Part shown: positions 1 to 64,000 of the stretch, in pieces
How the letters are laid out: every line of letters begins with the position of its first letter
Position numbering within the stretch: position 1 is the first letter of the stretch
Assembly (NCBI GenBank): GCA_039545335.1
Contig: BCIN01000006.1
Coordinates: 62,001 to 126,000 of the forward strand
Direction of reading: 5' to 3'
Origin: Kondoa subrosea
Lineage: Eukaryota
Length of the DNA stretch: 64,000 nt
Translations under genes and position numbers: made by a program
The notes under the pieces: model-generated
Told to the model about the DNA's origin: nothing
The model's input: the letters and a program-made list of their open reading frames with translations, nothing else
The model's database searches: none

Positions 1-1882
1 ATTGTGGTAGAAGCGGAGGTCAGATAACTTGAATGTCAGGCTGACTCATTGGCGTCAATAGCCAATTGCAGCCGAAAGCCAATGGTCAGACGGATAAGTG
101 CACAACTCGCTAAAGTAGATGCAATGGAAGAGGCCAGAGTGCATAAGATGGACCTGTGATCTGTTTCATGTGATATCAGTAGTATCACTGACATGACAGA
201 ACAAAAGCATACCGAGAAGATCTCGATTGAGAAAAATATTGAACAGAAATAGGCGAGTCGAACGATGGCGAATTATAGAATCCTAAAGGAAAAGAAGAAG
301 TCACCTGCGCCGTAGGTCACAGAAGACATCCAGATCAGTTTTAAAAATGGGCTAGGGGGTATATACTACCACTGTTCAAGTACCAGAAGATACTTGAACA
401 GAGTAGCTTGAATGAGAGCAAATAGAGCTCTTCACTAGAAAGAGTCTGAAAAGCTTGGGTATAAACCTCTCTCTAGCCGGCTGTTCCAGAACTCGTCCGA
501 AAGGACTCGTCCGGGACACTCCAAAGACTAGAGATGACGAATGCTGGGTAATGAGATGATGGGTATGTGAGAACAAGAAGAGAACAAGCAGAACCAGCCG
601 TTTTGTTCTGTCTGAATCAAAACAATGGTTTCGGAACCGGTCTTTTTCCTTAGCGAACTTTTCTTCAATTTTTCTTGAAGGCTGGCAATGAGAAGGCTTG
701 ATGTATTGAGGCACATATAACACACGTGTGCGAAAGTTGCGTCCACGGATACGGAAACAACCGCGAGAGAAAGCTTTGGCGGATTTGGCTGAACCAAAAA
801 TTGTTCAGAGCAGCATGCTCTGGATTGCAAATGATCGCAATCATATTATAGCCTAGGAGTACTCCAGATGACGATAACGACGCGCATGTATATGCGGTTG
901 TCGAGTTGTATGAGTTGAGTCGAGCAGACAGTTCTTTGCAGAGTTGCAGCAACACCAGATTCACAATGAAAGAAGCCGCTGAGAAACAATAATTCAGATG
1001 AAAGACGGACAGGACACTTGAGAGATAGTCTAGCGTCAAAATGGCTTCGACCCAATCGCGTCAAGTGAGCGTATTTCAGTGAAGCCGGTAGGTCTACTGG
1101 CTTGAGTATTGTTGAAGACACATCATGAACCAGGCTCTTGACCAAATCACAGCAGGAAACCTCAGCACAAAGCGATTCGTTCACACATTAGGCCTTGTTG
1201 TGCCTGCATTCTGCCTCGTCTTGCTCTGATTGCGTGTCATAGATATGTCTGAGTGAGTATCAAGGCTTCACGGTACCTGAAAGGCTTCATTGTCAGCTTG
1301 ACTTTCGGCGTTCCGATCCAAGAGAGTATCAGGATCTGTGCTCCGCGGAACAAAGATCTTATCGGGGTGGCCACAGGGCTAGCTTAGGAGGAAAACATGA
1401 CTACATGATCAATACGAGTGTCCTAGTGCTGAAATTTACAAGAAAACGAATGCAAGAGTTAAAGCGCTCAAACTGTCCTTGAGCCGAAGCAACGACACTA
1501 TGCTGGTCGTCTCGTCATTTGCAATTAGACCCATGCATTACCATATCGAGCTTCATTTGAGTGCAGTGGTAGACGAAGTCTGTAGTTGAAAGAGGAAAAA
1601 AATCGCGATACACAGGGTCACCTGCAGGATGAAAGAGTTGAACCGCACAGCTGAAGCACTCAGTCAGTTGATTGATTGAGAGTGTAATGAGTATATCAAA
1701 AATGGATGAACAGGTATATCGAGATCCTGATAGACATGGGAAGATTGAGAGATGAGGTGGTTGAGTAGAAGGTAGGTAATCGTTGAAGCGAAAGTGGTGT
1801 TGCGATAGGTTTTGCGAATAGCTGAATATTCCAGAATGAGAGGTAAGGGAAGCTTGGCGATTGGGAGATGAGAACGACGTTT

Positions 1883-2899
1883 TCAAAGGCTCGCTGATTC
1901 TTGATGAGAAATTATACCTAGGTGTGAGCAATAATCACATCAGAAGGGGAAAAGGAACGAACCTTCCGGATGAGGTTGAGGCGACCAGCTATTGAATTCC
2001 TTCAGCCAATCAGGAACTGGCATTGCTAACTGTTCTGGCGAGAGCTTTGATCTTGCAATTTGTCTATAGAATTTCAGCAAGAAGGCTGATCACCTGTAGC
2101 TGTGAGACATACTGTATGGCAAGAAAGTCTTGCTCAGTAAGGGAAGCAAGCCATTCGTCATCTGGAATCAGATCGAAATCGTCTTCGTCGATCAAGGGTT
2201 GTAAAGAAGAAGGTTGAGCAATCTTGGGAAAGCTGATATGCTGAGCAGAGGATTGAATGGAATGCCACCCTTCTTCAAGTTCATCTGCCCAGGTTGGGCG
2301 AGTCTTCGGCCAAGCATTATCCGGAATATTGCACAGAGCCTCGAGACTGACCGTAACCATCATCATAAATGAGATATTAAAAAAGCATACAGGTACTTAC
2401 ACTACTTGCTGGCATTCCTCGTCATTTGGAATCCATTCTTGGTCCTCAGTACCTGCTTCCAACTGACCATCCTCAACTTTCTCAGAACCAGATGAGCTAC
2501 AGTCTGCTAAATGTGTTGTATCTGAAGCTCTAGAAAGGTCGATTCGCATCTTTGACAGCTGTTCGACTGTTGGAGATACCAGGTCTGAAGGATTTACGAG
2601 GGTACTTGTACTTGGATCCGACGCGATTGCCAATGCAGAATGTCCAGCTTTGCTAGGCGATGATGCTGCTTGAATGACTGTCCGTCAGGATTCAGCTGTG
2701 TCGAGCGGCTTGGCAAAATGGCTGAGTTTACCTTCATCTTCCTCGTCTGAGCGGCTGGTTCTAGCCTGGTCCGATATGAGCTTGATCTGTATTATCAATC
2801 TAGGAGACATTGGCGTACCGACATGTGGTGCATCGCCTGCTCCTGCCGCAACTTCAGCTTGTGTCGAGGGGTAAGCTTGTGCGGGTCCTTGTTTGGCAT
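1883..2899 (-). CDS. Hypothetical acidic protein, multi-exon, with an internal two-fold repeat
   Basis: ATG at 2899 (MPNKDPHKLTPRHKLKLRQEQ). GT-AG introns join ORFs 2397-2633 and 2064-2366 in frame. Repeat units EWIPNDEE...PTWADELEEGW and DLIPDDEW...PDWLKEFNSW. Probable stop TGA at 1883-1885. No recognisable domain. Confidence 0.5.
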
Positions 2900-3337
2900 A
2901 GTGTGCAGCGGAATGAAACGAGGCAAGAGAGCTCCTCCTGAGTGCAAAGGATAGGACAGCTTTCGCAGCAAAAAGAATAGGTTTCAAGGAGTTGAAGACC
3001 TTCGCTGAATGGTGAGAAAGCCGCGAATGCCAGGAATGAGAACAATTGAGGTGATGAGCGCACAAGAATAATGGCCTAGTCGACCAAGGCTGCTTGGACG
3101 CTAAAGAGACTGCAGTCCGCCGTGGTATAGGAGGACCCTAGGCATTCAACTCAAACAAACTTGAAGCTCGAAGCTGTTGCTCCTGACCACATTCGACGCT
3201 TTGCCTGCCACTCATCGCTGAAGCTGCATGCGAGCTCCTGCGCCTTCCAATCCCTCAGTAGGCTTCGCCTGCTCAGTCATTGGCTCAGTATCTCACGTCT
3301 TCAATTTTGTTTCATTCTAGCTCGGAAGCTTGACGCA

Positions 3338-4902
3338 ATGGCTCTATCAGTCTACGATCAGCCATGAGCTTTCACTTTTGATCCTTTAGCTAAAACACCT
3401 ATTACTGAAACGGAAGCGCATTGCATACTTACCAGCAGTCCAAATGCTTTGAAACTGGTACAACTGGCCCAATCTGACCCCGCTGGAGTGCCTTTTATGG
3501 CTCACGTGCTCTTACAAAGAGGCTTTCTTGCCGCTGCTCAGAGAATGTTCAGAAATGCGCGTAAGTCACCCTTAAACGAGATACGCACTTGGGAGGCTGA
3601 ATTCGAGATACAGAGAAACGCCGATTCGCAGTAGATCAGGTTCCGCAAGTCTCTTTCGATCCGTCAATCGCTACGGATCTATTGAAGCATACTAGCGAAG
3701 AACTCGACCAATTCTCGTCAATCTGGGCCAACTTGAACAGACGATTTGTTGCACTACAGTACCTTGTAACCACCCAAATATCTCAGCAGAAAAGAGAACA
3801 ATACACAGCAATGCTTCAAGCTGATTTCGCTAGGATCCGTAACATGCTCAAGAAGCTGAATGACTTTATGGCGGAAGCGAATTGGCTTATTGGAGCAAAT
3901 GATTCCATTCAAGAAGGCTTTATGAATCCATCAGTACCGTTAGAAAGCAGAATTCAAGCCAATGTCCCATATTCTGCTAGTTCTGTTACTCCAAGTGAAT
4001 CGTCATCTGCCGAAAATGCTGCTGTTGCTCGCAGAGCACGCATTAGAGCTTGCTTACCGGCAGCTGGAGCGATCAATGCGTCTCAAGTACAGCGCTGTGA
4101 GCCAATTACCAAGCCTCCTATTTTGCATTTGCTCATTGATCAGACAGATGCAGACGGAACTATTGGTTATCCGCTCAATGTACAGCCATCAAGGGCCAGA
4201 GATAGCTCAAGCGCACCATCAGCTTCAAACGCTTCATCTTCTGCATCCTCTAGCTACTCTACAGCTGTTCAGATAGATCCAAGACAAGTCCCAATTCAGA
4301 ATTACTCGCAGTCTCAACCTTCCTTTGGCGCTCCTGCTCCTTCTACAAATGCGTATGCTGCTGTTCCTTCAACCAAAGCTCCCTCAGCTTCTCGTCCCGC
4401 AACTCAATCCAGTCAACAAGCTCGAGCAGCAGCTGAAAAGCCTTCTAGAAGTCCAACTCGATCTGGACCAAATCATCAGCCTATCGCTTCAAGTCCTCTT
4501 CGCAACGTTTCTTCCGCCCCTGTCTCTCCACGAAGCAAGTCAACTTCTCCTTCTGCTTCTGACCCAACTTTCGGTTTGCCTAATCAAGCTCCTTCTTCCG
4601 TTTCCGTACCTAGCAGCCCAAGCAAAAGCCCAAGCAAAAGACCAAGGCAATCAAGGGAATTTGACGAGGCTGGAAATTCCTTGATTGTTAGCAACGGAAG
4701 AGAAAGCGAACAAGATTCTTTAGAATTCTTCCGCAGTGGCACCCGTCTGCCTGTCAGCAGTATCTTTTCGAATCCTGGCGTTGTTGGAAACGGTGGTGGA
4801 TCAAAGAAGATTAAGATGACAGTAGACGATTTGGAACTGGAAGATGGAGAATGTGAAGATGATGATGAGATCATGTTCACTGGTTACAAAGCCAAAGCGT
4901 AA
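3338..4902 (+). CDS. Hypothetical protein: helical N-terminal part plus long Ser/Pro-rich disordered tail; start uncertain
   Basis: A GTAAGT...ACAG intron near 3561-3613 joins the 3449 ORF to the 406-aa ORF 3682-4902. The upstream ATG at 3338 is in frame but followed by TGA at 3365-3367; the next in-frame ATG is near 3497. Confidence 0.6.
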
Positions 4903-5489
4903 GGTGCATTACTCGAACTAATATTGCCGTTCTTATATTCAATATGATACAGGTCAAATATGCCATCGGTGCCAAGTTGAAGCATGAAAGATGGATAGAT
5001 AGGGGTATTCGGGCATTCAAGTGATCATTTATGTTGTTTCTGTGGGAAGTAAGATACCCTGTACATGGCATGGACTCGACAAGTATGTGAAACATTGGTA
5101 TCTAGCATTTGTGATAGCAGTATATATAGTATCCTACATTTTTGATTTGTATCTGGTTATTACTGAACAAAGCTTAAGGTATCTCTTTGATGATTGCTAT
5201 TGTCCTTTCTTGTGTCTTGACATCCTAACACCATTATTTGCGAAGACCGAACTGCAACATGAGCCATAAGATTACCATTTCTTTCTGTCTATCTGATCTT
5301 GAAGGATACAACTTGGTAAATAATTGAAACAAGCTCTAAGTGAACTGCAGGTAGCTTCAAACCAGCAAAGCATACACAAAGCCTCACCTTATCACTTCAA
5401 GCGAATACCATATTCCTTCAGTAAGCTCAATGTAGCTTATTCCTTCGCTTCGATTCTGCATCGCAAGTCTCTTCGCCTTCTTTCACTAC

Positions 5490-6839
5490 TCAATCATCAA
5501 ACAAGCTCATTCCAGCACCACCAAAATCCAGTTGCGCCAATTCATCTTTTATCGCTTGTCTAGCCAATGCATCCAATTCCTTAATCAGCATATTTGAGAT
5601 CTTCTGCTCTAGATCTATCAGCTCTGACTTGCAGTATCAACAACATATTACTGACCTTTAGCTTTGAATCACTCTTTGAAATGACTTCCACCAAAGCTGG
5701 ACTTAGAGCAGAAGAATTACTACTTGGATGTTGACCAGGTACAGCTAATGAATTTCCAGTTGATAGATTTGCAGAAGGTAAAGAAGTAGAAGAAGGTGAA
5801 GGAGCGTTTGATACAGAGGTGGAAGTGGAAGTCGCTAGTAGAGGTAAAGACAGACCGCCCAAGTATGTAAGGATTTTTGAGTAGATTTCGATGAGGATGT
5901 CGCAGAGCGAGAAGAGGCATTGAAAGTAATCTAGTTCGAAAGGCTGTGAAATAATGAGCAGAGCAAGTGATGAGGCGGAAGCAACTGACTATGTTCGGCC
6001 AGAAGAGAGAAGTCTGATCATCATTGCTATCTCGACCTGGTTCTGAGCCTGGATTACTGTTTCCAGTCGTGCTAGATCTAGCACGACCGCCTTTCGTCGA
6101 TCGAAGCAGTGATTTCTGCACTTTCGAATTAGCTTACAACTACAAAAGATATGTACCGACTGACCATTCTAGGTCTGAGCAAGTTCTCATCCGATAATTG
6201 ATCATACTCTTGACTCGTCAATAGCAACGCCTTGAGGAAATCATGCGGATTGGCAATATCCAACAATGGACCCAAGCTCAATCCTAGAACCATGAATCTA
6301 GTTGCTCTTCTTTGTAAAGCGATACTCGTGAATTGACCATTCATTCCGATTGCTGCTGAAGAAGAAGGAACGGCCATGTTTGGATTAGCTAGAGCAGGTT
6401 GATAGTAGGCTTCCAATTCTTGCTTTGACAATCTGATGGTGTTAAACCAATGTACTTGATCACCTTGATGAACCGCTTTCAGGTAATTCCAGCTCTGCAA
6501 TCTGCGTGATACAGCATTGCGTTGATTGTCGTGAGCTATTTGTAAAGATTGTGAAGGTAGATTAGGTAAAGAGGAAGCATTGCCATTCAAGCTTGACAAT
6601 AAGGCTGGTGTGCTAAGGCCTGATGATTCAAGTAAAGGGGTCCCAGGTAGCGCTTCGTGCGGTACGTCCAGATCAGAAGTAGAAGACATGGTATTACTTC
6701 TATTCAAGGCAGAAGAGAGCAGATTGCTTGATTTCCTTCGCGAAGGTCCACTGGGTCTTGATGATCCATCCATGGCGAAGTGAGATCTACGAGCGCTTGT
6801 AGGTGAAGGTGATGGTGAAAGAGAAGAATCTCTGCTCAT
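5490..6839 (-). CDS. Uncharacterised fungal protein (4 exons)
   Basis: ORF 6129-6839 (SWNYLKAVHQG..HWFNTIRL..RATRFMVLGLSLGPLLD) splices via GTCAG..AG introns to PFELDYFQCLFSLCDILIEIYSKI and KISNMLIKELDALARQAIKDEL, ending at TGA 5490-5492. Confidence 0.75.
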
Positions 6840-7013
6840 GGCGCTTGCAGGTGCGAGCTCAAGAAGTTGGAATGAAAGGCGCGAAGGTGTTTCGAAACAA
6901 CAATGCCAAACTAGCCAACTCTGCAGTCAGCAGCGCCTTCAGCTCTCACTGGGATATCTCAGCTGTTTTGCTGGTTTCCACTCCTACTGACAGCACCGCA
7001 AACGCTTCTAAGT

Positions 7014-7026
7014 GATAAGCCTTATC
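7014..7026. promoter_or_regulatory. Inverted GATAAG pair immediately upstream of the Zn2Cys6 gene
   Basis: gataagccttatc, followed by ggatt (CGG triplet at 7026-7028). Confidence 0.5.
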
Positions 7027-7031
7027 GGATT

Positions 7032-9909
7032 ATGTCTCAAGCTGGTGATATAGCCATCAATGCACTGGACGGATTACCGCATTTTAGAGCAACATCAAAG
7101 CGCTCAGCAGAACCACAAGCAAATGGCAATGGGCCGCGAAAGAAACCTCGAGCAAGACCTACCTTATCATGCTCCGAATGTGTGAGACGGCGACAGAAAT
7201 GCAGTCGTACAGTTCCATGCATCACCTGCGTATCCAGGGGATGTCCGGAGAAGTGTCATATTGACGAGCTGGAGCAGGATCAGCAGCCTCCGAACCCTTT
7301 CATTACCCATGAAGTACATGAAGCTTTGGCGGCAAGAGTTAGGTTACTGGAAGAGCGACTCGACAGTATGAACAGGATACCTGATGCGCAAATAAAGCAA
7401 CAGAACTCTACAGCCGATTTCGATGGGCTGGCCGATCCATTGCTCGCTTCACCTCGAGTCGCTTCCCCAATACGTACTCATACTGAAGCCAGGCTTGAAG
7501 ATAGTCAAGGACGTGAGCAAGCTGCCTTTTCACTGGAATCTCTCGCTTTGGCAGCAGCTGTAGCTACTCCATCCCCAAATCCGGCAGTTGCCCAAAATTC
7601 ATCTTCTCGTCTGCGACCTCTCTCAGCATTTGTACAACGAAGAGAAGCAAATATCAGATCAGCAGAAGTCGAACTGTGCTTGGCGCTCGTTCCAGACTGG
7701 ACTTTCGCGAAAGAGCTAGTACAAGCGTACTTTGATAGAGCAGCTTGGGAGAATCATGTGAGCTTTGTACACTTATTTTCCTTAATTGCATAGCTCATTC
7801 CCATCGCAGGTCATTGAACAAACGACTTTTGAGATTGCCTTCAATCAATTCCAGCACAAAATGCTCGCAGATCCCTCTACAGAAGACATCGATTTCGCTT
7901 GGTTGGCATTATATTTCATGATCCTAGCTTCTGCTCTCTTCTTCTCGCCTACCATGTGGGATCTACGACAACAGCAGAGATCTGAATTAATCAACAGCTG
8001 GCTTTTGGGCGCACATAGAGCTATGGCTTTGAGCAACTATAAAGACGCACCTTCTGTCTCTGCTATTCAAGCTATTCTACTTAGTACGTTCTGCAGGCAA
8101 GTGATTATAGCAAAGCTAAAACAGAAGTAAAATCAGTGCCTCATTTCCTTATGCACTGTGAGCCCGTTGATTGTAATGCAGAACAAGGTTTCCTGCTGAC
8201 AGACTGGATCAGCTGGGCAAATACAAAGATGGGCGATCTGTCTCTCCTCTGGTTTAAGAATGGCACATCTACTGGATCTACACGAAGCAACGCCAAGGCA
8301 CGAGTAGGTTCTTTGATTTCAAAGCATCTATTCGTCTGGTCTCACTTGGTTTCGTAGAATCACTCAAGAAGTAGAGACCGGTCGAAGATTGTACAGCGCT
8401 CTGATTAATGCGGAAATCAACTTCACTGGCAGATGGCTCGGTTTGGGTTTTTCTGAATTCGCTTTTTGTGCATTACTTTTCCATCGCTAAAACTAAATTC
8501 ATAAACTCATTCGCTTTTCTTCCAGCCTCAACTCATAACATACCTATGAATTGCGATAATCTCAACGCACTTCGATCTTTGTCGATGGACATTCCTACAG
8601 TCGCCTCTTTCCAAGTCATTATGGCCCGTATATCGGAAAAAGATGTGGAGTGGAGGCGTACAGGAGGACAAGCTGGCGGAAAGAACGACTATGAGATAGT
8701 TCTCAAGTTCGAGTAAGTTCCGCTACTGCAGCTTTAATTCAGCTTTGATTTTGTCATTGTAACAGCCGGGTCATTGAAAAGCTCAGAGATGACTTACCTC
8801 TTTACTTCCGGTGAAGCCTTTCATCGTGCATGTACAATCGGCAAGCTGATTACAGGACATAGCATTGAGCATTCTGAAGATCTAGCAGTCCAAGCCTTGA
8901 CCAAAGATCGATCTTATCTTATCTGGCAACGGTGTTTGATCCTGATGGCTTTGAACAACAGGCTGATGCGGTCGCATCGACACTGGCTGACAGACGGCTA
9001 CGTAAATATTTCTTGTGGTATATCAACACTGAAGCTGATGGATATATGTAGCGCAACGCAAAGTACTCGTTTTCCACCGACTTATGTCTGAAAGTGAGGC
9101 AGTCCGTGATCTAATGATCACCGTAGCTGAATTCACCTTATTTAAGGCGGCGAAGGCGAATCTGGCGTGTCAACGAGCTCTTCGAAATTCTTTTGGTGCA
9201 GCCGATCTAGTAAGTCAGACTAACGATTGTATATATAGTTGCTGAGACTCTACTCTAGCTTTACCACAGCATCTTATGTTCTTTATCCAGCGCGATTGTT
9301 CTGCTTGTGGACAATTTTGTACGCATCACAACATTGGATGCGCCAGCTTCACCGCAGCTAGATCTACAGCGTTTGGAGGTTCTCGATGTCCTGGCGTCAT
9401 TTCGGCTGCTGCCAACACCTAGCACAATGGCCGATTCCGCTGCGAACGTTTTGATCCGGTTATTAGAGGAAGAGGCGGATCGACGACAGAAGAGGAACAT
9501 CCCATGTCCACCGAACCTGCAAATCCCCGCCTCTGGCGGAACTTTACAAGCAGAGAATAGATCTCTTCTTGAAGTCATTCGGACAATCTTTTCTCATTCT
9601 CAATTTCCTTCCCTCTCAAAAGTATCAGCGCCTTCTGTGTGCTTCGATCATCTACCTACCACGGACAAATCACCGACATTCTATCCCAACCTGTTCACAA
9701 ATCCGGAAATGCCTTCTGGTATTAGTGACGACTTCTTGCAGCAATTTGGAACTGCACAAGACTTTCCCCTCGGTCAGAGCTTCACTTATGGCTCGATGCC
9801 TGATGACGCAGGTCCCGGACTTGATTTTCAAAGTTTGGGTATGCATGTTGTTGCTGCCCCTTGCATGAACGCTGAGCAATTCAACCAAACAGGTTTCGGA
9901 TTCTTTTAA
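7032..9909 (+). CDS. Zn(II)2Cys6 transcription factor with fungal-specific middle homology region
   Basis: CSECVRRRQKCSRTVPCITCVSRGCPEKC matches C-x2-C-x6-C-x5-C-x2-C-x6-C. It is followed by a coiled coil (LAARVRLLEERL), MHR-type exons (ELVQAYFDRAAW; WLALYFMILASAL) and an acidic C-terminus ending 9909. Confidence 0.93.
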
Positions 9910-9980
9910 GGTCACAAAGAATAGGTGTATAACAACGAATTGGAAATGATGTAGGCAGATACAGGATGTAATTATCAAAA

Positions 9981-11850
9981 TTAATGCCCAAACCCATTTA
10001 TCCCATTCGTTCTGCTTGCTTCCTTTTTCGGAACATCACTTGACATCGCTTGTATGGCTGATAGGTGCTTCGTGAAACCAGCCTGCAGGTCATCCCATTT
10101 GGTCTCGTCCTCGTCTTGAAATCCTAAATTAGTAGTGCAAGTCTGCCTAATGAGAGCAGCTTACCTATCAATACACCGCTACGCTGTAGTGACCAATCTG
10201 TCAGGGTCATTTGTACTCCTATATGTAACATAAATCCTGGACAGTAGATGTTAACAGCAACTTTGCATGACTTGAAAGTAAAACTTACCAATCGTGTCTT
10301 CACCGATTCGAATACTTTCCAACGGACTTTCCGTAGCTTGAAGGAAAGTCTCATAAGTCTCGCCATGACTCATCATACCGTTGGTGAATTGCAAGGAGCC
10401 AGGAGCCATGCCATGAAAGTTAGATCCGCGTATAACACCTAAGAGTTCGGTGGACATATTGCGATGATAGTAAGGTGGACTATATTTCTTGCATCAGCTC
10501 AAGTAGGGAGTGGTCAATAAACATTGAGTAAGCGTACCGAAATGTATTGGTACTGGTGCACCATCGCGGTGTAAAGGCGCAGAAGTCGGTCAAGCTCTTG
10601 CCGGGAATTTTGGATTTTGCGGTGAGGACGCAATAGATAGTAGGATCTACTTGCTCCTTGTCCGAAGTACCCAAGTTAACGAACTTCTCCAGGTCATACT
10701 TGTATGGACAATAGCTGTGGATTCAATTGGCACGGTTGGTGCCGCAAGCATGCAGAACTTACTTGCCATGCCAAGCAACGACGTCGAAAGGTGTATGATT
10801 CTGTTTGCAGGAGAAGAAGCGTCCACAAAGCTTGTACACAACTGGAGAAACAGCTCGAGCTGAGTTCGCAGCAGAGAGACGAGTCGAACTTACTTTCCCA
10901 CTCCGTCTCGTCCACATCGAAGCTTGCCAGAGGACTTTCAAAGTCCCTTTGTAATGCCATTCCATTAGTACCAACAGGTCCAAGTTCGCTCAGCTCATAA
11001 TGTTGACCGAAAAGTTCCTGGATATCTGTAAGGCAATCGTGTGAGCATACAATTCTTCGGATCAAGAGCGGAATGACAAAACCAACATCCGCGAACAGGT
11101 CCATCGGGTAGAAGCACTCTGAAGCGAATACCTCTGGGCACAACACAGATTTCGCCTGGCTTGACCATTAGCTTGCCGAGTTCCGTTTGAATGTCCAGTC
11201 GGCCTAGTTGTGGCAAAATGAGCATGTCGCCATCATTACTGCAGAAGGCTCGATTTTGCATCGATGCATTGGCGGTATAGATATGTATTGCTAAACCCTC
11301 ATGTTGCATGGAGTCGCCATTTCCAGCAATAGTCTTGATGCCTTGTACGAAATCAGTCGAGCCTGAATCTTCGGGCAGCAAGAAAGGTTGCCAAGATGTT
11401 TCCGATGCGACAACCGAGACATATGGATTGCAAGTGTTAAAGTTGGATTCGACATCGGCATTGACAGGCATAGCCTTGAGAGGCTTGTGGGCGACAGATG
11501 GTCGAATGCTGCAATAGAGTCAGTGTGAAAGTGGCAAAGTGTAAGAAGCACGAACCGATACATCCAAACATTCTGCATCTCGCTTCGTGAACAGACAAAG
11601 GCAGATCCATTGATTTGTTCAGGATACAGATCATAGGCTAATTTCTGAGGTGTATTTCTAGCCAAAGGTAAAACTCCTGGTCTGCATTTGTAGATTAACG
11701 ACGAATAGCAACCTCTTTCATGACTCACAGAGCTTCAGAAGCGAACCGATTTCCAAATCCAACTTGGTAAGAATACGAGTCTTGAGGTGTGGCAGCAGTT
11801 GCAAACGGTCCAGAAGCGTTTGCGCCAATGAATTTCTTTTGCCCTTTCAT
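9981..11850 (-). CDS. Homogentisate 1,2-dioxygenase-family protein (divergent paralog)
   Basis: Spliced protein has YQVGFGNRFASEAL, LYPEQINGSAF, NDGDMLILPQLG, PFDVVAWHGNY, FRPPYYHRNMSTE and MSHGE. Fe ligands His/Glu/His are present. ATG 11850, TAA 9981-9983. Confidence 0.92.
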
Positions 11851-11954
11851 CTTCAAGCAGTTCTGTCACTGACTGGAGACGACTCTGAGGAGACAACAGG
11901 TCTCTTGGCAACTGAGGAGCATATCGTAAGTCCGAAGCCAACCAAATGATCGAT

Positions 11955-12008
11955 GATAAGATAGGAATTCCGAAATTCAGCCCTATTCGAGGAGCCGCGC
12001 ATGATAAG
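11955..12008. promoter_or_regulatory. GATAAG sites plus CCGAAAT in the bidirectional dioxygenase/permease promoter
   Basis: GATAAG at 11955 and 12003; CCGAAAT at 11970. Confidence 0.55.
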
Positions 12009-12122
12009 GCCTGTATCGGAACTCCTTCAACCTCTCCCCCCCGCGTTGAACCTCTCTTTTCTGTCCTTCTTTCAAACTACTTACTCCCCCTTCCCCAATT
12101 CATCGAGTCATCACGCTTCCAC

Positions 12123-14166
12123 ATGTCTGACTTGGAAAAGGCTGATAGCATCTCGGATGCTGCACACACACATGTCCTTGCATCTCAAGACACAAGCGAA
12201 GATATCGTTTTGCCTTTGAAGTGGCATCGTAAGCTGCTCATCTCTTTCTCTCCCGCATAGCTAATTCATCAAATCCTCAGAGCGCCTAGCAAGGCTTGGT
12301 GTAGAAGCACACGGTATTACACCTGTACCGGAAGAAGCCAGAACAGATACTGGTTACTTCAAGCTGTTCACTTTGGTAAGATAACATCCTTCCTTCGCTT
12401 GTAATGAACACATCTGATTATGTACACAGTGGTTCAGCTTGAGTACCAATCTGTTGCCCTTGGTGACTGGTCATCTTTCGACTGCCGTCTACGGACTGTC
12501 ACTTCGCGATGCTTCTTGTGAGTCCAGATCTTTGCTTGCAGACAGCATCGACCTGATAAGCATCTTGCAATTTAGTGACAATTATCTTCTTCACCATACT
12601 ATGTACTATCCCTCCAGCTTGTACGTTGAATACTTACCATCTGTGGTGCGATGCCTCAAAGTTTGCTTCTTCAGGGGCAACAACTCTTGGACCAAAGCAT
12701 GGCATGCGCCAAATGATCTTCTCTAGATATTCCTTCGGATTGGTTGGTGTCGCTGTTCCGGCTGTGTTGAATGCTCTCACATTGTTTGGAGTAAGTGACT
12801 TCTGATCGGTAGGAGGTAATGTAGCTAAAGAACCCAATAGTGGGGAGTTGTTTCTTGCATCCTTGCTGGACAGACACTTGCTACTGTCTCTGATGGAAGC
12901 TTGAGCTGGACTGTCGGTATCGTGTAAGATCGTTCCCTGTCAGTCTTGTCGACGCTTATTTCCCGAACGAGAACAGCATTGTCGCCGTCCTCGCTATGGT
13001 CGTTGCTTTCTTCGGTTATCGAGTGCTTCATATTCTCGAACAAGCCTCGGTCGTTTGCGCTCTTATTGCAATCCTTACACTTTGCGCAGCTGGTGGATCG
13101 CATTTGGCCGATCGGGCAGTCACCGAACAAGCAACCTCTTATCCTGTTCTATCCTTTGGTGGTATCTTGGCTGGCTTCTGTGAGTAGAGATACATACAAT
13201 TGCGACCGTTCTTGCCGATTAATGTCTTGGTCATACAGTGATCACTTGGACTGCAATTGCATCAGACTATACGACTTACTACGTATATGATGCTCCATCT
13301 CAGCGCCTCTTTTGGTATCAATACCTTGGTCTTGGTATTCCGACAACGCTCTTCATGATTCTGGGTGCAGCAATTGGGTCGGCCATCACTACATCCGAAT
13401 CATGGACAGCAGGCTACGAAGCGAATGGAATTCCTGGGGTACTTCGAGGTTAGTATCTTGGTTTGACAGTTCTACATTCACAAGTTGAAGACATTCTCTG
13501 ACAGAAATGCTGCGTGGCGCTGGAGGCTGGGGCTCATTCTGCACTATCCTGCTAGCGCTATCCCTATTGGGCAATCTATCAGCAACCATATACTCCCTTG
13601 GCTTCTCGGTACAAATTGCAATTCCTCCTCTTCGAAAAATACCTCGATACGTCTTCATTGTCTTCGCCAGCGCTTGCGTCATCCCTGTAGCGATTGTTGG
13701 TGCCAAGAGATTCTTTGTTGCTCTAGAATCATTCGTGAGTGAACTATCGCTTCAAAAGAATTTTCAGATGCTCATTATGCTGCCCCATCCAGCTCGGTGT
13801 CGTCGGATACTGGAGTGCAGGCTACGTAGCTATTGTAGCAATGGAGCACGTTGTGTTCCGCAGAAACCGCATCGCCAACTACGATCTTTCCGCTTGGAAC
13901 ACGGCTTCCAGTCTCACTAGTGGCATCCCAGCCGTTGCAGCATTCATCTGCTCTTGGGGTCTAATCGTTCCTGTGCGTACTTTTGTACCCTCGTCTTACT
14001 TCTTTCCTCTGATATTTGCTATTGTTAGTCTATGGCCGCTGTTTGGTTCGAAGGACCCATCGGAGGTGCAATCGGCGATTTTGGCTTCGAGGCTGGGGCC
14101 ATCATTTCTGCTCTGATGTATCTTCCTTTCCGATGGATCGAAATCAATAAGTTTGGGCGAAAGTGA
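12123..14166 (+). CDS. NCS1 purine-cytosine permease family transporter (Fcy2/Tpn1-like)
   Basis: RLGVEAHGITPVPEEARTD, GPKHGMRQMIFSRYSFG, WTAIASDYTTY and GDFGFEAG motifs; many hydrophobic segments across GT-AG-bounded exons; stop TGA 14164-14166. Confidence 0.9.
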
Positions 14167-14408
14167 TGTGCGAATACAGGGGTTTCTTCTGTTGGGTTTC
14201 TAATGTCGGGTTTAGATATGTTACTTAGAAGAATTGATGTAGACTGTATTGCAAAGAGCTCTTGTTGTATTTCCTCCTTTGCTGCTTTTGGTCATGAATG
14301 AAAGATCCTACTTCGCTGCCTTTGTTTGCTGCCTTTGTTTGAGGGTCAGGATCAAAGATCATCGAAACTTGTGACCAATGCAATTGTTTCATTGCATGTC
14401 AAATGCCT

Positions 14409-16684
14409 CTATTTTTTTAGGGACTTAGTAAATCTTTCTTCTCTTCGTAAGCGCCAGCTCATTCCTCTCTTCCACAGTATGTAAAGGACCGGACTGAATG
14501 CTACCAGAAGCTGAAAGTCCGCTCAGAAGAATGCCAGATGTGCTCGTGGACTTCACTCACTAGTCCCCATATTGTAAATGTCCAACCTGGGCCAAGTTTC
14601 CTAATCATCAAATCGATAACAGCTAAAAGAAAGCGTGAGTAACAACCAGGGTCCTGTCACTGAAACGGACCCAGACCAACAGCTCCCATGACACAGCGAA
14701 CCAGATTCACAGCAGCGGAAGATGTAGCGCTAGCTTGGGGATATAGATCGATGACAAGGACGTTGGTGACTGTCTGTAAGCAGAAGCCAGCCATACCAAT
14801 GCTGGGTCAGGTTGATCAGCGTCTTCGACTTCAATTCAAGCATCATCGCACTTACATGAATTGAAGAATTAGAGGTCCAGCTATATTCGTATGTGCTTTC
14901 ATACACCAGCCGTTGCCAATAAGAGCTCCAACATAAAGTGGAAGAAGCCAAAAACAGCAGCGAAGCCGGGCATGCTGTGCTTGCAAATTCAGGGAAAAGA
15001 TGAGACAACCTTTTGCCAAATCCTCACCTCTATAGGAAACCCTCGAAGATCATTTGCATCTTTTGGATTGAATCGAGCTTTCATCAATATCTCAAAATCT
15101 TCGCCTGTTATCATTGCTCTTTTCCGCATTTGCTTTCGCTTCACGATTTGAAAATCGCGATCGACTACTCGGCTCATAATGATAGATCCTAGCAATAATG
15201 TCTTCATCACAGATCGAGTGAAAAGCAACTCCATAAATACCTGCCAAGGCTCCGCTACCTATTGCGAGAAAACATAGACCAATTTCCGTTTGACTATACC
15301 CATAGATATCGTCCAGCAGGGCAGACAAAGATCCAGTAACGCAATAGTACGCAGTGTAAATGATGCCATTATAGAAGAGAAGCATAGCCATATCGAGCTC
15401 AAAAAGCATCAGCAAAGGCTTCAGAGGATGGATGTTGCGCAATCTTTTATCGCTTTTGGCCGGTACTCTTGTGTCACTGGCTTTGTTCGATATTGCTTCC
15501 TGTATTAGGCGCCACAGAGGTTTGTGTATTGGGGAAACAGGAAGCTGTCCTTGTAATCAGATCCAGTGCAACAAAGCTACCTAATGCTAGCTTACGGAGC
15601 CATTTCCTGCTATTGAGCGCAGCGTTTCAGGTAAGAAGAGTAGTATCGCTATAATACATGGTCCAGCCAAAATTGAGAGAAACCAGAAGACTATCAGACG
15701 GATCGAAAGTCAAACGGTGCTGATACTTTCAGGAGGATCACAAACTCCAATGCCATCCCAAATGACCGCTGATCAAACCACCGAACTGATCTTCGCATGA
15801 GCATCTTTTCTGATCCAAAATTGACATTATCAACGCACTAGAGGACCGATTGCTGGTCCAAGCTGGACTCCCATTTGGAAGCAAGATACAAAGAGTCCTC
15901 TTTCATCCCTATGACATTCAAAAAAGCTTGCCCGTGAGCGAATGGAGTGGCAACTGAAGCGGTTCTTGACATACGGCGTGGATATATCAGCTATCGTCCC
16001 TGCTCCCAATGCAATTGTTGAAGCCGAACCGGTAGCTTGAAAGATCCGAAGAAGCATAAGAGCCCAATATACGTTGACCAGACCGACTAAGCCATATGAG
16101 AAGGCATAAACTCGAGGGAACAGGAATTATTCAAGAGGACTCAACTTACGGCCGATGTTGCTGGCCAGGTATATGCTGAGGGTGACAAGATCTATATGAT
16201 TGTTGAGTGGGATCATAACGAGACACATGTCAGCCTTACATATAACTCTTCTGCCATACACATCCGCGACTATACAGGTTCTCCATAAGAGAATCCGTAT
16301 CAAGGGAATTTTGCCTTACGACTTCCCCATAATGAAGGACTGACGCCTTGGAAGACCAGGTAGATAGTGACTGTGAGATTGATTTGCTCCGTTGTTCTGC
16401 CTAGTGAGGATGCGATTTCCGGTATTGCAGGAAAGTACTGAGAGATGAAGTACAGTGAGCATACATTCACTTTGCTCTAGCAAAGAACTGACAATGTTGC
16501 TATTGAGTGGAGAGAAGAAACCAGCGACAGAAATCAATGCAACTAAGAACCGCTTCTCCTTCGCAGAGTAGATTGTATACGGCGGCTGCACAGAGGACGG
16601 CTTTTTGGCGATGGCAGAACCTTCCAGGTCGGATTCTGCTCTGATACTTGGGCCATTCACGGTTTGGACCTCATTCTTCGACAT
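14409..16684 (-). CDS. MFS DHA1 drug:H+ antiporter (Qdr/Aqr1-like)
   Basis: PYTIYSAKEKRFLVALISVAGFFSPLNSNI, ADVYGRR (motif A), LLRIFQATGSASTIALGAGTIADI, GPAIGP, LPETLRSIAGNGS. ATG 16684, TAG 14409-14411. Confidence 0.9.
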
Positions 16685-16801
16685 CAATCATGGACTCTTG
16701 TCAAAGAGCAGTCACAGTAGGATAGCGAGGGATGAAACGTTTGCTTTAGCAGTGTCTGGCGCATCTACATAGGGTATAGGACGAATGCAAGGAAATCCGA
16801 T

Positions 16802-16850
16802 CCGAGATTCGGCAAGAACGGCTGTGTCTGATCAAGAGAGATAAGATAAG
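16802..16850. promoter_or_regulatory. CCGAGAT plus tandem GATAAG upstream of the DHA1 transporter
   Basis: CCGAGAT at 16802; GATAAGATAAG at 16840-16850. Confidence 0.55.
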
Positions 16851-16963
16851 ATCGCCATGCGGAAAGGACTGAAACAAGTCAAGTGCAAGGTAATGCAGCC
16901 AGTGAGTCGATTCATAGCGAAGGCAGGGAGTGAACAGGTCATTGATATTGGCTACGCGAAAGT

Positions 16964-18151
16964 TTACTCATACAATGCGTGCTGCAACGCTTTGAAAGCA
17001 TCCTTCAACATCCGCCTACTGAGTTCCGATATCGCAGGTAAAAGCATAAGGGAATGCGTTCCTCCTTCATAGGTTCTCAGATCAACTTGTATCATGTTCC
17101 CCTTCAGTCGATCGGCATAGGCAATAGCTTCATCTCGGAGTATATCGAGTTCTCCAGCAGCGATGTAAGCTGGTGCCACGTTTTGCATGAGCTGATCTGG
17201 TGCCAGTAGAGGCGAAGCTTGCCAGTTTACCGCATCTTCTGGGTTCGGCAAATACTTTTCTCGATACCATGTCATTCGATCAGGAGTGAGCCAAGCTAGC
17301 AGTAAGATAAGGTCAGATCGAGTAGACGAGATAGAAGCTTTGCTTACGAGCTGTTGCAGCATTGCCCTTCCAATGAGTTTCGACAGTCGCTGTGTTGTCC
17401 AAAACAGGCAGAAAGAGCATTTGCAGAGAAAGATGTATAGGCGGATGCAATTGAGCTGCTTTCAGTGCAACTACAGCAGCTAGATTGCCGCCTCTGAGTG
17501 ACACAAATTTAGCTGACAGTCTTGGTAGGCAAGCTTGTTCTGGCTTACGCCGATAATCCACCCACAGCAACCTTGCGCTTGTCAGTCTTCAATTGAGCTG
17601 ATCCTTCACTGTGTATCCAAAACAGCACTTCCATTGCATCGTCTACTGGTGCAGGATAAGGGTTCTCGGGTGATAGACGATAATCGACTGATATCACGAC
17701 ACATGGTGTGTCTATCTAATCATGAGGAGAGATTCAGACGCTGAAAGAAGGACTTACCTCTACATGCTCTGCTACAGAATGAAGCTTCATCTTCAGGTTT
17801 TGACAAAGTCCACTGAAAAGCTGAAAGTTAGCCTACTTCACAGAAAGTCAGATTACCACTCACGCCTCCTCCGTGAAAGTATAGCAACACAGGCCAACCG
17901 AATTCAGGACGGTCACCTTTCGGTATCCAACATAGCGCTCGACATTGCGAGAAGACGATCTCACGCTCTTCGCCTACTTCAACAGCTGGATCGTTTCCTT
18001 GCATCGGCGGAAACTTCCTGAGTTCTGGCGACCAAGGAACCAATTGACTTGGGACTTTGTTTTGTAAGAATCTTTCATGAAAGTCGCGATAGTCGGGATC
18101 AATTCTGGACAGTACTGCTGGATGCAAAAGCTGATGGATAGGCATTGCCAT
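16964..18151 (-). CDS. Alpha/beta hydrolase, hormone-sensitive-lipase (GDXG) family
   Basis: LLYFHGGGW oxyanion motif, VDYRLSPENPYP, GGLSAGGNLA nucleophile elbow (spliced), GELDILRDE (Asp) and YEGGTH (His). No signal peptide. Confidence 0.9.
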
Positions 18152-18193
18152 GATTGCTGCGAGGAATTTGAGACGCAATCGATGCAAGACAAG

Positions 18194-18244
18194 CTTATCA
18201 AGCTTATCAGGAAAATGCCCCTGTTGTCCTCGGACGCCCGAGAT
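18194..18244. promoter_or_regulatory. Two CTTATC sites plus CCGAGAT in the bidirectional hydrolase/P450 promoter
   Basis: CTTATC at 18194 and 18203; CCGAGAT at 18238. Confidence 0.55.
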
Positions 18245-18302
18245 GTAGTCTTGGAAGAGCAGATATATCCATGTTTGCTGCTCTATACCATCCTTCCTCA
18301 TC

Positions 18303-20527
18303 ATGGAGTCTTCCGTTCTTGCGCTCCTTGCTTTATTGGCTCTTGTTTCTGTTGGTTTCTTGCTTGCAACCTTCAAGAAGCCTCCGCATCCACTGCCGCC
18401 TTCTCCTGGAGGCGCTCTACCTTTCCTGGGTCATCTAAATGTCGTCCCTTCAGATTCGCCAGAGGTCAGCCCGGATGCTCGTTGAGAAGTATGAGTGATT
18501 GCTGAAATTATGCTTTGGCAGGTATACTATGAGAAGATTGGCAAAGAGATGAAGACAGATGTGCTGTACTTCAACATCCTTGGTCAACCGATGGTTGTCC
18601 TGAATAGCGTTCAGGCAGCTGTTGACCTACTTGAGTAAGGGTGTCGTTGATCATCACTAGTGCTTTGGGCTGATCCTATCTTCCCAGTACGCGAGGATCC
18701 AACTATGCAGATAGACCAGGCTTCGACCTGCTGAAGACTCTCGGATTCCAAGTACGCTTCTAGCTGGAGCCACACATACGGGAAGCGATCTGATGTTCTT
18801 CCCAGAATACTCTGACCTTCCTTCGTGTTGGTCCACATTTCCAGCTACATCGTAAAACCCTTCAGACCTACTTCACAAAACCATCTATCGTCGGCTTTCG
18901 AGACATACAGACTACAGAAGCGAGAGCTTTAGTGAAGAATCTGTTACAGTTCCCTGCCGAGTTCAACCATTACATCCGGAGAGCTGCAACAAGCGTCGTC
19001 ATGACCGTTTCCTTCGGACATACAGTCAAATCAGACGAAGATCCTTACATACAAATCGCAAATGACACAGCCTACGCCCTAGTGGGTGTTTCTCGACTCT
19101 CTCAATTCTTCAACTTACGCAGATACCTTAGGGTAACAGTGGAGCGCCTGCGGGCACTCTGTAAGTCTTTGTGGTAATAACCTACACGCGTTTGCTCAAA
19201 TCCTAAATCCAGGATTGACTTCTTCCCCGCAAGTAAGCTGCTTGTACCAGGACTCAGCGACTAAATTGCTCACATGAATGTACTAGTCGGGAAGTTGCCC
19301 AACTGGTTGATGTTCGATAAACATGTCCGCTTTGCAAGAAAATGGCGATGGGCGATGAGGAAACTCTTCGACGTTGTGCGTTCCGTTGGCTCATACACAC
19401 TCAAAAACCCTTGATTGATGATTCTATATGTAGCCTTTCGCACAAGTCAGAGATCAAATGCGGCATGGAACAGCTGAACCTTCTTTCCTACACACTTTGC
19501 TAGAAAGGCATGCTGCGGAAACTCAAAAGGGCAAACACATTGATTTCACATTGGAAGACATCAAGGGTGCTGCTGGAGGTACGGAAACACCGCCCTCGAT
19601 CTTCTTGCTATCGGCTCAATATGTGAAATAGCCGTATACGTTGCTGGACAGGAGTAAGTTGGCAAAGTATGGTCTGCCGGTCTGATCTTGATGATGACAA
19701 AGTACTACACATGCTACAATGATGGTCTGCTTGTTAAACCTTACGCTCAACCCAGAAGTGGTCAAAAAGGCTCAAGCAGAAATTGATGCTGTGGTTGGTA
19801 CAGATCGCCTAGTACGGCTTTTCTCACACATTCGTCTACTCAAGCTAAAAATCTCGGTGTAGCCTGAATTCAGCGACCGAGAATACATGCCATACAGTAA
19901 CTGGATTATCGCCGAAACGCTTCGTTATTACCCAGTGTCGCCCCTTGGTGTACCACACAAATCGATTGAAGACGACGTATACAAGGGAATGTTCATTCCA
20001 AAAGGGTCCTACATCTATGCCAATGCTCTGTACGTGCATATCATTATCCGCATGGATATTGTAATAACCAATCATAGGGCAATGGCTCACGATGAGAACG
20101 TCTATAAAGACCCGATGCACTTCAATCCTCAGAGATTCGCGTCTGTTGCAGAGGGAGGAAACTGCGAACCTCTGCCTTCAGGTCAATTTGGTTTTGGCAG
20201 GCGAGTATGTGTAGGAAGGCATCTAGCGGAAGCAGTAAGCTCCTGATGGAGCGTTATCACACCAATTCTCATTCGCCGATACAGACCATCTGGATCTTCT
20301 TGGTGTCGATTCTAGCAGTTTTGGATGTGAAGAAAGCTATCGATGAGGACGGGAACGAGATTACTCCAGAAATAGCATTTACTCCAGGCCTATCCAGGTG
20401 AGGCTGACCCTTGAGAGCTTTCCCAGATCAAGCTGATGTGCCCGAAAGTCATCCGAAGAAGTTTGGTTGTAGGCTGGTCCCGCGATCTAAGCATGCAGAA
20501 GAGATGCTTTTACAGGCTAGCTTATAA
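18303..20527 (+). CDS. Membrane-anchored cytochrome P450 (OrdA/CYP64-clan-like)
   Basis: N-terminal TM anchor plus PPSP hinge, I-helix AGQ(D)TT, K-helix ETLR, FNPQRF, heme motif FGFGRRVCVG; stop TAA 20525-20527. Confidence 0.93.
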
Positions 20528-20639
20528 ATCTCGGGAAGTCCTCTAAAGCAGCTGTAATATATGCATATCATACCGCGGTCGCTCGAGATTTCGGATTTCC
20601 GATTCAATCTCCACATTCTGCTTATTCGACCTGCTTATC
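20528..20639. promoter_or_regulatory. Two AT(C/T)TCGG sites plus CTTATC upstream of the amidohydrolase
   Basis: ATCTCGG at 20528, ATTTCGG at 20588, CTTATC at 20634. Confidence 0.5.
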
Positions 20640-20690
20640 AGCACGCACGACTTGTGACACTCAGTAATTGCCTTCAAACAGATTGCAGGA

Positions 20691-21620
20691 ATGGCTATCA
20701 CTCATGCAGAACAAGAGAGTTATCTTCAATCAGGCTTCGGGAACAAGATGGGATGGGGGGATCGGCCAGCTCTGCTATTGATCGATGTCTGCAAAGCATA
20801 CTGGCAGCAAGGATCCCCTCTAGATCTGTCAGCTAATACGGAAGCTGTGAGAGCACCGGATGAAATGAGGAAATTGGTCGCTGCAGCAAGAGCTGGTCAA
20901 TGTCCTGTATTGCATTCTCAAGTGTCGTATACCTCTCCTACTATGCAAGACGCCGGACTATTTTGGGTCGGTGATGTAGTCTTCAACTGCCTTAGATCTG
21001 ACGGGTGGTGAACAGAGAAAGAGCAAAGTCTTGGATGTATGGCAAAAAGGCGACAAGCGAGGCTTAGCAGAACCAATGCCTGGGCTTGCTCCGGAAGGTT
21101 TGTTTCCGCTATTGTGTCGCTGTTTCATCGTAGTTGCTGACATTCCGTCAAGGCTCTGACCCAGTTGTAATCAAGAAGTATGCAAGCGCTTTCTTCGGCA
21201 GTGAGTCTTTGACGAAGCTTGCCGTTGCTGTTCTTGGACAAATTCTGTATAGCTGATCTTGCTACAACCTTACACGTACTTGATGTCGAGTAAGCTATCT
21301 TTATGGAGTTCTTACTTGCAACAGAGCGGAACCCATTCTTTTGCCAGTACTGTCGTTCTGTGCGGCGTATCTACCTCAGGATGTGTCCGAGCGACAACTT
21401 TGGATGCTATGCAGAGTGGATTTCGACCCATGGTAGTTGGTGCAGCATGCGGGGATAGATCACCTGAAATACAGAATGCCAATCTTTTCGAGTGAGTGAA
21501 CATAGTCCGAGGGATACTACTAGCTTCCAACTGATGTGCAACAGCTTGAACAGCAAATATGCTGATGTAGTTTCAACGGAAGAAGCGTGCGAGAAATTGA
21601 GAGCTGGATGGAAGCATTGA
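20691..21620 (+). CDS. Isochorismatase-family cysteine amidohydrolase, maleamate amidohydrolase (NicF)-like
   Basis: Spliced protein: MGWGDRPALLLIDV (Asp), KKYASAFFGT (Lys), LCGVSTSGCVRAT (Cys), ACGDRS..ANLFDLNSKYADVV. Five GT-AG introns; TGA 21618-21620. Confidence 0.88.
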
Positions 21621-22026
21621 CTCATCCTTGTATATACTATCGTATGAGAGAGTAAAAGAGACAAGGCATTCATCCACCAACGTGAACTCCAGGGGGACAT
21701 TACAGGCTGAAACAACAAGATCAATCGGCTTGGTAGAGCCGCTGCACGAAGTGTGTAGAACGACCTGCCGTCAAAGTCATAGCGTTCCTTCAAGTTTCCG
21801 GAGATGACGACAAAGGAGGAACAGAAGGTTGAAAAGAGATCGAAAAGCATCATGCAAGTAAGCAAGAGAAGCTGATAAGCGTGGATCAATACCACCAGCA
21901 TAGACGAGACTTGAAGAGCGTGAAAGGATAAGAGGAACATTGGTCATGATACGGCTGACCCGCTGCTTCTCTCCATCAGATAATCTCATCCGCTCATCAG
22001 CTTGAATTACTTCACCACTTCTACAT

Positions 22027-23879
22027 TTAAGCCTTCTTTCCATTGACAACCTTCTTCGCAGCTACTGCAGCAGCATTCCCACTCTTCCCATTTACAACCA
22101 CATTCGCGTTCGCATTCGTTGCCAAACTCGCATTTGCACCCTCAATTTTGATCAAACTCCCATCTTTCAAACCCAACACTTCATCAAATGGAACTTTAGG
22201 TAAAGGTACTAAGCGACTCATGTTGCTTCCAACTACTTCTTTAACTTTTTTAGCACTTTCAATAGCTTCAGGTGGGAAAAAGTTTGGTCTTGGTTTAGGT
22301 TTAGGTTTCAAGCCTTGCTGTTGTTGCTGTTGAAGAAGAGTTGGGTTAGGTACTTGATTATTTTGTATGGGAAGCGTTTTAGGAAGAGCTTGAGGAGGAA
22401 GTGGTTTAGGCATTACTTGAGGCTGAGCTTGAGATTGAGCAGGTGGTTTGATAGGGATATCAACTACTGGATTTGAGAGAGGAAGAGTCTTAGCAGCTGA
22501 TCTTGCTGGTTGTGTTCTGGTTGCTGGTGTTGCATTACTCGGGACAGGGGCTGTTATCGGTTTGACTTGTACAGGAGCAGCTACCTTAGTGGGTGCTCTG
22601 CCAGGAGAAACTGCAGAAGGGTTGGTAATAGTTTTAGCTTGAGTGGATGGAAGACTAATCGTAGGTTTCGCTGCGGCAGGCGTAGCAGGTTGAGAAGCAG
22701 TAGGAGTAGCAGTTTTGCTGTTTGCTGCAGATACAGCTCCAGGTTTATTCACTACTGCAGGTGAATCTGGTTTCAACCGTTTCGCGTCTGGTTCTTCTGT
22801 AGTAGCTTGCTCGGCAGGTCTCTTCTTGTTTGGCAAGGGTCTACCAGAAATGATATGTAAAGCGTTGCGAATCATATTTGCTATTCTTCTATCGAATGAC
22901 AAGGCGAATTTAGCTTCTAGCATATGATGAGCTGATCCGGCCGGTTTGACGGGAGAGAAGATGAGTTTGCTGATACTGTTTGCTTCTATCGTTCGAGCTG
23001 CTTCATCTTCTTTAGCACGTTGAGCTGCAAGTTTGGCTTCTGCTTCTAGTTCTGCTGCAGTTTTAGGAATGACTGGTTCTTTCTTTTCTTTCTTGACCGT
23101 TCTATGTATCATATGAGCTACAGTATCAAGAACAGGACAAGCAACACACTTCTTTCGTTTAGGTGCAGCTGCAGGCGAGTTATCGATCACCCAATAACCA
23201 CCTTGAGTATCCGTATTTTCATCTCTCTTGAAACAAGGTTTATCGGCAAGATTACTCTTGACAGCGGTCTACTCGGATAGAGTCAATATCGTGTAATAGA
23301 TACAGAGGTTCGCCCTACCTTCCAAGATTCATCTTCCCATTTGTAATAGCTGAACTTGTTTGCGATGTTAGTAAGCAATTCAGAGAGATGGATTCTCCGA
23401 TCAGGATGGTCAGCGATAGCAGCTCTGATGATTGTTCTCCAATGATACTGCATGAGTAATATAGGTAAGCACGACAAGCAGTCAATTGAGGGTGAGCCAT
23501 AACGGACGTTCGGTTTTCCACCATCAGGAGGTGAATGCAGAGCAGCCAGACTTCCATTCTTCTCTACAGGCTGTTCTCTGCCTTTGCCTTTTGCGCCGTC
23601 ACTAGTTTGAGAGACTATAGCAGGTCTATTTTGTTTCGCATTGCCTTTCCCTTTAGTCGCTGGTGCTGCTGTAGCTGGAGCAGTCACTACAGGCAGCTTC
23701 GACGTGGACGCAACAGGTATTGATGGTACTGCTGCTGCTACTGGAGGCAGGTCTTCCGTTTCGTTGACATCTTCGAGCAAACCCAAGATTGGCAGAATGA
23801 CTGGATCCTCCTCTCCTTGCACCAAATCGGGCACTGCGCTGAGCATGGATTGTAGTGAAGCAAGCACATCTTGCTCCAT
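22027..23879 (-). CDS. Forkhead-domain protein with Pro/Ala/Gln-rich C-terminus
   Basis: KP..WRTIIRAAIADHPDRRIHLSELLTNIANKFSYYK..SWK|TAVKSNLADKPCFKR..GGYWVI is a divergent winged-helix/forkhead fold. PolyQ tract near 22310-22332. Confidence 0.75.
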
Positions 23880-24221
23880 ATCTCAGATTGCCAAAGGTAT
23901 ACTCCAGATGGATGTTGCAAGTCAAGCCAGAGATTTATGCATTTTCATGTCTTGACCGTGGACTGTGACTGCTATGCTCGATACGACGCTGCTTGCGACG
24001 ACTGCAGCCTGGCTACCAAGGCAAAGCCCTGAGATTCAAAGTCTGCGCTTACCCACTTGCGTCTGCCCTAAATTAGTGCCTCGCTCTCTTCGTTTAGCCT
24101 GTACTGGGCACTGCTTTCTCTTGTTCTTCCCAAACAGACAAGCTCTTGCTCTGACTCTCGATCTCTGTTGTGTCCATCTATCTTTGTGGAACAGCAGCTT
24201 TGATCAAAGATTGACTGCGTC

Positions 24222-26604
24222 ATGATCTCATTCGGTCTTGTGCTTTTGGCAAGTCTAGCAACTGCAACGCCTCTGGTATCAAGAGAGCAAACTATGGACT
24301 ACAATCAAGCTCCTCCGAACCTATCTACTCTACCTGCCAAATCGCTCTTTACCAAATGGCGACCTAAAGCGCACTTTCTTGCTCCCTCAGGTCATGTGGT
24401 CCGCACTGTTCTTCTAATCAGATTGAAACAATCTTACAATCACAATAGGGCGATCCAATGGGAGCTTTCGTTGATCCTTCGACCGGTTTATTCCACCAAG
24501 GTTATCTCTATACTCCTTTCAACCAAACTTCAGGCAATTCAGCAGCAGCAGCAACCACTTCCAATCTAGTGACTTGGAAAGATATTTCTTCCCCAGATCC
24601 AGCATTCATCAAATCAGGCGGTATCAATGATCCATTGGCAGTTTTCGACGGAACAGTCATTCCAAAAGGTTACGCTGGTTTACCTACATTAATCTATACG
24701 GCCGTTTCTTTCTTACCTATTTCTTGGACTTTACCTTATATTCCTGGATCAGAAGCTCAAGCAATAGCGGTATCGAGTGATAATGGAAAGAACTTCACGA
24801 AATTGGAAGGAGGTCCTGTTTTACCTTCTGCACCTTTTGGATTGGATGTAACTGGTTGGAGGGATCCTTATGTTTTCCAAAATAGTCAATTCGATAAATT
24901 GTTGAACAGTTCAGAGGGTGTTTGGTATGGTAAGTTTCTTCCTCTTTCCTTTTCTTTACCTGTATGTCGAAATCTGAAATTGCGTTGATTGCAGCAAGTG
25001 TTAGTGGAGGAGTACATGATGTCGGACCCAGTCTCTTCTTGTATCGACAATATGATGCGAATTTCACTACATGGGAATACTTGGGTGAGTTGGTATCAGT
25101 CTTTGAAAACTCAAGAAGCTGATTTGTGAATTAGGTCAATGGTGGAAAGAATCAGGTATAGTACATCTTCTACTGGCTCGTTGATGATCTGATCATTTTT
25201 ACAGCCAATTCTACATGGGGAGATGGAATTTGGGCTGGAAGATGGGGATTCGTAAGCCCTACCCGTTTTGGCTATCTTCTCACAATATGCTGAGACGTAA
25301 ATCAAGAACTTTGAAGTTGACAATGTCTTTGGCTTGACCGACGAAGGCGATAGTGAAGATGGAACACTCTTTACGTAAGTCATTTCCCCGATATCTGGCT
25401 ACCTAGGACTGAGTGAAGCACAGCCTCGTTGGCACAGAAGGAGGCGGATATGGCTATCCTGGAGGTCGTGCTCAACTTTGGGCATCAGGCGATTTGGTCA
25501 CAACAAGCAATTCTTCTGATCCGATCAATTTCGAAGTCAATATGGCAGGTATACTAGATTGGGGCAAAAGCGCTTACGCGGCAGCTGGGAAACTTGTTCC
25601 TTCTTCTTCTGAAGCATCAAAAGCTAGTGGTGCTCCAGATCGATATATCGCTGCTCAGTGGATTACTGAGGACTTCTTTGGATCTAATCCATTCCCTAGT
25701 AAGAGAAATTTTGACGAGTACTACAACGGAATCTGAGAGTGATCTTAGTTGAACAACAAGGCTGGGACGGTCAATTAACTTTACCGAGAGAGTACACCCG
25801 CAAGATAATCTATAATGTGGTCAACAATGAAGCGGTGCAAGAAAAAGGCTCATGGCGTATTATTTCCCAAGACAACGATACAAACACGGTCGATATAATC
25901 ACTCTCGGTCAAGTTCCAGCAAGAGAAGTGGTCGCTGCTTTGATCAATACAACAGCGGTATATGAAGAAGATCGTACCATCAACAGCACGGATCAAGCTA
26001 TTGTACCGTTGTCGAATCAAGTCAAGTCAAATACTTTCATGCTCTTTGCTTCTCTTTCATTTCCTTCTGAAGCTCGCGATTCGGAAGATTTGAAAGCTGG
26101 ATTCCGTATTTTGAGCTCGCAATATGAATCGACTACAATCTATTACCGCGAGTCTTCTTTCCCAGTATTTGATTCATAGATCCGCTCATCTCCGCTTCCC
26201 GATGATAGAGTTCAGCAACGAATCTCTCATAGTTGACCGAAGCAATTCAAGTGCCGCTGCATTAACAACTAAAGGTTTCGATACTCGTAATGAAGCTGGT
26301 CGATTACGCTTATGGAATATACATCATGATGGCTATGTGGCGATGGAAACACTGGATCTTAAGATCGTAGTGGATCATTCAGTTGTGGAAATATACGCAA
26401 ACGATCGATTCGTTCTTTCTACACTTGTTTTGTGCGGTCTTTTCTACGTAGGATAGGATCCTGCTCATATGCTTCCTGTTTAGCCCTTGGTATGAAAGCT
26501 CAAAAGGCATCGAGTATTTCCATGAAGGATCGATTGACGTCAAATTCAGCAATGTAACGATTCATGAAGGATTATTCGACGCTTGGCCAGAACGCGAGCG
26601 ATGA
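24222..26604 (+). CDS. Secreted GH32 beta-fructofuranosidase (invertase)
   Basis: Signal peptide MISFGLVLLASLATA; WRPKAHF..HV|GDPMG (nucleophile), VFDG, WRDP, NFEV (acid/base); C-terminal beta-sandwich VVDHSVVEIYANDRF; ends AWPERER* at 26604. Confidence 0.92.
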
Positions 26605-26866
26605 GTCGTCGATCAAGCGAGTGTATGTAAAATCCATTGTCAAATAGATCTACAGTGCAGACCATATATGCCTATTTGCGAAAATACAAATCATCATCCA
26701 CTTCTAATCCTTGCGGTTTCTCTCTTCTCCACCCGGACAATAGCATCATTTCTGCTTTTCTTGATTCTTGGTTCAATTTTTTTCTCTTTGCGCTTATCAA
26801 GCGAATTGTATCCTTCGCGGATAGACTGAGGGTAAATCTCTGGCTTCTAGTTCTCAAAGGTATGCT

Positions 26867-27028
26867 TCGTACAGAGGGTATTTTTCGTACAGGATATATT
26901 TCGCACAAATTAGGTATATCTTCGCACAGATTAGAGGCATCTTTCGCACAGAAGAGGGGAATAATGTTTTTCTCGTACAGAAAAGGATATATCTCGTATA
27001 GAAGAGGTATCTTTTCGGCACAAATGGG
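26867..27028. repeat. Degenerate tandem array of about 8 units (16-29 nt) with core TCG(C/T)ACA(G/A)...AGG.(T)AT
   Basis: Units: tcgtacagagggtattt, tcgtacaggatatatt, tcgcacaaattaggtatatct, tcgcacagattagaggcatctt, tcgcacagaagaggggaataatg.., tcgtacagaaaaggatatatc, tcgtatagaagaggtatcttt, tcggcacaaatggg. Confidence 0.8.
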
Positions 27029-27729
27029 TAGAAGAAGAAGAGAAGGTTGAGTACAGGAAGAAGAGAAGAGAACAAAAGAAACGTTTCGCTGTTTTGTGCT
27101 CAAGATGGCTTATAAATCAATTTGGACCGGCGCAAATGCAATCAGACTAGCACTGGCAGCTGACTTTGCGCATCGTGATGTATACGAGACTCTCATTGGA
27201 AGGTCAATACTGTAAGTTGAGCGTCCAGACAAACAGCATCAGGTTTGTATTTCGCGCGCGCAAAGCAGGGAGGATGTAGCTTTTCTCCGAGACACGTTAT
27301 AAGGTTCACGTCTGGCAAGCAAATGCAGAGGCAGGATAAGGAAGTAGAGAAATGGAAAGAAAGCAGTCGCAAATTCGTAAAATACGTCCTTAAAGGATGA
27401 AATTCGGCTCGAGCAGAACGAAAAAAAGCAACCCAAAGTCCACGGGTACAGAGGACAATAGAAGGGACAAGCAATAGCAGTCGTGCACGAGCGCGAAATT
27501 GTGTTTTAGAGATCTGTGACCGAAACACGTATACGCCAAACAATGGCAAATGACAACTCGTAAGCGCCTCTTTTACAGCGGAATAGCAGCAGCAGCGTGG
27601 AGAGATAGATGCACAGGGTAGCATCAACGCCTTCACACGAGACCGTATGACAGTTTGAGAGCAAGCTCTGGCTTCCACCAGTACCGCGACCATATCTTGT
27701 GTTTGCCTCCCCTTTAACAGAGCTGTAAC

Positions 27730-30700
27730 ATGGATCAGCAGCTCATCAAGGTCAGCTCAGCCTCTAGCTATGATAATTGAGCGAGTCGCTGACGTTCTTT
27801 GGCTTGCGTTCAGACGGTCAACAGATTGTTCGTGCTCGCTCCTTTCAATCTCACAAGTCTAGCTCTGACAATTTACATACACAGACAAGATGCCTTCGCT
27901 TCTGTTGGATTGTCATCTACTTCAGCAGTCGACTTGCCTCAAATAGCGGTTATCGGGTCTCAATCTTCAGGCAAATCATCAGTTCTAGAGGTATGTCTAT
28001 CGTCTCATACTCGGCTGCAACAGCTTCTGATAGATGTGTCGACCACAGAACATTGTTGGCAGGGATTTCTTACCTAGAGGAACTGGAATCGTCACGCGTA
28101 GACCTTTGATTCTGCAATTGATCAATAGGCCTGCCACTTCCAAGCCAGCTGACACGAATGGTACAAAGGAGGAACAGCCGGGTGAGCAAACATAACTTGA
28201 AGAGGAGGAGATCAAGTGATTAATATAATCGTCAGACGAAACGAAACCTACTGCTTCAGACAAGGGCATAAATCAAGATGAATGGGGAGAGTTTTTGCAT
28301 AAGGTCAGGCTGAAGCAGATCTATTCAGCTGGTGCTGATATCGATGTCTTTTGGCATGACAGCCTGGAGAGAAATTCTATGACTTTAACAAGATTCGTGA
28401 CGAAATTGTAGCTGATACGGAAGCAAAGACTGGGAAGTGAGTCTTCCTCTCAGAACTGAGCCATGACTCCTCGCTGATGTAAATTGCAGGAATGCTGGTA
28501 TGCAAAGCACTGAATGTCTCGATATTTCAGTCGCTTAGATTGGGTATAGGCATTTCACCTTTACCTATCAACCTTCGAATCTTTAGTCCGAAAGTTCTCA
28601 CGCTCACGATGGTCGATCTCCCTGGTCTGACGAAGGTGATCAAGGATGTTGCATTATTCAGATACGTGTCTGATATGTACTGCGTTTTCTTGACCACAGG
28701 TACCAGTCGGGGACCAGGTCAGTGGAAGTTGTTAAAGATAAGCGTAACGCTTATCCTTACAGCGTCCCCTTGACAGCCCAAAGATATTGAACGCCAAATT
28801 CGAGATATGCTCATGAAATTCATTACCAAACCCAATTCTATAATTCTAGCAGTAACAGCAGCGAATCAAGATTTAGCTAATTCTGATGGGTTGAAGATGG
28901 CTAGAGAAGTAGATCCAGACGGTGCAAGAACGATCGGAGTATTGACCAAAGTTGATCTGATGTTCGTGCTGGAACACTCCCTTCAGTTTATAGCTGATGG
29001 ACTGATCTTGTGTGTGTGAACAGGGATCAAGGAACAGACGTTGTGGATATCTTAGCTGGCCGAATCATTCCTCTTCGATTAGGTTATGTTCCAGTTGTGA
29101 ACCGAGGTCAAAGAGATATTGAGCAGAAGAAGGCGATTTCAGCTGCTTTGGATAACGAGAGGGAATATTTCGAGAACCATGCTGCTTATAGAACGAAGAG
29201 CCAATATTGCGGAACACCTTTTTTGGCTAGGAAGTTGAACATGGTCAGTTAATGACGAGATTGTTTTGGCTTTACGCTAATGCTTTTCTCTTCTGACCTG
29301 ACAGATTCTTATGCACCATATTCGAAACACTTTACCTGATATCAAGCAGAAGATTCAGCAATCACTCATCAAATACCAGACGGAACTGAACTCGCTTGGA
29401 GGACCAATGGGAGAAGGAAGCAGTGTCAGTCCTCATATCTATCGGACGATTGGCTGTCTGATAACTTCAAGGGTCGACAGGGCAATGTAATACTGCAAAT
29501 TATCACCGAGTTCTGCACAGAATTCAGGACCTCAATAGACGGAAACAGTCAGGATCTATCTCTCAACGAACTATCAGGAGGAGCTCGTATCTCTTTCGTC
29601 TTCCATGAACTTTTCTCCAACGGAGTGAAATCGCTTGATCCATTCGACGAAGTCAAAGACACGGAAATCCGAAACATTCTTTACAATTCTTCTGGATCGA
29701 GTCCTGCACTCTTCGTTGGCACTACTGCATTCGAAGTCATCATCAAGAAACAGATCAAGAGATTGGAAGATCCTTCACTGAAATGCTGTGCTTTGGTTTA
29801 TGATGAGCTTGTGCGAATCCTGACCCAATTGTTGCAAAAGAATGTGAGTGGATCATCAGAGCTTGCAATACTCTTGCTAAGCTCAGCCGCTTCTTTTACA
29901 GCAATCCTTCAAGCGATATCCCGCGCTCAAAGAAAGGTTCTACTCTACTGTCATTGCTTTCTACAAGAAGTCTATGAACCCAACAAACAAGCTTGTACAA
30001 GATCTAGTAGCTATGGAAGCAGGATATGTCAATACTGGTCATCCAGACTTCATTTCAGGTCATAAGGTCAGAGCGGTGTGCTGAATTTCTGCATATTGCT
30101 GATTAAAGGCTCCTGCATGACAGGCTATGGCTATTGTGAACCAACGGATAGAAGCTAGCAAACCACCACCTCAAGCGATAGATCCAAAGACTGGTCGACT
30201 TCCACCCGGAGCGATCAACAACAACAAAGATCTCGATGTTGATCTGAAGCAAGAACCTCAGGGCTTCTTTGGGTCATTCTGGCAAGGAGGAAAACAAGGA
30301 CAAGCTGCTAACAAGGCTAAAAATTCCAGAATGGAAGCGGTCGGTGAATTTGTTTCTCAGCAGACTATTTGCTCATGAGGTTGAACTTGCTGACAGCCCC
30401 CTCAAGTACTGAAAGCTTCTGGCCAGCTTTCAGAACGGGAACATATGGAAACGGAAGTCATCAAGCTGCTCATATCCTCATGTCAGTGATGGAGCAGAGT
30501 TTGAGTTTTCAAGCTCATATTTCGCTTTCCATTTTTGACAGACTACAACATCACCAAGCGAACAATTATTGATACTGTACCGAAAGCAATTATGCTCAAC
30601 CTAGTGCAGCACTCAAAGGAAGATTTACAGAAAGAGTTGCTCGCTGAACTATATAACCCTCAAGCACTTGATGAGCTGTTGAAGGTGAGAAGATTGTGGC

Positions 30701-30833
30701 CTTATCAGTTCGATACTGATAGCACCTATTTTTGTTCTCACAGGAAAGCGATCAAGTTGTCACACGAAGGAAAGAATGCATCAAGATGGTTCAAGCTCTT
30801 ACAAAGGCGGACGAGATCGTGGCAACTGTATAG
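27730..30833 (+). CDS. VPS1: Dynamin-related GTPase Vps1
   Basis: [73 protein letters not shown] domain ([14 protein letters not shown]); stop TAG 30831-30833. Confidence 0.95.
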
Positions 30834-31130
30834 CGAGCGGGGCAAGTCTTCACTCATCTTCAACTTTTACATTCGCTGACTTCAGCCAATAGAAACGTCG
30901 CCTAGATCATGGTTGTCAGGGCTATGATAGAGTCTGTATAGGCATATAATGCGACCGGTCTTTCTTACTCTCCTGACGATCATTACAAGGAAGAATGGTA
31001 TCCAGACTTAAGGAAGATTGTGACATCTGCGAGGCAGACGCGGACACGGAGCGTAAAGCAAGAAGAGGCAGCCGCTAAGGAAAGGTTTGAGGCGTTTTCA
31101 TTGCATTCGGTAGATCATTTTCAGCTGCTT

Positions 31131-33045
31131 TCATGGCTGAGAATAGTACAAATACAACACCCAAGCAACTACAATCATTGCTACCAATAGACCACTTCCG
31201 ATTGAAGTGACTGATCTCACTGGCTGACGCAAAGGCTTTTCCAACGAAGCACTTCTTCCTTCTTCCTTCCTTGTTCTGTCCTTTTCATTCATCTGTAACA
31301 CTCTGCCAAAGTACTTCCGATCGAGAAGATAGTAGAAGAAGCCATATATGACATCCAAGCTCTGTTCAAAGCTCCATCAAATTTGACTGATGGCCGTGCA
31401 AGATCCCCATACCTTCAGCGCAATAAGAAAATAAAAGACATTCTTGTAGCTATTGACTGCTGTTTGATCTTGAATAGCACCGGTTGAGACATCCATGATG
31501 ACGCTTCCGCAATTATTGAGAGCCTTCCATAACCCAAAAGCTGTTCCGAGATGTTCTTGACGCGGAACGAGAAGCGGTATAGAAGCAATGAAGGGCAAGG
31601 CGTTGAAGGTGAGTGCGACTGAAGAGAGGATGACACTACCAATACTCATCAGATTAATCTGCATTATATTAATAAATCAGGACTTACGGCGCCAAAGCAT
31701 TGACCTGTGTGAAACCCATTAGGCTGTAAATGAGAACCCATAGTGCTGCTGTTGCTGAAATGAAAATGGTCCTTCGTCCAAAGCGATCGAAGAAAGCGCC
31801 TAAGAATGGTGTCAGGACGATGGGAATCACCCCAGACAAGGCTGATGTATAGCCAGCTGTATTGGTATTAGCTAGAGCTTCCACGACCTAGGCTGAGACT
31901 TGCCGACAGCTTCGGTTGTGCCTCTCGTCTGACGAATGACATCTGCAGAAAGACCATTGTACGAACCAACAACACCACTTTGCAGCACCTGAGTGATCGC
32001 AACAATCCAAAAAGCAGCGGGAATAGATGCGAGTGAGAACCAAGAGAATCGATTAGTAACTCTTTCAGTAAGCGCCGTATGATGACCTGTGGGTGTCTGC
32101 ATTGATTGCGGAAGGCGCTTGGAAAAAATCAAGTATGCGACCGAAAGAAGTAAAGTTATAGCTGCCATGATCGAGGAGACCCAAAAAACCATCGGCAAAG
32201 ATCTTGCGCTATCACGTATGGGCACACTTGAAGAGCGAGCTGCTAGACTGAGAGAAGCGTCAAGAGGTCTGCTACACCTTTGTCCTGAGACCTACCTGAC
32301 TATTCTGCCAAAACTGATATCCAATCCGTATACCAAGCCTAGGTGTGAGCCGTAGAACCATTGGGAATAAAGCTTGGATTGAGAGGTCTCAATTGTAGCT
32401 AAGAACGGATTAGGCTTCTGCAAGCCTGCACGCAGCGAACGACACTCACTCGAGCCTATACCCAAAAGCACTTGACCCGCTACTAGGGTTCGATAGCTAG
32501 TAGCTTGAGCTCCACTGGCTGCAACAACAGCGCCCAGCAGGATGAAAACAGAAGAAGCCATTGCGCCGAGTTCTAGCAACATATTAGCTGGATTCAGTAA
32601 TCGCTAGGGTTTAGAACTCTACCAGGTCCGTAATAATCGATTGCCATACCAGAGAACACAGGTATAACGGTGTTGACCAGGTTTTCAGCCGAAGAGATAA
32701 CCCCATATTGGGAATTATTGATTTGCAGCCTACGAACAATAGTAGATTTCAGAGGTGATATAGCAGACGTTGCCCAATTAGATCCAACTGGGAAATTCAT
32801 CAGTACCAGTCTGTAAGAGGCAGAAGGAGCAAACGAGTGAAAAGAAGGACACAAAGCAAAGCAGGCCCTTTATACCGCCATGGGTATCGCTTGACGTAGA
32901 TCTCTTGTTCAGGATTGGGGCTCGCAGGCTCTGAAGGAAGATCATCTTTCTCCTGAGTTCCCTTGCTATTCTGAAGAGCTGGTTCTTGCGCTCCAAAACG
33001 CGATAATTCAGGCAATGTTGAAGTCATTTCCGTGAATAGATTCAT
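31131..33045 (-). CDS. MFS transporter, MFSD1-like
   Basis: PLKSTIVRRLQINNSQYGVISSAENLVNTVIP..GMAIDYYG, FFDRFGRR, GTAFGLWKALNNCG. Start at ATG 33045 or 33027. Confidence 0.85.
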
Positions 33046-33560
33046 ATTATAGGTTAAGACCAAAGAAGGAAAACAAGGGAACGGAAGCAAGCGGATCAGA
33101 TAAAAAAAACGGATAGCCAATCAAACGCAAAAATTGATCGATAACGGAAAGTCAACTGCATTATGGGCTTGGCTTGGAAAGCCTATTGGTCGAGTGGAAA
33201 GAGTAGCATCCTGGACAGACAGTATAACAGCAGCGTGGCGATCAGGGTCTCATTGCGATCCAGTTCAGAGACAAGCAGCAACTGTTCAAAGTGCTGCAAT
33301 CTCAGATCGCAATTTGGGGCAGTATAAACTACAGTTGCTGTCAACCTCGAGCGATGAGCCTTACTTCTCGCTGAAACCTAGATATATGATTACAATACTG
33401 GAGAGCAGGGTTAAACAAAAATGGTCTAGAAACAGCACGAATGGTAATGTCCATCGAGAGGCAAGAACCACTGTAAAGAAGTATTAGCATGCGCCTACAT
33501 ACATGACTTAAAGACCTACTGCAAGACCGAAAGAGGGTTTCCCGCCGGCAAAAACAAGCA

Positions 33561-37258
<3,698 letters not shown>

Positions 37259-37713
37259 GCCCTCTTAACTATGTACTTGTTGTATAAAGGGCTGAGAGGT
37301 ATATATAGGCGCAAGGGTAACGTTTATGGGACAAAGACAGATTCGACGCAAATCGCATGACCTAACCCAAGGCGAGAGCTTGCCGAACGGGAGCGATCTC
37401 CTTAATTATCACTGGATAGCTGTGTCAACCGCAATCGTACTATTGCCCCTCCGAGTCAATGACTTCCGAGCCTTCCTCTGACGTCTGGCTCTGACGCTTT
37501 AACGATTTACACCGCCCGACAATGCTTTCGCTGACTGCCTGACCATGGAGCTATTGTATTGTCGCAGAGTGAGAGGGCGAAGTTCTGGTATCTTGATGCG
37601 TGTATTCAAGCTGGGGGGAATAGATACGAATAGACGATAAAACAAATTTCACCACTTCTATAGCACCATTGGAATTAGATACAGCAGCAGAAGAAAGAAG
37701 ACAGGAGCTAACC

Positions 37714-40658
37714 TTAATCTTCCCACCAGACTTCAGCTGTTTCCGGATGCTTTACATAACAGGTGGAGTCAACTTTACTGCCAGAGCTGTTCTCCATTGA
37801 ACTCTTCTTAGCTTTCTCGTCTTCATTATCCTCTTCATCAGCTATGATAATGACTTCCGGCTGAGGCTTAGCAGGGAAAACAGGTCTTTCAGGTTCAGGT
37901 CTACCAAGCGGAGGATTACTTTGCTGAATAAAAGGAGTTGGATTCAAATCGAATTCCACTTGCACATCTTGCTGTAGCTTGAGTTGTAGTTGTTGACCAT
38001 ATCTCAAAGTAGAAGAGACCAATTCCTGCATCAATACCAGAGTTTCTCGAATACTTGCCCAACTCCCTTCAATGTGAATTGATTCTTCTCTTACGTGTAC
38101 TCTTGCACCAGTCTCTTTCTGAAAGTCTTTTCCTGGCACTTGATTTCTACCTTCAAAATACGTTCAACACGAGCTGGAACTTTCAGCAAACTGGCACATC
38201 GGAATTCAGCTGAACAGAAAATGGAGATATACATGTGTCGCGTACCAAATTCTCTTGCGGTCCTTATCCCGAGGCTGATCAGCGGCCGCCTGTTCAGGCT
38301 GCAGACAGAATTTGTCCGTGACATGTCTGGGAAATCGATAATTGACCCATTCTTGTTTCAAGGAGCGTAAGATCCTCATGAGCGCTTCTTGAATCTTTGA
38401 AAACCTTCCACTGATGTGCAGAACAGCCTTTTCGTCGAGTGTGATTACGCATTGGGTCTCTGATCTGAGAGCTCCAGTTGGTGAGATGAGACCAGATAAA
38501 ATCTGTTGAGACCAGAAAGGAAGTTCGATAGAGCATTGTAATTGTTCGTATTCATCAATCGCTTCTTTAATCTCAGGCCAATCTTGCATCACATGGGTAG
38601 GAAAATCATAGTTAATCTCAGGCGAAGAGGAATCAGAATTGGTCCGAATGAAGTCACGTAAAGCGTATAAGCAAAGACGAATCGAGTAAACAGATCCAGA
38701 GATTGCCATCTTGCGATCTTTGAAGCGAAGTCTGCAACCCAATGGATATGCTACATCCTCTGCAGCTTCCTTGCGTGTGGTTCTGAGCAATCTGTGAACT
38801 GTCAGAGGTAGATGGACTATGCAGAAATGATATGCGGTTTTCGGGAGAGGGAGAGAAATCGTTGGTGGATCAGATGAGTAATGGTCAGTGAGAATGGCTT
38901 GTGGGAAAGTCCAGATCCAGTTGTACTGAATCTTGGTCCACAGTACGTCCAATGCGTTGCGGACGGACTTGCGAGTACCAATTACAGTCAATAAGTCTTT
39001 GTCATCTGTCCAAGTGACAGAGCATCCGGAGCGGCTCTCAAGCTCACGCAATCCCGCCCTTGAGTGGTTGATCAGCATGGATGCAATGACGAAAGGTAAT
39101 TCGAAAGAGCAGGTGCAGCTGATCTCATTCAATCTCGTATTCTTTGGACTGACAGTAGTCGGCGATGCTTTGCTATTGTGATACGAACTAGAGCTTCGAA
39201 GCTGAGCAGGAGGGGAAGAAGACTTGTCCACGTTGTCAGAAGAAATGGATCGACGATCTGGAGACCTGCTGTGCTGGTGCCTGTCTGCATCTTGTTTCGC
39301 GTGCTTGAACTTCTTCGCCCCTAGAGGCAAATCATACTCTTGCTCTAATGCAGAAGGAAGTTTCCACTCGGGCCATGTTCCGCTTTGATGCACCATGAAC
39401 TTGATTTGCTCAAGAACCTCACGAACACTTGCATAAGTACCGACCACCGTGACCATTTCACCATGCACGGCTATGCTCGTATTGGTCTCATTCTGCAAAC
39501 TTTGGATGATCGATCCTCCAATCCCCATAAGTCGACCACGAGCGTTGTAGGGTATAGCAAAGGTGACAGATTGCGGCATTGAAGGTAGCCTAGTAGAAGC
39601 CACGGGCTCTCCCCAATCGGAGCATCCAGACTCGTCTCTTGAGTTGGGCCCAGTCGGAGCAGGAGGCTTCCACGGTCGTAAGCTCGATGAATCATAGATG
39701 TGATCTCGCACCAGAGGGCCGCTGGCATACGTTCAACTCGAATCTGATTTGAAAGGCAAGGGTCTATACGCACTCTGAAGATTGGTGAGAGGCAAGGAGC
39801 TCATTGAAGACCAAGATGCAAAACCGGATAGCAGTCTTGGTGCCGACTAGCAATAATTCCCCTTCATTGATAACCGCAACCTGTTTCAGCTCAGCCCTTC
39901 TAGTCAATTCCACCAAACGAAAGCCCTTCTTCCCAGAGAGCAAAGTTTCGACAGCAACATCATTCTCAGGCATTAAAATTGCGTAGCTGTAATTTCTTGG
40001 ATCTCTGTCTATGATAAGCGGTGAAGGTTGGACGGGCATCTTAGATTGATGCTGAGAGAACATAACATCTCTGAGAATGACGTTGTCTACTTCCAGTTCA
40101 CACAGGTGATTGACATGAGAGCAGAACACACTCACTGGAATACTCTGGCAAAGTATTGGAATCTTTGAAAGAGGGAACATCACAGACCAAATGATTGTCT
40201 TTATACTCAAAGCAATGGTCGAGGACGTCCGAGAAAGCGGCCAGCGCATTACGAAACAAGGACTTCTTTGATGCTTGCAAAATTGCATATTTTGCGCCTG
40301 CAGAACATAGTCAAAGCTGCTCCGTCTCTGTGTCCGCGAGCGTACCATTCTCGTCAGTATTGAAAAAGGCTGCATGCTATTGACAACCTTGAGCATTTAC
40401 AAAATGCTTGAGACGGTCTGACTGACCAATTCACACTCCTCAACTACTTCGGCCAGGAAAGGGAGATCAGACATGAGATCTTCGTCTACTACATCTTCTG
40501 GAAGATAGAGCTTGTAGACGCAAAAGCTAGGTTCAGAAACATGACGAGAGACTTTGGACTTGAGAGGGCAGTCTGCGTTGCTGGAAGTAGACATCTACCG
40601 GCAGAGAAGGAGTCTTGAAAACGTCCGACATCTCCTCATCTTGACTTCTAGCTTCCAT
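37714..40658 (-). CDS. Multi-KH-domain protein (6-7 mostly degenerate KH-like repeats); possible frameshift in the last repeat
   Basis: Canonical KH VTFAIPYNARGRLMGIGGSIIQSLQNETNTSIAV..VTVVGTYASVREVL, a second GxxG (LLSGKKGFRL), and further repeats ending in LxIxG-x3-[VI]RxxL. Start at 40658 or 40594. The reading frame appears to shift near 38160. Confidence 0.7.
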
Positions 40659-40851
40659 AGGCGCGAAGAACAGACTCTCCAATTCAGACAATTGCAAGCA
40701 GTAGCGTGAACAAGCGAGCCAATTCACGCAGCCTTGGATGGTATACACACTTGAGGTGGTATCCTGAGTCCAGTGGTAATGAACAGTCCAAGCTATGGTT
40801 GGTCGGGAGAAAGCACAACCCGACATGAATGACGGAAGGCGCTTCAAGTCC
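40632..40851. repeat. Dispersed direct repeat, copy 1 (upstream region and first codons of the KH gene)
   Basis: Aligns with 49376-49598; the 91-nt core 40734-40824 differs from copy 2 at 11 positions by manual alignment. Confidence 0.9.
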
Positions 40852-40955
40852 GCTGACACTTTGATGGGCACATTTTATAGATAATAATACATTGTACATA
40901 GCATAAACCCGATAACATTGTGACCCTTACGCCTTGCCGTACTTGCTTGCTACCT

Positions 40956-43375
40956 TTAAAGAGTACGGATGAAGGTAATTTTGCGATCGCCCTTCCTTTC
41001 CGGATTCGCTCTCTCTTCTGCAATTTCTTCAACAGTCATGTTAGCCAGAAGCTTGCGGCGTCTGTTGTTTTCAATCATGTAAATAACGCGAATGAAGCCA
41101 AACAGCAAGATTGCAGCAACTGAAAACGCATATTGGCATGGCAACAGGAACAGAAAGAGGAGACTCACTGGAGATACCCATGGATATAAGTAACGGGGTC
41201 TTGAACGTAGGAGCGTATTTCTTTTTGTAGATTTGACCAGCAACTATTATACAGCATGAGCAAAGGAATAATTGAAGAGCAAGAGACTTGATAGTACTTA
41301 CTGACTTGTGAAACACCCGTAAGACCGAGCAGTCCGAAAATGATGACCTGAATTGACATGCCATGATTAGTGTCTGTATACAAAGCTTCGATTAGACCCT
41401 TACCTTGACAGAAGCTTCAGGAGTATTGTCTGCCAACCATGCAGCAATCAGGGAGCCTGGAGCGAAAGCTCCGCCAATACATAAATCTATCAACACAAAT
41501 CAGCTTTCATCTCGAGTGAGAACGGAGGTGTTGACGCACGCAAGAAAACGTATTTCAAGATGTTTGACTTGGCACCAACCTAGCGAGAGTTGAACGGTAA
41601 GAAAGATAGTAAAAGCAAGAGTTGTGATGCTCACCATAACAGCAAGACCGATGACAGAGACCACGAGCGAAATGATAGCATGAAGAGAGCGTTCCTTGAA
41701 ATGATCTGAGCTTTTCTGAAAGCCGATCCTAAACGGGAAGGCGTCAGCCAACACAAAGGAAGAAGCGATTATAGAACACTCACAGACCAAGTGCCGCGCA
41801 AAGGAACGGTGTGACCGACATCAAATTGGCTTTGACGCCTTTATATCCGAATGATCCAACAAGAAGAGGCGTGAATCTGTTAGCGATTACATCAGTAATG
41901 TAATGAGGAGCAGTGTGAGAAGTCACTGACACGAGGAAGCCAACAACAGGCATAACGATGCAAATCTGTCCGAGAAGAATGACGAGCTTTTGCCAATCCT
42001 TGAGAGCCTGAAACACGGCAGCTTTCGAGACAGTCTTGCCGTCTGCTGCTTCTGTAGTATAGATTGCAACATCGCGTGCCATTCGATCAATTTGATGATT
42101 GCGTTCTTCAGCATTGAAGACTGCGATGACGAATGAATGTCAGGGTTTGTGAATGTCGCAGGAGAAACGAAACGTACTGAAGGCATTGGCAATTTGACCG
42201 GGTACGATGAATAAGATTAGAATAGCCATGAGCCCGCTGAGACATCCATAAAAGATGAATAAGATCTCTGATCAATCCATTCAATCTCTAGTAAACAAAC
42301 GGTGAAAAAAGAGACTCACGCCAGTTGTGTAGATGACTATCGGTAATTTGGAAGAAGCCATAGGCGATAAGGTTGCCAAATGCACCTTGAAAGTCGTCAG
42401 ACTAATGACTCTGCTAGAGATCAATACAACTGACCGCCAAAAACTGAAAATCCAGTAAAACAAGATAACCGAACCCCATAATTTGCACGCGGGTACATGG
42501 TCGAGATATAGAAAAGTGCAAGCTGAACATAAGGCTACAGGATGCATAAGTATAGCATAAATGACCGCAGCACAAGTACTCACGACTTCGAAGATAGCTT
42601 GCATCATGCGAACAAAGTAGAAGACGCCTTGATTCTTGCAGAAAGCTGATGCGATAGTCATGATTCCCCAACTGAGAGTGATAAAAGATACGAAAGGCTA
42701 GAGACAAGATAAGAGGATAATCACAGAGAGTCAAGATTCATGACTTACAGGTACGCCGACTCTTCTGGCCAGTGCAATCAGAAAAGGTGCGAAGATGACT
42801 TTAAAACACAATTCAGCTGAAAAAATCGAAAGGAGTTAAATCATTTAGCACCTGCTACCGCTGTCATTGAGACTGAGAAGACAGCTTTAGCTTCCGCTTG
42901 ACCTGACGGAGTGAAGCACTTACCCGCATCCTGAACTACATTGGGCGAGAATCCAGTGTCCTTAAGAAACCCTGCAGCGAGATTAAGCAGTTAGTCTTGA
43001 CGAGTGACCACAAGCGAGAACAGCTTACCGACTGTTAAGGCATTACCCAGACTGTTCTTGTCCAAAGAAGCCAGCATGTAATTGATAGACAAGATAGGCA
43101 AAACGACGAAATCCAATTTTCGATTGATGCGCTTGTCCAGAGCACGCTCTCGATCATCAAGCGGTGTATATCCGGCCTATTAATCCATATCAAATTGGGT
43201 GTATTCGCGGAAAATAACGCGTGAAACTCACTGTAGTTTTGGTGTCTGCAGAAACAGCTTCGACACCTGCACCTATTTGACCATTCTCACGATGAGAGAT
43301 GTCGTCAAAAGCTGACTTTTTGTCTTCGCTTGAGCTATGTTCGAAAGCAGGTCTTTCTTTGTTTAAGATTGACAT
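40956..43375 (-). CDS. MFS anion:cation symporter family transporter (Dal5/Tna1-like)
   Basis: KRINRKLDFVVLPILSINYMLASLDKNSLGNA, QALKDWQK, ANLMSVTPFL, SSDHFKERSLH, ENNRRRK..GDRKITFIRTL*. Confidence 0.9.
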
Positions 43376-43882
43376 ATTGCGGAGTTCAAGGGGGGAGATT
43401 GATTCTGGAAGGAAGAAGTTGAGAGATAAAAGGGAGAAGGTCTGGATACACTGATGGGTGTGGGCTGTTAAGGTATTTCCCCAAGGTGCACCACAACCGA
43501 AAGATATCCTCTGTTCCGAGAAATGACCGAAAAGGATCCGTAGGGCAAAGCACTATGTTCTTCGCTGGATAGGTTTTGCCTGCATGCTAGAATAGATCTC
43601 TAAGTCAAGTCTTCTTCCCTGACAACACTACATACTGCGACTAGTCCAAGTATACTGTCTCAGTAACTTGAACACTTTGACGATTGAAAGCCCGAGCGAT
43701 TGAGCAAAGCAAAGCAAGACATTCCACTAAGGAAAACCGTGATATTGTGAGTACAGAGCGTTGTATCGCGGTGATTTTCTTCACTGACATTGCTCAAAGA
43801 CCAGAAAAACACTTGTACGAACTTTCTTCACTTTGAAGCAGAAGAATTACCTACGCGCAGTGATACAGGCAAGAAGAAGAAG

Positions 43883-45593
43883 ATGCTCGTCGCCTCTAAC
43901 ACAAATTCGCCTTTGCCATCGAGTGGTTGTCCGTATGCGTCTTTGTTGGCGAGAAGCGACGACTTTAATCCTCTGGCACAAGATGAGTAAGCTCTTGCCT
44001 TGTGGAACTTGCGCTTGTATGCTATCACGGAAGCTCATCACTTACACCGTCGACAGTCCAGAAGAAATCAGGAAACAATACAAAGAATTGCGAAAGACAT
44101 GCCCTGTCGCTTACACTTCAGCTTATGGAGGTTATCATCTTTTGACGCGTTATGAAGACATTAAAGCGGCTGCTCTCAATCCCGAATTATTTATAAGCTC
44201 AGTCAAGGTGAAGACATCAGTCACTGCTATGAATCCCTTATTTACTCGTTCTTCCGTGTAGGCAGTCGTTCCTTCTGATCCAAGAGGCCTTCGTAGAGCT
44301 CCATTGAATTTCGACGCACCTGCTCATACTCCTTATCGTCGAGCTTTGGAAAGAACTATCAAACCAGCTCGAATTAAGAAATTGGAATCTCGACTTGAAG
44401 CTATCGCGGAGAGGGAATTGCTGCTTTGGATGGCTAGCGGCTCTTCAGATATTTGTTCTGGCTTTGCAGCTATCTTTCCTGCTTATGTCGAAGCTTTATG
44501 GCTCAAGTAAGTTCTGCCTCCGTCTTCCTTAGGATCTGAATCTGATTCGTACTATGTCGTTGTTAGTTTGGATGAAGCCATAGCTCCAATCTTGGCAACT
44601 AAAGCTTCTAGCTGGGTTATTGCTTGGAGGGATCAGCGTGGAGATGATGTGACAAGATATTCGCAAGAACTTTATGCCATTGCACGAGACTTGATTGAAG
44701 ACAGACGTCAAAATCCTCGTGATCCAGAAGAAGATCCTGCTTCCTCTTTGCTTTCGGAACGAGAAAAAGGGAAGCCTTTGGATGAAACGCATTTATTAGG
44801 TTGCATTAGACAGTCTCTTGTTGTTGGTGAGTCGATATAATCTATTGCGATCGGAACTTGCTGAGCCAAAGTCTTTATAGGCATGGTTGTAAGCATTTCC
44901 CTCTCAGTATTTATTTCTAGACGCTAAGTATCAATATAGGCTCCACCCATTCTCCTTGGAGCTATATGCAAACACCTGTCAGAAGATCCAGAGTTGCAAG
45001 AACAACTTCGTAATGACTCTTCACTCATACCAGCAGCTGTAGAAGAATTCGTTCGATTGTACTCACCCTATCGGTAAGTCTCATCCTTTTGTTGCGCATG
45101 TCTCCGACCAACTGAAATCTGCGACTTTAGAGGTTTCGCTCGAACTGTCAGCAGGGAGATAGTCTTGCATGGTCGCACTATTCGGCCGGAAGAGCCAATT
45201 ACCATGACCTACGCATCAGCAAACAGAGATGAAACCGTTTTCGAAGAGCCTGACAAGTTTATCTTGAATCGCAAAAATATTACTTCACATCTTGGTTTTG
45301 GTAGAGGGTGCGTTCTTGTATTTGTTGTTTCCACGACGCTTGTTAAGAAGCTGTCTTCATTCTTTAGAAGACACGCTTGTGTGGGAATGCCTTTGGCTCG
45401 AATGTCAATTCAAGTCGCTTTACGAGGTGAGCGCAAACTTGGGATTCTATTCTGTGTCAACGCTGAACAGAAGGACTCTATAGTGTTACTGGCGAACACC
45501 AAGTCATTCAAGGTCACTGGCGAGTGTCAATTTGCACGTATGCCTGAACTTGGTATTACAAGTTGCCCTCTCGCAATTGTACCAAGGGATTGA
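43883..45593 (+). CDS. Soluble, bacterial-type cytochrome P450 with atypical I-helix
   Basis: No TM anchor; ELRKTCPVAY..GGYHLLTRYEDI, DAPAHTPYRR, AAVEEFVR (ExxR), ASANRDETVFEEPDKF, HLGFGRGRHACVG. The I-helix reads LVVGMVAPP. Confidence 0.9.
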
Positions 45594-45807
45594 AGGAGTT
45601 GATTGTATGGTTTTGCTTTGTTGGTATATTGTAATGGAATTACTCTCTGAACATCAGAATTGCTCAATGCTTATTGTTACTAAGTCCCAAGCAGGCAGAT
45701 CGCTTTGTCAGACTTCTTTCGGCTTGTCAAAGCACAATGTAACTGAAAGGTCATCGGGAAAGACGTGCAGCAAGATGTGATTGCAATGCCTGTAATACGT
45801 TACAGAA

Positions 45808-47336
45808 CTACTGCGTGATCAGACCCCGATACAACTCTCGTTCGAATTTAGCGTAAAACTCCTTCACATCCTGATGAGACAAGTCAGGATTAGAACAGCA
45901 ATGACATATCACGAGAGAGCAGACGTACGATATCATCGCCAGGAGCAACTTCAGTCATGAAGGTGAACACCAGTCCCGCTTTCCTATCAATCAACCAGTA
46001 AGTGCAACTGTGGTGTAATTAAAATGAGTAAAGATGTTTTTGAGGGGATTGAACAATGATGAACTAACGCATAACCTTCTCCATACACTGTCCCAGCTCT
46101 TCTTCCACCAGGCAAGTCCTCCAGAATGATCTTGATTGTGAAACCCAAATTACAACTCAAATTGAAACCTTCATCGTGTTTGCTGGGAAGAGGTAAACTG
46201 TCTTTAAGGTACTGCCACATTCCTTCTTGTTGTGTAGGATCATGAATGAGCGGAGTACACATGAGTTGCCAAGTTTCTTTCTTGATCAACCGAGCACCAT
46301 TATCGTGGAAAAGTCCATCGTTCAGAAGACAGCGAAGGATCTTCATGTAGGATCGGACTGAACCAAAACATCCACCACCACCGGAACAAGCGATTGGCCG
46401 TAGTACTCCTCCAATATCAACGCCATCCCATCCAGTGCCATCGGCTTTGCGCATGCATAGATTGACGAGTGAATCATTGTGTTTAGGTTCGCGGCGCCAG
46501 AACATGTCCGTAATGCCAAGTGGTCTGTCAAAGCAGCACCATAAGCACTCTTACGTCAACTTCGATGCGCGAGTACGCACTCGAAAATGTTCTTTTTGCA
46601 ATAACTGCGTGTCGAAATTAGCAGTTTCTCCACAACAACAGCAGATAGCAAATGCTGATGGCTCACTCTTCAAAATCCATTCCAGTTGCTCCCTCGACCG
46701 TGAATGCAAGGAAATCTGTGTCGTGACTATAGGAGAATACGTTTCCAGGATCAGCATTATGAGGCATTTCAGTGATAACGCTCTGGGTCATCATTGGTTA
46801 TTCAGAGCTATCAATCCAATGAATGCTTTGCTACTGACCCTGGGAGCTTCAGGTCCTTGCCAAATATCTTCTAAACCCTTCTTCAACCGATAACGTTGAT
46901 GTTTGTCTGGACTAGCTCTTGAAAAGATGAAACCTCCAGTATGAGTCAAGAGGTTTTGAACTGTAACTTTCTTCTTCCTATCCACCATGACTTCATTTCC
47001 CTCTTTATCGAATCCACTTAAGATTTGCAACGATTTCAATTCTGGTACGAAATCTTCTGCAAAACTTTCTAGAGAGAAAAGGCCCTTTTCAATACATTGA
47101 GCTGCAGCTAAAGCGGTGATGAGTTTAGTTTGTGAAGCGAGCCAAAAGATGGAATCCAAAGTTGCTTTATTGTGTTCATCGTTTGGTTTGCCAGGATAGA
47201 TTCTCACGCCAGCAGCAGCTTCGAAGAGGACTGATTCTCGATTCCCAATACTTGCTACGATCCGAGGTAGTGGTCTATCGCTTTTGCTTGTTGCATCCTG
47301 GATAATTTGCTGTAATGCTTCGAAATTGATAGACAT
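45808..47336 (-). CDS. Beta-lactamase-fold serine hydrolase (class C / LovD-EstB-like)
   Basis: FWLASQTK (SxxK), LLTHTGG, PGNVFSY (catalytic Tyr), SGGGGCFGS, GGRRAGTVYGEG; TAG 45808-45810. Confidence 0.9.
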
Positions 47337-47549
47337 GGCTGACAATGATGATCAGTTTACTTGATGCGATGCTCTTGTGTGCGTGTTCCAGATAGGTTGT
47401 ACAAGGGCATAATCATTTCAGCCAGCATTCAGGCTATTCGACATTCGAAGGATAGTTTTCGGAAGATATTCCATGTTCTAGGCACCGAGCAATCCTTTGG
47501 CTGTGTATCTCTTTGCAGGTACAGTCCAATCCGTTCGCCGCATACGGCC

Positions 47550-49082
47550 ATGCTGGATACGAAGGCGTTGAACAAGCTAGTCGATTATTCGCTGTCCGAA
47601 GCAAACCAACCTCTTCCACGATTAGCGATTTCAGTAGCTTCTCGTGATGAAACCCTTTGGTCTGCAGCTGGTGGGCATCAAGTCTATCCAGCAAATGGTC
47701 AACCTCATGGCAAAGTCACGCTTCAAACTCCCTTTGCACAATTCAGCAGTACAAAACTCATCACTCAACTTTGTGCTTTACAACTTCTCGAGCAAGGTCT
47801 CATCAATTTAGAAGATCATGCAGAGAAATGGGTTCCAGAATTACGTGGAATGAACATTTTGACGGGCTATACGGCAGAAGGAGTCGAGCAGTATCAAGAA
47901 CCGACAGAGAAAGTTACAGTCAGACATCTCTTTTGTCATACTGGTGGACTTCCTTATACTCCAATGAGCCCTATACACGATCGTTATCGAAAAGAACATG
48001 GTATTGAACCAGCTGTCGAAGGTCCTAACGGTGATAGAGTGCGTTTACCTTGTGATTAATGTTGTTAGCGGTCAAGCTGATTTGGAACGATCGATCAGAA
48101 TGCAATCACTGGAATTCCGTTGCTGTTCAATCCTGGAAGTCGGTTTCAGTACAGCACAGGTATTGATTATTTAGGTTTCATTGTCGAGGCGATTTCTGGC
48201 TTAGATTTAGAAGAGTGAGTCAAGCTTCTCTTGCTTCTATTCTTTGACTGAGTCCTGCTCTTTTTCAGGTATACTCAAAGACATATTTTAGAGTCAGTCA
48301 AACCATTTCGAGCTCAAGTATGGCAGCTTACCATCTGCAATCACAGACCATTAGCAATTCACGATATCGTATACCGACGAAATCCAGCATATATATCGAA
48401 ACAAGCAAATCTCGTTACGCCCGTTCAAAACGCACAAGGCAAAACGACCTTCAAACCAGCACCTTTCACCAATCCAATAAATCCCATCACTCCACAAGGA
48501 GGTGGAGGTTTACATTCTTCTACAGAATCTTTCAATAAGATACTCATGGCTTTATTGAATGACGGTCTATATGCACCCACATCGTCAAGAATTTTGAAAA
48601 AGGAAACTGTCGATTTGCTCTTCACACATCAATTTACGAAAGAAGAAGAGAAACATTTGAGTGAAGCAGTGGAAGAATGGATGAGAGTGGATCAAGATCC
48701 TTTTCATCGCAGTTTAGGTAATGGTGGGAAAAGTGAAATTGTACCCAAGTGTAAAAGAGGTTGGGGAATGGGAAGTGCAATCAATCTGGAAGATATCAAA
48801 GGAGGTAGAAAAGCTGGTACTCTGTATGGTTCTGGGTTTGGGTATGTTCCCCCTCTTTTGGTCAATGCTCTTGTTGTATTGACGAGGATCTCTTTTAGTG
48901 ATACATATTGGTGGGTTGACAGGAAATCAGGAGTATGCGTCACTTTTATGATCAACACAGCGCCGGCAAGATCTCCAGTGAGTGCATTCCTATTCTCGTT
49001 CGGAAAGACATTGATATGTTTCGCGCAGGGCGTGTTTGATTTCTGGGAAGCCTTTGAAAGGGAGTTGTACAAGTCTTTTTGA
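47550..49082 (+). CDS. Beta-lactamase-fold serine hydrolase (paralog of the divergent neighbour)
   Basis: QFSSTK (SxxK), LFCHTGG, PGSRFQYSTG, QGGGGLHS, GGRKAGTLYGSG, YWWVDRKSG, FERELY. Confidence 0.9.
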
Positions 49083-49129
49083 ACGTACATGTATTGTATT
49101 GAGTGGTCTATAGGCAAGATATAGACATC

Positions 49130-49402
49130 GAGCGGAAAGCCAATTCTGTCCCGTTGATTTTCTTCATCATGCGCTCTGTCGTCCAATTAGTTGAAACCAG
49201 AAGGAGAATTTGTACCGAGAGCGGGCATGCTGAGTACCGCCTGATGCAGAGCTTCGTCTTGTAGGCATTCCGGAAAGTTGTATCGAACTGCTTGCGCCAA
49301 ACGAGAACGATAGTAATTTCGACGTAAAGCGTTCTTATCGTCGTGCTGTCGATGAAGACTGTAACGAAAGCGCATTTGCTCGTCTTAGCTTCTAGCTTCC
49401 AT
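49130..49402 (-). pseudogene. Degenerate fragment of the multi-KH gene family
   Basis: Begins ATG GAA GCT AGA AGC TAA GAC GAG (MEARS*DE versus MEARSQDE at 40658), continues QMRFRYSL..KNALRR..VRYNFPECL, with a second in-frame TAA at 49187-49189. The lower boundary is approximate. Confidence 0.65.
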
Positions 49403-49598
49403 TGGCGCGAAGAACAAGCAGTTCAGAGGATTGCTTGAAATAGCGAATGGAAGCTGCCACAGACAGCCAGTGCACGTAGGTTTGGATGGTATAGAGACTT
49501 GAGGTGGTATCGTGATTCCAGTGGTATAGAACGGTCCTAGCTGTGGTTGGTCGGGAGAAAGCACAATTCGACGCAAAGGACGGAAGCGCTTGAAGTCC
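49376..49598. repeat. Dispersed direct repeat, copy 2
   Basis: Same orientation as 40632-40851; core 49482-49572. Confidence 0.9.
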
Positions 49599-49808
49599 TC
49601 TTAGGTTTGTAAGTAAAGGAAGCTGCATGTGCTGCATATTGTAGGTGTCATGATTTATGCTACATTGGATATCGTAATGCGAAATACATGCTGAATGAAT
49701 GCGACAGATCATAGTATGCTTAGTGAGGTAGCGGATTGACTTGCAAAGAGTCTTCGAGCGATGAGGGTCTTGAATCGGGACAGTGCTGTGTACTTTCGAA
49801 TTCGTGCA

Positions 49809-52800
49809 TCACTAACAGAAACATTAGTATCTGTGCCAAACTTGTCAAAAGCGGTCTTACAATAGCATCTTCCAGCACAAGCCGAGGAGCGATGTTCATT
49901 GACAAAAGCTCTTGGAATAAAAGTTTGGCAGCATCTACAGCAGATCGTAAGCGCTCATTGCTTAAAAGAAAAAGCAAAACACACAAGGAACAGTCAATTT
50001 GGACACCTTTGTGCCACTCTTGCATCTGACACACCACGAGTTGTATCCCATGAATCCACAAGCTTGACAGACATCGACATCAAAGGCATCGGAGGAGATC
50101 ATCAGGCGTTCCTACGATATGCATGTGAGAAAAGAGGCTGCGGTCCGTCATAAATACTCACCAGTAGCAAATGTGATGCACCGTGAGCTATCAGACAATC
50201 TTTCTCCATCTCTCCTAGACGCAGACCACCATCTCTAGATCGACCTTCGGTTGGTTGACGGGTAAGCATCGCTCGAGGCCCTCTGCAAACGATATCAGCT
50301 ACGTCCAATCTGCGCATTCAAGCTCATCTTACCTCGCTCGAGCATGCATTTTATCAGCAACCATATGCTTGAGCTTTTGATAGTCTGAAAGAACCAATCA
50401 GCTTGATCCAAAGCCAACTGGAAAGCGACTAACAAATTGGTCCGAAGAAAACATAACTCTCCAAAGGTTCACCAGTGATACCAGAAGTAAGGTAATCTTT
50501 ACCAGCATAATTGTAACCATGTTCAACAAGCACTTTCGACATGTCTTCCACTTTTGATCCACCAAAAGCAGTGCCATATTCGAACTTGCCAGCCAATACA
50601 CCAGCTTTACCAGAAATCAATTCCAACATCTTTCCTACTGTCATACGTGAAGGGAAACCATGCGGGTTCATGATAATGTCTGGATTGATGCCTTGATCGT
50701 TGAAAGGCATGTCGACTTGAGGAACAATGAGACCGCAAACACCTTTCTGACCATGACGAGAGGAGAATTTGTCACCTAGTTCTGGTACACGAGTTTGTCG
50801 CATGAGAATCTTGACTAGAGTTTGATCTTGATCAGAATCCGTAATGAGAACTTTATCGATATAACCATCCAAAGGTGAGCGATAAACAGTTGGAGAATCT
50901 CTCCATTCCGTTGTTGCGTATTCTTGACCTGGTCGATTGTCCATAGCATTGCCGGGTGTTTGCTTGTTCAGATAAACATCGTTGTTGCCCACTCGTTGAC
51001 CTACACCGCCAATACCATCTCGATCCAGACATTGGTAGCGAGGTAAGACTTTGCCGTCTTCATCTTTCGGCGGATCAGCCAGACGATCGTAGCTGTATCA
51101 TTAACCATAAGCCTATCCTCGTCAAGGCCAGAATGTTCACTCACGTTCCGTTTGGATAACGCTTGATGATACTCGTATACTTTCTGAACACCTGACATCT
51201 ACCGAATCCACGGTCAACACTTGCTTTGTTCAAAATCAGAGCATCTTCAATATCATAACCAGAGTAAGACATGACAGCGACCATAGCGTTATTTCCAGCT
51301 GGTAGCTTATCATAGCCAACTAATTCGATAGCTTTTGTTCGACAAAGAGGTGTTTGAGGGTAGACCATGAGGTAAAGCAGTGTATCGATTCTATTTAGTT
51401 GATTGTAACCTATTGCGCCTATTGCTTGTTTACCCATAGCGCATTGATAAGTATTACGAGGAGACTGATTGTGATGAGGGTAAGGAATGAGACCAGCGAC
51501 TGCGCCAAGGAGAGTGAAAGGTTCGATTTCCAGATGCGTATGAGGAAGATTGGGTGCCAGATCTCTTTCGTACATTGCTATAAGAGTATCGTTCTCTTCA
51601 TTCACATCCAAGTATTCGATTAAACCTTGAGTAAGGAAATCATCGAAAGACATTGTCTTGTTCCGTAGTTGAGCCAAATGCGCCGAAGTCACTCGAGGTC
51701 GACCATTCTCGCAAATGATCATAGGTCGACAAATTCTTCCACCATCAGAAGAGATATGTACAGCTTTCTGTGATTTGTTGATGTAGATACTGACAAACTC
51801 AGACATGTAGCCAGCTCGACGGAGATCTCTGAACTTTTCAACAAAGTCCAAAGGATTCTGAGTTAGACCAAGTAAGTTACCGTTGAGATAAATGACGAAG
51901 GAGTTGATATCGTAGAGTTCTCGTCCAAACATATTATTCAGATCTGTCGGTCATGTTGGGGGATAAGCACTGTGCGCGCATATTCCAAAGCAACAACCGA
52001 CCTTCAACACCTAATGCAAAAGCTACTTGCCAAATCGGCTGTTCAGGCACATCGGTAGTAATGTGGGTCATTAGCGCCAAATTCTTGACCAAACCACAAG
52101 CTTCTCCTTCAGGTGTATCAGAAGGACAAAGAACACCCCATTGAGAAGGTTGCAAAGCTCTTGGACCTGAAACTTTTCTCGTCTTTTCAAATTGCGAAGC
52201 GATACGAGTCATCATTCCCAAAGCTGAAATGTAAGAAAGTCGAGATAAGACGTGAGTGATACCAGCTCTTTCCATCTTAAAACGCTTGATGGACCAGTTG
52301 CCCGTTGAGATAGCTCTATTGAAACCGGATGTAATATGATCTCCATGAAGTTGGAATTGCTTGACTGCATCGAATTCAGCTGTGCGGTTTCGGATTTTCA
52401 TATTTTTATCAATGGACATCTTCATATCGGAATTGAACTTCTTGAAAAGATCTTCGAACAAGAGTGCAAGAAGTTGCCCAGCCCTGTATGTCGATGTTCT
52501 TGTTCAGTCTACGATTAGACAGAAGCAAGCATCCAACATACAACTCAAGTCTCTTGTTTCCAACATAATCTCTATCATCAATAGTCGAAGGATCTTCAAT
52601 AGCCATCAAAACTCTTCGAACCATCAAAGCGAGATAAATAGCTTTCGGTCTGAAGTTGAGGTTATCGACCGGTACGTGAGCAAGAACAACGGTCGCAAGA
52701 ACTTCAGCTGCTTCTTCCGCATAGACTCTTTTAGCAGGTTGACCTTGAGGACCCCATTTTTTAGTAGTTTTGACTTTGGATCCGATATAATCTAAAGCTT

Positions 52801-53920
52801 GACCACCTGTTCGAATACCTAATCTTTCTGCTTCTTCCATTGAATTGGCAAAAGATAAGCGATAGTTGTCATTCTGACCACAAACGAGTTGAATGATTTC
52901 ATGATCTGTTGTAATACCCATAGCTTTCAAAGCAATGACCACTGGAATTTCTTCATGAATTGAGTTGTGCTTGAGGTAGATCTTTCCATGTTTTGTGGCA
53001 ACGTAGGTTTTCGATTTTCTGGTCAAATCGGAAGAAGTGACTGATGCTTGAGGACCTTTGTTAGAACCTCTTGCTTCCGCTTCAACGATGATACGATTCT
53101 TTGACATTTGTTCTTGAACGAGAATAACTTTCTCTGTTCCTTTGACTACGAAATATCCTCCTGGATCTAGTGGACATTCGTTGAATTTGGCTAAAGTAGC
53201 TTCGCTTTGGCCAGTCAAGACACATCTGCCAATATCAATCAATGAGATTGATCACATTGGACATCAACAGACCCACCTATTCGATCTCAGCATAACCGGT
53301 AATCGACCAATATGTAGACCTCTTGTTCTAATCTTTTGACCATTTCTTGTGTAGACGACATCCACAGTAATAGGAGCAGAGTATGTCAAATCACGAAGTC
53401 GACATTCATGTGGAGTGATAGTTTTCCGAATAGCAGACTGATCTAATCGAGTAGGCATACCAACGTGAATATCTTCATACTCGAGGTAGAACTTTGGATC
53501 AATGTCAGAAGTGATTCTTGAATTGGCTTGAACGATATGCTTGAGTTCTACATCCACCAAATGATTGAAGGAATCCAAATGTTGCTTGACGAGACCTTTG
53601 ACAGCGAGAAAAGCAGGTAAAAGCAACCATTTGTCTTCGATCGACTTGATTGGTGCATTGAGCTTGTTTCCTTTGAAATCTGCAGCTCCCATCCAATCTG
53701 CCGCTTCTTTGACTTTGGCATCTGATTCTAGTGAAGGTAGATGAGGCATCGGTGGCAGCTTGTGCTCGTCTTTCTCTGGATCAAGAGAGACTTTTGAGGA
53801 ATCCACATCCATAGCAGACTCATCAACAACTGAAGCTACGACTGGAGCAGATGGTTGCTCTGCTCTCGCTTTGCCTTTCGCATACTGAAGTCGTCTGGAG
53901 CTACCTTCAGGTGCGCTCAT
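49809..53920 (-). CDS. RPC2: RNA polymerase III second-largest subunit
   Basis: [24 protein letters not shown] (Pol III type), [81 protein letters not shown]-terminal [10 protein letters not shown] followed by an intron and TGA at 49809-49811. Confidence 0.97.
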
Positions 53921-54219
53921 GTCTACAGACAGACAGGTATCTATACAGCTGCTTGCTGAGCTTCAGTGGGTATTGCAAGATTTTTGGCGGCTCCGGAAAA
54001 AGAGTCAAGAATTGCATTGTACTTCAACATTAGCCGCTTTCTCGCTCAAACAGTGACTTCATCAGCTTGCACTGCTTCCTCCATCTCCTATTCTATTCGT
54101 GCCCTGTTTCTGTATTTTGTTCTCGTCTGCAGATTCTCACTTTCGCGACTTCCAGTCCGATTATCATTCCCTCTTACAAATGCTTCTCTTCCGCTCTCCT
54201 TTGCAGCACATCTAATCGA

Positions 54220-55863
54220 ATGTCACGTTCTCGTTCACTTTGCTTGAATATAAACCCAGCAAAACCTCGCCCTGTACGCCCAATAACTCCTCCAAGATCA
54301 TCATCACACGAGGGAATGTTATTCCAAATCCATGATCTAGTTCTAAGCAAAGTAAAAGGATTCGATAACTGGCCTGCTATAATCGTATCACCAGAAGATG
54401 AATTCCTCAGTTCAGAAGTACATCGAGCTAAACCTACTGGATCGAATTCCGTTTTAATTCAATTCGTCAATGAAGATTTAAGTAAAGCGTATTGCTGGTC
54501 AAGAGAAAAGAATTTGGTTTTGCTTACTGAAGCGAAGTGCAATAAGTGGTTGAGAAAGTATGAACATAGAAAGGGAGAACTACTGGTCGAAGCATGGAGA
54601 AAGGCTAGAGATAAGCTGTGAGTGATTCAATCTGCCATATATATCAGCGTCTGATACCTACGTTCAGTCAACAGAGATCTGATAATAATGTCAATGAAGA
54701 TGACTTCATAGTCGAGAGTGAAGCGGACGAACACAAAGATGCATCTGACGAAAATTATTCCATCTCAGACGCTTCAGACACGCAAGTCCCTAGAAGAAGC
54801 ACAAGAACAGGTCTTCATATTACTCTTCGATCAAACAAACCTTCTGCACCAACTCTTCGATCTTCAACTCGTTCTCAACCAGAACCTTCTCCACCTCCGC
54901 CAATTCGAATCACCAGACGTAGACAGAGTAATCAGCGGCAACCCTCTGCATCTAACCCTGTAGCAAGTACTTCTAAGCAACCGGTTGTTGATACTGCTGC
55001 TATCCAGCCTGAACCTGAAATCAGGTTGAATGCAAGGAAGCGCCAGAAACTCCGTTTAGCAGCAGCATCATCATCATCAACTCAAGCTAATATTTCTATC
55101 TCGCCTGAAAACATTCCACAAACAGAAGAAGAGGAATTAGAAGAAGAAGAAATTCGGCAACCAGAACCAGAACCAGAAATACCTGAAATAGCTCATCCAC
55201 CTACTGCTACATACTATCGACCTTCTTTCTCTTCTCAAATAATATCGAATAAGAATAGGACTACGGATGGAAGGTTTACAAGTCGGAATGATGCTGGATT
55301 TGGTAGACGACCTGCACCTCAACCAATTGAAGTCAAGGTAGAACCTAAAGCAGAACCTATCGATGTAGAATTTTCGGTTGATATCGCCAAGATGAAGCGA
55401 AAACGGTATGTGAAACAATACTCCTTCTTTCAAGTTCGACTGAATATTTCTGTCATAGAGGTTCAGCCAGTACTTCTTCTGTTGCTTCTGCTTCGGTAGT
55501 ATCCGTTTCTCCTGCTCTTTCTTCACCTTTCGTCAACCCTGTAACTACTACTTCAGGAACTATTATACCGCCTGCTGCGCCTTCGCCTACTTCAGTACGA
55601 GACCTGCTCAATACTCAATCAAGTGGTCTAGGCGATCGGACTTATTTCATCCTGTTTGTCGAAATCTCTTCATCCCTGAATACTCGCTGATGTGTCATAC
55701 GAACAGAGAAGAAGCAGGACTCAGCACAGTTGAAGATTTAAGGATGTTCAGTACATCAATACTCTGGACTAAATTCGTCGAGAAGAAGTTAAGAGGGCAG
55801 ATTACATCTGCCTTGGAGTTCTTGCTCGCCGAGTGCTTGGAGGATTTCTTCGCAAGACCATGA
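54220..55863 (+). CDS. PWWP-domain chromatin protein
   Basis: FQIHDLVLSKVKGFDNWPAII..VLIQFVNED..YCWS is a PWWP fold, followed by a long acidic/Ser/Pro disordered region. Three GT-AG introns; TGA 55861-55863. Confidence 0.75.
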
Positions 55864-56371
55864 ACATTTAAAGCAGTCTGTCGCTCGCACTCGAAAGTTC
55901 ATCGTGCGCGCTCAAAGGAGTATAGTACAGTCGTTGAAGAGTATGTATAGACAACGAGAGAGGGAAGCGTTACTTGTATATAATAATTAGCATTGCATAG
56001 TAATAATTCATTTTTTCGCGAATTGCTCTGGAAGTCCGCCATGTCTCGCTTCGACCGTTTAAAGCTCGAACTGTATTGGTCTTACTGCATAGACGAAATA
56101 AATAACAACTCAAAACCAACAGAAGGATTTCGAAACGGAAGTTTACTCAAGATTCCTCAGGTGCAATACTAATGCTACAGAGCCTCAAAGAAACAGTACC
56201 GACATAGTAGGCTTGACGAACCCCAATCTAGGTGCAAGTACGAAATGATGCTATTTGACAATTGATTAATTTAAAAAGTGAATATGAACGACAATCTGCA
56301 GAACAATTTGAATCAGACCATGTCGAAAGCTGACACCTTGAACTCACGCTACTACTGCAAACTAATCGAGC

Positions 56372-57087
56372 TCAAACCGCTACAGGTATAGGTACAGCTC
56401 TTCGATGGGCAAACGGCAGTCTCGATATGTGTGGTCGTCGTTGTGGGATCTGTAGAATCGCAGCGGATGATGTGGAAAGAGGGTCAGGAGGAGACGAATG
56501 TGCCGGAACGGAAAGCAGAGCAGGAGCTGGATACATTGGAGGAGCCAGTGCTTCTGTCGCTTGATAAGTTGGTAGAGAGTCTGAACACGAGTGTCATCAG
56601 TATTGATGTTTGCATACATCAGAACGCGGACAAAACCGACCTCGCTGAATCATTTGTGGCCTGTAAGGTAATTCTGGCAGAGTTTGTCGAACAACATATC
56701 CAGCACCAGTAGTCGAAGAAACTTGATACCGCTCTTGCTTCTTTTGACTTCTCTGAACAGCCCAAATCGCAATTACTGCGACAAGCAGCAATATTACGCC
56801 AATCACAATTCCAATCTTCACAGCTCTGAAGATGAAGACCGGAAATCAGTCGGATACCTTTCGGACAGAGTGAAAGCGAATGTACCCCGAACCGCTAGGT
56901 GTACCATTCGAATTATTGGAAGAGGAGGTTGAGCTGTCAAATTTTCGTTATAAATCGGCCAACGCTGATCTTAACCCGAAATAGCTAACCAGGTAAGATC
57001 CCATGTAGCACACTGAGCCTCGACCATCGTGAGACTCATCACAATGAACGCCCAAGAGATGAGATTGAACATTGTCGGTGATTGCAT
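56372..57087 (-). CDS. Small type I membrane protein with PY motifs (Rcr1-like, putative Rsp5 adaptor)
   Basis: Signal peptide (MFNLISWAFIVMSLTMVEA), short ectodomain, TM IGIVIGVILLLVAVIAIWAV, basic stop-transfer segment, and LPTY and PPMY in the spliced tail; TGA 56372-56374. Confidence 0.7.
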
Positions 57088-57367
57088 TGTATTTCAAAAT
57101 TAAATGATCCGGAGCTTTCTTGCGACAGTAGCTGCACAGCTATCTGACAGTTATGGAAGTAGAGGAACCATTGTAGCAAGTGGATTAGGGTAGCGGTTGT
57201 ACTCCAAGTCGCGAAAAGATGAGATCAGCGGGGGTTTGTAAATTTGTGTCGGCAGATAGCGGCTTGCTTATGTGAGATCTTTGCAAATCTCAATATAGTC
57301 CACATTTCTGTCCATCATTAGATCAGGTACCGACACATAACAATCATCTTGACAACTCACCTTCCTG

Positions 57368-58543
57368 TTACTCCATTGGATTAGTTCGACCGCCTTGTTC
57401 CGCTTCCCTCTCTTCGGATAAACAGCCGCAGCAAAACCATTCGAACCAACTAACTTCCCTCTTTTGCATTCCACGTTGCCCATAACCCAGAGCCGATATT
57501 CCTTCATCATCACTTTCACTCTCATACTCCGTCACATCATATTTGTACCTTCTCTTGCTTGATTTCGGTTTCAATAATCTTGAAGAATCGGTTTCGAAGT
57601 ACGCAGAAGAAGACGGAGCCATACTTGGTCTTAGACTATCCCTTCCGGTGGATAACCTTGAATCTGGTCGATGAAGATCTTGCGAGAAGAAAGAATTGGG
57701 TTGAAAGAGGTTAAAACTAGAAGTGGATGAGCTCTTTTTAGCATGACTAGGTCGAGTAGGAGTGCCACTGCTAGCTTTGACTGTGGATACTGTAGAAGAA
57801 CGAGATCGGTTACCGCCGAGATTGGATGTTCGACCATTCATGTTCTGAGATTCTAGATCTTCCACAAATCGAGATCCAGATTTGATGGCTCTTTCTGTTG
57901 CAGAGGGCGAGACGGGCGATGTGATTGTTGATTCTGTATGAGTTGGAGAAGAAGGATCTTGGTAGTACGAGATTGGGGACTCGCTTGTCCCGCTCGCTGA
58001 TCCACCGAAAGCAGTATTGATCTGTAATGGCAGAGGCGGGACAGGTTGTATTTGAGCCAATTCATACTCTGATTCTTCTCTTGTTGTGCTTCGAGCAATA
58101 CTGTTCGGATTGTCTGTTGATGAATTGGAATCGATCTGCTTATGGCCTTTACTTGAACGCGACTTGGTAGACGTAGCTCTTTGTAGTGCAAGAGATCCAC
58201 GACGCGAGAGATCAGAGACAGCCGAACCAATATTGACTTGCGGATGAGCGACTGCAGAAGCCCTTCGTATGTTCTTTCGCCTTTCCTGCTCCGCTTGAGC
58301 CATAGCTTTCAAGTTTGCTTCAACAGCTCTCGCTTCAGCTTCTTCATCTACAGGCTGCTCATCCTGTTCAACAGCTCTACCTTTGCCTTTGTCCAGGAAT
58401 TGACGTTGCTGAGTTCCAAAGCTGCTCTCTGGCTCCAGACGAGGCGACAGGAAGTCATTTGAAAGGTCTCCAGCTTCCTCTTGCATCACAGGCGAGCGTT
58501 GTGCATCTACAGCATCGTAGCTTTGCTGTCTCCCATGGCTCAT
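57368..58543 (-). CDS. Hypothetical disordered protein with C-terminal WFEWFCCGC motif
   Basis: Single 391-aa ATG ORF, Ser-rich, with a short coiled coil. The Cys cluster near the C-terminus is a possible palmitoylation site. Confidence 0.75.
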   Translation of the reverse strand: MSHGRQQSYDAVDAQRSPVMQEEAGDLSNDFLSPRLEPESSFGTQQRQFLDKGKGRAVEQDEQPVDEEAEARAVEANLKAMAQAEQERRKNIRRASAVAHPQVNIGSAVSDLSRRGSLALQRATSTKSRSSKGHKQIDSNSSTDNPNSIARSTTREESEYELAQIQPVPPLPLQINTAFGGSASGTSESPISYYQDPSSPTHTESTITSPVSPSATERAIKSGSRFVEDLESQNMNGRTSNLGGNRSRSSTVSTVKASSGTPTRPSHAKKSSSTSSFNLFQPNSFFSQDLHRPDSRLSTGRDSLRPSMAPSSSAYFETDSSRLLKPKSSKRRYKYDVTEYESESDDEGISALGYGQRGMQKREVSWFEWFCCGCLSEEREAEQGGRTNPME

Positions 58544-58843
58544 AGCGGTATGCTTCAGCCCTCGCGAGAGCGGATTAGGGTATACTAGCTCCTGTTGTGA
58601 TGTATGCTACCTGACTGTAGCAGCCGCCCGTTTGGTGGTCAAAGCTTGAGAAGAAGCAGCCATTGTTTTCTTTGAACGTGAAAGTGTCTCTGAGTGGCCC
58701 GGCGTGCTCTACGGTCATTACGGAGTGTAGGCGACAGACATGCGCTATACATGCATATAGAATCACATTGCACTGGTCATCAAAAACGGTTCATCACGAT
58801 AATGAGGATATCGACAGCTCTATTCCTAATCCCGCTCGCATCC

Positions 58844-60530
58844 TTACAGAAGGCCACTGGTATTCAGCGTTTTCTGTACAGGATGTGTTAGGATTAACTT
58901 TAATCCTTGTGAAAGAGCTTACTCGAAGCGCAACGTCTTGTACCGAAGTCAGGACTTTACGCATAGCATTTGTATCCGTTGCATTGGTGTAGTGCGACTG
59001 TTACCGAAGTCAGTACGGGCACGCATACCATAAAAGTCAACTTGCATAGATAGGTTTCTTTGTGTCTCTGTTCAAGTCGAGGAACAACTTTGCGATATAC
59101 TTGGCACAAGCTCTCGAATCTTGTTCACCGTCTGCCATGTACCAAAATCAGCAAGTTGAACTCAAGTCAAGGACAGACCTACCATATTGAGGAAAAGTGT
59201 CGGTGAAAGGTGCGACTTTGAGTTTCGATGCAAACACATCCGTTCTGTTAGGCTGTTATTGAGTGTTCTTCGCTTGAAAAATACTTAAAGCTTACTTGTT
59301 GCTGTCAGTAAAATCTGCGCATCAGCGGCCTGCGGAAACCCAACGGGGTCTGCTTACAAGAAGATGACCATTGTAGTCAGTACAAACCACCTGATCAGCA
59401 GTGGTTCATTAATCCTTGAGCAAACAAAGAGATTAAGGGCTTACTTGGAATTGCAGATCGAATCCCATAGCTCGAGACATTCCTGAATGCGCGGTCGGGT
59501 ATGATCTTCTTCCAGCACTTGATTGTATTCCGATAATGAAGCAATGAATAGTACTAGAATTGAGTTAGATACTACTATGAGTGGACCTCTTGTAATGACC
59601 GCACCAACATCGACGTTTTCAAAGACATGTATCCATTTCTTCCGCTGTAAATAATATGAGATGGACAAGTTTGAATCGAGACCTTATGTACCTCTGATCT
59701 CTGACCTCCTACATCAACCATTCGAAGCGTTCGACCATCGATAGAGAATTTGCTTTCGTGCACTCCGGTAGTTTTGACTCCTGCTCAAGATGGTTTATCA
59801 AGTCAACATAAGAACATAGCGGACGTACTAGCTTGAAGAATATCTTGATTCGTAGGTATCCAGGAAGGATGGGCAAATCGAGCAGCGTTCTCAAAGAAAT
59901 AAACTGAACTGTCATTGAGCTGGAATTCGGCGCTCTTATTCACAACAACGTTCTTCACTGAAGGTAGTTGCCAGAGCTTGATGACCCTTTGCATGATCTC
60001 GGGTGCATTTGTTTTATTCATGCTGCGATCATTTAGCGCAGTAACATGGAACTACAACCCAGAGCTCACTCTACTGGCATACCGATTTGCGCCAGATCTG
60101 CATCAAGCTCGCCCTCCTCTACAAACGCAATTTTCTCTCGGTGGATATAATCACAGACGGCCAGCATGGATTGAAGACAATTTGCCCAAATGATGCTCTT
60201 GTATTCGACTGCAATGTCTTTGAAGCCGCCTCGATGTATGACTTCCATTTGTTTGATGACGGTACTCTTTCCAGATTCTCCAGCCTTGAACCAAATATCA
60301 GCTTGCTCACTTGACAGTATGTTCGGAAAGAGCACACCCCGAGCAAGAGTACCTTGATCTCATTTTTCAATTCCGCTTTTGCTTTGCGCAAGTCACTATC
60401 AACTTTTAAGAGACATGAATTAGACTTTTCCCTTTGTTCTGTGAGGAGACGCTCTGAGCTTACTCGAATCGGATTTTGACTTTTCTGCAATGCTGACAGC
60501 GTCAGCCTGATGCGATTGCGTGCAGCCCAT
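58844..60530 (-). CDS. Heterotrimeric G-protein alpha subunit
   Basis: MGCTQS (myristoyl/palmitoyl), [34 protein letters not shown] (NK on a 6-nt microexon), TNATD; ends NTSGLL* at 58844. Confidence 0.93.
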
Positions 60531-61070
60531 AGCGTAATACAAATAAAAGAGCAAGAACAGGTCGATGTGAAAGACGCTTAATGGAAGAGAGAGAGACTAG
60601 AAGGTAGGGAATGTAAGCAGGAACAGCACAGGCTTTACGTGTATGAGAAGGTAGTTGGATGCAGAGAAACGAAAGCTCTCTACAGTAGAGAAAGAATCAA
60701 AGAAACGGTGTTGCCCAGCTTCTAGCTCCGCTCAATACATAAAATTTGGCAATAAATTGCGACGTCGGATCTAGCTACGAATTTCGGGTCGCACAGACGT
60801 CAGGTTCTGAACGGGGGCTAGGGTCGCGCCCAGTAGTGAGAGTCAGACACGACATGGTCAACAGGAATGGCAATCATAAAATCCTCCATCTGCGAAGTCG
60901 GTGCTGATTACTAAGCAGAATCACTTAAGAAGCAGGACAAGCACAACCACTTCAAAGACCCTTTGCAAACGATTGCATTCTTATGTGCGGCACTAAATCA
61001 CGGTACAGCATAATTACCAAGCACAAATGAACTAAACGGCAGAGTAACAATCCCTCAGTTTGATGGTACT

Positions 61071-63046
61071 TCAGATCAAGCCAGCCGCAGCCAGACGGCT
61101 CTGAATGATCTACAGACAAAGAAATGTCAGCAAAATGCGTAAAGGGAATCAGATCAAAAAGCTTACGGTATCTTGTACAGCAGTAAGAACTTTGGTGAGA
61201 TGACTGGTATCTGTTGCCATAGTCAAATGGGTATATAGAGTCTTGTTCTGTCATACGCGTGAGCTTTCTTCTGGATCCAATCTTTCGGAGAGCTGACCTG
61301 ATCCCGATGCAACGATTTGAACAGGTTGACCATGAACCTGCTGGCTGGTTCGAACTCGTTTGGTCCAGTGTATTCAGGCATATATTGTCCCAAAGGAGCT
61401 TTTACAAGCTTGTCTTGGAACTATGGAGCATCCTTAGCGCGAATAGATAACGATGCTCAAGAGACTAACGAGATCGATCTTATTCTGTGAACCCTGGACG
61501 TCAGTATTTGTAGGCATTGGCCAAATCAGACGTACGAGGAAGATCATGATCGTACTCTGTGTTATACACCGACATCAGACTTTGCCGCACCTCGAATAAT
61601 GCTGCGATCTTACCTTGATGAACCACCTTGAATTTACGATAGAATCAAACAGATCCATAGATTCAGTCATTCGTGAAACTGTTTCGTCCTCATAAAGCAT
61701 TTGATCATATTCTCTGTACATCGATACTGAGCTTTCTGTGTTCGCAGTGCGCGGAGATGACTCACGAAATAGCAACCAAGAATAGCAAGACGTTGACCTA
61801 CATCGCAACTGTAAGATATAGCAATGCTGGGCAATCAACAAGCTCACATCCTCGAAGCCTGAGAACTTCAGTATCAGATCTATTCGGTTTGAACGGAAGC
61901 GAGTGTGAAAAGACACACAATGAATCCATTTCTTTCGTTCCGAGCGTTGTCCTCCTACATCGTACTGAAGAGTAGAATAAGGCTGGAGCAAGATAGAAAG
62001 CTGATACAAACATACCATTCTGAAAACATGGTTCTTGACCACAAATTCGGATTGCTGAATACCAGTAGTCTTGACTCGTGATCTTAGAACTGAACCACAA
62101 CTTCAGCTAAATCCAAGGTAGAGGAGAACTAGGCTGACTATCAGCATCGTTAGGCATATAGCCTGGCGCGGCAAGTCTTGTAATAGCGTCAAAGTAGTAA
62201 TTTGCCGAATCGTTCAACTGGAACTCAGAACGCCTGTGCAATTAAATCAGAACTCGTCGCTATATATTAGAAGTGGGTCTGTATACCGGTCAACAGCTCG
62301 CTTGATAACTTCATTATTCCATAGATACATAACCGCATCAGCGACTTCAGGGTTCTGTGGCCTGGTTAGCTTGTTTGTTTGGTCTGAATGAAAGCAAATC
62401 TACCATATCTTCTCCGTTGGCAGTTGCATCTTCTGTGTTGAGCAGAAGATGAGCCCGCCTTTCTGATGCTGGATCTTTGAGCGATAGATCGAGCTTTTCC
62501 AGAGCACCAAGAACAGCTTGCATGCTTTGGAGTAAGTTTGAAAGCACGCTATCGTGATGAATCAGCTTCTCATCACAGTGACTATTCAATCTCTTACACC
62601 TCTTTGTAGTCGGCTCTATCGGATTCAGAGTAGGTGCCCTCGTGCAACAGTCTAAAGCCGAATGAGCTTCTGCACATTTGAATGAAAAGTAAGACAGCGT
62701 ACCTCATCTGCTTGATAACCTGTACCCAGTTTCAGCATATATCGTCCCAGGATCAAATCAGACCCACTGTACTCTTGCCAGATTCTCCTGCTCCTACTGT
62801 ATACATTTATCAGCTCAAAGCCCATCATTATGCCGTAGACGTACAAAGCAACATCTTGATGATCCTTTGCTCAGCTTGTCTATCTTTCTTCAATTGAGCA
62901 TCAATCGAAGCCTGTGCACATCCAGAGAACCCTTGTTTAGGCTCAGTTCGTCGCAGAGCGGGGACACTGACATTTCTTGCTTTAGCGCTAACATCTCCAT
63001 GATCCATTGCCGCAGCTCCTGAATCCTTACTAGCGCCGCAGCCCAT
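61071..63046 (-). CDS. Heterotrimeric G-protein alpha subunit (tandem paralog)
   Basis: [52 protein letters not shown]; ends LAAAGLI* at 61071. Confidence 0.94.
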
Positions 63047-63601
63047 CTATTATATAGCGTTGAAGTGGAAAACTGAGATAGAAGCTAGCGGAGAGATTGA
63101 ATGTATCTCGGGAAGCAGATCTTGATGTGAATCGCTCGTGTGTAATCGAACGTGTACAGTATGTCGTGGTATTGAAGAAAAGCGCGGACAGAGCTGGAAA
63201 CAGGCGCCCGAAGAAACCAGAGCACAGGCGCTCGAAGCACAAAGCGCAAAAAAGAAGTCTTTTTGACCGGAAAGCTTGGGGTTCGGAGCTGAAGAGCGAG
63301 ACAGCGAGCAAGACAAGAAGAGCAGAGGAAGGAGTGTAGAGAAAAGCATCAAGCGCACGGATTTGCGAGACTCATCGAATTTCGAATCAATGCACGGCAA
63401 CTTGGGGTTGAATGAAAAGAAGATCTAAATTTGACATTGTAGTAGTGCAATAGTGGTGCAAGATGCAGGCACTGTACTGTACACACTAATGAAGTACACT
63501 GGTAGCACTGGACAATGAGTTTGGCCCAAGATTTCTCGCAATGATCCATTGTATCGCACATACAAACAGCAACTTCTTCGCGCATCGGCGACCGCCTCAC
63601 A

Positions 63602-64000
63602 TCACCTTGACCAACTACACTCTGGATCCGCTTCATCATACGTATCTTCAGCCAGTAATCCTGAATCGAATTTCGCTTCATCGACTTTCGGGAGCCCCTC
63701 ACTGAGCAGTTCTACAGCCTGACGAATTGATGTAACACGACCGTAGAGCATCAAGATTGGTTGATCTGCCTTAGTATAGATGATCTTGTAGTATCGCAGC
63801 AGAGCTCGACTGCGAATCGTTCCCAGTTGGATGTTGCTAAAGTATTGAGACCAATGATGTGGTAAGAAAAACTTGTAGCGCATCTGCTCAGAGTAAGATG
63901 ATTGTCGAATACGAGGTGGTTTAGCGCGAGGATCTGCAGATCAAGCCTTTGCAGACATATTCAAAGAGTCTGAACAAAAGACATACCTCCTTCACTGCTC
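63602..64000 (-). CDS. 3' part of another KH-like repeat family gene (runs off the window)
   Basis: EQMRYKFFLP..LGTIRSRALL..ILMLYGRVTSIRQAVELL resembles the repeats of the 37.7-40.7 kb gene and the EQMRFRY of the 49.4 kb fragment. A GTATGT..GCAG intron lies near 63934-63986. Confidence 0.55.

Follow-up and report, generated by a model that had tools for sequence, protein, structure and literature searches.

A gene cluster conserved in fungi that probably degrades an imported nitrogen-containing aromatic compound with a diverged relative of homogentisate dioxygenase

Results

Layout of the cluster and its recurrence in other fungi

Seven intron-rich genes lie together at positions 7032–21620 of the window (the whole 64-kb stretch of DNA analyzed). 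The cluster they make up is found again in other fungi and probably degrades an imported nitrogen-containing aromatic compound with a diverged relative of homogentisate dioxygenase (HGD). The genes encode, in order, a Zn2Cys6-type transcription factor (TF), an HGD-family dioxygenase, an NCS1 permease, a major facilitator superfamily (MFS) transporter, an HSL-type hydrolase, a cytochrome P450, and an isochorismatase-family amidohydrolase (hereafter ISO). Pfam profiles run on the exon-sized ORFs of the window gave matches to Zn_clus, HgmA_N, HgmA_C, Transp_cyt_pur, MFS_1, Abhydrolase_3, p450, and Isochorismatase, which bears out the seven families named in an earlier note on this DNA, with the Zn_clus, MFS_1, and NCS1 exon matches lying below cut-off. 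All gene models are predictions from splice-site and coding dynamic programming, refined with homologues; in these models, 7032 is the start codon of the TF gene and 21620 the stop codon of the ISO gene. The predicted genes are separated by 71, 272, 334, 279, 151, and 163 bp, so the earlier range of 70 to 280 bp holds mostly; the 334-bp spacer exceeds it and rests on the uncertain 3′ end of the MFS gene. The two bidirectional promoters proposed earlier were found between the HGD and NCS1 genes (11851–12122) and between the hydrolase and P450 genes (18152–18302). The cluster was not described in the literature searched.

The comparison loci carry ISO relatives, 8 of them fungal and 72 bacterial. 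Three of the 8 fungal loci (the metagenome contigs L001, L003, and L004) have more than about 2.4 kb of flank on either side, and all three contain cluster partners. L004 carries all seven families within about 14 kb (TF, HGD, P450, hydrolase, ISO, MFS, and NCS1), L001 carries at least five (ISO, MFS, NCS1, HGD, and P450) before the retrieved DNA stops, and L003 carries ISO and NCS1 before the contig stops. The ISO and NCS1 genes are adjacent in L003 and separated by the MFS gene alone in L001 and L004, and gene order and orientation are unlike those of the window in each locus. Identities to the window proteins were 52 to 63% for HGD, 44 to 59% for P450, 38 to 57% for the hydrolase, 52 to 71% for ISO, and 36 to 48% for NCS1; MFS and TF are common to the loci merely at the family level. 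In a reverse search, all 11 ORFs from L001 and L004 matched only inside 7032–21620 of the 64-kb window. In the 72 bacterial loci, no partner was detected at E ≤ 1e-5 except for a single weak MFS match (L040). Because the same families recur beside ISO relatives in L001, L003, and L004, the grouping goes beyond chance. Co-occurrence in other fungi, which the earlier note had set as a test, was thus observed, and the data support a real cluster conserved with shuffled gene order.

Dioxygenase

The dioxygenase gene (9981–11850, minus strand; 9 exons) is predicted to encode 487 amino acid residues with the HgmA_N and HgmA_C domains. Among solved relatives, 9pz4 ranked best, followed by the human and Pseudomonas putida HGDs, and a phylogenetic tree places the window protein in an "HGE-type" HGD subclade together with other cluster-linked copies. 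The His/Glu/His iron ligands are kept. Compared with relatives, the lid segment RGSNFHG (10410–10430, minus strand) lacks three residues, and this deletion removes the lid tyrosine (Y350 in human, Y346 in P. putida); in HGD, this tyrosine grips the carboxylate of homogentisate. The deletion is not a splicing artefact because the segment lies within one exon. At the same position in 120 aligned family members, Tyr occurs in 103, Trp in 11 (including L004), and His in 1. The lid tyrosine is likewise missing from 9pz4. The L001 copy retains it, so the loss does not characterize the cluster in general. These features support, at the level of sequence, the earlier view that the window dioxygenase is divergent and not an ordinary homogentisate enzyme. 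Its branch is long (0.51 versus a median of 0.1), and relaxed constraint could explain this instead of a new function. The sections consulted of two papers (PMC11634970, PMC12420386) describe HGD-like enzymes that cleave methoxyhydroquinone, including one with the lid tyrosine replaced that did not turn over homogentisate; methoxyhydroquinone was preferred by the Phanerochaete chrysosporium enzymes in the part consulted of PMC11634970.

Amidase

ISO (20691–21620, plus strand; 6 exons) is a predicted cysteine amidohydrolase of 220 residues with an Isochorismatase domain. Its Asp-Lys-Cys catalytic triad is present, with the three columns invariant in 51 relatives, and its solved relatives place it in the subgroup of N-carbamoylsarcosine and maleamate amidases. 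The latter are represented by 3ot4/3uao and 4l07, which we take to be NicF and Ami. In the part consulted of PMC5806882, 3uao is NicF, and the substrates of the subgroup are small amides and ureides of heterocycle breakdown. N-Carbamoylsarcosine amidases scored 118.7 and 117.5 bits against ISO, compared with 102.2 and 99.8 bits for NicF/Ami, which suggests that ISO is slightly nearer the former. In the tree, the bacterial sister clade of ISO includes loci with hydantoinase A/B neighbors, not nic-type ones. Genes for an FAD monooxygenase and a maleate-isomerase-family protein lie beside bacterial ISO relatives in 4 of 33 loci, but these nic-like loci are placed elsewhere in the tree. The earlier description of a NicF-like amidase is supported by the subgroup and the triad and weakened by the scores and the sister clade.

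Regulator, carriers, hydrolase, and P450

The TF gene (7032–9909, plus strand) is predicted to encode about 831 residues in 7 exons, of which the middle ones are uncertain. Its Zn_clus match (18.3 bits) is under the cut-off of 21, and the six-Cys pattern CX2CX6CX5CX2C..C is visible in the translation; beyond the Zn cluster, it has no similarity to the L004 regulator. The predicted NCS1 permease (12123–14166, plus strand; about 10 exons) is of the purine-cytosine (Fcy/CodB-like) kind: the Transp_cyt_pur match of the window exon is 22.7 bits (cut-off 23.5) and that of the L001 counterpart 39.5 bits, a match to TIGR00800 was found, and the atlas lead was "purine-cytosine permease family". The predicted MFS transporter (14501–16684, minus strand; about 11 exons, 3′ end uncertain) matches MFS_1 in one exon with 29.8 bits, under the cut-off of 33.4, and shares 24 to 32% identity with the L001 and L004 MFS genes over long stretches and up to 53% in short ones.

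The Abhydrolase_3 gene (16964–18151, minus strand; 5 exons) would extend to 18304 if the first Met were used, but translation likely begins with the Met at 18151, past which the alignment with the L004 counterpart starts. The protein has HGGG and G-L-S-A-G (GxSxG) motifs and matches LipP1/HSL-type NCBIfam models under their cut-offs. No tie to deformylases was seen for this generic esterase of the HSL type, and the role of deformylase assigned to it earlier gains no support. The predicted P450 (18303–20527, plus strand; about 524 residues, 12 exons) has an N-terminal membrane anchor and the heme motif FGFGRRVCVG with its Cys; the closest representative in the database shares 45.6% identity with it and is annotated just "cytochrome P450".

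Promoters and probable nitrogen control

GATAAG motifs occur in five 5′ regions of the cluster: that of the TF gene, common to a minus-strand neighbor (6927–7031; sites at 7014 and 7021); the HGD/NCS1 divergent promoter (11851–12122; 11955 and 12003); the MFS 5′ region (16685–16963; 16840 and 16845); the hydrolase/P450 divergent promoter (18152–18302; as CTTATC at 18194 and 18203); and the ISO 5′ region (20528–20690; as CTTATC at 20634). A second motif, CCGA[AG]AT, occurs at 11970, 20528, and 20588, and as CCGAGAT at 16802 and 18238. In the 970 bp of these regions, 9 GATAAG sites were observed where the remainder of the window would predict 0.46, an enrichment of about 20-fold (Poisson 1.7e-9, for a motif picked post hoc in the window), and the two 3′ spacers of the cluster contain none. 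With the motif fixed beforehand, 4 of 8 sites in L004 (P 0.003) and 4 of 6 in L001 (P 1e-4) lay upstream of cluster genes. The enrichment in all three loci points to nitrogen control of the cluster and gives fresh support to the nitrogen link suggested earlier. GATA sites are also used by other GATA factors, which counts against the nitrogen reading.

Discussion

Proposed pathway and alternatives

The explanation that we favor, with modest confidence, is nitrogen-regulated catabolism of a nitrogen-containing aromatic or heteroaromatic compound taken up by the cell; the gene families are observed, and the substrate and step order are inferred. The compound would be imported by the NCS1 carrier and hydroxylated by the P450 to a para-dihydroxy ring (hydroquinone-like or hydroxypyridone-like), which the dioxygenase, with its Fe(II) site kept and lid tyrosine missing, would cleave beside one hydroxyl. 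The carbon beside the cut would become an ester, an N-formyl group, or an amide, an acyl derivative that the HSL-type hydrolase would dismantle together with the cysteine amidohydrolase, the latter freeing ammonium. Induction specific to the pathway may come from the Zn2Cys6 protein, and nitrogen repression from a GATA factor that acts through the numerous GATAAG sites. The MFS carrier may provide a second route of import or export an acid. The ISO subgroup, the NCS1 carrier, and the GATAAG enrichment together support the link to nitrogen. The cluster is not biosynthetic, since no backbone synthase was found in it or its flanks. The pairing of dioxygenase and esterase fits a nitrogen-free methoxyhydroquinone route as well, which counts against this explanation.

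The pathway proposed in the earlier note is a special case of it: hydroxypyridine would pass through 2,5-dihydroxypyridine, N-formylmaleamate, and maleamate to maleate and ammonium, with HGD-like ring cleavage, deformylation by the hydrolase, and the amidase acting last. Its three chemical steps match the three enzymes one-to-one, HGD-family enzymes, like 2,5-dihydroxypyridine dioxygenase, cut para-diols beside a hydroxyl, and both the maleamate amidases among the solved relatives and the four nic-like bacterial loci speak for it. However, N-carbamoylsarcosine amidases outscore NicF/Ami, the ISO sister clade is hydantoinase-linked with the nic-like loci elsewhere, a maleate isomerase is missing from the cluster, the hydrolase and NicD presumably belong to different α/β subfamilies, and the literature searched gave no HGD-family enzyme accepting a pyridine ring. 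The earlier interpretation is thus partly supported overall, and the maleamate route is one possible, though unlikely, chemistry for the cluster.

The earlier note did not consider HGD-like methoxyhydroquinone enzymes with a neighboring esterase, which offer a rival logic for the dioxygenase–hydrolase pair. If such a route served a lignin-derived hydroquinone with a methoxy or other substituent, the dioxygenase would yield a methyl ester split by the hydrolase, and the amidase and NCS1 carrier would serve something else. According to the part consulted of PMC8336404, Aspergillus niger mhdA (HGD family) and the adjoining carboxylesterase gene omeA are co-induced and both required on vanillate; the preference of the P. 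chrysosporium enzymes (PMC11634970) and the missing lid tyrosine of 9pz4 also agree. We nevertheless consider this decidedly unlikely: in both L001 and L004 the amidase and NCS1 genes remain linked to the dioxygenase gene, and in L003 they are adjacent to each other, the GATAAG enrichment indicates nitrogen control, and no vanillate-hydroxylase-type flavoprotein was found near the cluster. A detoxification or tailoring cluster, modifying and exporting a xenobiotic or natural product with the MFS protein as efflux pump, is very unlikely. Its parts list is familiar, as P450, esterase, amidase, MFS, and Zn2Cys6 genes are common in fungal detoxification clusters such as the Fusarium benzoxazolinone loci, and the MFS_1 match agrees; yet no backbone synthase was found, the GATA sites suit nutrient control, and a ring-cleaving dioxygenase with an ammonia-releasing amidase implies mineralization. 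Scarcely probable is ordinary tyrosine or phenylacetate breakdown via homogentisate, or a chance neighborhood of unrelated genes. The dioxygenase family is that of HGD and Aspergillus P450s convert phenylacetate to homogentisate, but the lid tyrosine is deleted and the protein lies in a clade apart from the sequences that, near the third Fe ligand, look like the human and bacterial enzymes. As the earlier note had said, fumarylacetoacetase and maleylacetoacetate isomerase were not found: FAA_hydrolase and GST had no match in most window ORFs of at least 130 residues, a limited test confined to ORFs of that size. A chance neighborhood is refuted by the conservation in L001, L003, and L004.

Comparison with known systems

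The canonical homogentisate pathway (hmgA, fahA, maiA) shares the dioxygenase fold and identical Fe ligands with the cluster, whereas the cluster HGD lacks the lid tyrosine, falls in a separate clade, and has none of the partner enzymes among the ORFs scanned. The Aspergillus nidulans hxn genes resemble the proposed system as a fungal N-heterocycle catabolic cluster with a pathway-specific regulator, but the enzymes are wholly different, and the hxn families are absent here. To our knowledge, the hxn route involves no dioxygenolytic ring cleavage. [quoted passage not shown]

The bacterial maleamate pathway (nic/pic/hpo) uses 2,5-dihydroxypyridine dioxygenase, N-formylmaleamate deformylase, maleamate amidase, and maleate isomerase. 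The cluster would follow the same logic, with para-diol cleavage, an α/β hydrolase, and then an isochorismatase-family amidase freeing ammonium, and its amidase falls in the NicF/Ami subgroup. In contrast, its dioxygenase comes from an unrelated family, its hydrolase is HSL-type, its amidase appears slightly closer to N-carbamoylsarcosine amidases, and it lacks an isomerase as well as any flavin or molybdenum hydroxylase. The nearest precedent for the cluster is the pairing of an HGD-like enzyme with an esterase in A. niger mhdA-omeA, together with P. chrysosporium PcMHQD1/2; in the parts of the reports consulted, these HGD-like methoxyhydroquinone 1,2-dioxygenases are HGD-family paralogues acting on a para-diol other than homogentisate, one member has an altered lid tyrosine and no homogentisate turnover, and in mhdA-omeA a nearby-encoded hydrolase handles the acyl derivative from ring opening. 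Relative to these systems, the cluster has in addition a P450, a cysteine amidohydrolase, an NCS1 carrier, an MFS carrier, a regulator, and GATA sites, and its dioxygenase belongs to the separate HGE-type subclade.

Organization of the gene cluster

Pfam searches of exon-sized ORFs in the interval 6.9-21.7 kb gave matches to a Zn_clus motif, HgmA_N/HgmA_C, Transp_cyt_pur, MFS_1, Abhydrolase_3, p450, and Isochorismatase, and the seven families, their order, and their strands were as the earlier note had listed them. Gene models were obtained by a splice-site and coding dynamic programme and then corrected against homologues; they are RNA-unsupported predictions. They comprise a Zn2Cys6-type regulator (TF, 7032-9909, + strand), the HGD-family dioxygenase (9981-11850, −), an NCS1 carrier (12123-14166, +), an MFS carrier (14501-16684, −), a hydrolase (16964-18151, −), a P450 (18303-20527, +), and an isochorismatase-family cysteine amidohydrolase (ISO, 20691-21620, +). 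The predicted genes are separated by spacers of 71, 272, 334, 279, 151, and 163 bp, two of which are divergent promoters. Introns in the window are short (about 40-60 nt), and its sequence is eukaryotic.

The cluster is flanked by unrelated genes for a forkhead protein, GH32, dynamin, a HECT ligase, a KH protein, and RPB2, as found in a scan that took in most ORFs of at least 130 aa outside the cluster. A forkhead-domain gene (22027-23882, −) and a GH32 glycosidase fragment (24449-24988, +) form the right border, and RPB2, the second-largest subunit of RNA polymerase II and a standard marker, lies with its domains 1-6 at 50429-53962 (−). A further P450 fragment (45078-45593, +) adjoins two ORFs of the Beta-lactamase family that face in opposite directions (46791-47351, − and 47352-48059, +); together, these ORFs at 45078-48059 may be another small metabolic group. 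The earlier note had also reported that fumarylacetoacetase and maleylacetoacetate isomerase are absent, and neither fumarylacetoacetase nor GST gave a Pfam match among the window ORFs scanned, which outside the cluster were most of those of at least 130 aa. A secondary-metabolite reading was dropped because no backbone enzyme was found; the flank ORFs scanned (most of those of at least 130 aa) included no secondary-metabolism synthase.

Conservation of the cluster in other fungi

Metagenome contigs were scanned with an alignment of 51 amidase relatives, and 80 loci were kept, of which 72 were bacterial and eight were called fungal because introns interrupt their amidase match. The seven predicted window proteins were then searched by tblastn against all 80 loci. 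One fungal locus, L004, carries the dioxygenase (4191-5816, −), P450 (6525-7963, +), hydrolase (8564-9609, −), ISO (10001-10761, +), MFS (11462-12917, +), and NCS1 (13200-14838, −) counterparts, and its dioxygenase is adjoined by a Zn2Cys6/Fungal_trans regulator identified by Pfam. A second locus, L001, has ISO, MFS (−), NCS1 (+), the dioxygenase (−), and P450 (+) before the fetched sequence stops, and a third, L003, has ISO and NCS1 at a contig end. The remaining five fungal loci, at 1.3-3.3 kb, are too short to show neighbors. In the 72 bacterial loci, tblastn found none of the cluster partners except for one weak MFS match. Intron density in the window is far above that in L001 and L004.

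Seven, five, and two families are thus linked in L004, L001, and L003, respectively, in differing gene orders. Identity to the window proteins was 52-63% for the dioxygenase, 44-59% for P450, 38-57% for the hydrolase, 52-71% for ISO, and 36-48% for NCS1, and just 24-32% over long stretches for MFS. In a reverse search, all 11 of the L001 and L004 ORFs tested matched only within 7032-21620, despite the second P450 at 45 kb in the window. Constant membership combined with a shuffled order is what a selected metabolic cluster usually shows, and linkage that persists between distant genomes despite rearrangement, by which fungal metabolic gene clusters are recognized, was found in these three fungal metagenome contigs. 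The earlier note had proposed clustering elsewhere as a test of its pathway, and the partners are linked in these contigs.

An HGD-family dioxygenase with an altered lid

The dioxygenase exons matched HgmA_N (E 3.5e-43) and HgmA_C (E 3.5e-12 and 7.3e-11). The His/Glu/His iron ligands are kept: where 1ey2 and 3zds have their ligand positions, the aligned window segments are PPYYHRN, MSTE, and SHG. Full-length identity to the nearest database proteins is 59-63%, and among solved relatives 9pz4 was the best match, followed by the human and Pseudomonas putida HGDs. A search with the catalytic exon returned two proteins only (52-53% identity), which is weak evidence of rarity given the word filter of the tool.

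The lid segment, contained within one exon, reads RGS---NFHG in the window versus G-x-Y-G-G in relatives, so that the lid Tyr (human Y350, P. putida Y346) is absent. At this position, the 120 aligned rows have Tyr in 103, Trp in 11, and His in one, with four unreadable and the residue deleted in the window; the solved structure 9pz4 is likewise without Tyr there. According to statements in a review on white-rot fungi, the lid Tyr binds the carboxylate of homogentisate, PcMHQD2, which has Phe at this position, shows no conversion of homogentisate, and methoxyhydroquinone is the preferred substrate of both PcMHQD enzymes (PMC11634970). The earlier note had read the enzyme as an HGD paralog standing in for NicX; the missing lid Tyr and the lack of a fumarylacetoacetase or isomerase match in the scanned ORFs point away from an ordinary homogentisate dioxygenase. 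Against the NCBIfam hmgA equivalog, the L001 counterpart, a partial ORF, scored 403.6 versus a cutoff of 510.75. A literature search for a structure paper on HGD-like enzymes found none.

A FastTree phylogeny of 120 rows, with three of the 120 hits omitted for length and the window represented by the 453-aa version of its model, placed the window, L001, and L004 dioxygenases in one 35-row clade (support 100), separate from an 85-row clade of mostly basidiomycete sequences. The branch of the window enzyme is long (0.51). Inside the 35-row clade, L001-type sequences retain Tyr, and an 11-row subclade with L004 has Trp at the lid position (P0059-P0061, P0065, P0095, P0098, P0104, P0105, P0115, and P0119, all database relatives, and L004:4191-5816). 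The surroundings of the third ligand are HGE or HGV in both clades versus HGPD in the human and bacterial enzymes; Aspergillus nidulans HmgA is presumably also of the HGPD type. A comparative study mentions several unassigned HGD clades in Pezizomycotina (PMC12420386).

The cysteine amidohydrolase

ISO has an Isochorismatase domain and an Asp-Lys-Cys triad, with D in LLLIDVC, K in VVIKKYASAFFGT, and C in VSTSGCVRA corresponding to the invariant columns D37, K132, and C165 of an alignment of 51 relatives. Asp/Lys/Cys is described as the triad of metal-free cysteine hydrolases in a paper that sets out their mechanism (PMC5806882). NCBIfam gave no equivalog-level match for the amidase. Solved relatives were scored with a full-length fungal relative that is 66% identical to the first exon of the window ISO, and this protein gave 118.7 and 117.5 bits against two N-carbamoylsarcosine amidases, versus 102.2 and 99.8 bits against the maleamate amidases NicF and Ami, respectively, and 56 bits against RutB.

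Neighborhoods of the bacterial amidases were read at 33 loci. Hydantoinase A/B occurs in nine, and a family-III CoA transferase and/or an HMG-CoA-lyase-like gene in nine others; four have an FAD monooxygenase, which in three is accompanied by a maleate-isomerase-family gene, a nic-like setting. Hydantoinase A/B genes adjoin the bacterial relatives repeatedly (L005, L006, L012, L029, L031, L033, L040, L041, L071, and others), often near a family-III CoA transferase, an HMG-CoA-lyase-like gene, a PEP-mutase/isocitrate-lyase-family gene, or aconitase, as a recurring operon. The 90 rows of an amidase tree comprised the window ISO, 15 fungal relatives drawn from about 50, the 72 bacterial loci, and two metagenome proteins. 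The fungal loci with introns, eight in all, did not enter this tree, and the context of L056 was labeled by analogy only. The fungal amidases are monophyletic (100) and sister (92, inside a set supported at 98) to an 11-row bacterial clade with three hydantoinase-linked loci, and the four nic-like loci are placed elsewhere. Gene contexts are dispersed across this tree, which therefore does not indicate the substrate.

Hydrolase, P450, carriers, and regulator

The hydrolase is a standard HSL-type protein whose solved relatives are generic HSL-type esterases only. Neither it nor P450 has an equivalog-level NCBIfam match, and a representative search and a cluster look-up for P450 returned "cytochrome P450" or no name, with no functional name. 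The NCS1 exon in the window scored 22.7 bits against Transp_cyt_pur, just below the cutoff, and the L001 counterpart, 48% identical to it, scored 39.5 bits and matched TIGR00800 (2.2e-18); as a lead from the atlas, this carrier may be of the purine-cytosine kind. MFS matched MFS_1 on one exon below the cutoff, and its motifs are, we presume, DHA1-like.

The window TF scored 18.3 bits against Zn_clus (cutoff 21) with the Cys pattern present. It has no Fungal_trans match, whereas the L004 regulator has both domains and resembles the window TF in the Zn cluster only. In a 943-aa database protein, P0161, a Fungal_trans regulator is fused to an ISO relative, probably because annotation merged two neighboring genes. 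The idea of a conserved cluster regulator was dropped, as the regulator part of P0161 is unlike that of the window and the L004 regulator is alike at the Zn cluster only.

Promoter motifs

CTTATCA emerged when k-mers in the five 5′ regions of the cluster were compared. GATAAG occurs nine times in these regions (970 bp) versus 0.46 expected from the rest of the window (Poisson 1.7e-9, post hoc), with one or two per region, often as close pairs. None was found in the two 3′ spacers of the cluster, and neither five control hexamers nor GATAG were enriched in the five 5′ regions. With the motif fixed beforehand, four of eight GATAAG sites in L004 (P 0.003) and four of six in L001 (P 1e-4) are no more than 450 bp upstream of cluster genes. 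The AreA/NIT2 nitrogen regulators recognize HGATAR, and the Aspergillus nicotinate cluster is described as being under AreA control.

CCGA[AG]AT was also found in four of the five cluster promoters, where five of its 17 window occurrences lie (at 11970, 16802, 18238, 20528, and 20588) versus 0.18 expected, again post hoc. As only a lead, this motif is a candidate site for the Zn2Cys6 regulator of the cluster itself.

Discussion

The sequence shows the seven families, the catalytic residues, the altered lid, a conserved cluster, and enriched GATA sites, and from these we rate the genes as a putative fungal catabolic cluster around an HGD-family ring-cleaving enzyme. The substrate compound would contain nitrogen; P450 would convert it to a para-diol, the dioxygenase would open the ring of this diol, and the two hydrolases would take apart the resulting acyl and amide groups, setting ammonium free. 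A more specific and rather unlikely reading is a convergent fungal route under AreA-type control, in which the HGD-family dioxygenase cleaves the ring of an aza-hydroquinone (2,5-dihydroxypyridine or a P450-derived hydroxypyrimidinone), after which the HSL-type hydrolase and the cysteine amidohydrolase remove the formyl group and the amide or ureido nitrogen. If true, it would be a maleamate-like route whose parts are not related to the ring-opening enzyme of bacteria.

The maleamate-type cleavage of an N-heteroaromatic favored by the earlier note is one concrete version of such a pathway, and we consider it unlikely: the ISO relative scored lower for NicF and Ami than for N-carbamoylsarcosine amidases, and the sister bacterial clade includes hydantoinase-linked loci. 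The window Pfam tables, which cover the scanned ORFs, contain no NicX-type dioxygenase, NicD-type deformylase, or maleate isomerase; the maleamate reading supposes that unrelated enzymes take their place. Conversion of a hydroxypyrimidinone to a ureido acid would fit the leaning of the amidase to ureides, and an amino-hydroquinone opened to an amide is another version that may fit this leaning. In the full-text literature searched, neither this gene combination nor a fungal maleamate route is described.

If the substrate is a pyridine, pyrimidine, or arylamine, the cluster would represent a new eukaryotic catabolic route and a source of new enzymes for bioremediation or biocatalysis. To our knowledge, eukaryotic ring-opening routes for N-heterocycles are almost unknown, Aspergillus hxn being the sole worked-out case, and the fungal HGD family has several clades with two activities assigned. 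One unassigned HGD clade is now tied to a defined, conserved partner set and to putative nitrogen control, and the role of extra HGD paralogues becomes testable through six genes inherited together and through candidate inducers and regulatory sites. The closest published parallel to the combination of dioxygenase and hydrolase in the window is the mhdA-omeA pair of Aspergillus niger, for which cleavage of methoxyhydroquinone is reported to give a methyl ester that is split by the neighboring esterase (PMC8336404).

Follow-up and report, generated by a model that had tools for sequence, protein, structure and literature searches.

A paralogue of homogentisate 1,2-dioxygenase with glutamine in place of an active-site histidine, its conserved gene cluster in fungi, and a possible N-heteroaromatic substrate

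The window, by which we mean the whole stretch of 64,000 nt analysed here (C6:62001-126000), is intron-rich fungal DNA of Kondoa subrosea, whose genome comprises 18.9 Mb in 27 contigs. A gene of the homogentisate 1,2-dioxygenase (HGD) family lies on its minus strand. It belongs to a kind that is referred to as Gln-type hereafter, and its features are as follows.

9981..11850, minus strand: HGD-family dioxygenase gene, Gln-type; predicted model with an open frame of 487 aa
11850-11729, 11681-11556, 11508-11087, 11025-10894 and 10841-10763, minus strand: exons 1-5
10714-10538, 10479-10289, 10236-10165 and 10123-9981, minus strand: exons 6-9
10651-10653, minus strand: Gln315 codon, at the place of human His292
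10464-10466, minus strand: His358 codon, Fe ligand by alignment
10446-10448, minus strand: Glu364 codon, Fe ligand by alignment
10383-10385, minus strand: Thr385 codon, at the place of human His365
10365-10367, minus strand: His391 codon, Fe ligand by alignment
10365..10466, minus strand: Fe triad with the shortened lid and Thr385 in between
10220..10234, minus strand: FMLHI, with His421 where canonical HGDs and His-type paralogues carry Glu

The model has nine exons and eight GT-AG introns of 41-61 nt each, the splice sites being predicted. Five exon pieces exceeded the Pfam cut-offs, with matches to HgmA_N and HgmA_C (PF20510, PF04209). The bicupin fold was seen for a relative, P0028 (61% identical): the top Foldseek matches of its AlphaFold model (pLDDT 74.5) were 1ey2 and 4aq2, and this model is weak around the Gln (residues 305-313, pLDDT < 50). 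The matches in the ESM Atlas were generic HGD clusters only. The Kondoa gene is thus genuine and its frame uninterrupted, and its product probably adopts the HGD fold.

An earlier reading of the letters (hereafter the sequence-only reading) had flagged the range 10270..10680, which spans exons 6 and 7 of this minus-strand gene, as an HGD paralogue that keeps its iron ligands and has a remodelled substrate pocket. All of the motifs that it quoted are present on the minus strand, and the canonical motifs that it cited agree with the human and P. putida chains in our alignments. The range itself is only partly correct: the motifs are real, but FMLHI lies 36-50 nt outside it, in exon 8 (10220-10234, minus strand), and is in frame only once intron 7 is spliced. 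The residues were compared with human HGD (PDB 1ey2), whose published residue numbers are obtained by subtracting 26 from the chain numbering. In the alignment to the PDB HGDs, H358, E364 and H391 correspond to human His335, Glu341 and His371, respectively, and the 2-His-1-Glu triad is thus intact, as had been claimed. The proposed exchange of the active-site His for Gln was likewise borne out, Q315 being aligned with His292. The equivalents of Pro295, Pro332 and Tyr333 are retained. From E364 to H391, the lid lacks three residues relative to the human enzyme, and nothing in it corresponds to Tyr350; what had been described as the loss of a Y-E/D-A-K segment is right as to the Tyr, but in the assembled sequence is an in-frame 3-residue deletion, the exact placement of which is ambiguous. 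A hidden intron in the lid was considered and rejected, because the segment is shorter than in relatives, not longer. In HGD, His292 is reported to hydrogen-bond the distal ring hydroxyl of homogentisate, and the ring is cut between the carbon bearing the Fe-bound OH and its substituted neighbour (accessible parts of bioRxiv 10.64898/2026.06.02.729205 and PMC4019311). According to the text available of a review (PMC11634970), a Tyr-to-Phe change in the lid is tied to the lost homogentisate turnover of PcMHQD2.

Six genes neighbour the dioxygenase within 15 kb.

7032..9909 (ends approximate), plus strand: Zn2Cys6 transcription-factor gene; six-Cys pattern from 7170
12123..14170 (3' end approximate), plus strand: NCS1 nucleobase:cation permease, about 515-530 aa spliced, divergent from the dioxygenase gene
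14660..16684 (3' end approximate), minus strand: MFS transporter, drug:H+ antiporter-like
16964..18151 (second exon approximate), minus strand: HSL-family alpha/beta hydrolase (Abhydrolase_3, PF07859) with HGGG and GxSAG
18271..20530 (ends approximate), plus strand: cytochrome P450 with ExxR and heme-Cys motifs
20691..21620, plus strand: isochorismatase-family cysteine amidohydrolase of 220 aa with Asp-Lys-Cys, of the NicF / N-carbamoylsarcosine amidase type

Splicing gives an open frame for each of the five genes other than the regulator, and the catalytic motifs of the three enzymes among them are retained (approximate models). Two exon pieces of the Zn2Cys6 gene were tried against Pfam and gave no match. 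For the amidase, the second PDB match of the C-terminal exon is 4l07, which we take to be the maleamate amidase of P. putida S16. The first match of this exon is 3ot4/3uao, described as NicF (PMC5806882, accessible part), and the first matches of the N-terminal exon are the N-carbamoylsarcosine amidohydrolases 26st and 1nba; the amidase reached no NCBIfam equivalog cut-off.

Exactly two HGD-family loci were found in the genome by two Pfam searches. The window gene is thus not the sole HGD-family gene of this genome; being the sole one, together with complementation of an hmgA mutant, would have spoken for a true HGD. The other gene lies on contig C10. However, it is not the canonical hmgA that the sequence-only reading had envisaged as a second copy. 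Its model (502 aa, 18 introns) keeps His292 and the lid Tyr and carries Glu in place of His365; it groups with Atractiella and Microbotryomycetes proteins, which points to a host in Pucciniomycotina, and sits among housekeeping genes. By sequence, we regard it as the common basidiomycete His-type paralogue, not canonical HmgA. A recent duplication of the window gene from it was ruled out by the identity of 47% and by the one intron position shared (of 18 and 8). With two models, an exon-wise search of the genome gave no match for 4-hydroxyphenylpyruvate dioxygenase (HPPD). An FAH gene lies on contig C9, away from the cluster, and no FAH or GST-type partner (no fahA, maiA or hppD) occurs among the neighbours. 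The homogentisate pathway is reported not to be broadly spread in Basidiomycota (FAMeDB, accessible part). By three pocket residues and the gene context, the Kondoa dioxygenase is very probably not a canonical HGD.

To see which of the pocket changes are informative, we compared related sequences. With the N-terminal exon as query, a search blind to the pocket had 19 Gln-type sequences among the 120 matches listed; two more searches, for which Gln-type proteins served as queries (best 120 each), enriched this type. Altogether, 226 sequences were parsed (115 Gln, 108 His, 3 other), and a filter for 430-560 aa and the HRN motif left 112 Gln-type and 100 His-type sequences from the matches listed. 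The Gln-type is defined by Gln at 292, Tyr three residues after D-P, Glu after the last His-Gly and His in FMxH. The subgroup contains at least 112 sequences and is spread across Dikarya (Ascomycota and Basidiomycota). The window protein fits the definition by Q315, Y321, E393 and H421, the diagnostic residues of the subgroup, and is without the subgroup's full-length aromatic lid.

Three features were found in this comparison. One is that the residue at 292 and its companions separate the two types: the Glu position of FMFES is His in 95/112 and Gln in 12/112 of the Gln-type and Glu in 100/100 of the His-type, while position 321 is Tyr in 107/112 of the former and Phe in 98/100 of the latter. 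The Fe ligands are retained in 111-112 of the 112 Gln-type sequences. Another is that His365, the loss of which the sequence-only reading had taken as special, is missing in all 212 fungal paralogues (112/112 Gln-type and 100/100 His-type), with Glu there in 188. The last is that the lid is not lost in the subgroup: Trp (57/112) or Tyr (53/112) occupies the aromatic position in 110/112 together, and 111/112 have an HRN-to-HG spacing of 31-33, as against 29 in the window protein. Of the 172 columns in which at least 90% of the subgroup agree, the window protein deviates at 19, a level otherwise reached by a few divergent or incomplete entries, the median member at three, and the basidiomycete members P0028, P0121 and P0101 at three to four. 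Judged from these alignments, Gln292 and FMxH characterise the Gln-type subgroup, all of the fungal paralogues compared have lost His365, and only the window copy has the lid deletion and Thr385. Because the lid loss is private and 19/172 conserved columns are broken, part of the pocket remodelling in the window copy may be drift or decay. The objection that such residues vary among true HGDs fails against the bacterial sample, the best 80 of 444 GTDB loci: all 80 have His292 as well as the Y-[DE]-x-K lid, and 78 of them have the His365 pattern. None of these 80 loci is Gln-type, and a bacterial origin is unsupported.

Three trees were made with 72 and 64 chosen sequences, a subset of the matches, after the trait columns had been removed. 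In all three, the window protein is found only among Gln-type sequences, which upholds the expectation of a separate fungal subgroup, although the trees differ in how well they support a single Gln clade (0.945, 66.5 and 0.36). The split between canonical HGD and the non-canonical group of fungi has a support of 0.999 with FastTree and of 76.7 (SH-aLRT) in a quick IQ-TREE run. A second Gln lineage (Diaporthe P0394 and P0232) falls outside the Gln clade in the tree with 0.945 and inside it in those with 66.5 and 0.36. The closest relatives among the matches listed, 59-62% identical, are P0028 and proteins of the agaricomycetes Bondarzewia, Plicaturopsis and Fistulina, and the remaining named Gln-type members are ascomycetes. 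The terminal branch of the window protein is 0.44-0.57, as against 0.11-0.27 for the basidiomycete relatives. Plicaturopsis carries one Gln-type and one His-type gene (P0101 and P0153, respectively), a pair that would fit an old duplication. The ascomycetes also have a His-type branch, which includes Fusarium, and a Fusarium oxysporum protein is His-type.

The neighbourhood was then compared with other loci. In a metagenome scan, 80 of 568 confirmed loci were kept, of which seven are Gln-type and six distinct (L014 repeats L013); partners were sought by tblastn of the window ORFs (E < 1e-3) in these six loci, only two of which are long. All five non-regulator partners occur in L013 and L017 (21.7 kb), three in L015 (9 kb), one each in L011 (the P450) and L012 (the NCS1), and none in L016 (2.7 kb). 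In the His-type regions (L018, L024 and 30 kb around the C10 copy), partners were found in 0/3. The gene order differs: in L011, L013, L015 and L017, the gene that lies head-to-head with the dioxygenase is the P450, and the NCS1 gene takes this place in the window. The reverse matches point to the same genes: the L013 amidase has a single match in the Kondoa genome, the window amidase; the window P450 is the best of 22 genome matches of the L017 P450; and the window NCS1 is the best of 10 for the L013 NCS1. The NCS1 orthologues in L013 and L017 match PF02133 and TIGR00800, the MFS orthologue in L017 matches PF07690 and Bcr/CflA models below the cut-offs, and the PDB matches of the L017 hydrolase orthologue are esterases and lipases. 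A P450 reductase gene is added in L013 and a fungal regulator in the L015 and L017 clusters; the window regulator gave no tblastn match (E < 1e-3) to these regulators. At the protein level, L013, L015 and L017 match ascomycete-like Gln proteins best. In this small sample, the cluster content is conserved in two distant fungi, and the gene order is reshuffled.

The substrate is very probably one other than homogentisate. Our preferred reading, to which we give slightly less than an even chance, is that the Gln-type Fe(II) dioxygenase of HGD fold cleaves an N-heteroaromatic ring within a co-located catabolic module and that the window copy is active. The NCS1 permease would import a small N-heteroaromatic compound, which the P450 would hydroxylate to a hydroquinone equivalent of the 5-hydroxy-2-pyridone type; 2,5-dihydroxypyridine, its 6-methyl analogue and a 5-hydroxy-2-oxo-pyrimidine are candidate rings, all of which would fit the same gene set. 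Fe would bind the ring OH, and Gln315 would read the distal lactam C=O/N-H in the place of His292. On general grounds of protein chemistry, a Gln at 292 would be unable to act as a base and able to pair with a lactam, such as that offered by the pyridone form of 2,5-dihydroxypyridine. Cleavage beside the Fe-bound OH would give N-formyl- or N-acetyl-maleamate, C5-C6 cleavage of 2,5-dihydroxypyridine giving the former. The HSL hydrolase would strip the acyl group, and the NicF-like amidase would release ammonia and maleate. The HSL family includes formamidases, for example kynurenine formamidase. N-formylmaleamate is the product of NicX, according to the accessible part of PMC7910607. The conserved cluster argues for the different substrate that the sequence-only reading had claimed, while we infer the substrate itself, as well as every reaction and the step order of the scheme.

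In favor of this scheme, Gln315 co-varies with His421 and Tyr321 in the subgroup; the retained Fe ligands, the tree position, the recurring partners, the match of the amidase's C-terminal exon to NicF, and the missing HPPD match in the exon-wise search also speak for it. Several observations stand against it. The L017 orthologue of the hydrolase has PDB matches to esterases and lipases, and the deformylase role of the hydrolase is putative; so is the NicF specificity of the amidase, whose N-terminal exon is nearer to N-carbamoylsarcosine amidases. The maleate isomerase family PF01177 had no match in the genome, a control being matched in 10/14 genomes. In the route known from fungi, 2,5-dihydroxypyridine undergoes hydroxylation and reduction rather than ring cleavage (PMC9304392, accessible part). 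Finally, the window copy is among the most divergent members, the subgroup mostly retains the lid aromatic, the trees support one Gln clade unevenly, and the cluster comparison covers six loci, two of them long. The wider proposal, that Ascomycota and Basidiomycota possess an undescribed oxidative pathway for pyridine or pyrimidine ring cleavage, with P450 entry, a His-to-Gln dioxygenase of HGD fold, an HSL deformylase and a NicF-like amidase, convergent on maleamate-type products, is possible and rather doubtful.

The same module could act on an N-substituted benzenoid hydroquinone (amino- or acylamino-), for example from the detoxification of aminophenol or benzoxazolinone. A cut between the OH- and N-bearing carbons would then give a maleylacetate amide or imide, to be stripped by the hydrolase and the amidase, in parallel with MhdA and OmeA, by which methoxyhydroquinone is turned into a methyl ester for a neighbouring esterase (PMC8336404, accessible part). 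The P450 and the two hydrolases fit this as well, and genes of the Fe-ADH family, that of maleylacetate reductases, occur elsewhere in the genome. However, the conserved importer is an NCS1 permease of the nucleobase type, no reductase to go with maleylacetate turned up in L013 or L017 among the ORFs that were scanned, and a phenolic distal OH gives no motive for replacing His292; we consider this substrate unlikely. It is quite unlikely, too, that the subgroup is functional and the window copy impaired or decaying, with the lid deletion and Thr385 as damage. The changed conserved columns, the short HRN-to-HG spacing and the long terminal branch given above speak for it, but the frame is open across nine exons with GT-AG introns, the Fe ligands and Gln315, Tyr321, Glu393 and His421 are retained, and the models of the five neighbours, too, have open frames and catalytic motifs. 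Moreover, the sample is without a close relative, so that distance may account for part of the divergence.

A methoxyhydroquinone-type (lignin-monomer) dioxygenase like MhdA or PcMHQD1/2 would agree with the sister position of the Gln group to a fungal His-type group with Agaricus 200921 and Polyporales genes, and the FAMeDB orthology table scores MhdA in Gln-bearing genera such as Ophiocordyceps australis and Venturia. This is nevertheless distinctly improbable: OmeA is a type-B carboxylesterase (IPR002018) and the cluster hydrolase an Abhydrolase_3 protein (PF07859), the reported neighbours of mhdA are omeA and an MFS gene (accessible text of PMC8336404), the genome already carries a His-type copy, and A. 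niger, A. fumigatus, A. oryzae, F. graminearum and Cochliobolus, which have MhdA homologues, are not among the Gln-seeded matches listed (best 120 each). A divergent yet genuine HGD is very improbable. The fold and triad are shared, P0028 scores above the TIGR01015 hmgA equivalog cut-off (516.5 vs 510.75), and databases name the Gln-type matches HGD; but His292, His365 and Tyr350 are all missing, the lid change of PcMHQD2 is linked with lost homogentisate turnover, as mentioned above, the exon-wise search found no HPPD, and the cluster is without fahA and maiA.

An HGD paralogue with another substrate is of a known kind; the Gln-type variant appears to be new. The subgroup is widespread and apparently unstudied: no study of it or of the cluster was found in the accessible literature searched. 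A 2025 survey describes fungal extradiol-type dioxygenases as insufficiently characterised (PMC12420386, accessible part), and a 2026 curated database has only six fungal HGD-family entries (PMC13094099). Since databases label Gln-type proteins homogentisate 1,2-dioxygenase, fungi are probably credited with tyrosine catabolism too often. The conserved cluster and a one-residue diagnostic lead to a short, testable list of substrates; the window copy, being unusually divergent, is not the best member to assay alone. If our preferred reading of an N-heteroaromatic substrate is true, this would be a new fungal route for pyridine-type compounds and, within reach of the literature searched, the first HGD-family enzyme acting on an N-heterocycle. 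It would also be a natural experiment on His292, of interest for the HGD mechanism and alkaptonuria, and the shortened lid of the window copy would signal a shift to a small unsubstituted ring.

Compared with known systems, the window protein shares the HgmA_N and HgmA_C architecture and the triad with canonical HGD/HmgA (EC 1.13.11.5; human 1ey2/1eyb, P. putida 3zds/4aq2/4aq6) and is 43-44% identical to two annotated bacterial hmgA proteins. It differs by His292 to Gln, His365 to Thr, a shorter lid without Tyr350 and FMLHI for FMFES, and its neighbours are not fahA, maiA or hppD. Closer in kind are the fungal HGD-fold paralogues MhdA of A. niger, which cleaves methoxyhydroquinone, a substrate without the acetate chain (PMC8336404, accessible part), and PcMHQD1/2 (PcHGD1/2) of P. 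chrysosporium, which are methoxyhydroquinone dioxygenases (review PMC11634970, in the text available). Thus, the suggestion of a substrate without the acetate side chain has published precedent in HGD-like enzymes, and hence is not new. These are the only characterised fungal cases according to the accessible part of PMC12420386, where an ancient duplication in Pezizomycotina is also given; the FAMeDB table has six K00451 entries, namely two HmgA, one Ustilago gene, MhdA, PcHGD1 and PcHGD2. MhdA has a hydrolase gene next door, and no P450, NCS1 or amidase gene is reported beside mhdA in the accessible text of PMC8336404. As all Polyporales matches with a readable motif are His-type, PcMHQD1/2 are probably His-type. 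MhdA may also be His-type, to judge from the species distribution, the Fusarium branch and the esterase family. The FAMeDB orthology counts are compatible with MhdA being Gln-type instead. The gallate-pathway dioxygenase of PMC10832562 (accessible part) was considered as HGD-like and rejected, being a DUF3500 protein.

PDB 9pz4 is the best PDB match of both the window exons and the subgroup profile. Like the window protein, it is without His365 and the lid Tyr; unlike it, it keeps His292 and the FxxE Glu, and its motifs resemble those of Obba rivulosa P0234. No relevant paper on 9PZ4 was found in the literature searched. The hxn nicotinate pathway of A. nidulans is also a clustered fungal catabolism that passes through 2,5-dihydroxypyridine, but it uses hydroxylation, reduction and hydrolytic ring opening by other families, and the accessible text of PMC9304392 mentions no HGD-fold enzyme. 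The main text of a paper on the nicotine transcriptome of A. oryzae mentions neither homogentisate nor isochorismatase. The maleamate pathway is entered by flavin or molybdenum enzymes and contains a maleate isomerase, whereas the window cluster has a P450 and its genome is without a PF01177 match. NicX is unrelated in fold to the HGD-type dioxygenase of the window; its site is His-His-Ser-Asp, and its substrate is not bound to Fe (PMC7910607, accessible part). What the cluster would share with NicX-NicD-NicF(-NicE) of P. putida and relatives is the logic of a dioxygenase, an alpha/beta hydrolase and an isochorismatase-family amidase.

The genome that contains the window carries a second HGD-family gene, of the His type (His at the position of human His292), for which the gene model is as follows.

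G000:C10:225663-228114 (L005:3664-6115), + strand: second HGD-family gene, His-type

This gene has 18 introns, and its product is 502 aa long. The canonical homogentisate dioxygenase (HmgA) seems to be absent from this genome. HPPD gave no match there in exon-wise profile searches; nevertheless, FAH is present on another contig (C9).

Additional genes were found in and near the clusters of the window and of two long metagenome loci of the Gln type, L013 and L017.

L013:4705-6648, + strand: cytochrome P450 reductase gene (FAD_binding_1, flavodoxin, NAD_binding_1)
L013:18397-19194, - strand: RTA1-like gene, near the cluster
L017:18391-18921, + strand: RTA1-like gene, near the cluster
Window 24204-24988, + strand: glycoside hydrolase family 32 (invertase-like) gene

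The reductase gene lies inside the cluster, flanked by the hydrolase and P450 genes, and an RTA1-like gene is close to the cluster in both long loci. The glycoside hydrolase gene, whose start is signal-peptide-like, lies 2.6 kb past the amidase gene; no match to it was found in the Gln-type loci.

A further, long-branched fungal lineage of the Gln type (P0394, P0232, P0245, P0262, P0289 and P0302), with Diaporthe ampelina as a named member, has altered residues beside the first Fe ligand, and its position relative to the main Gln group was unstable in the trees. Additional divergent fungal HGD-like proteins were also seen in Cerrena (P0231), Panus (P0233) and Aspergillus multicolor (P0235): these retain His292 yet carry rebuilt lids, so this family has been retooled several times. 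Other proteins, representatives of 50% clusters (P0246, P0249, P0263, P0264, P0267, P0272, P0278 and P0291), are about 950–1020 aa each; in these, the HGD-like half, whose lid has no Tyr, comes after about 550 extra N-terminal residues. These long proteins are a putative fused, divergent HGD-like family.

One fungal-type HGD paralogue of 496 aa has been solved (PDB 9pz4), for which a literature search found no paper. Compared with canonical HGD, it has His292, whereas the lid Tyr and His365 are missing.
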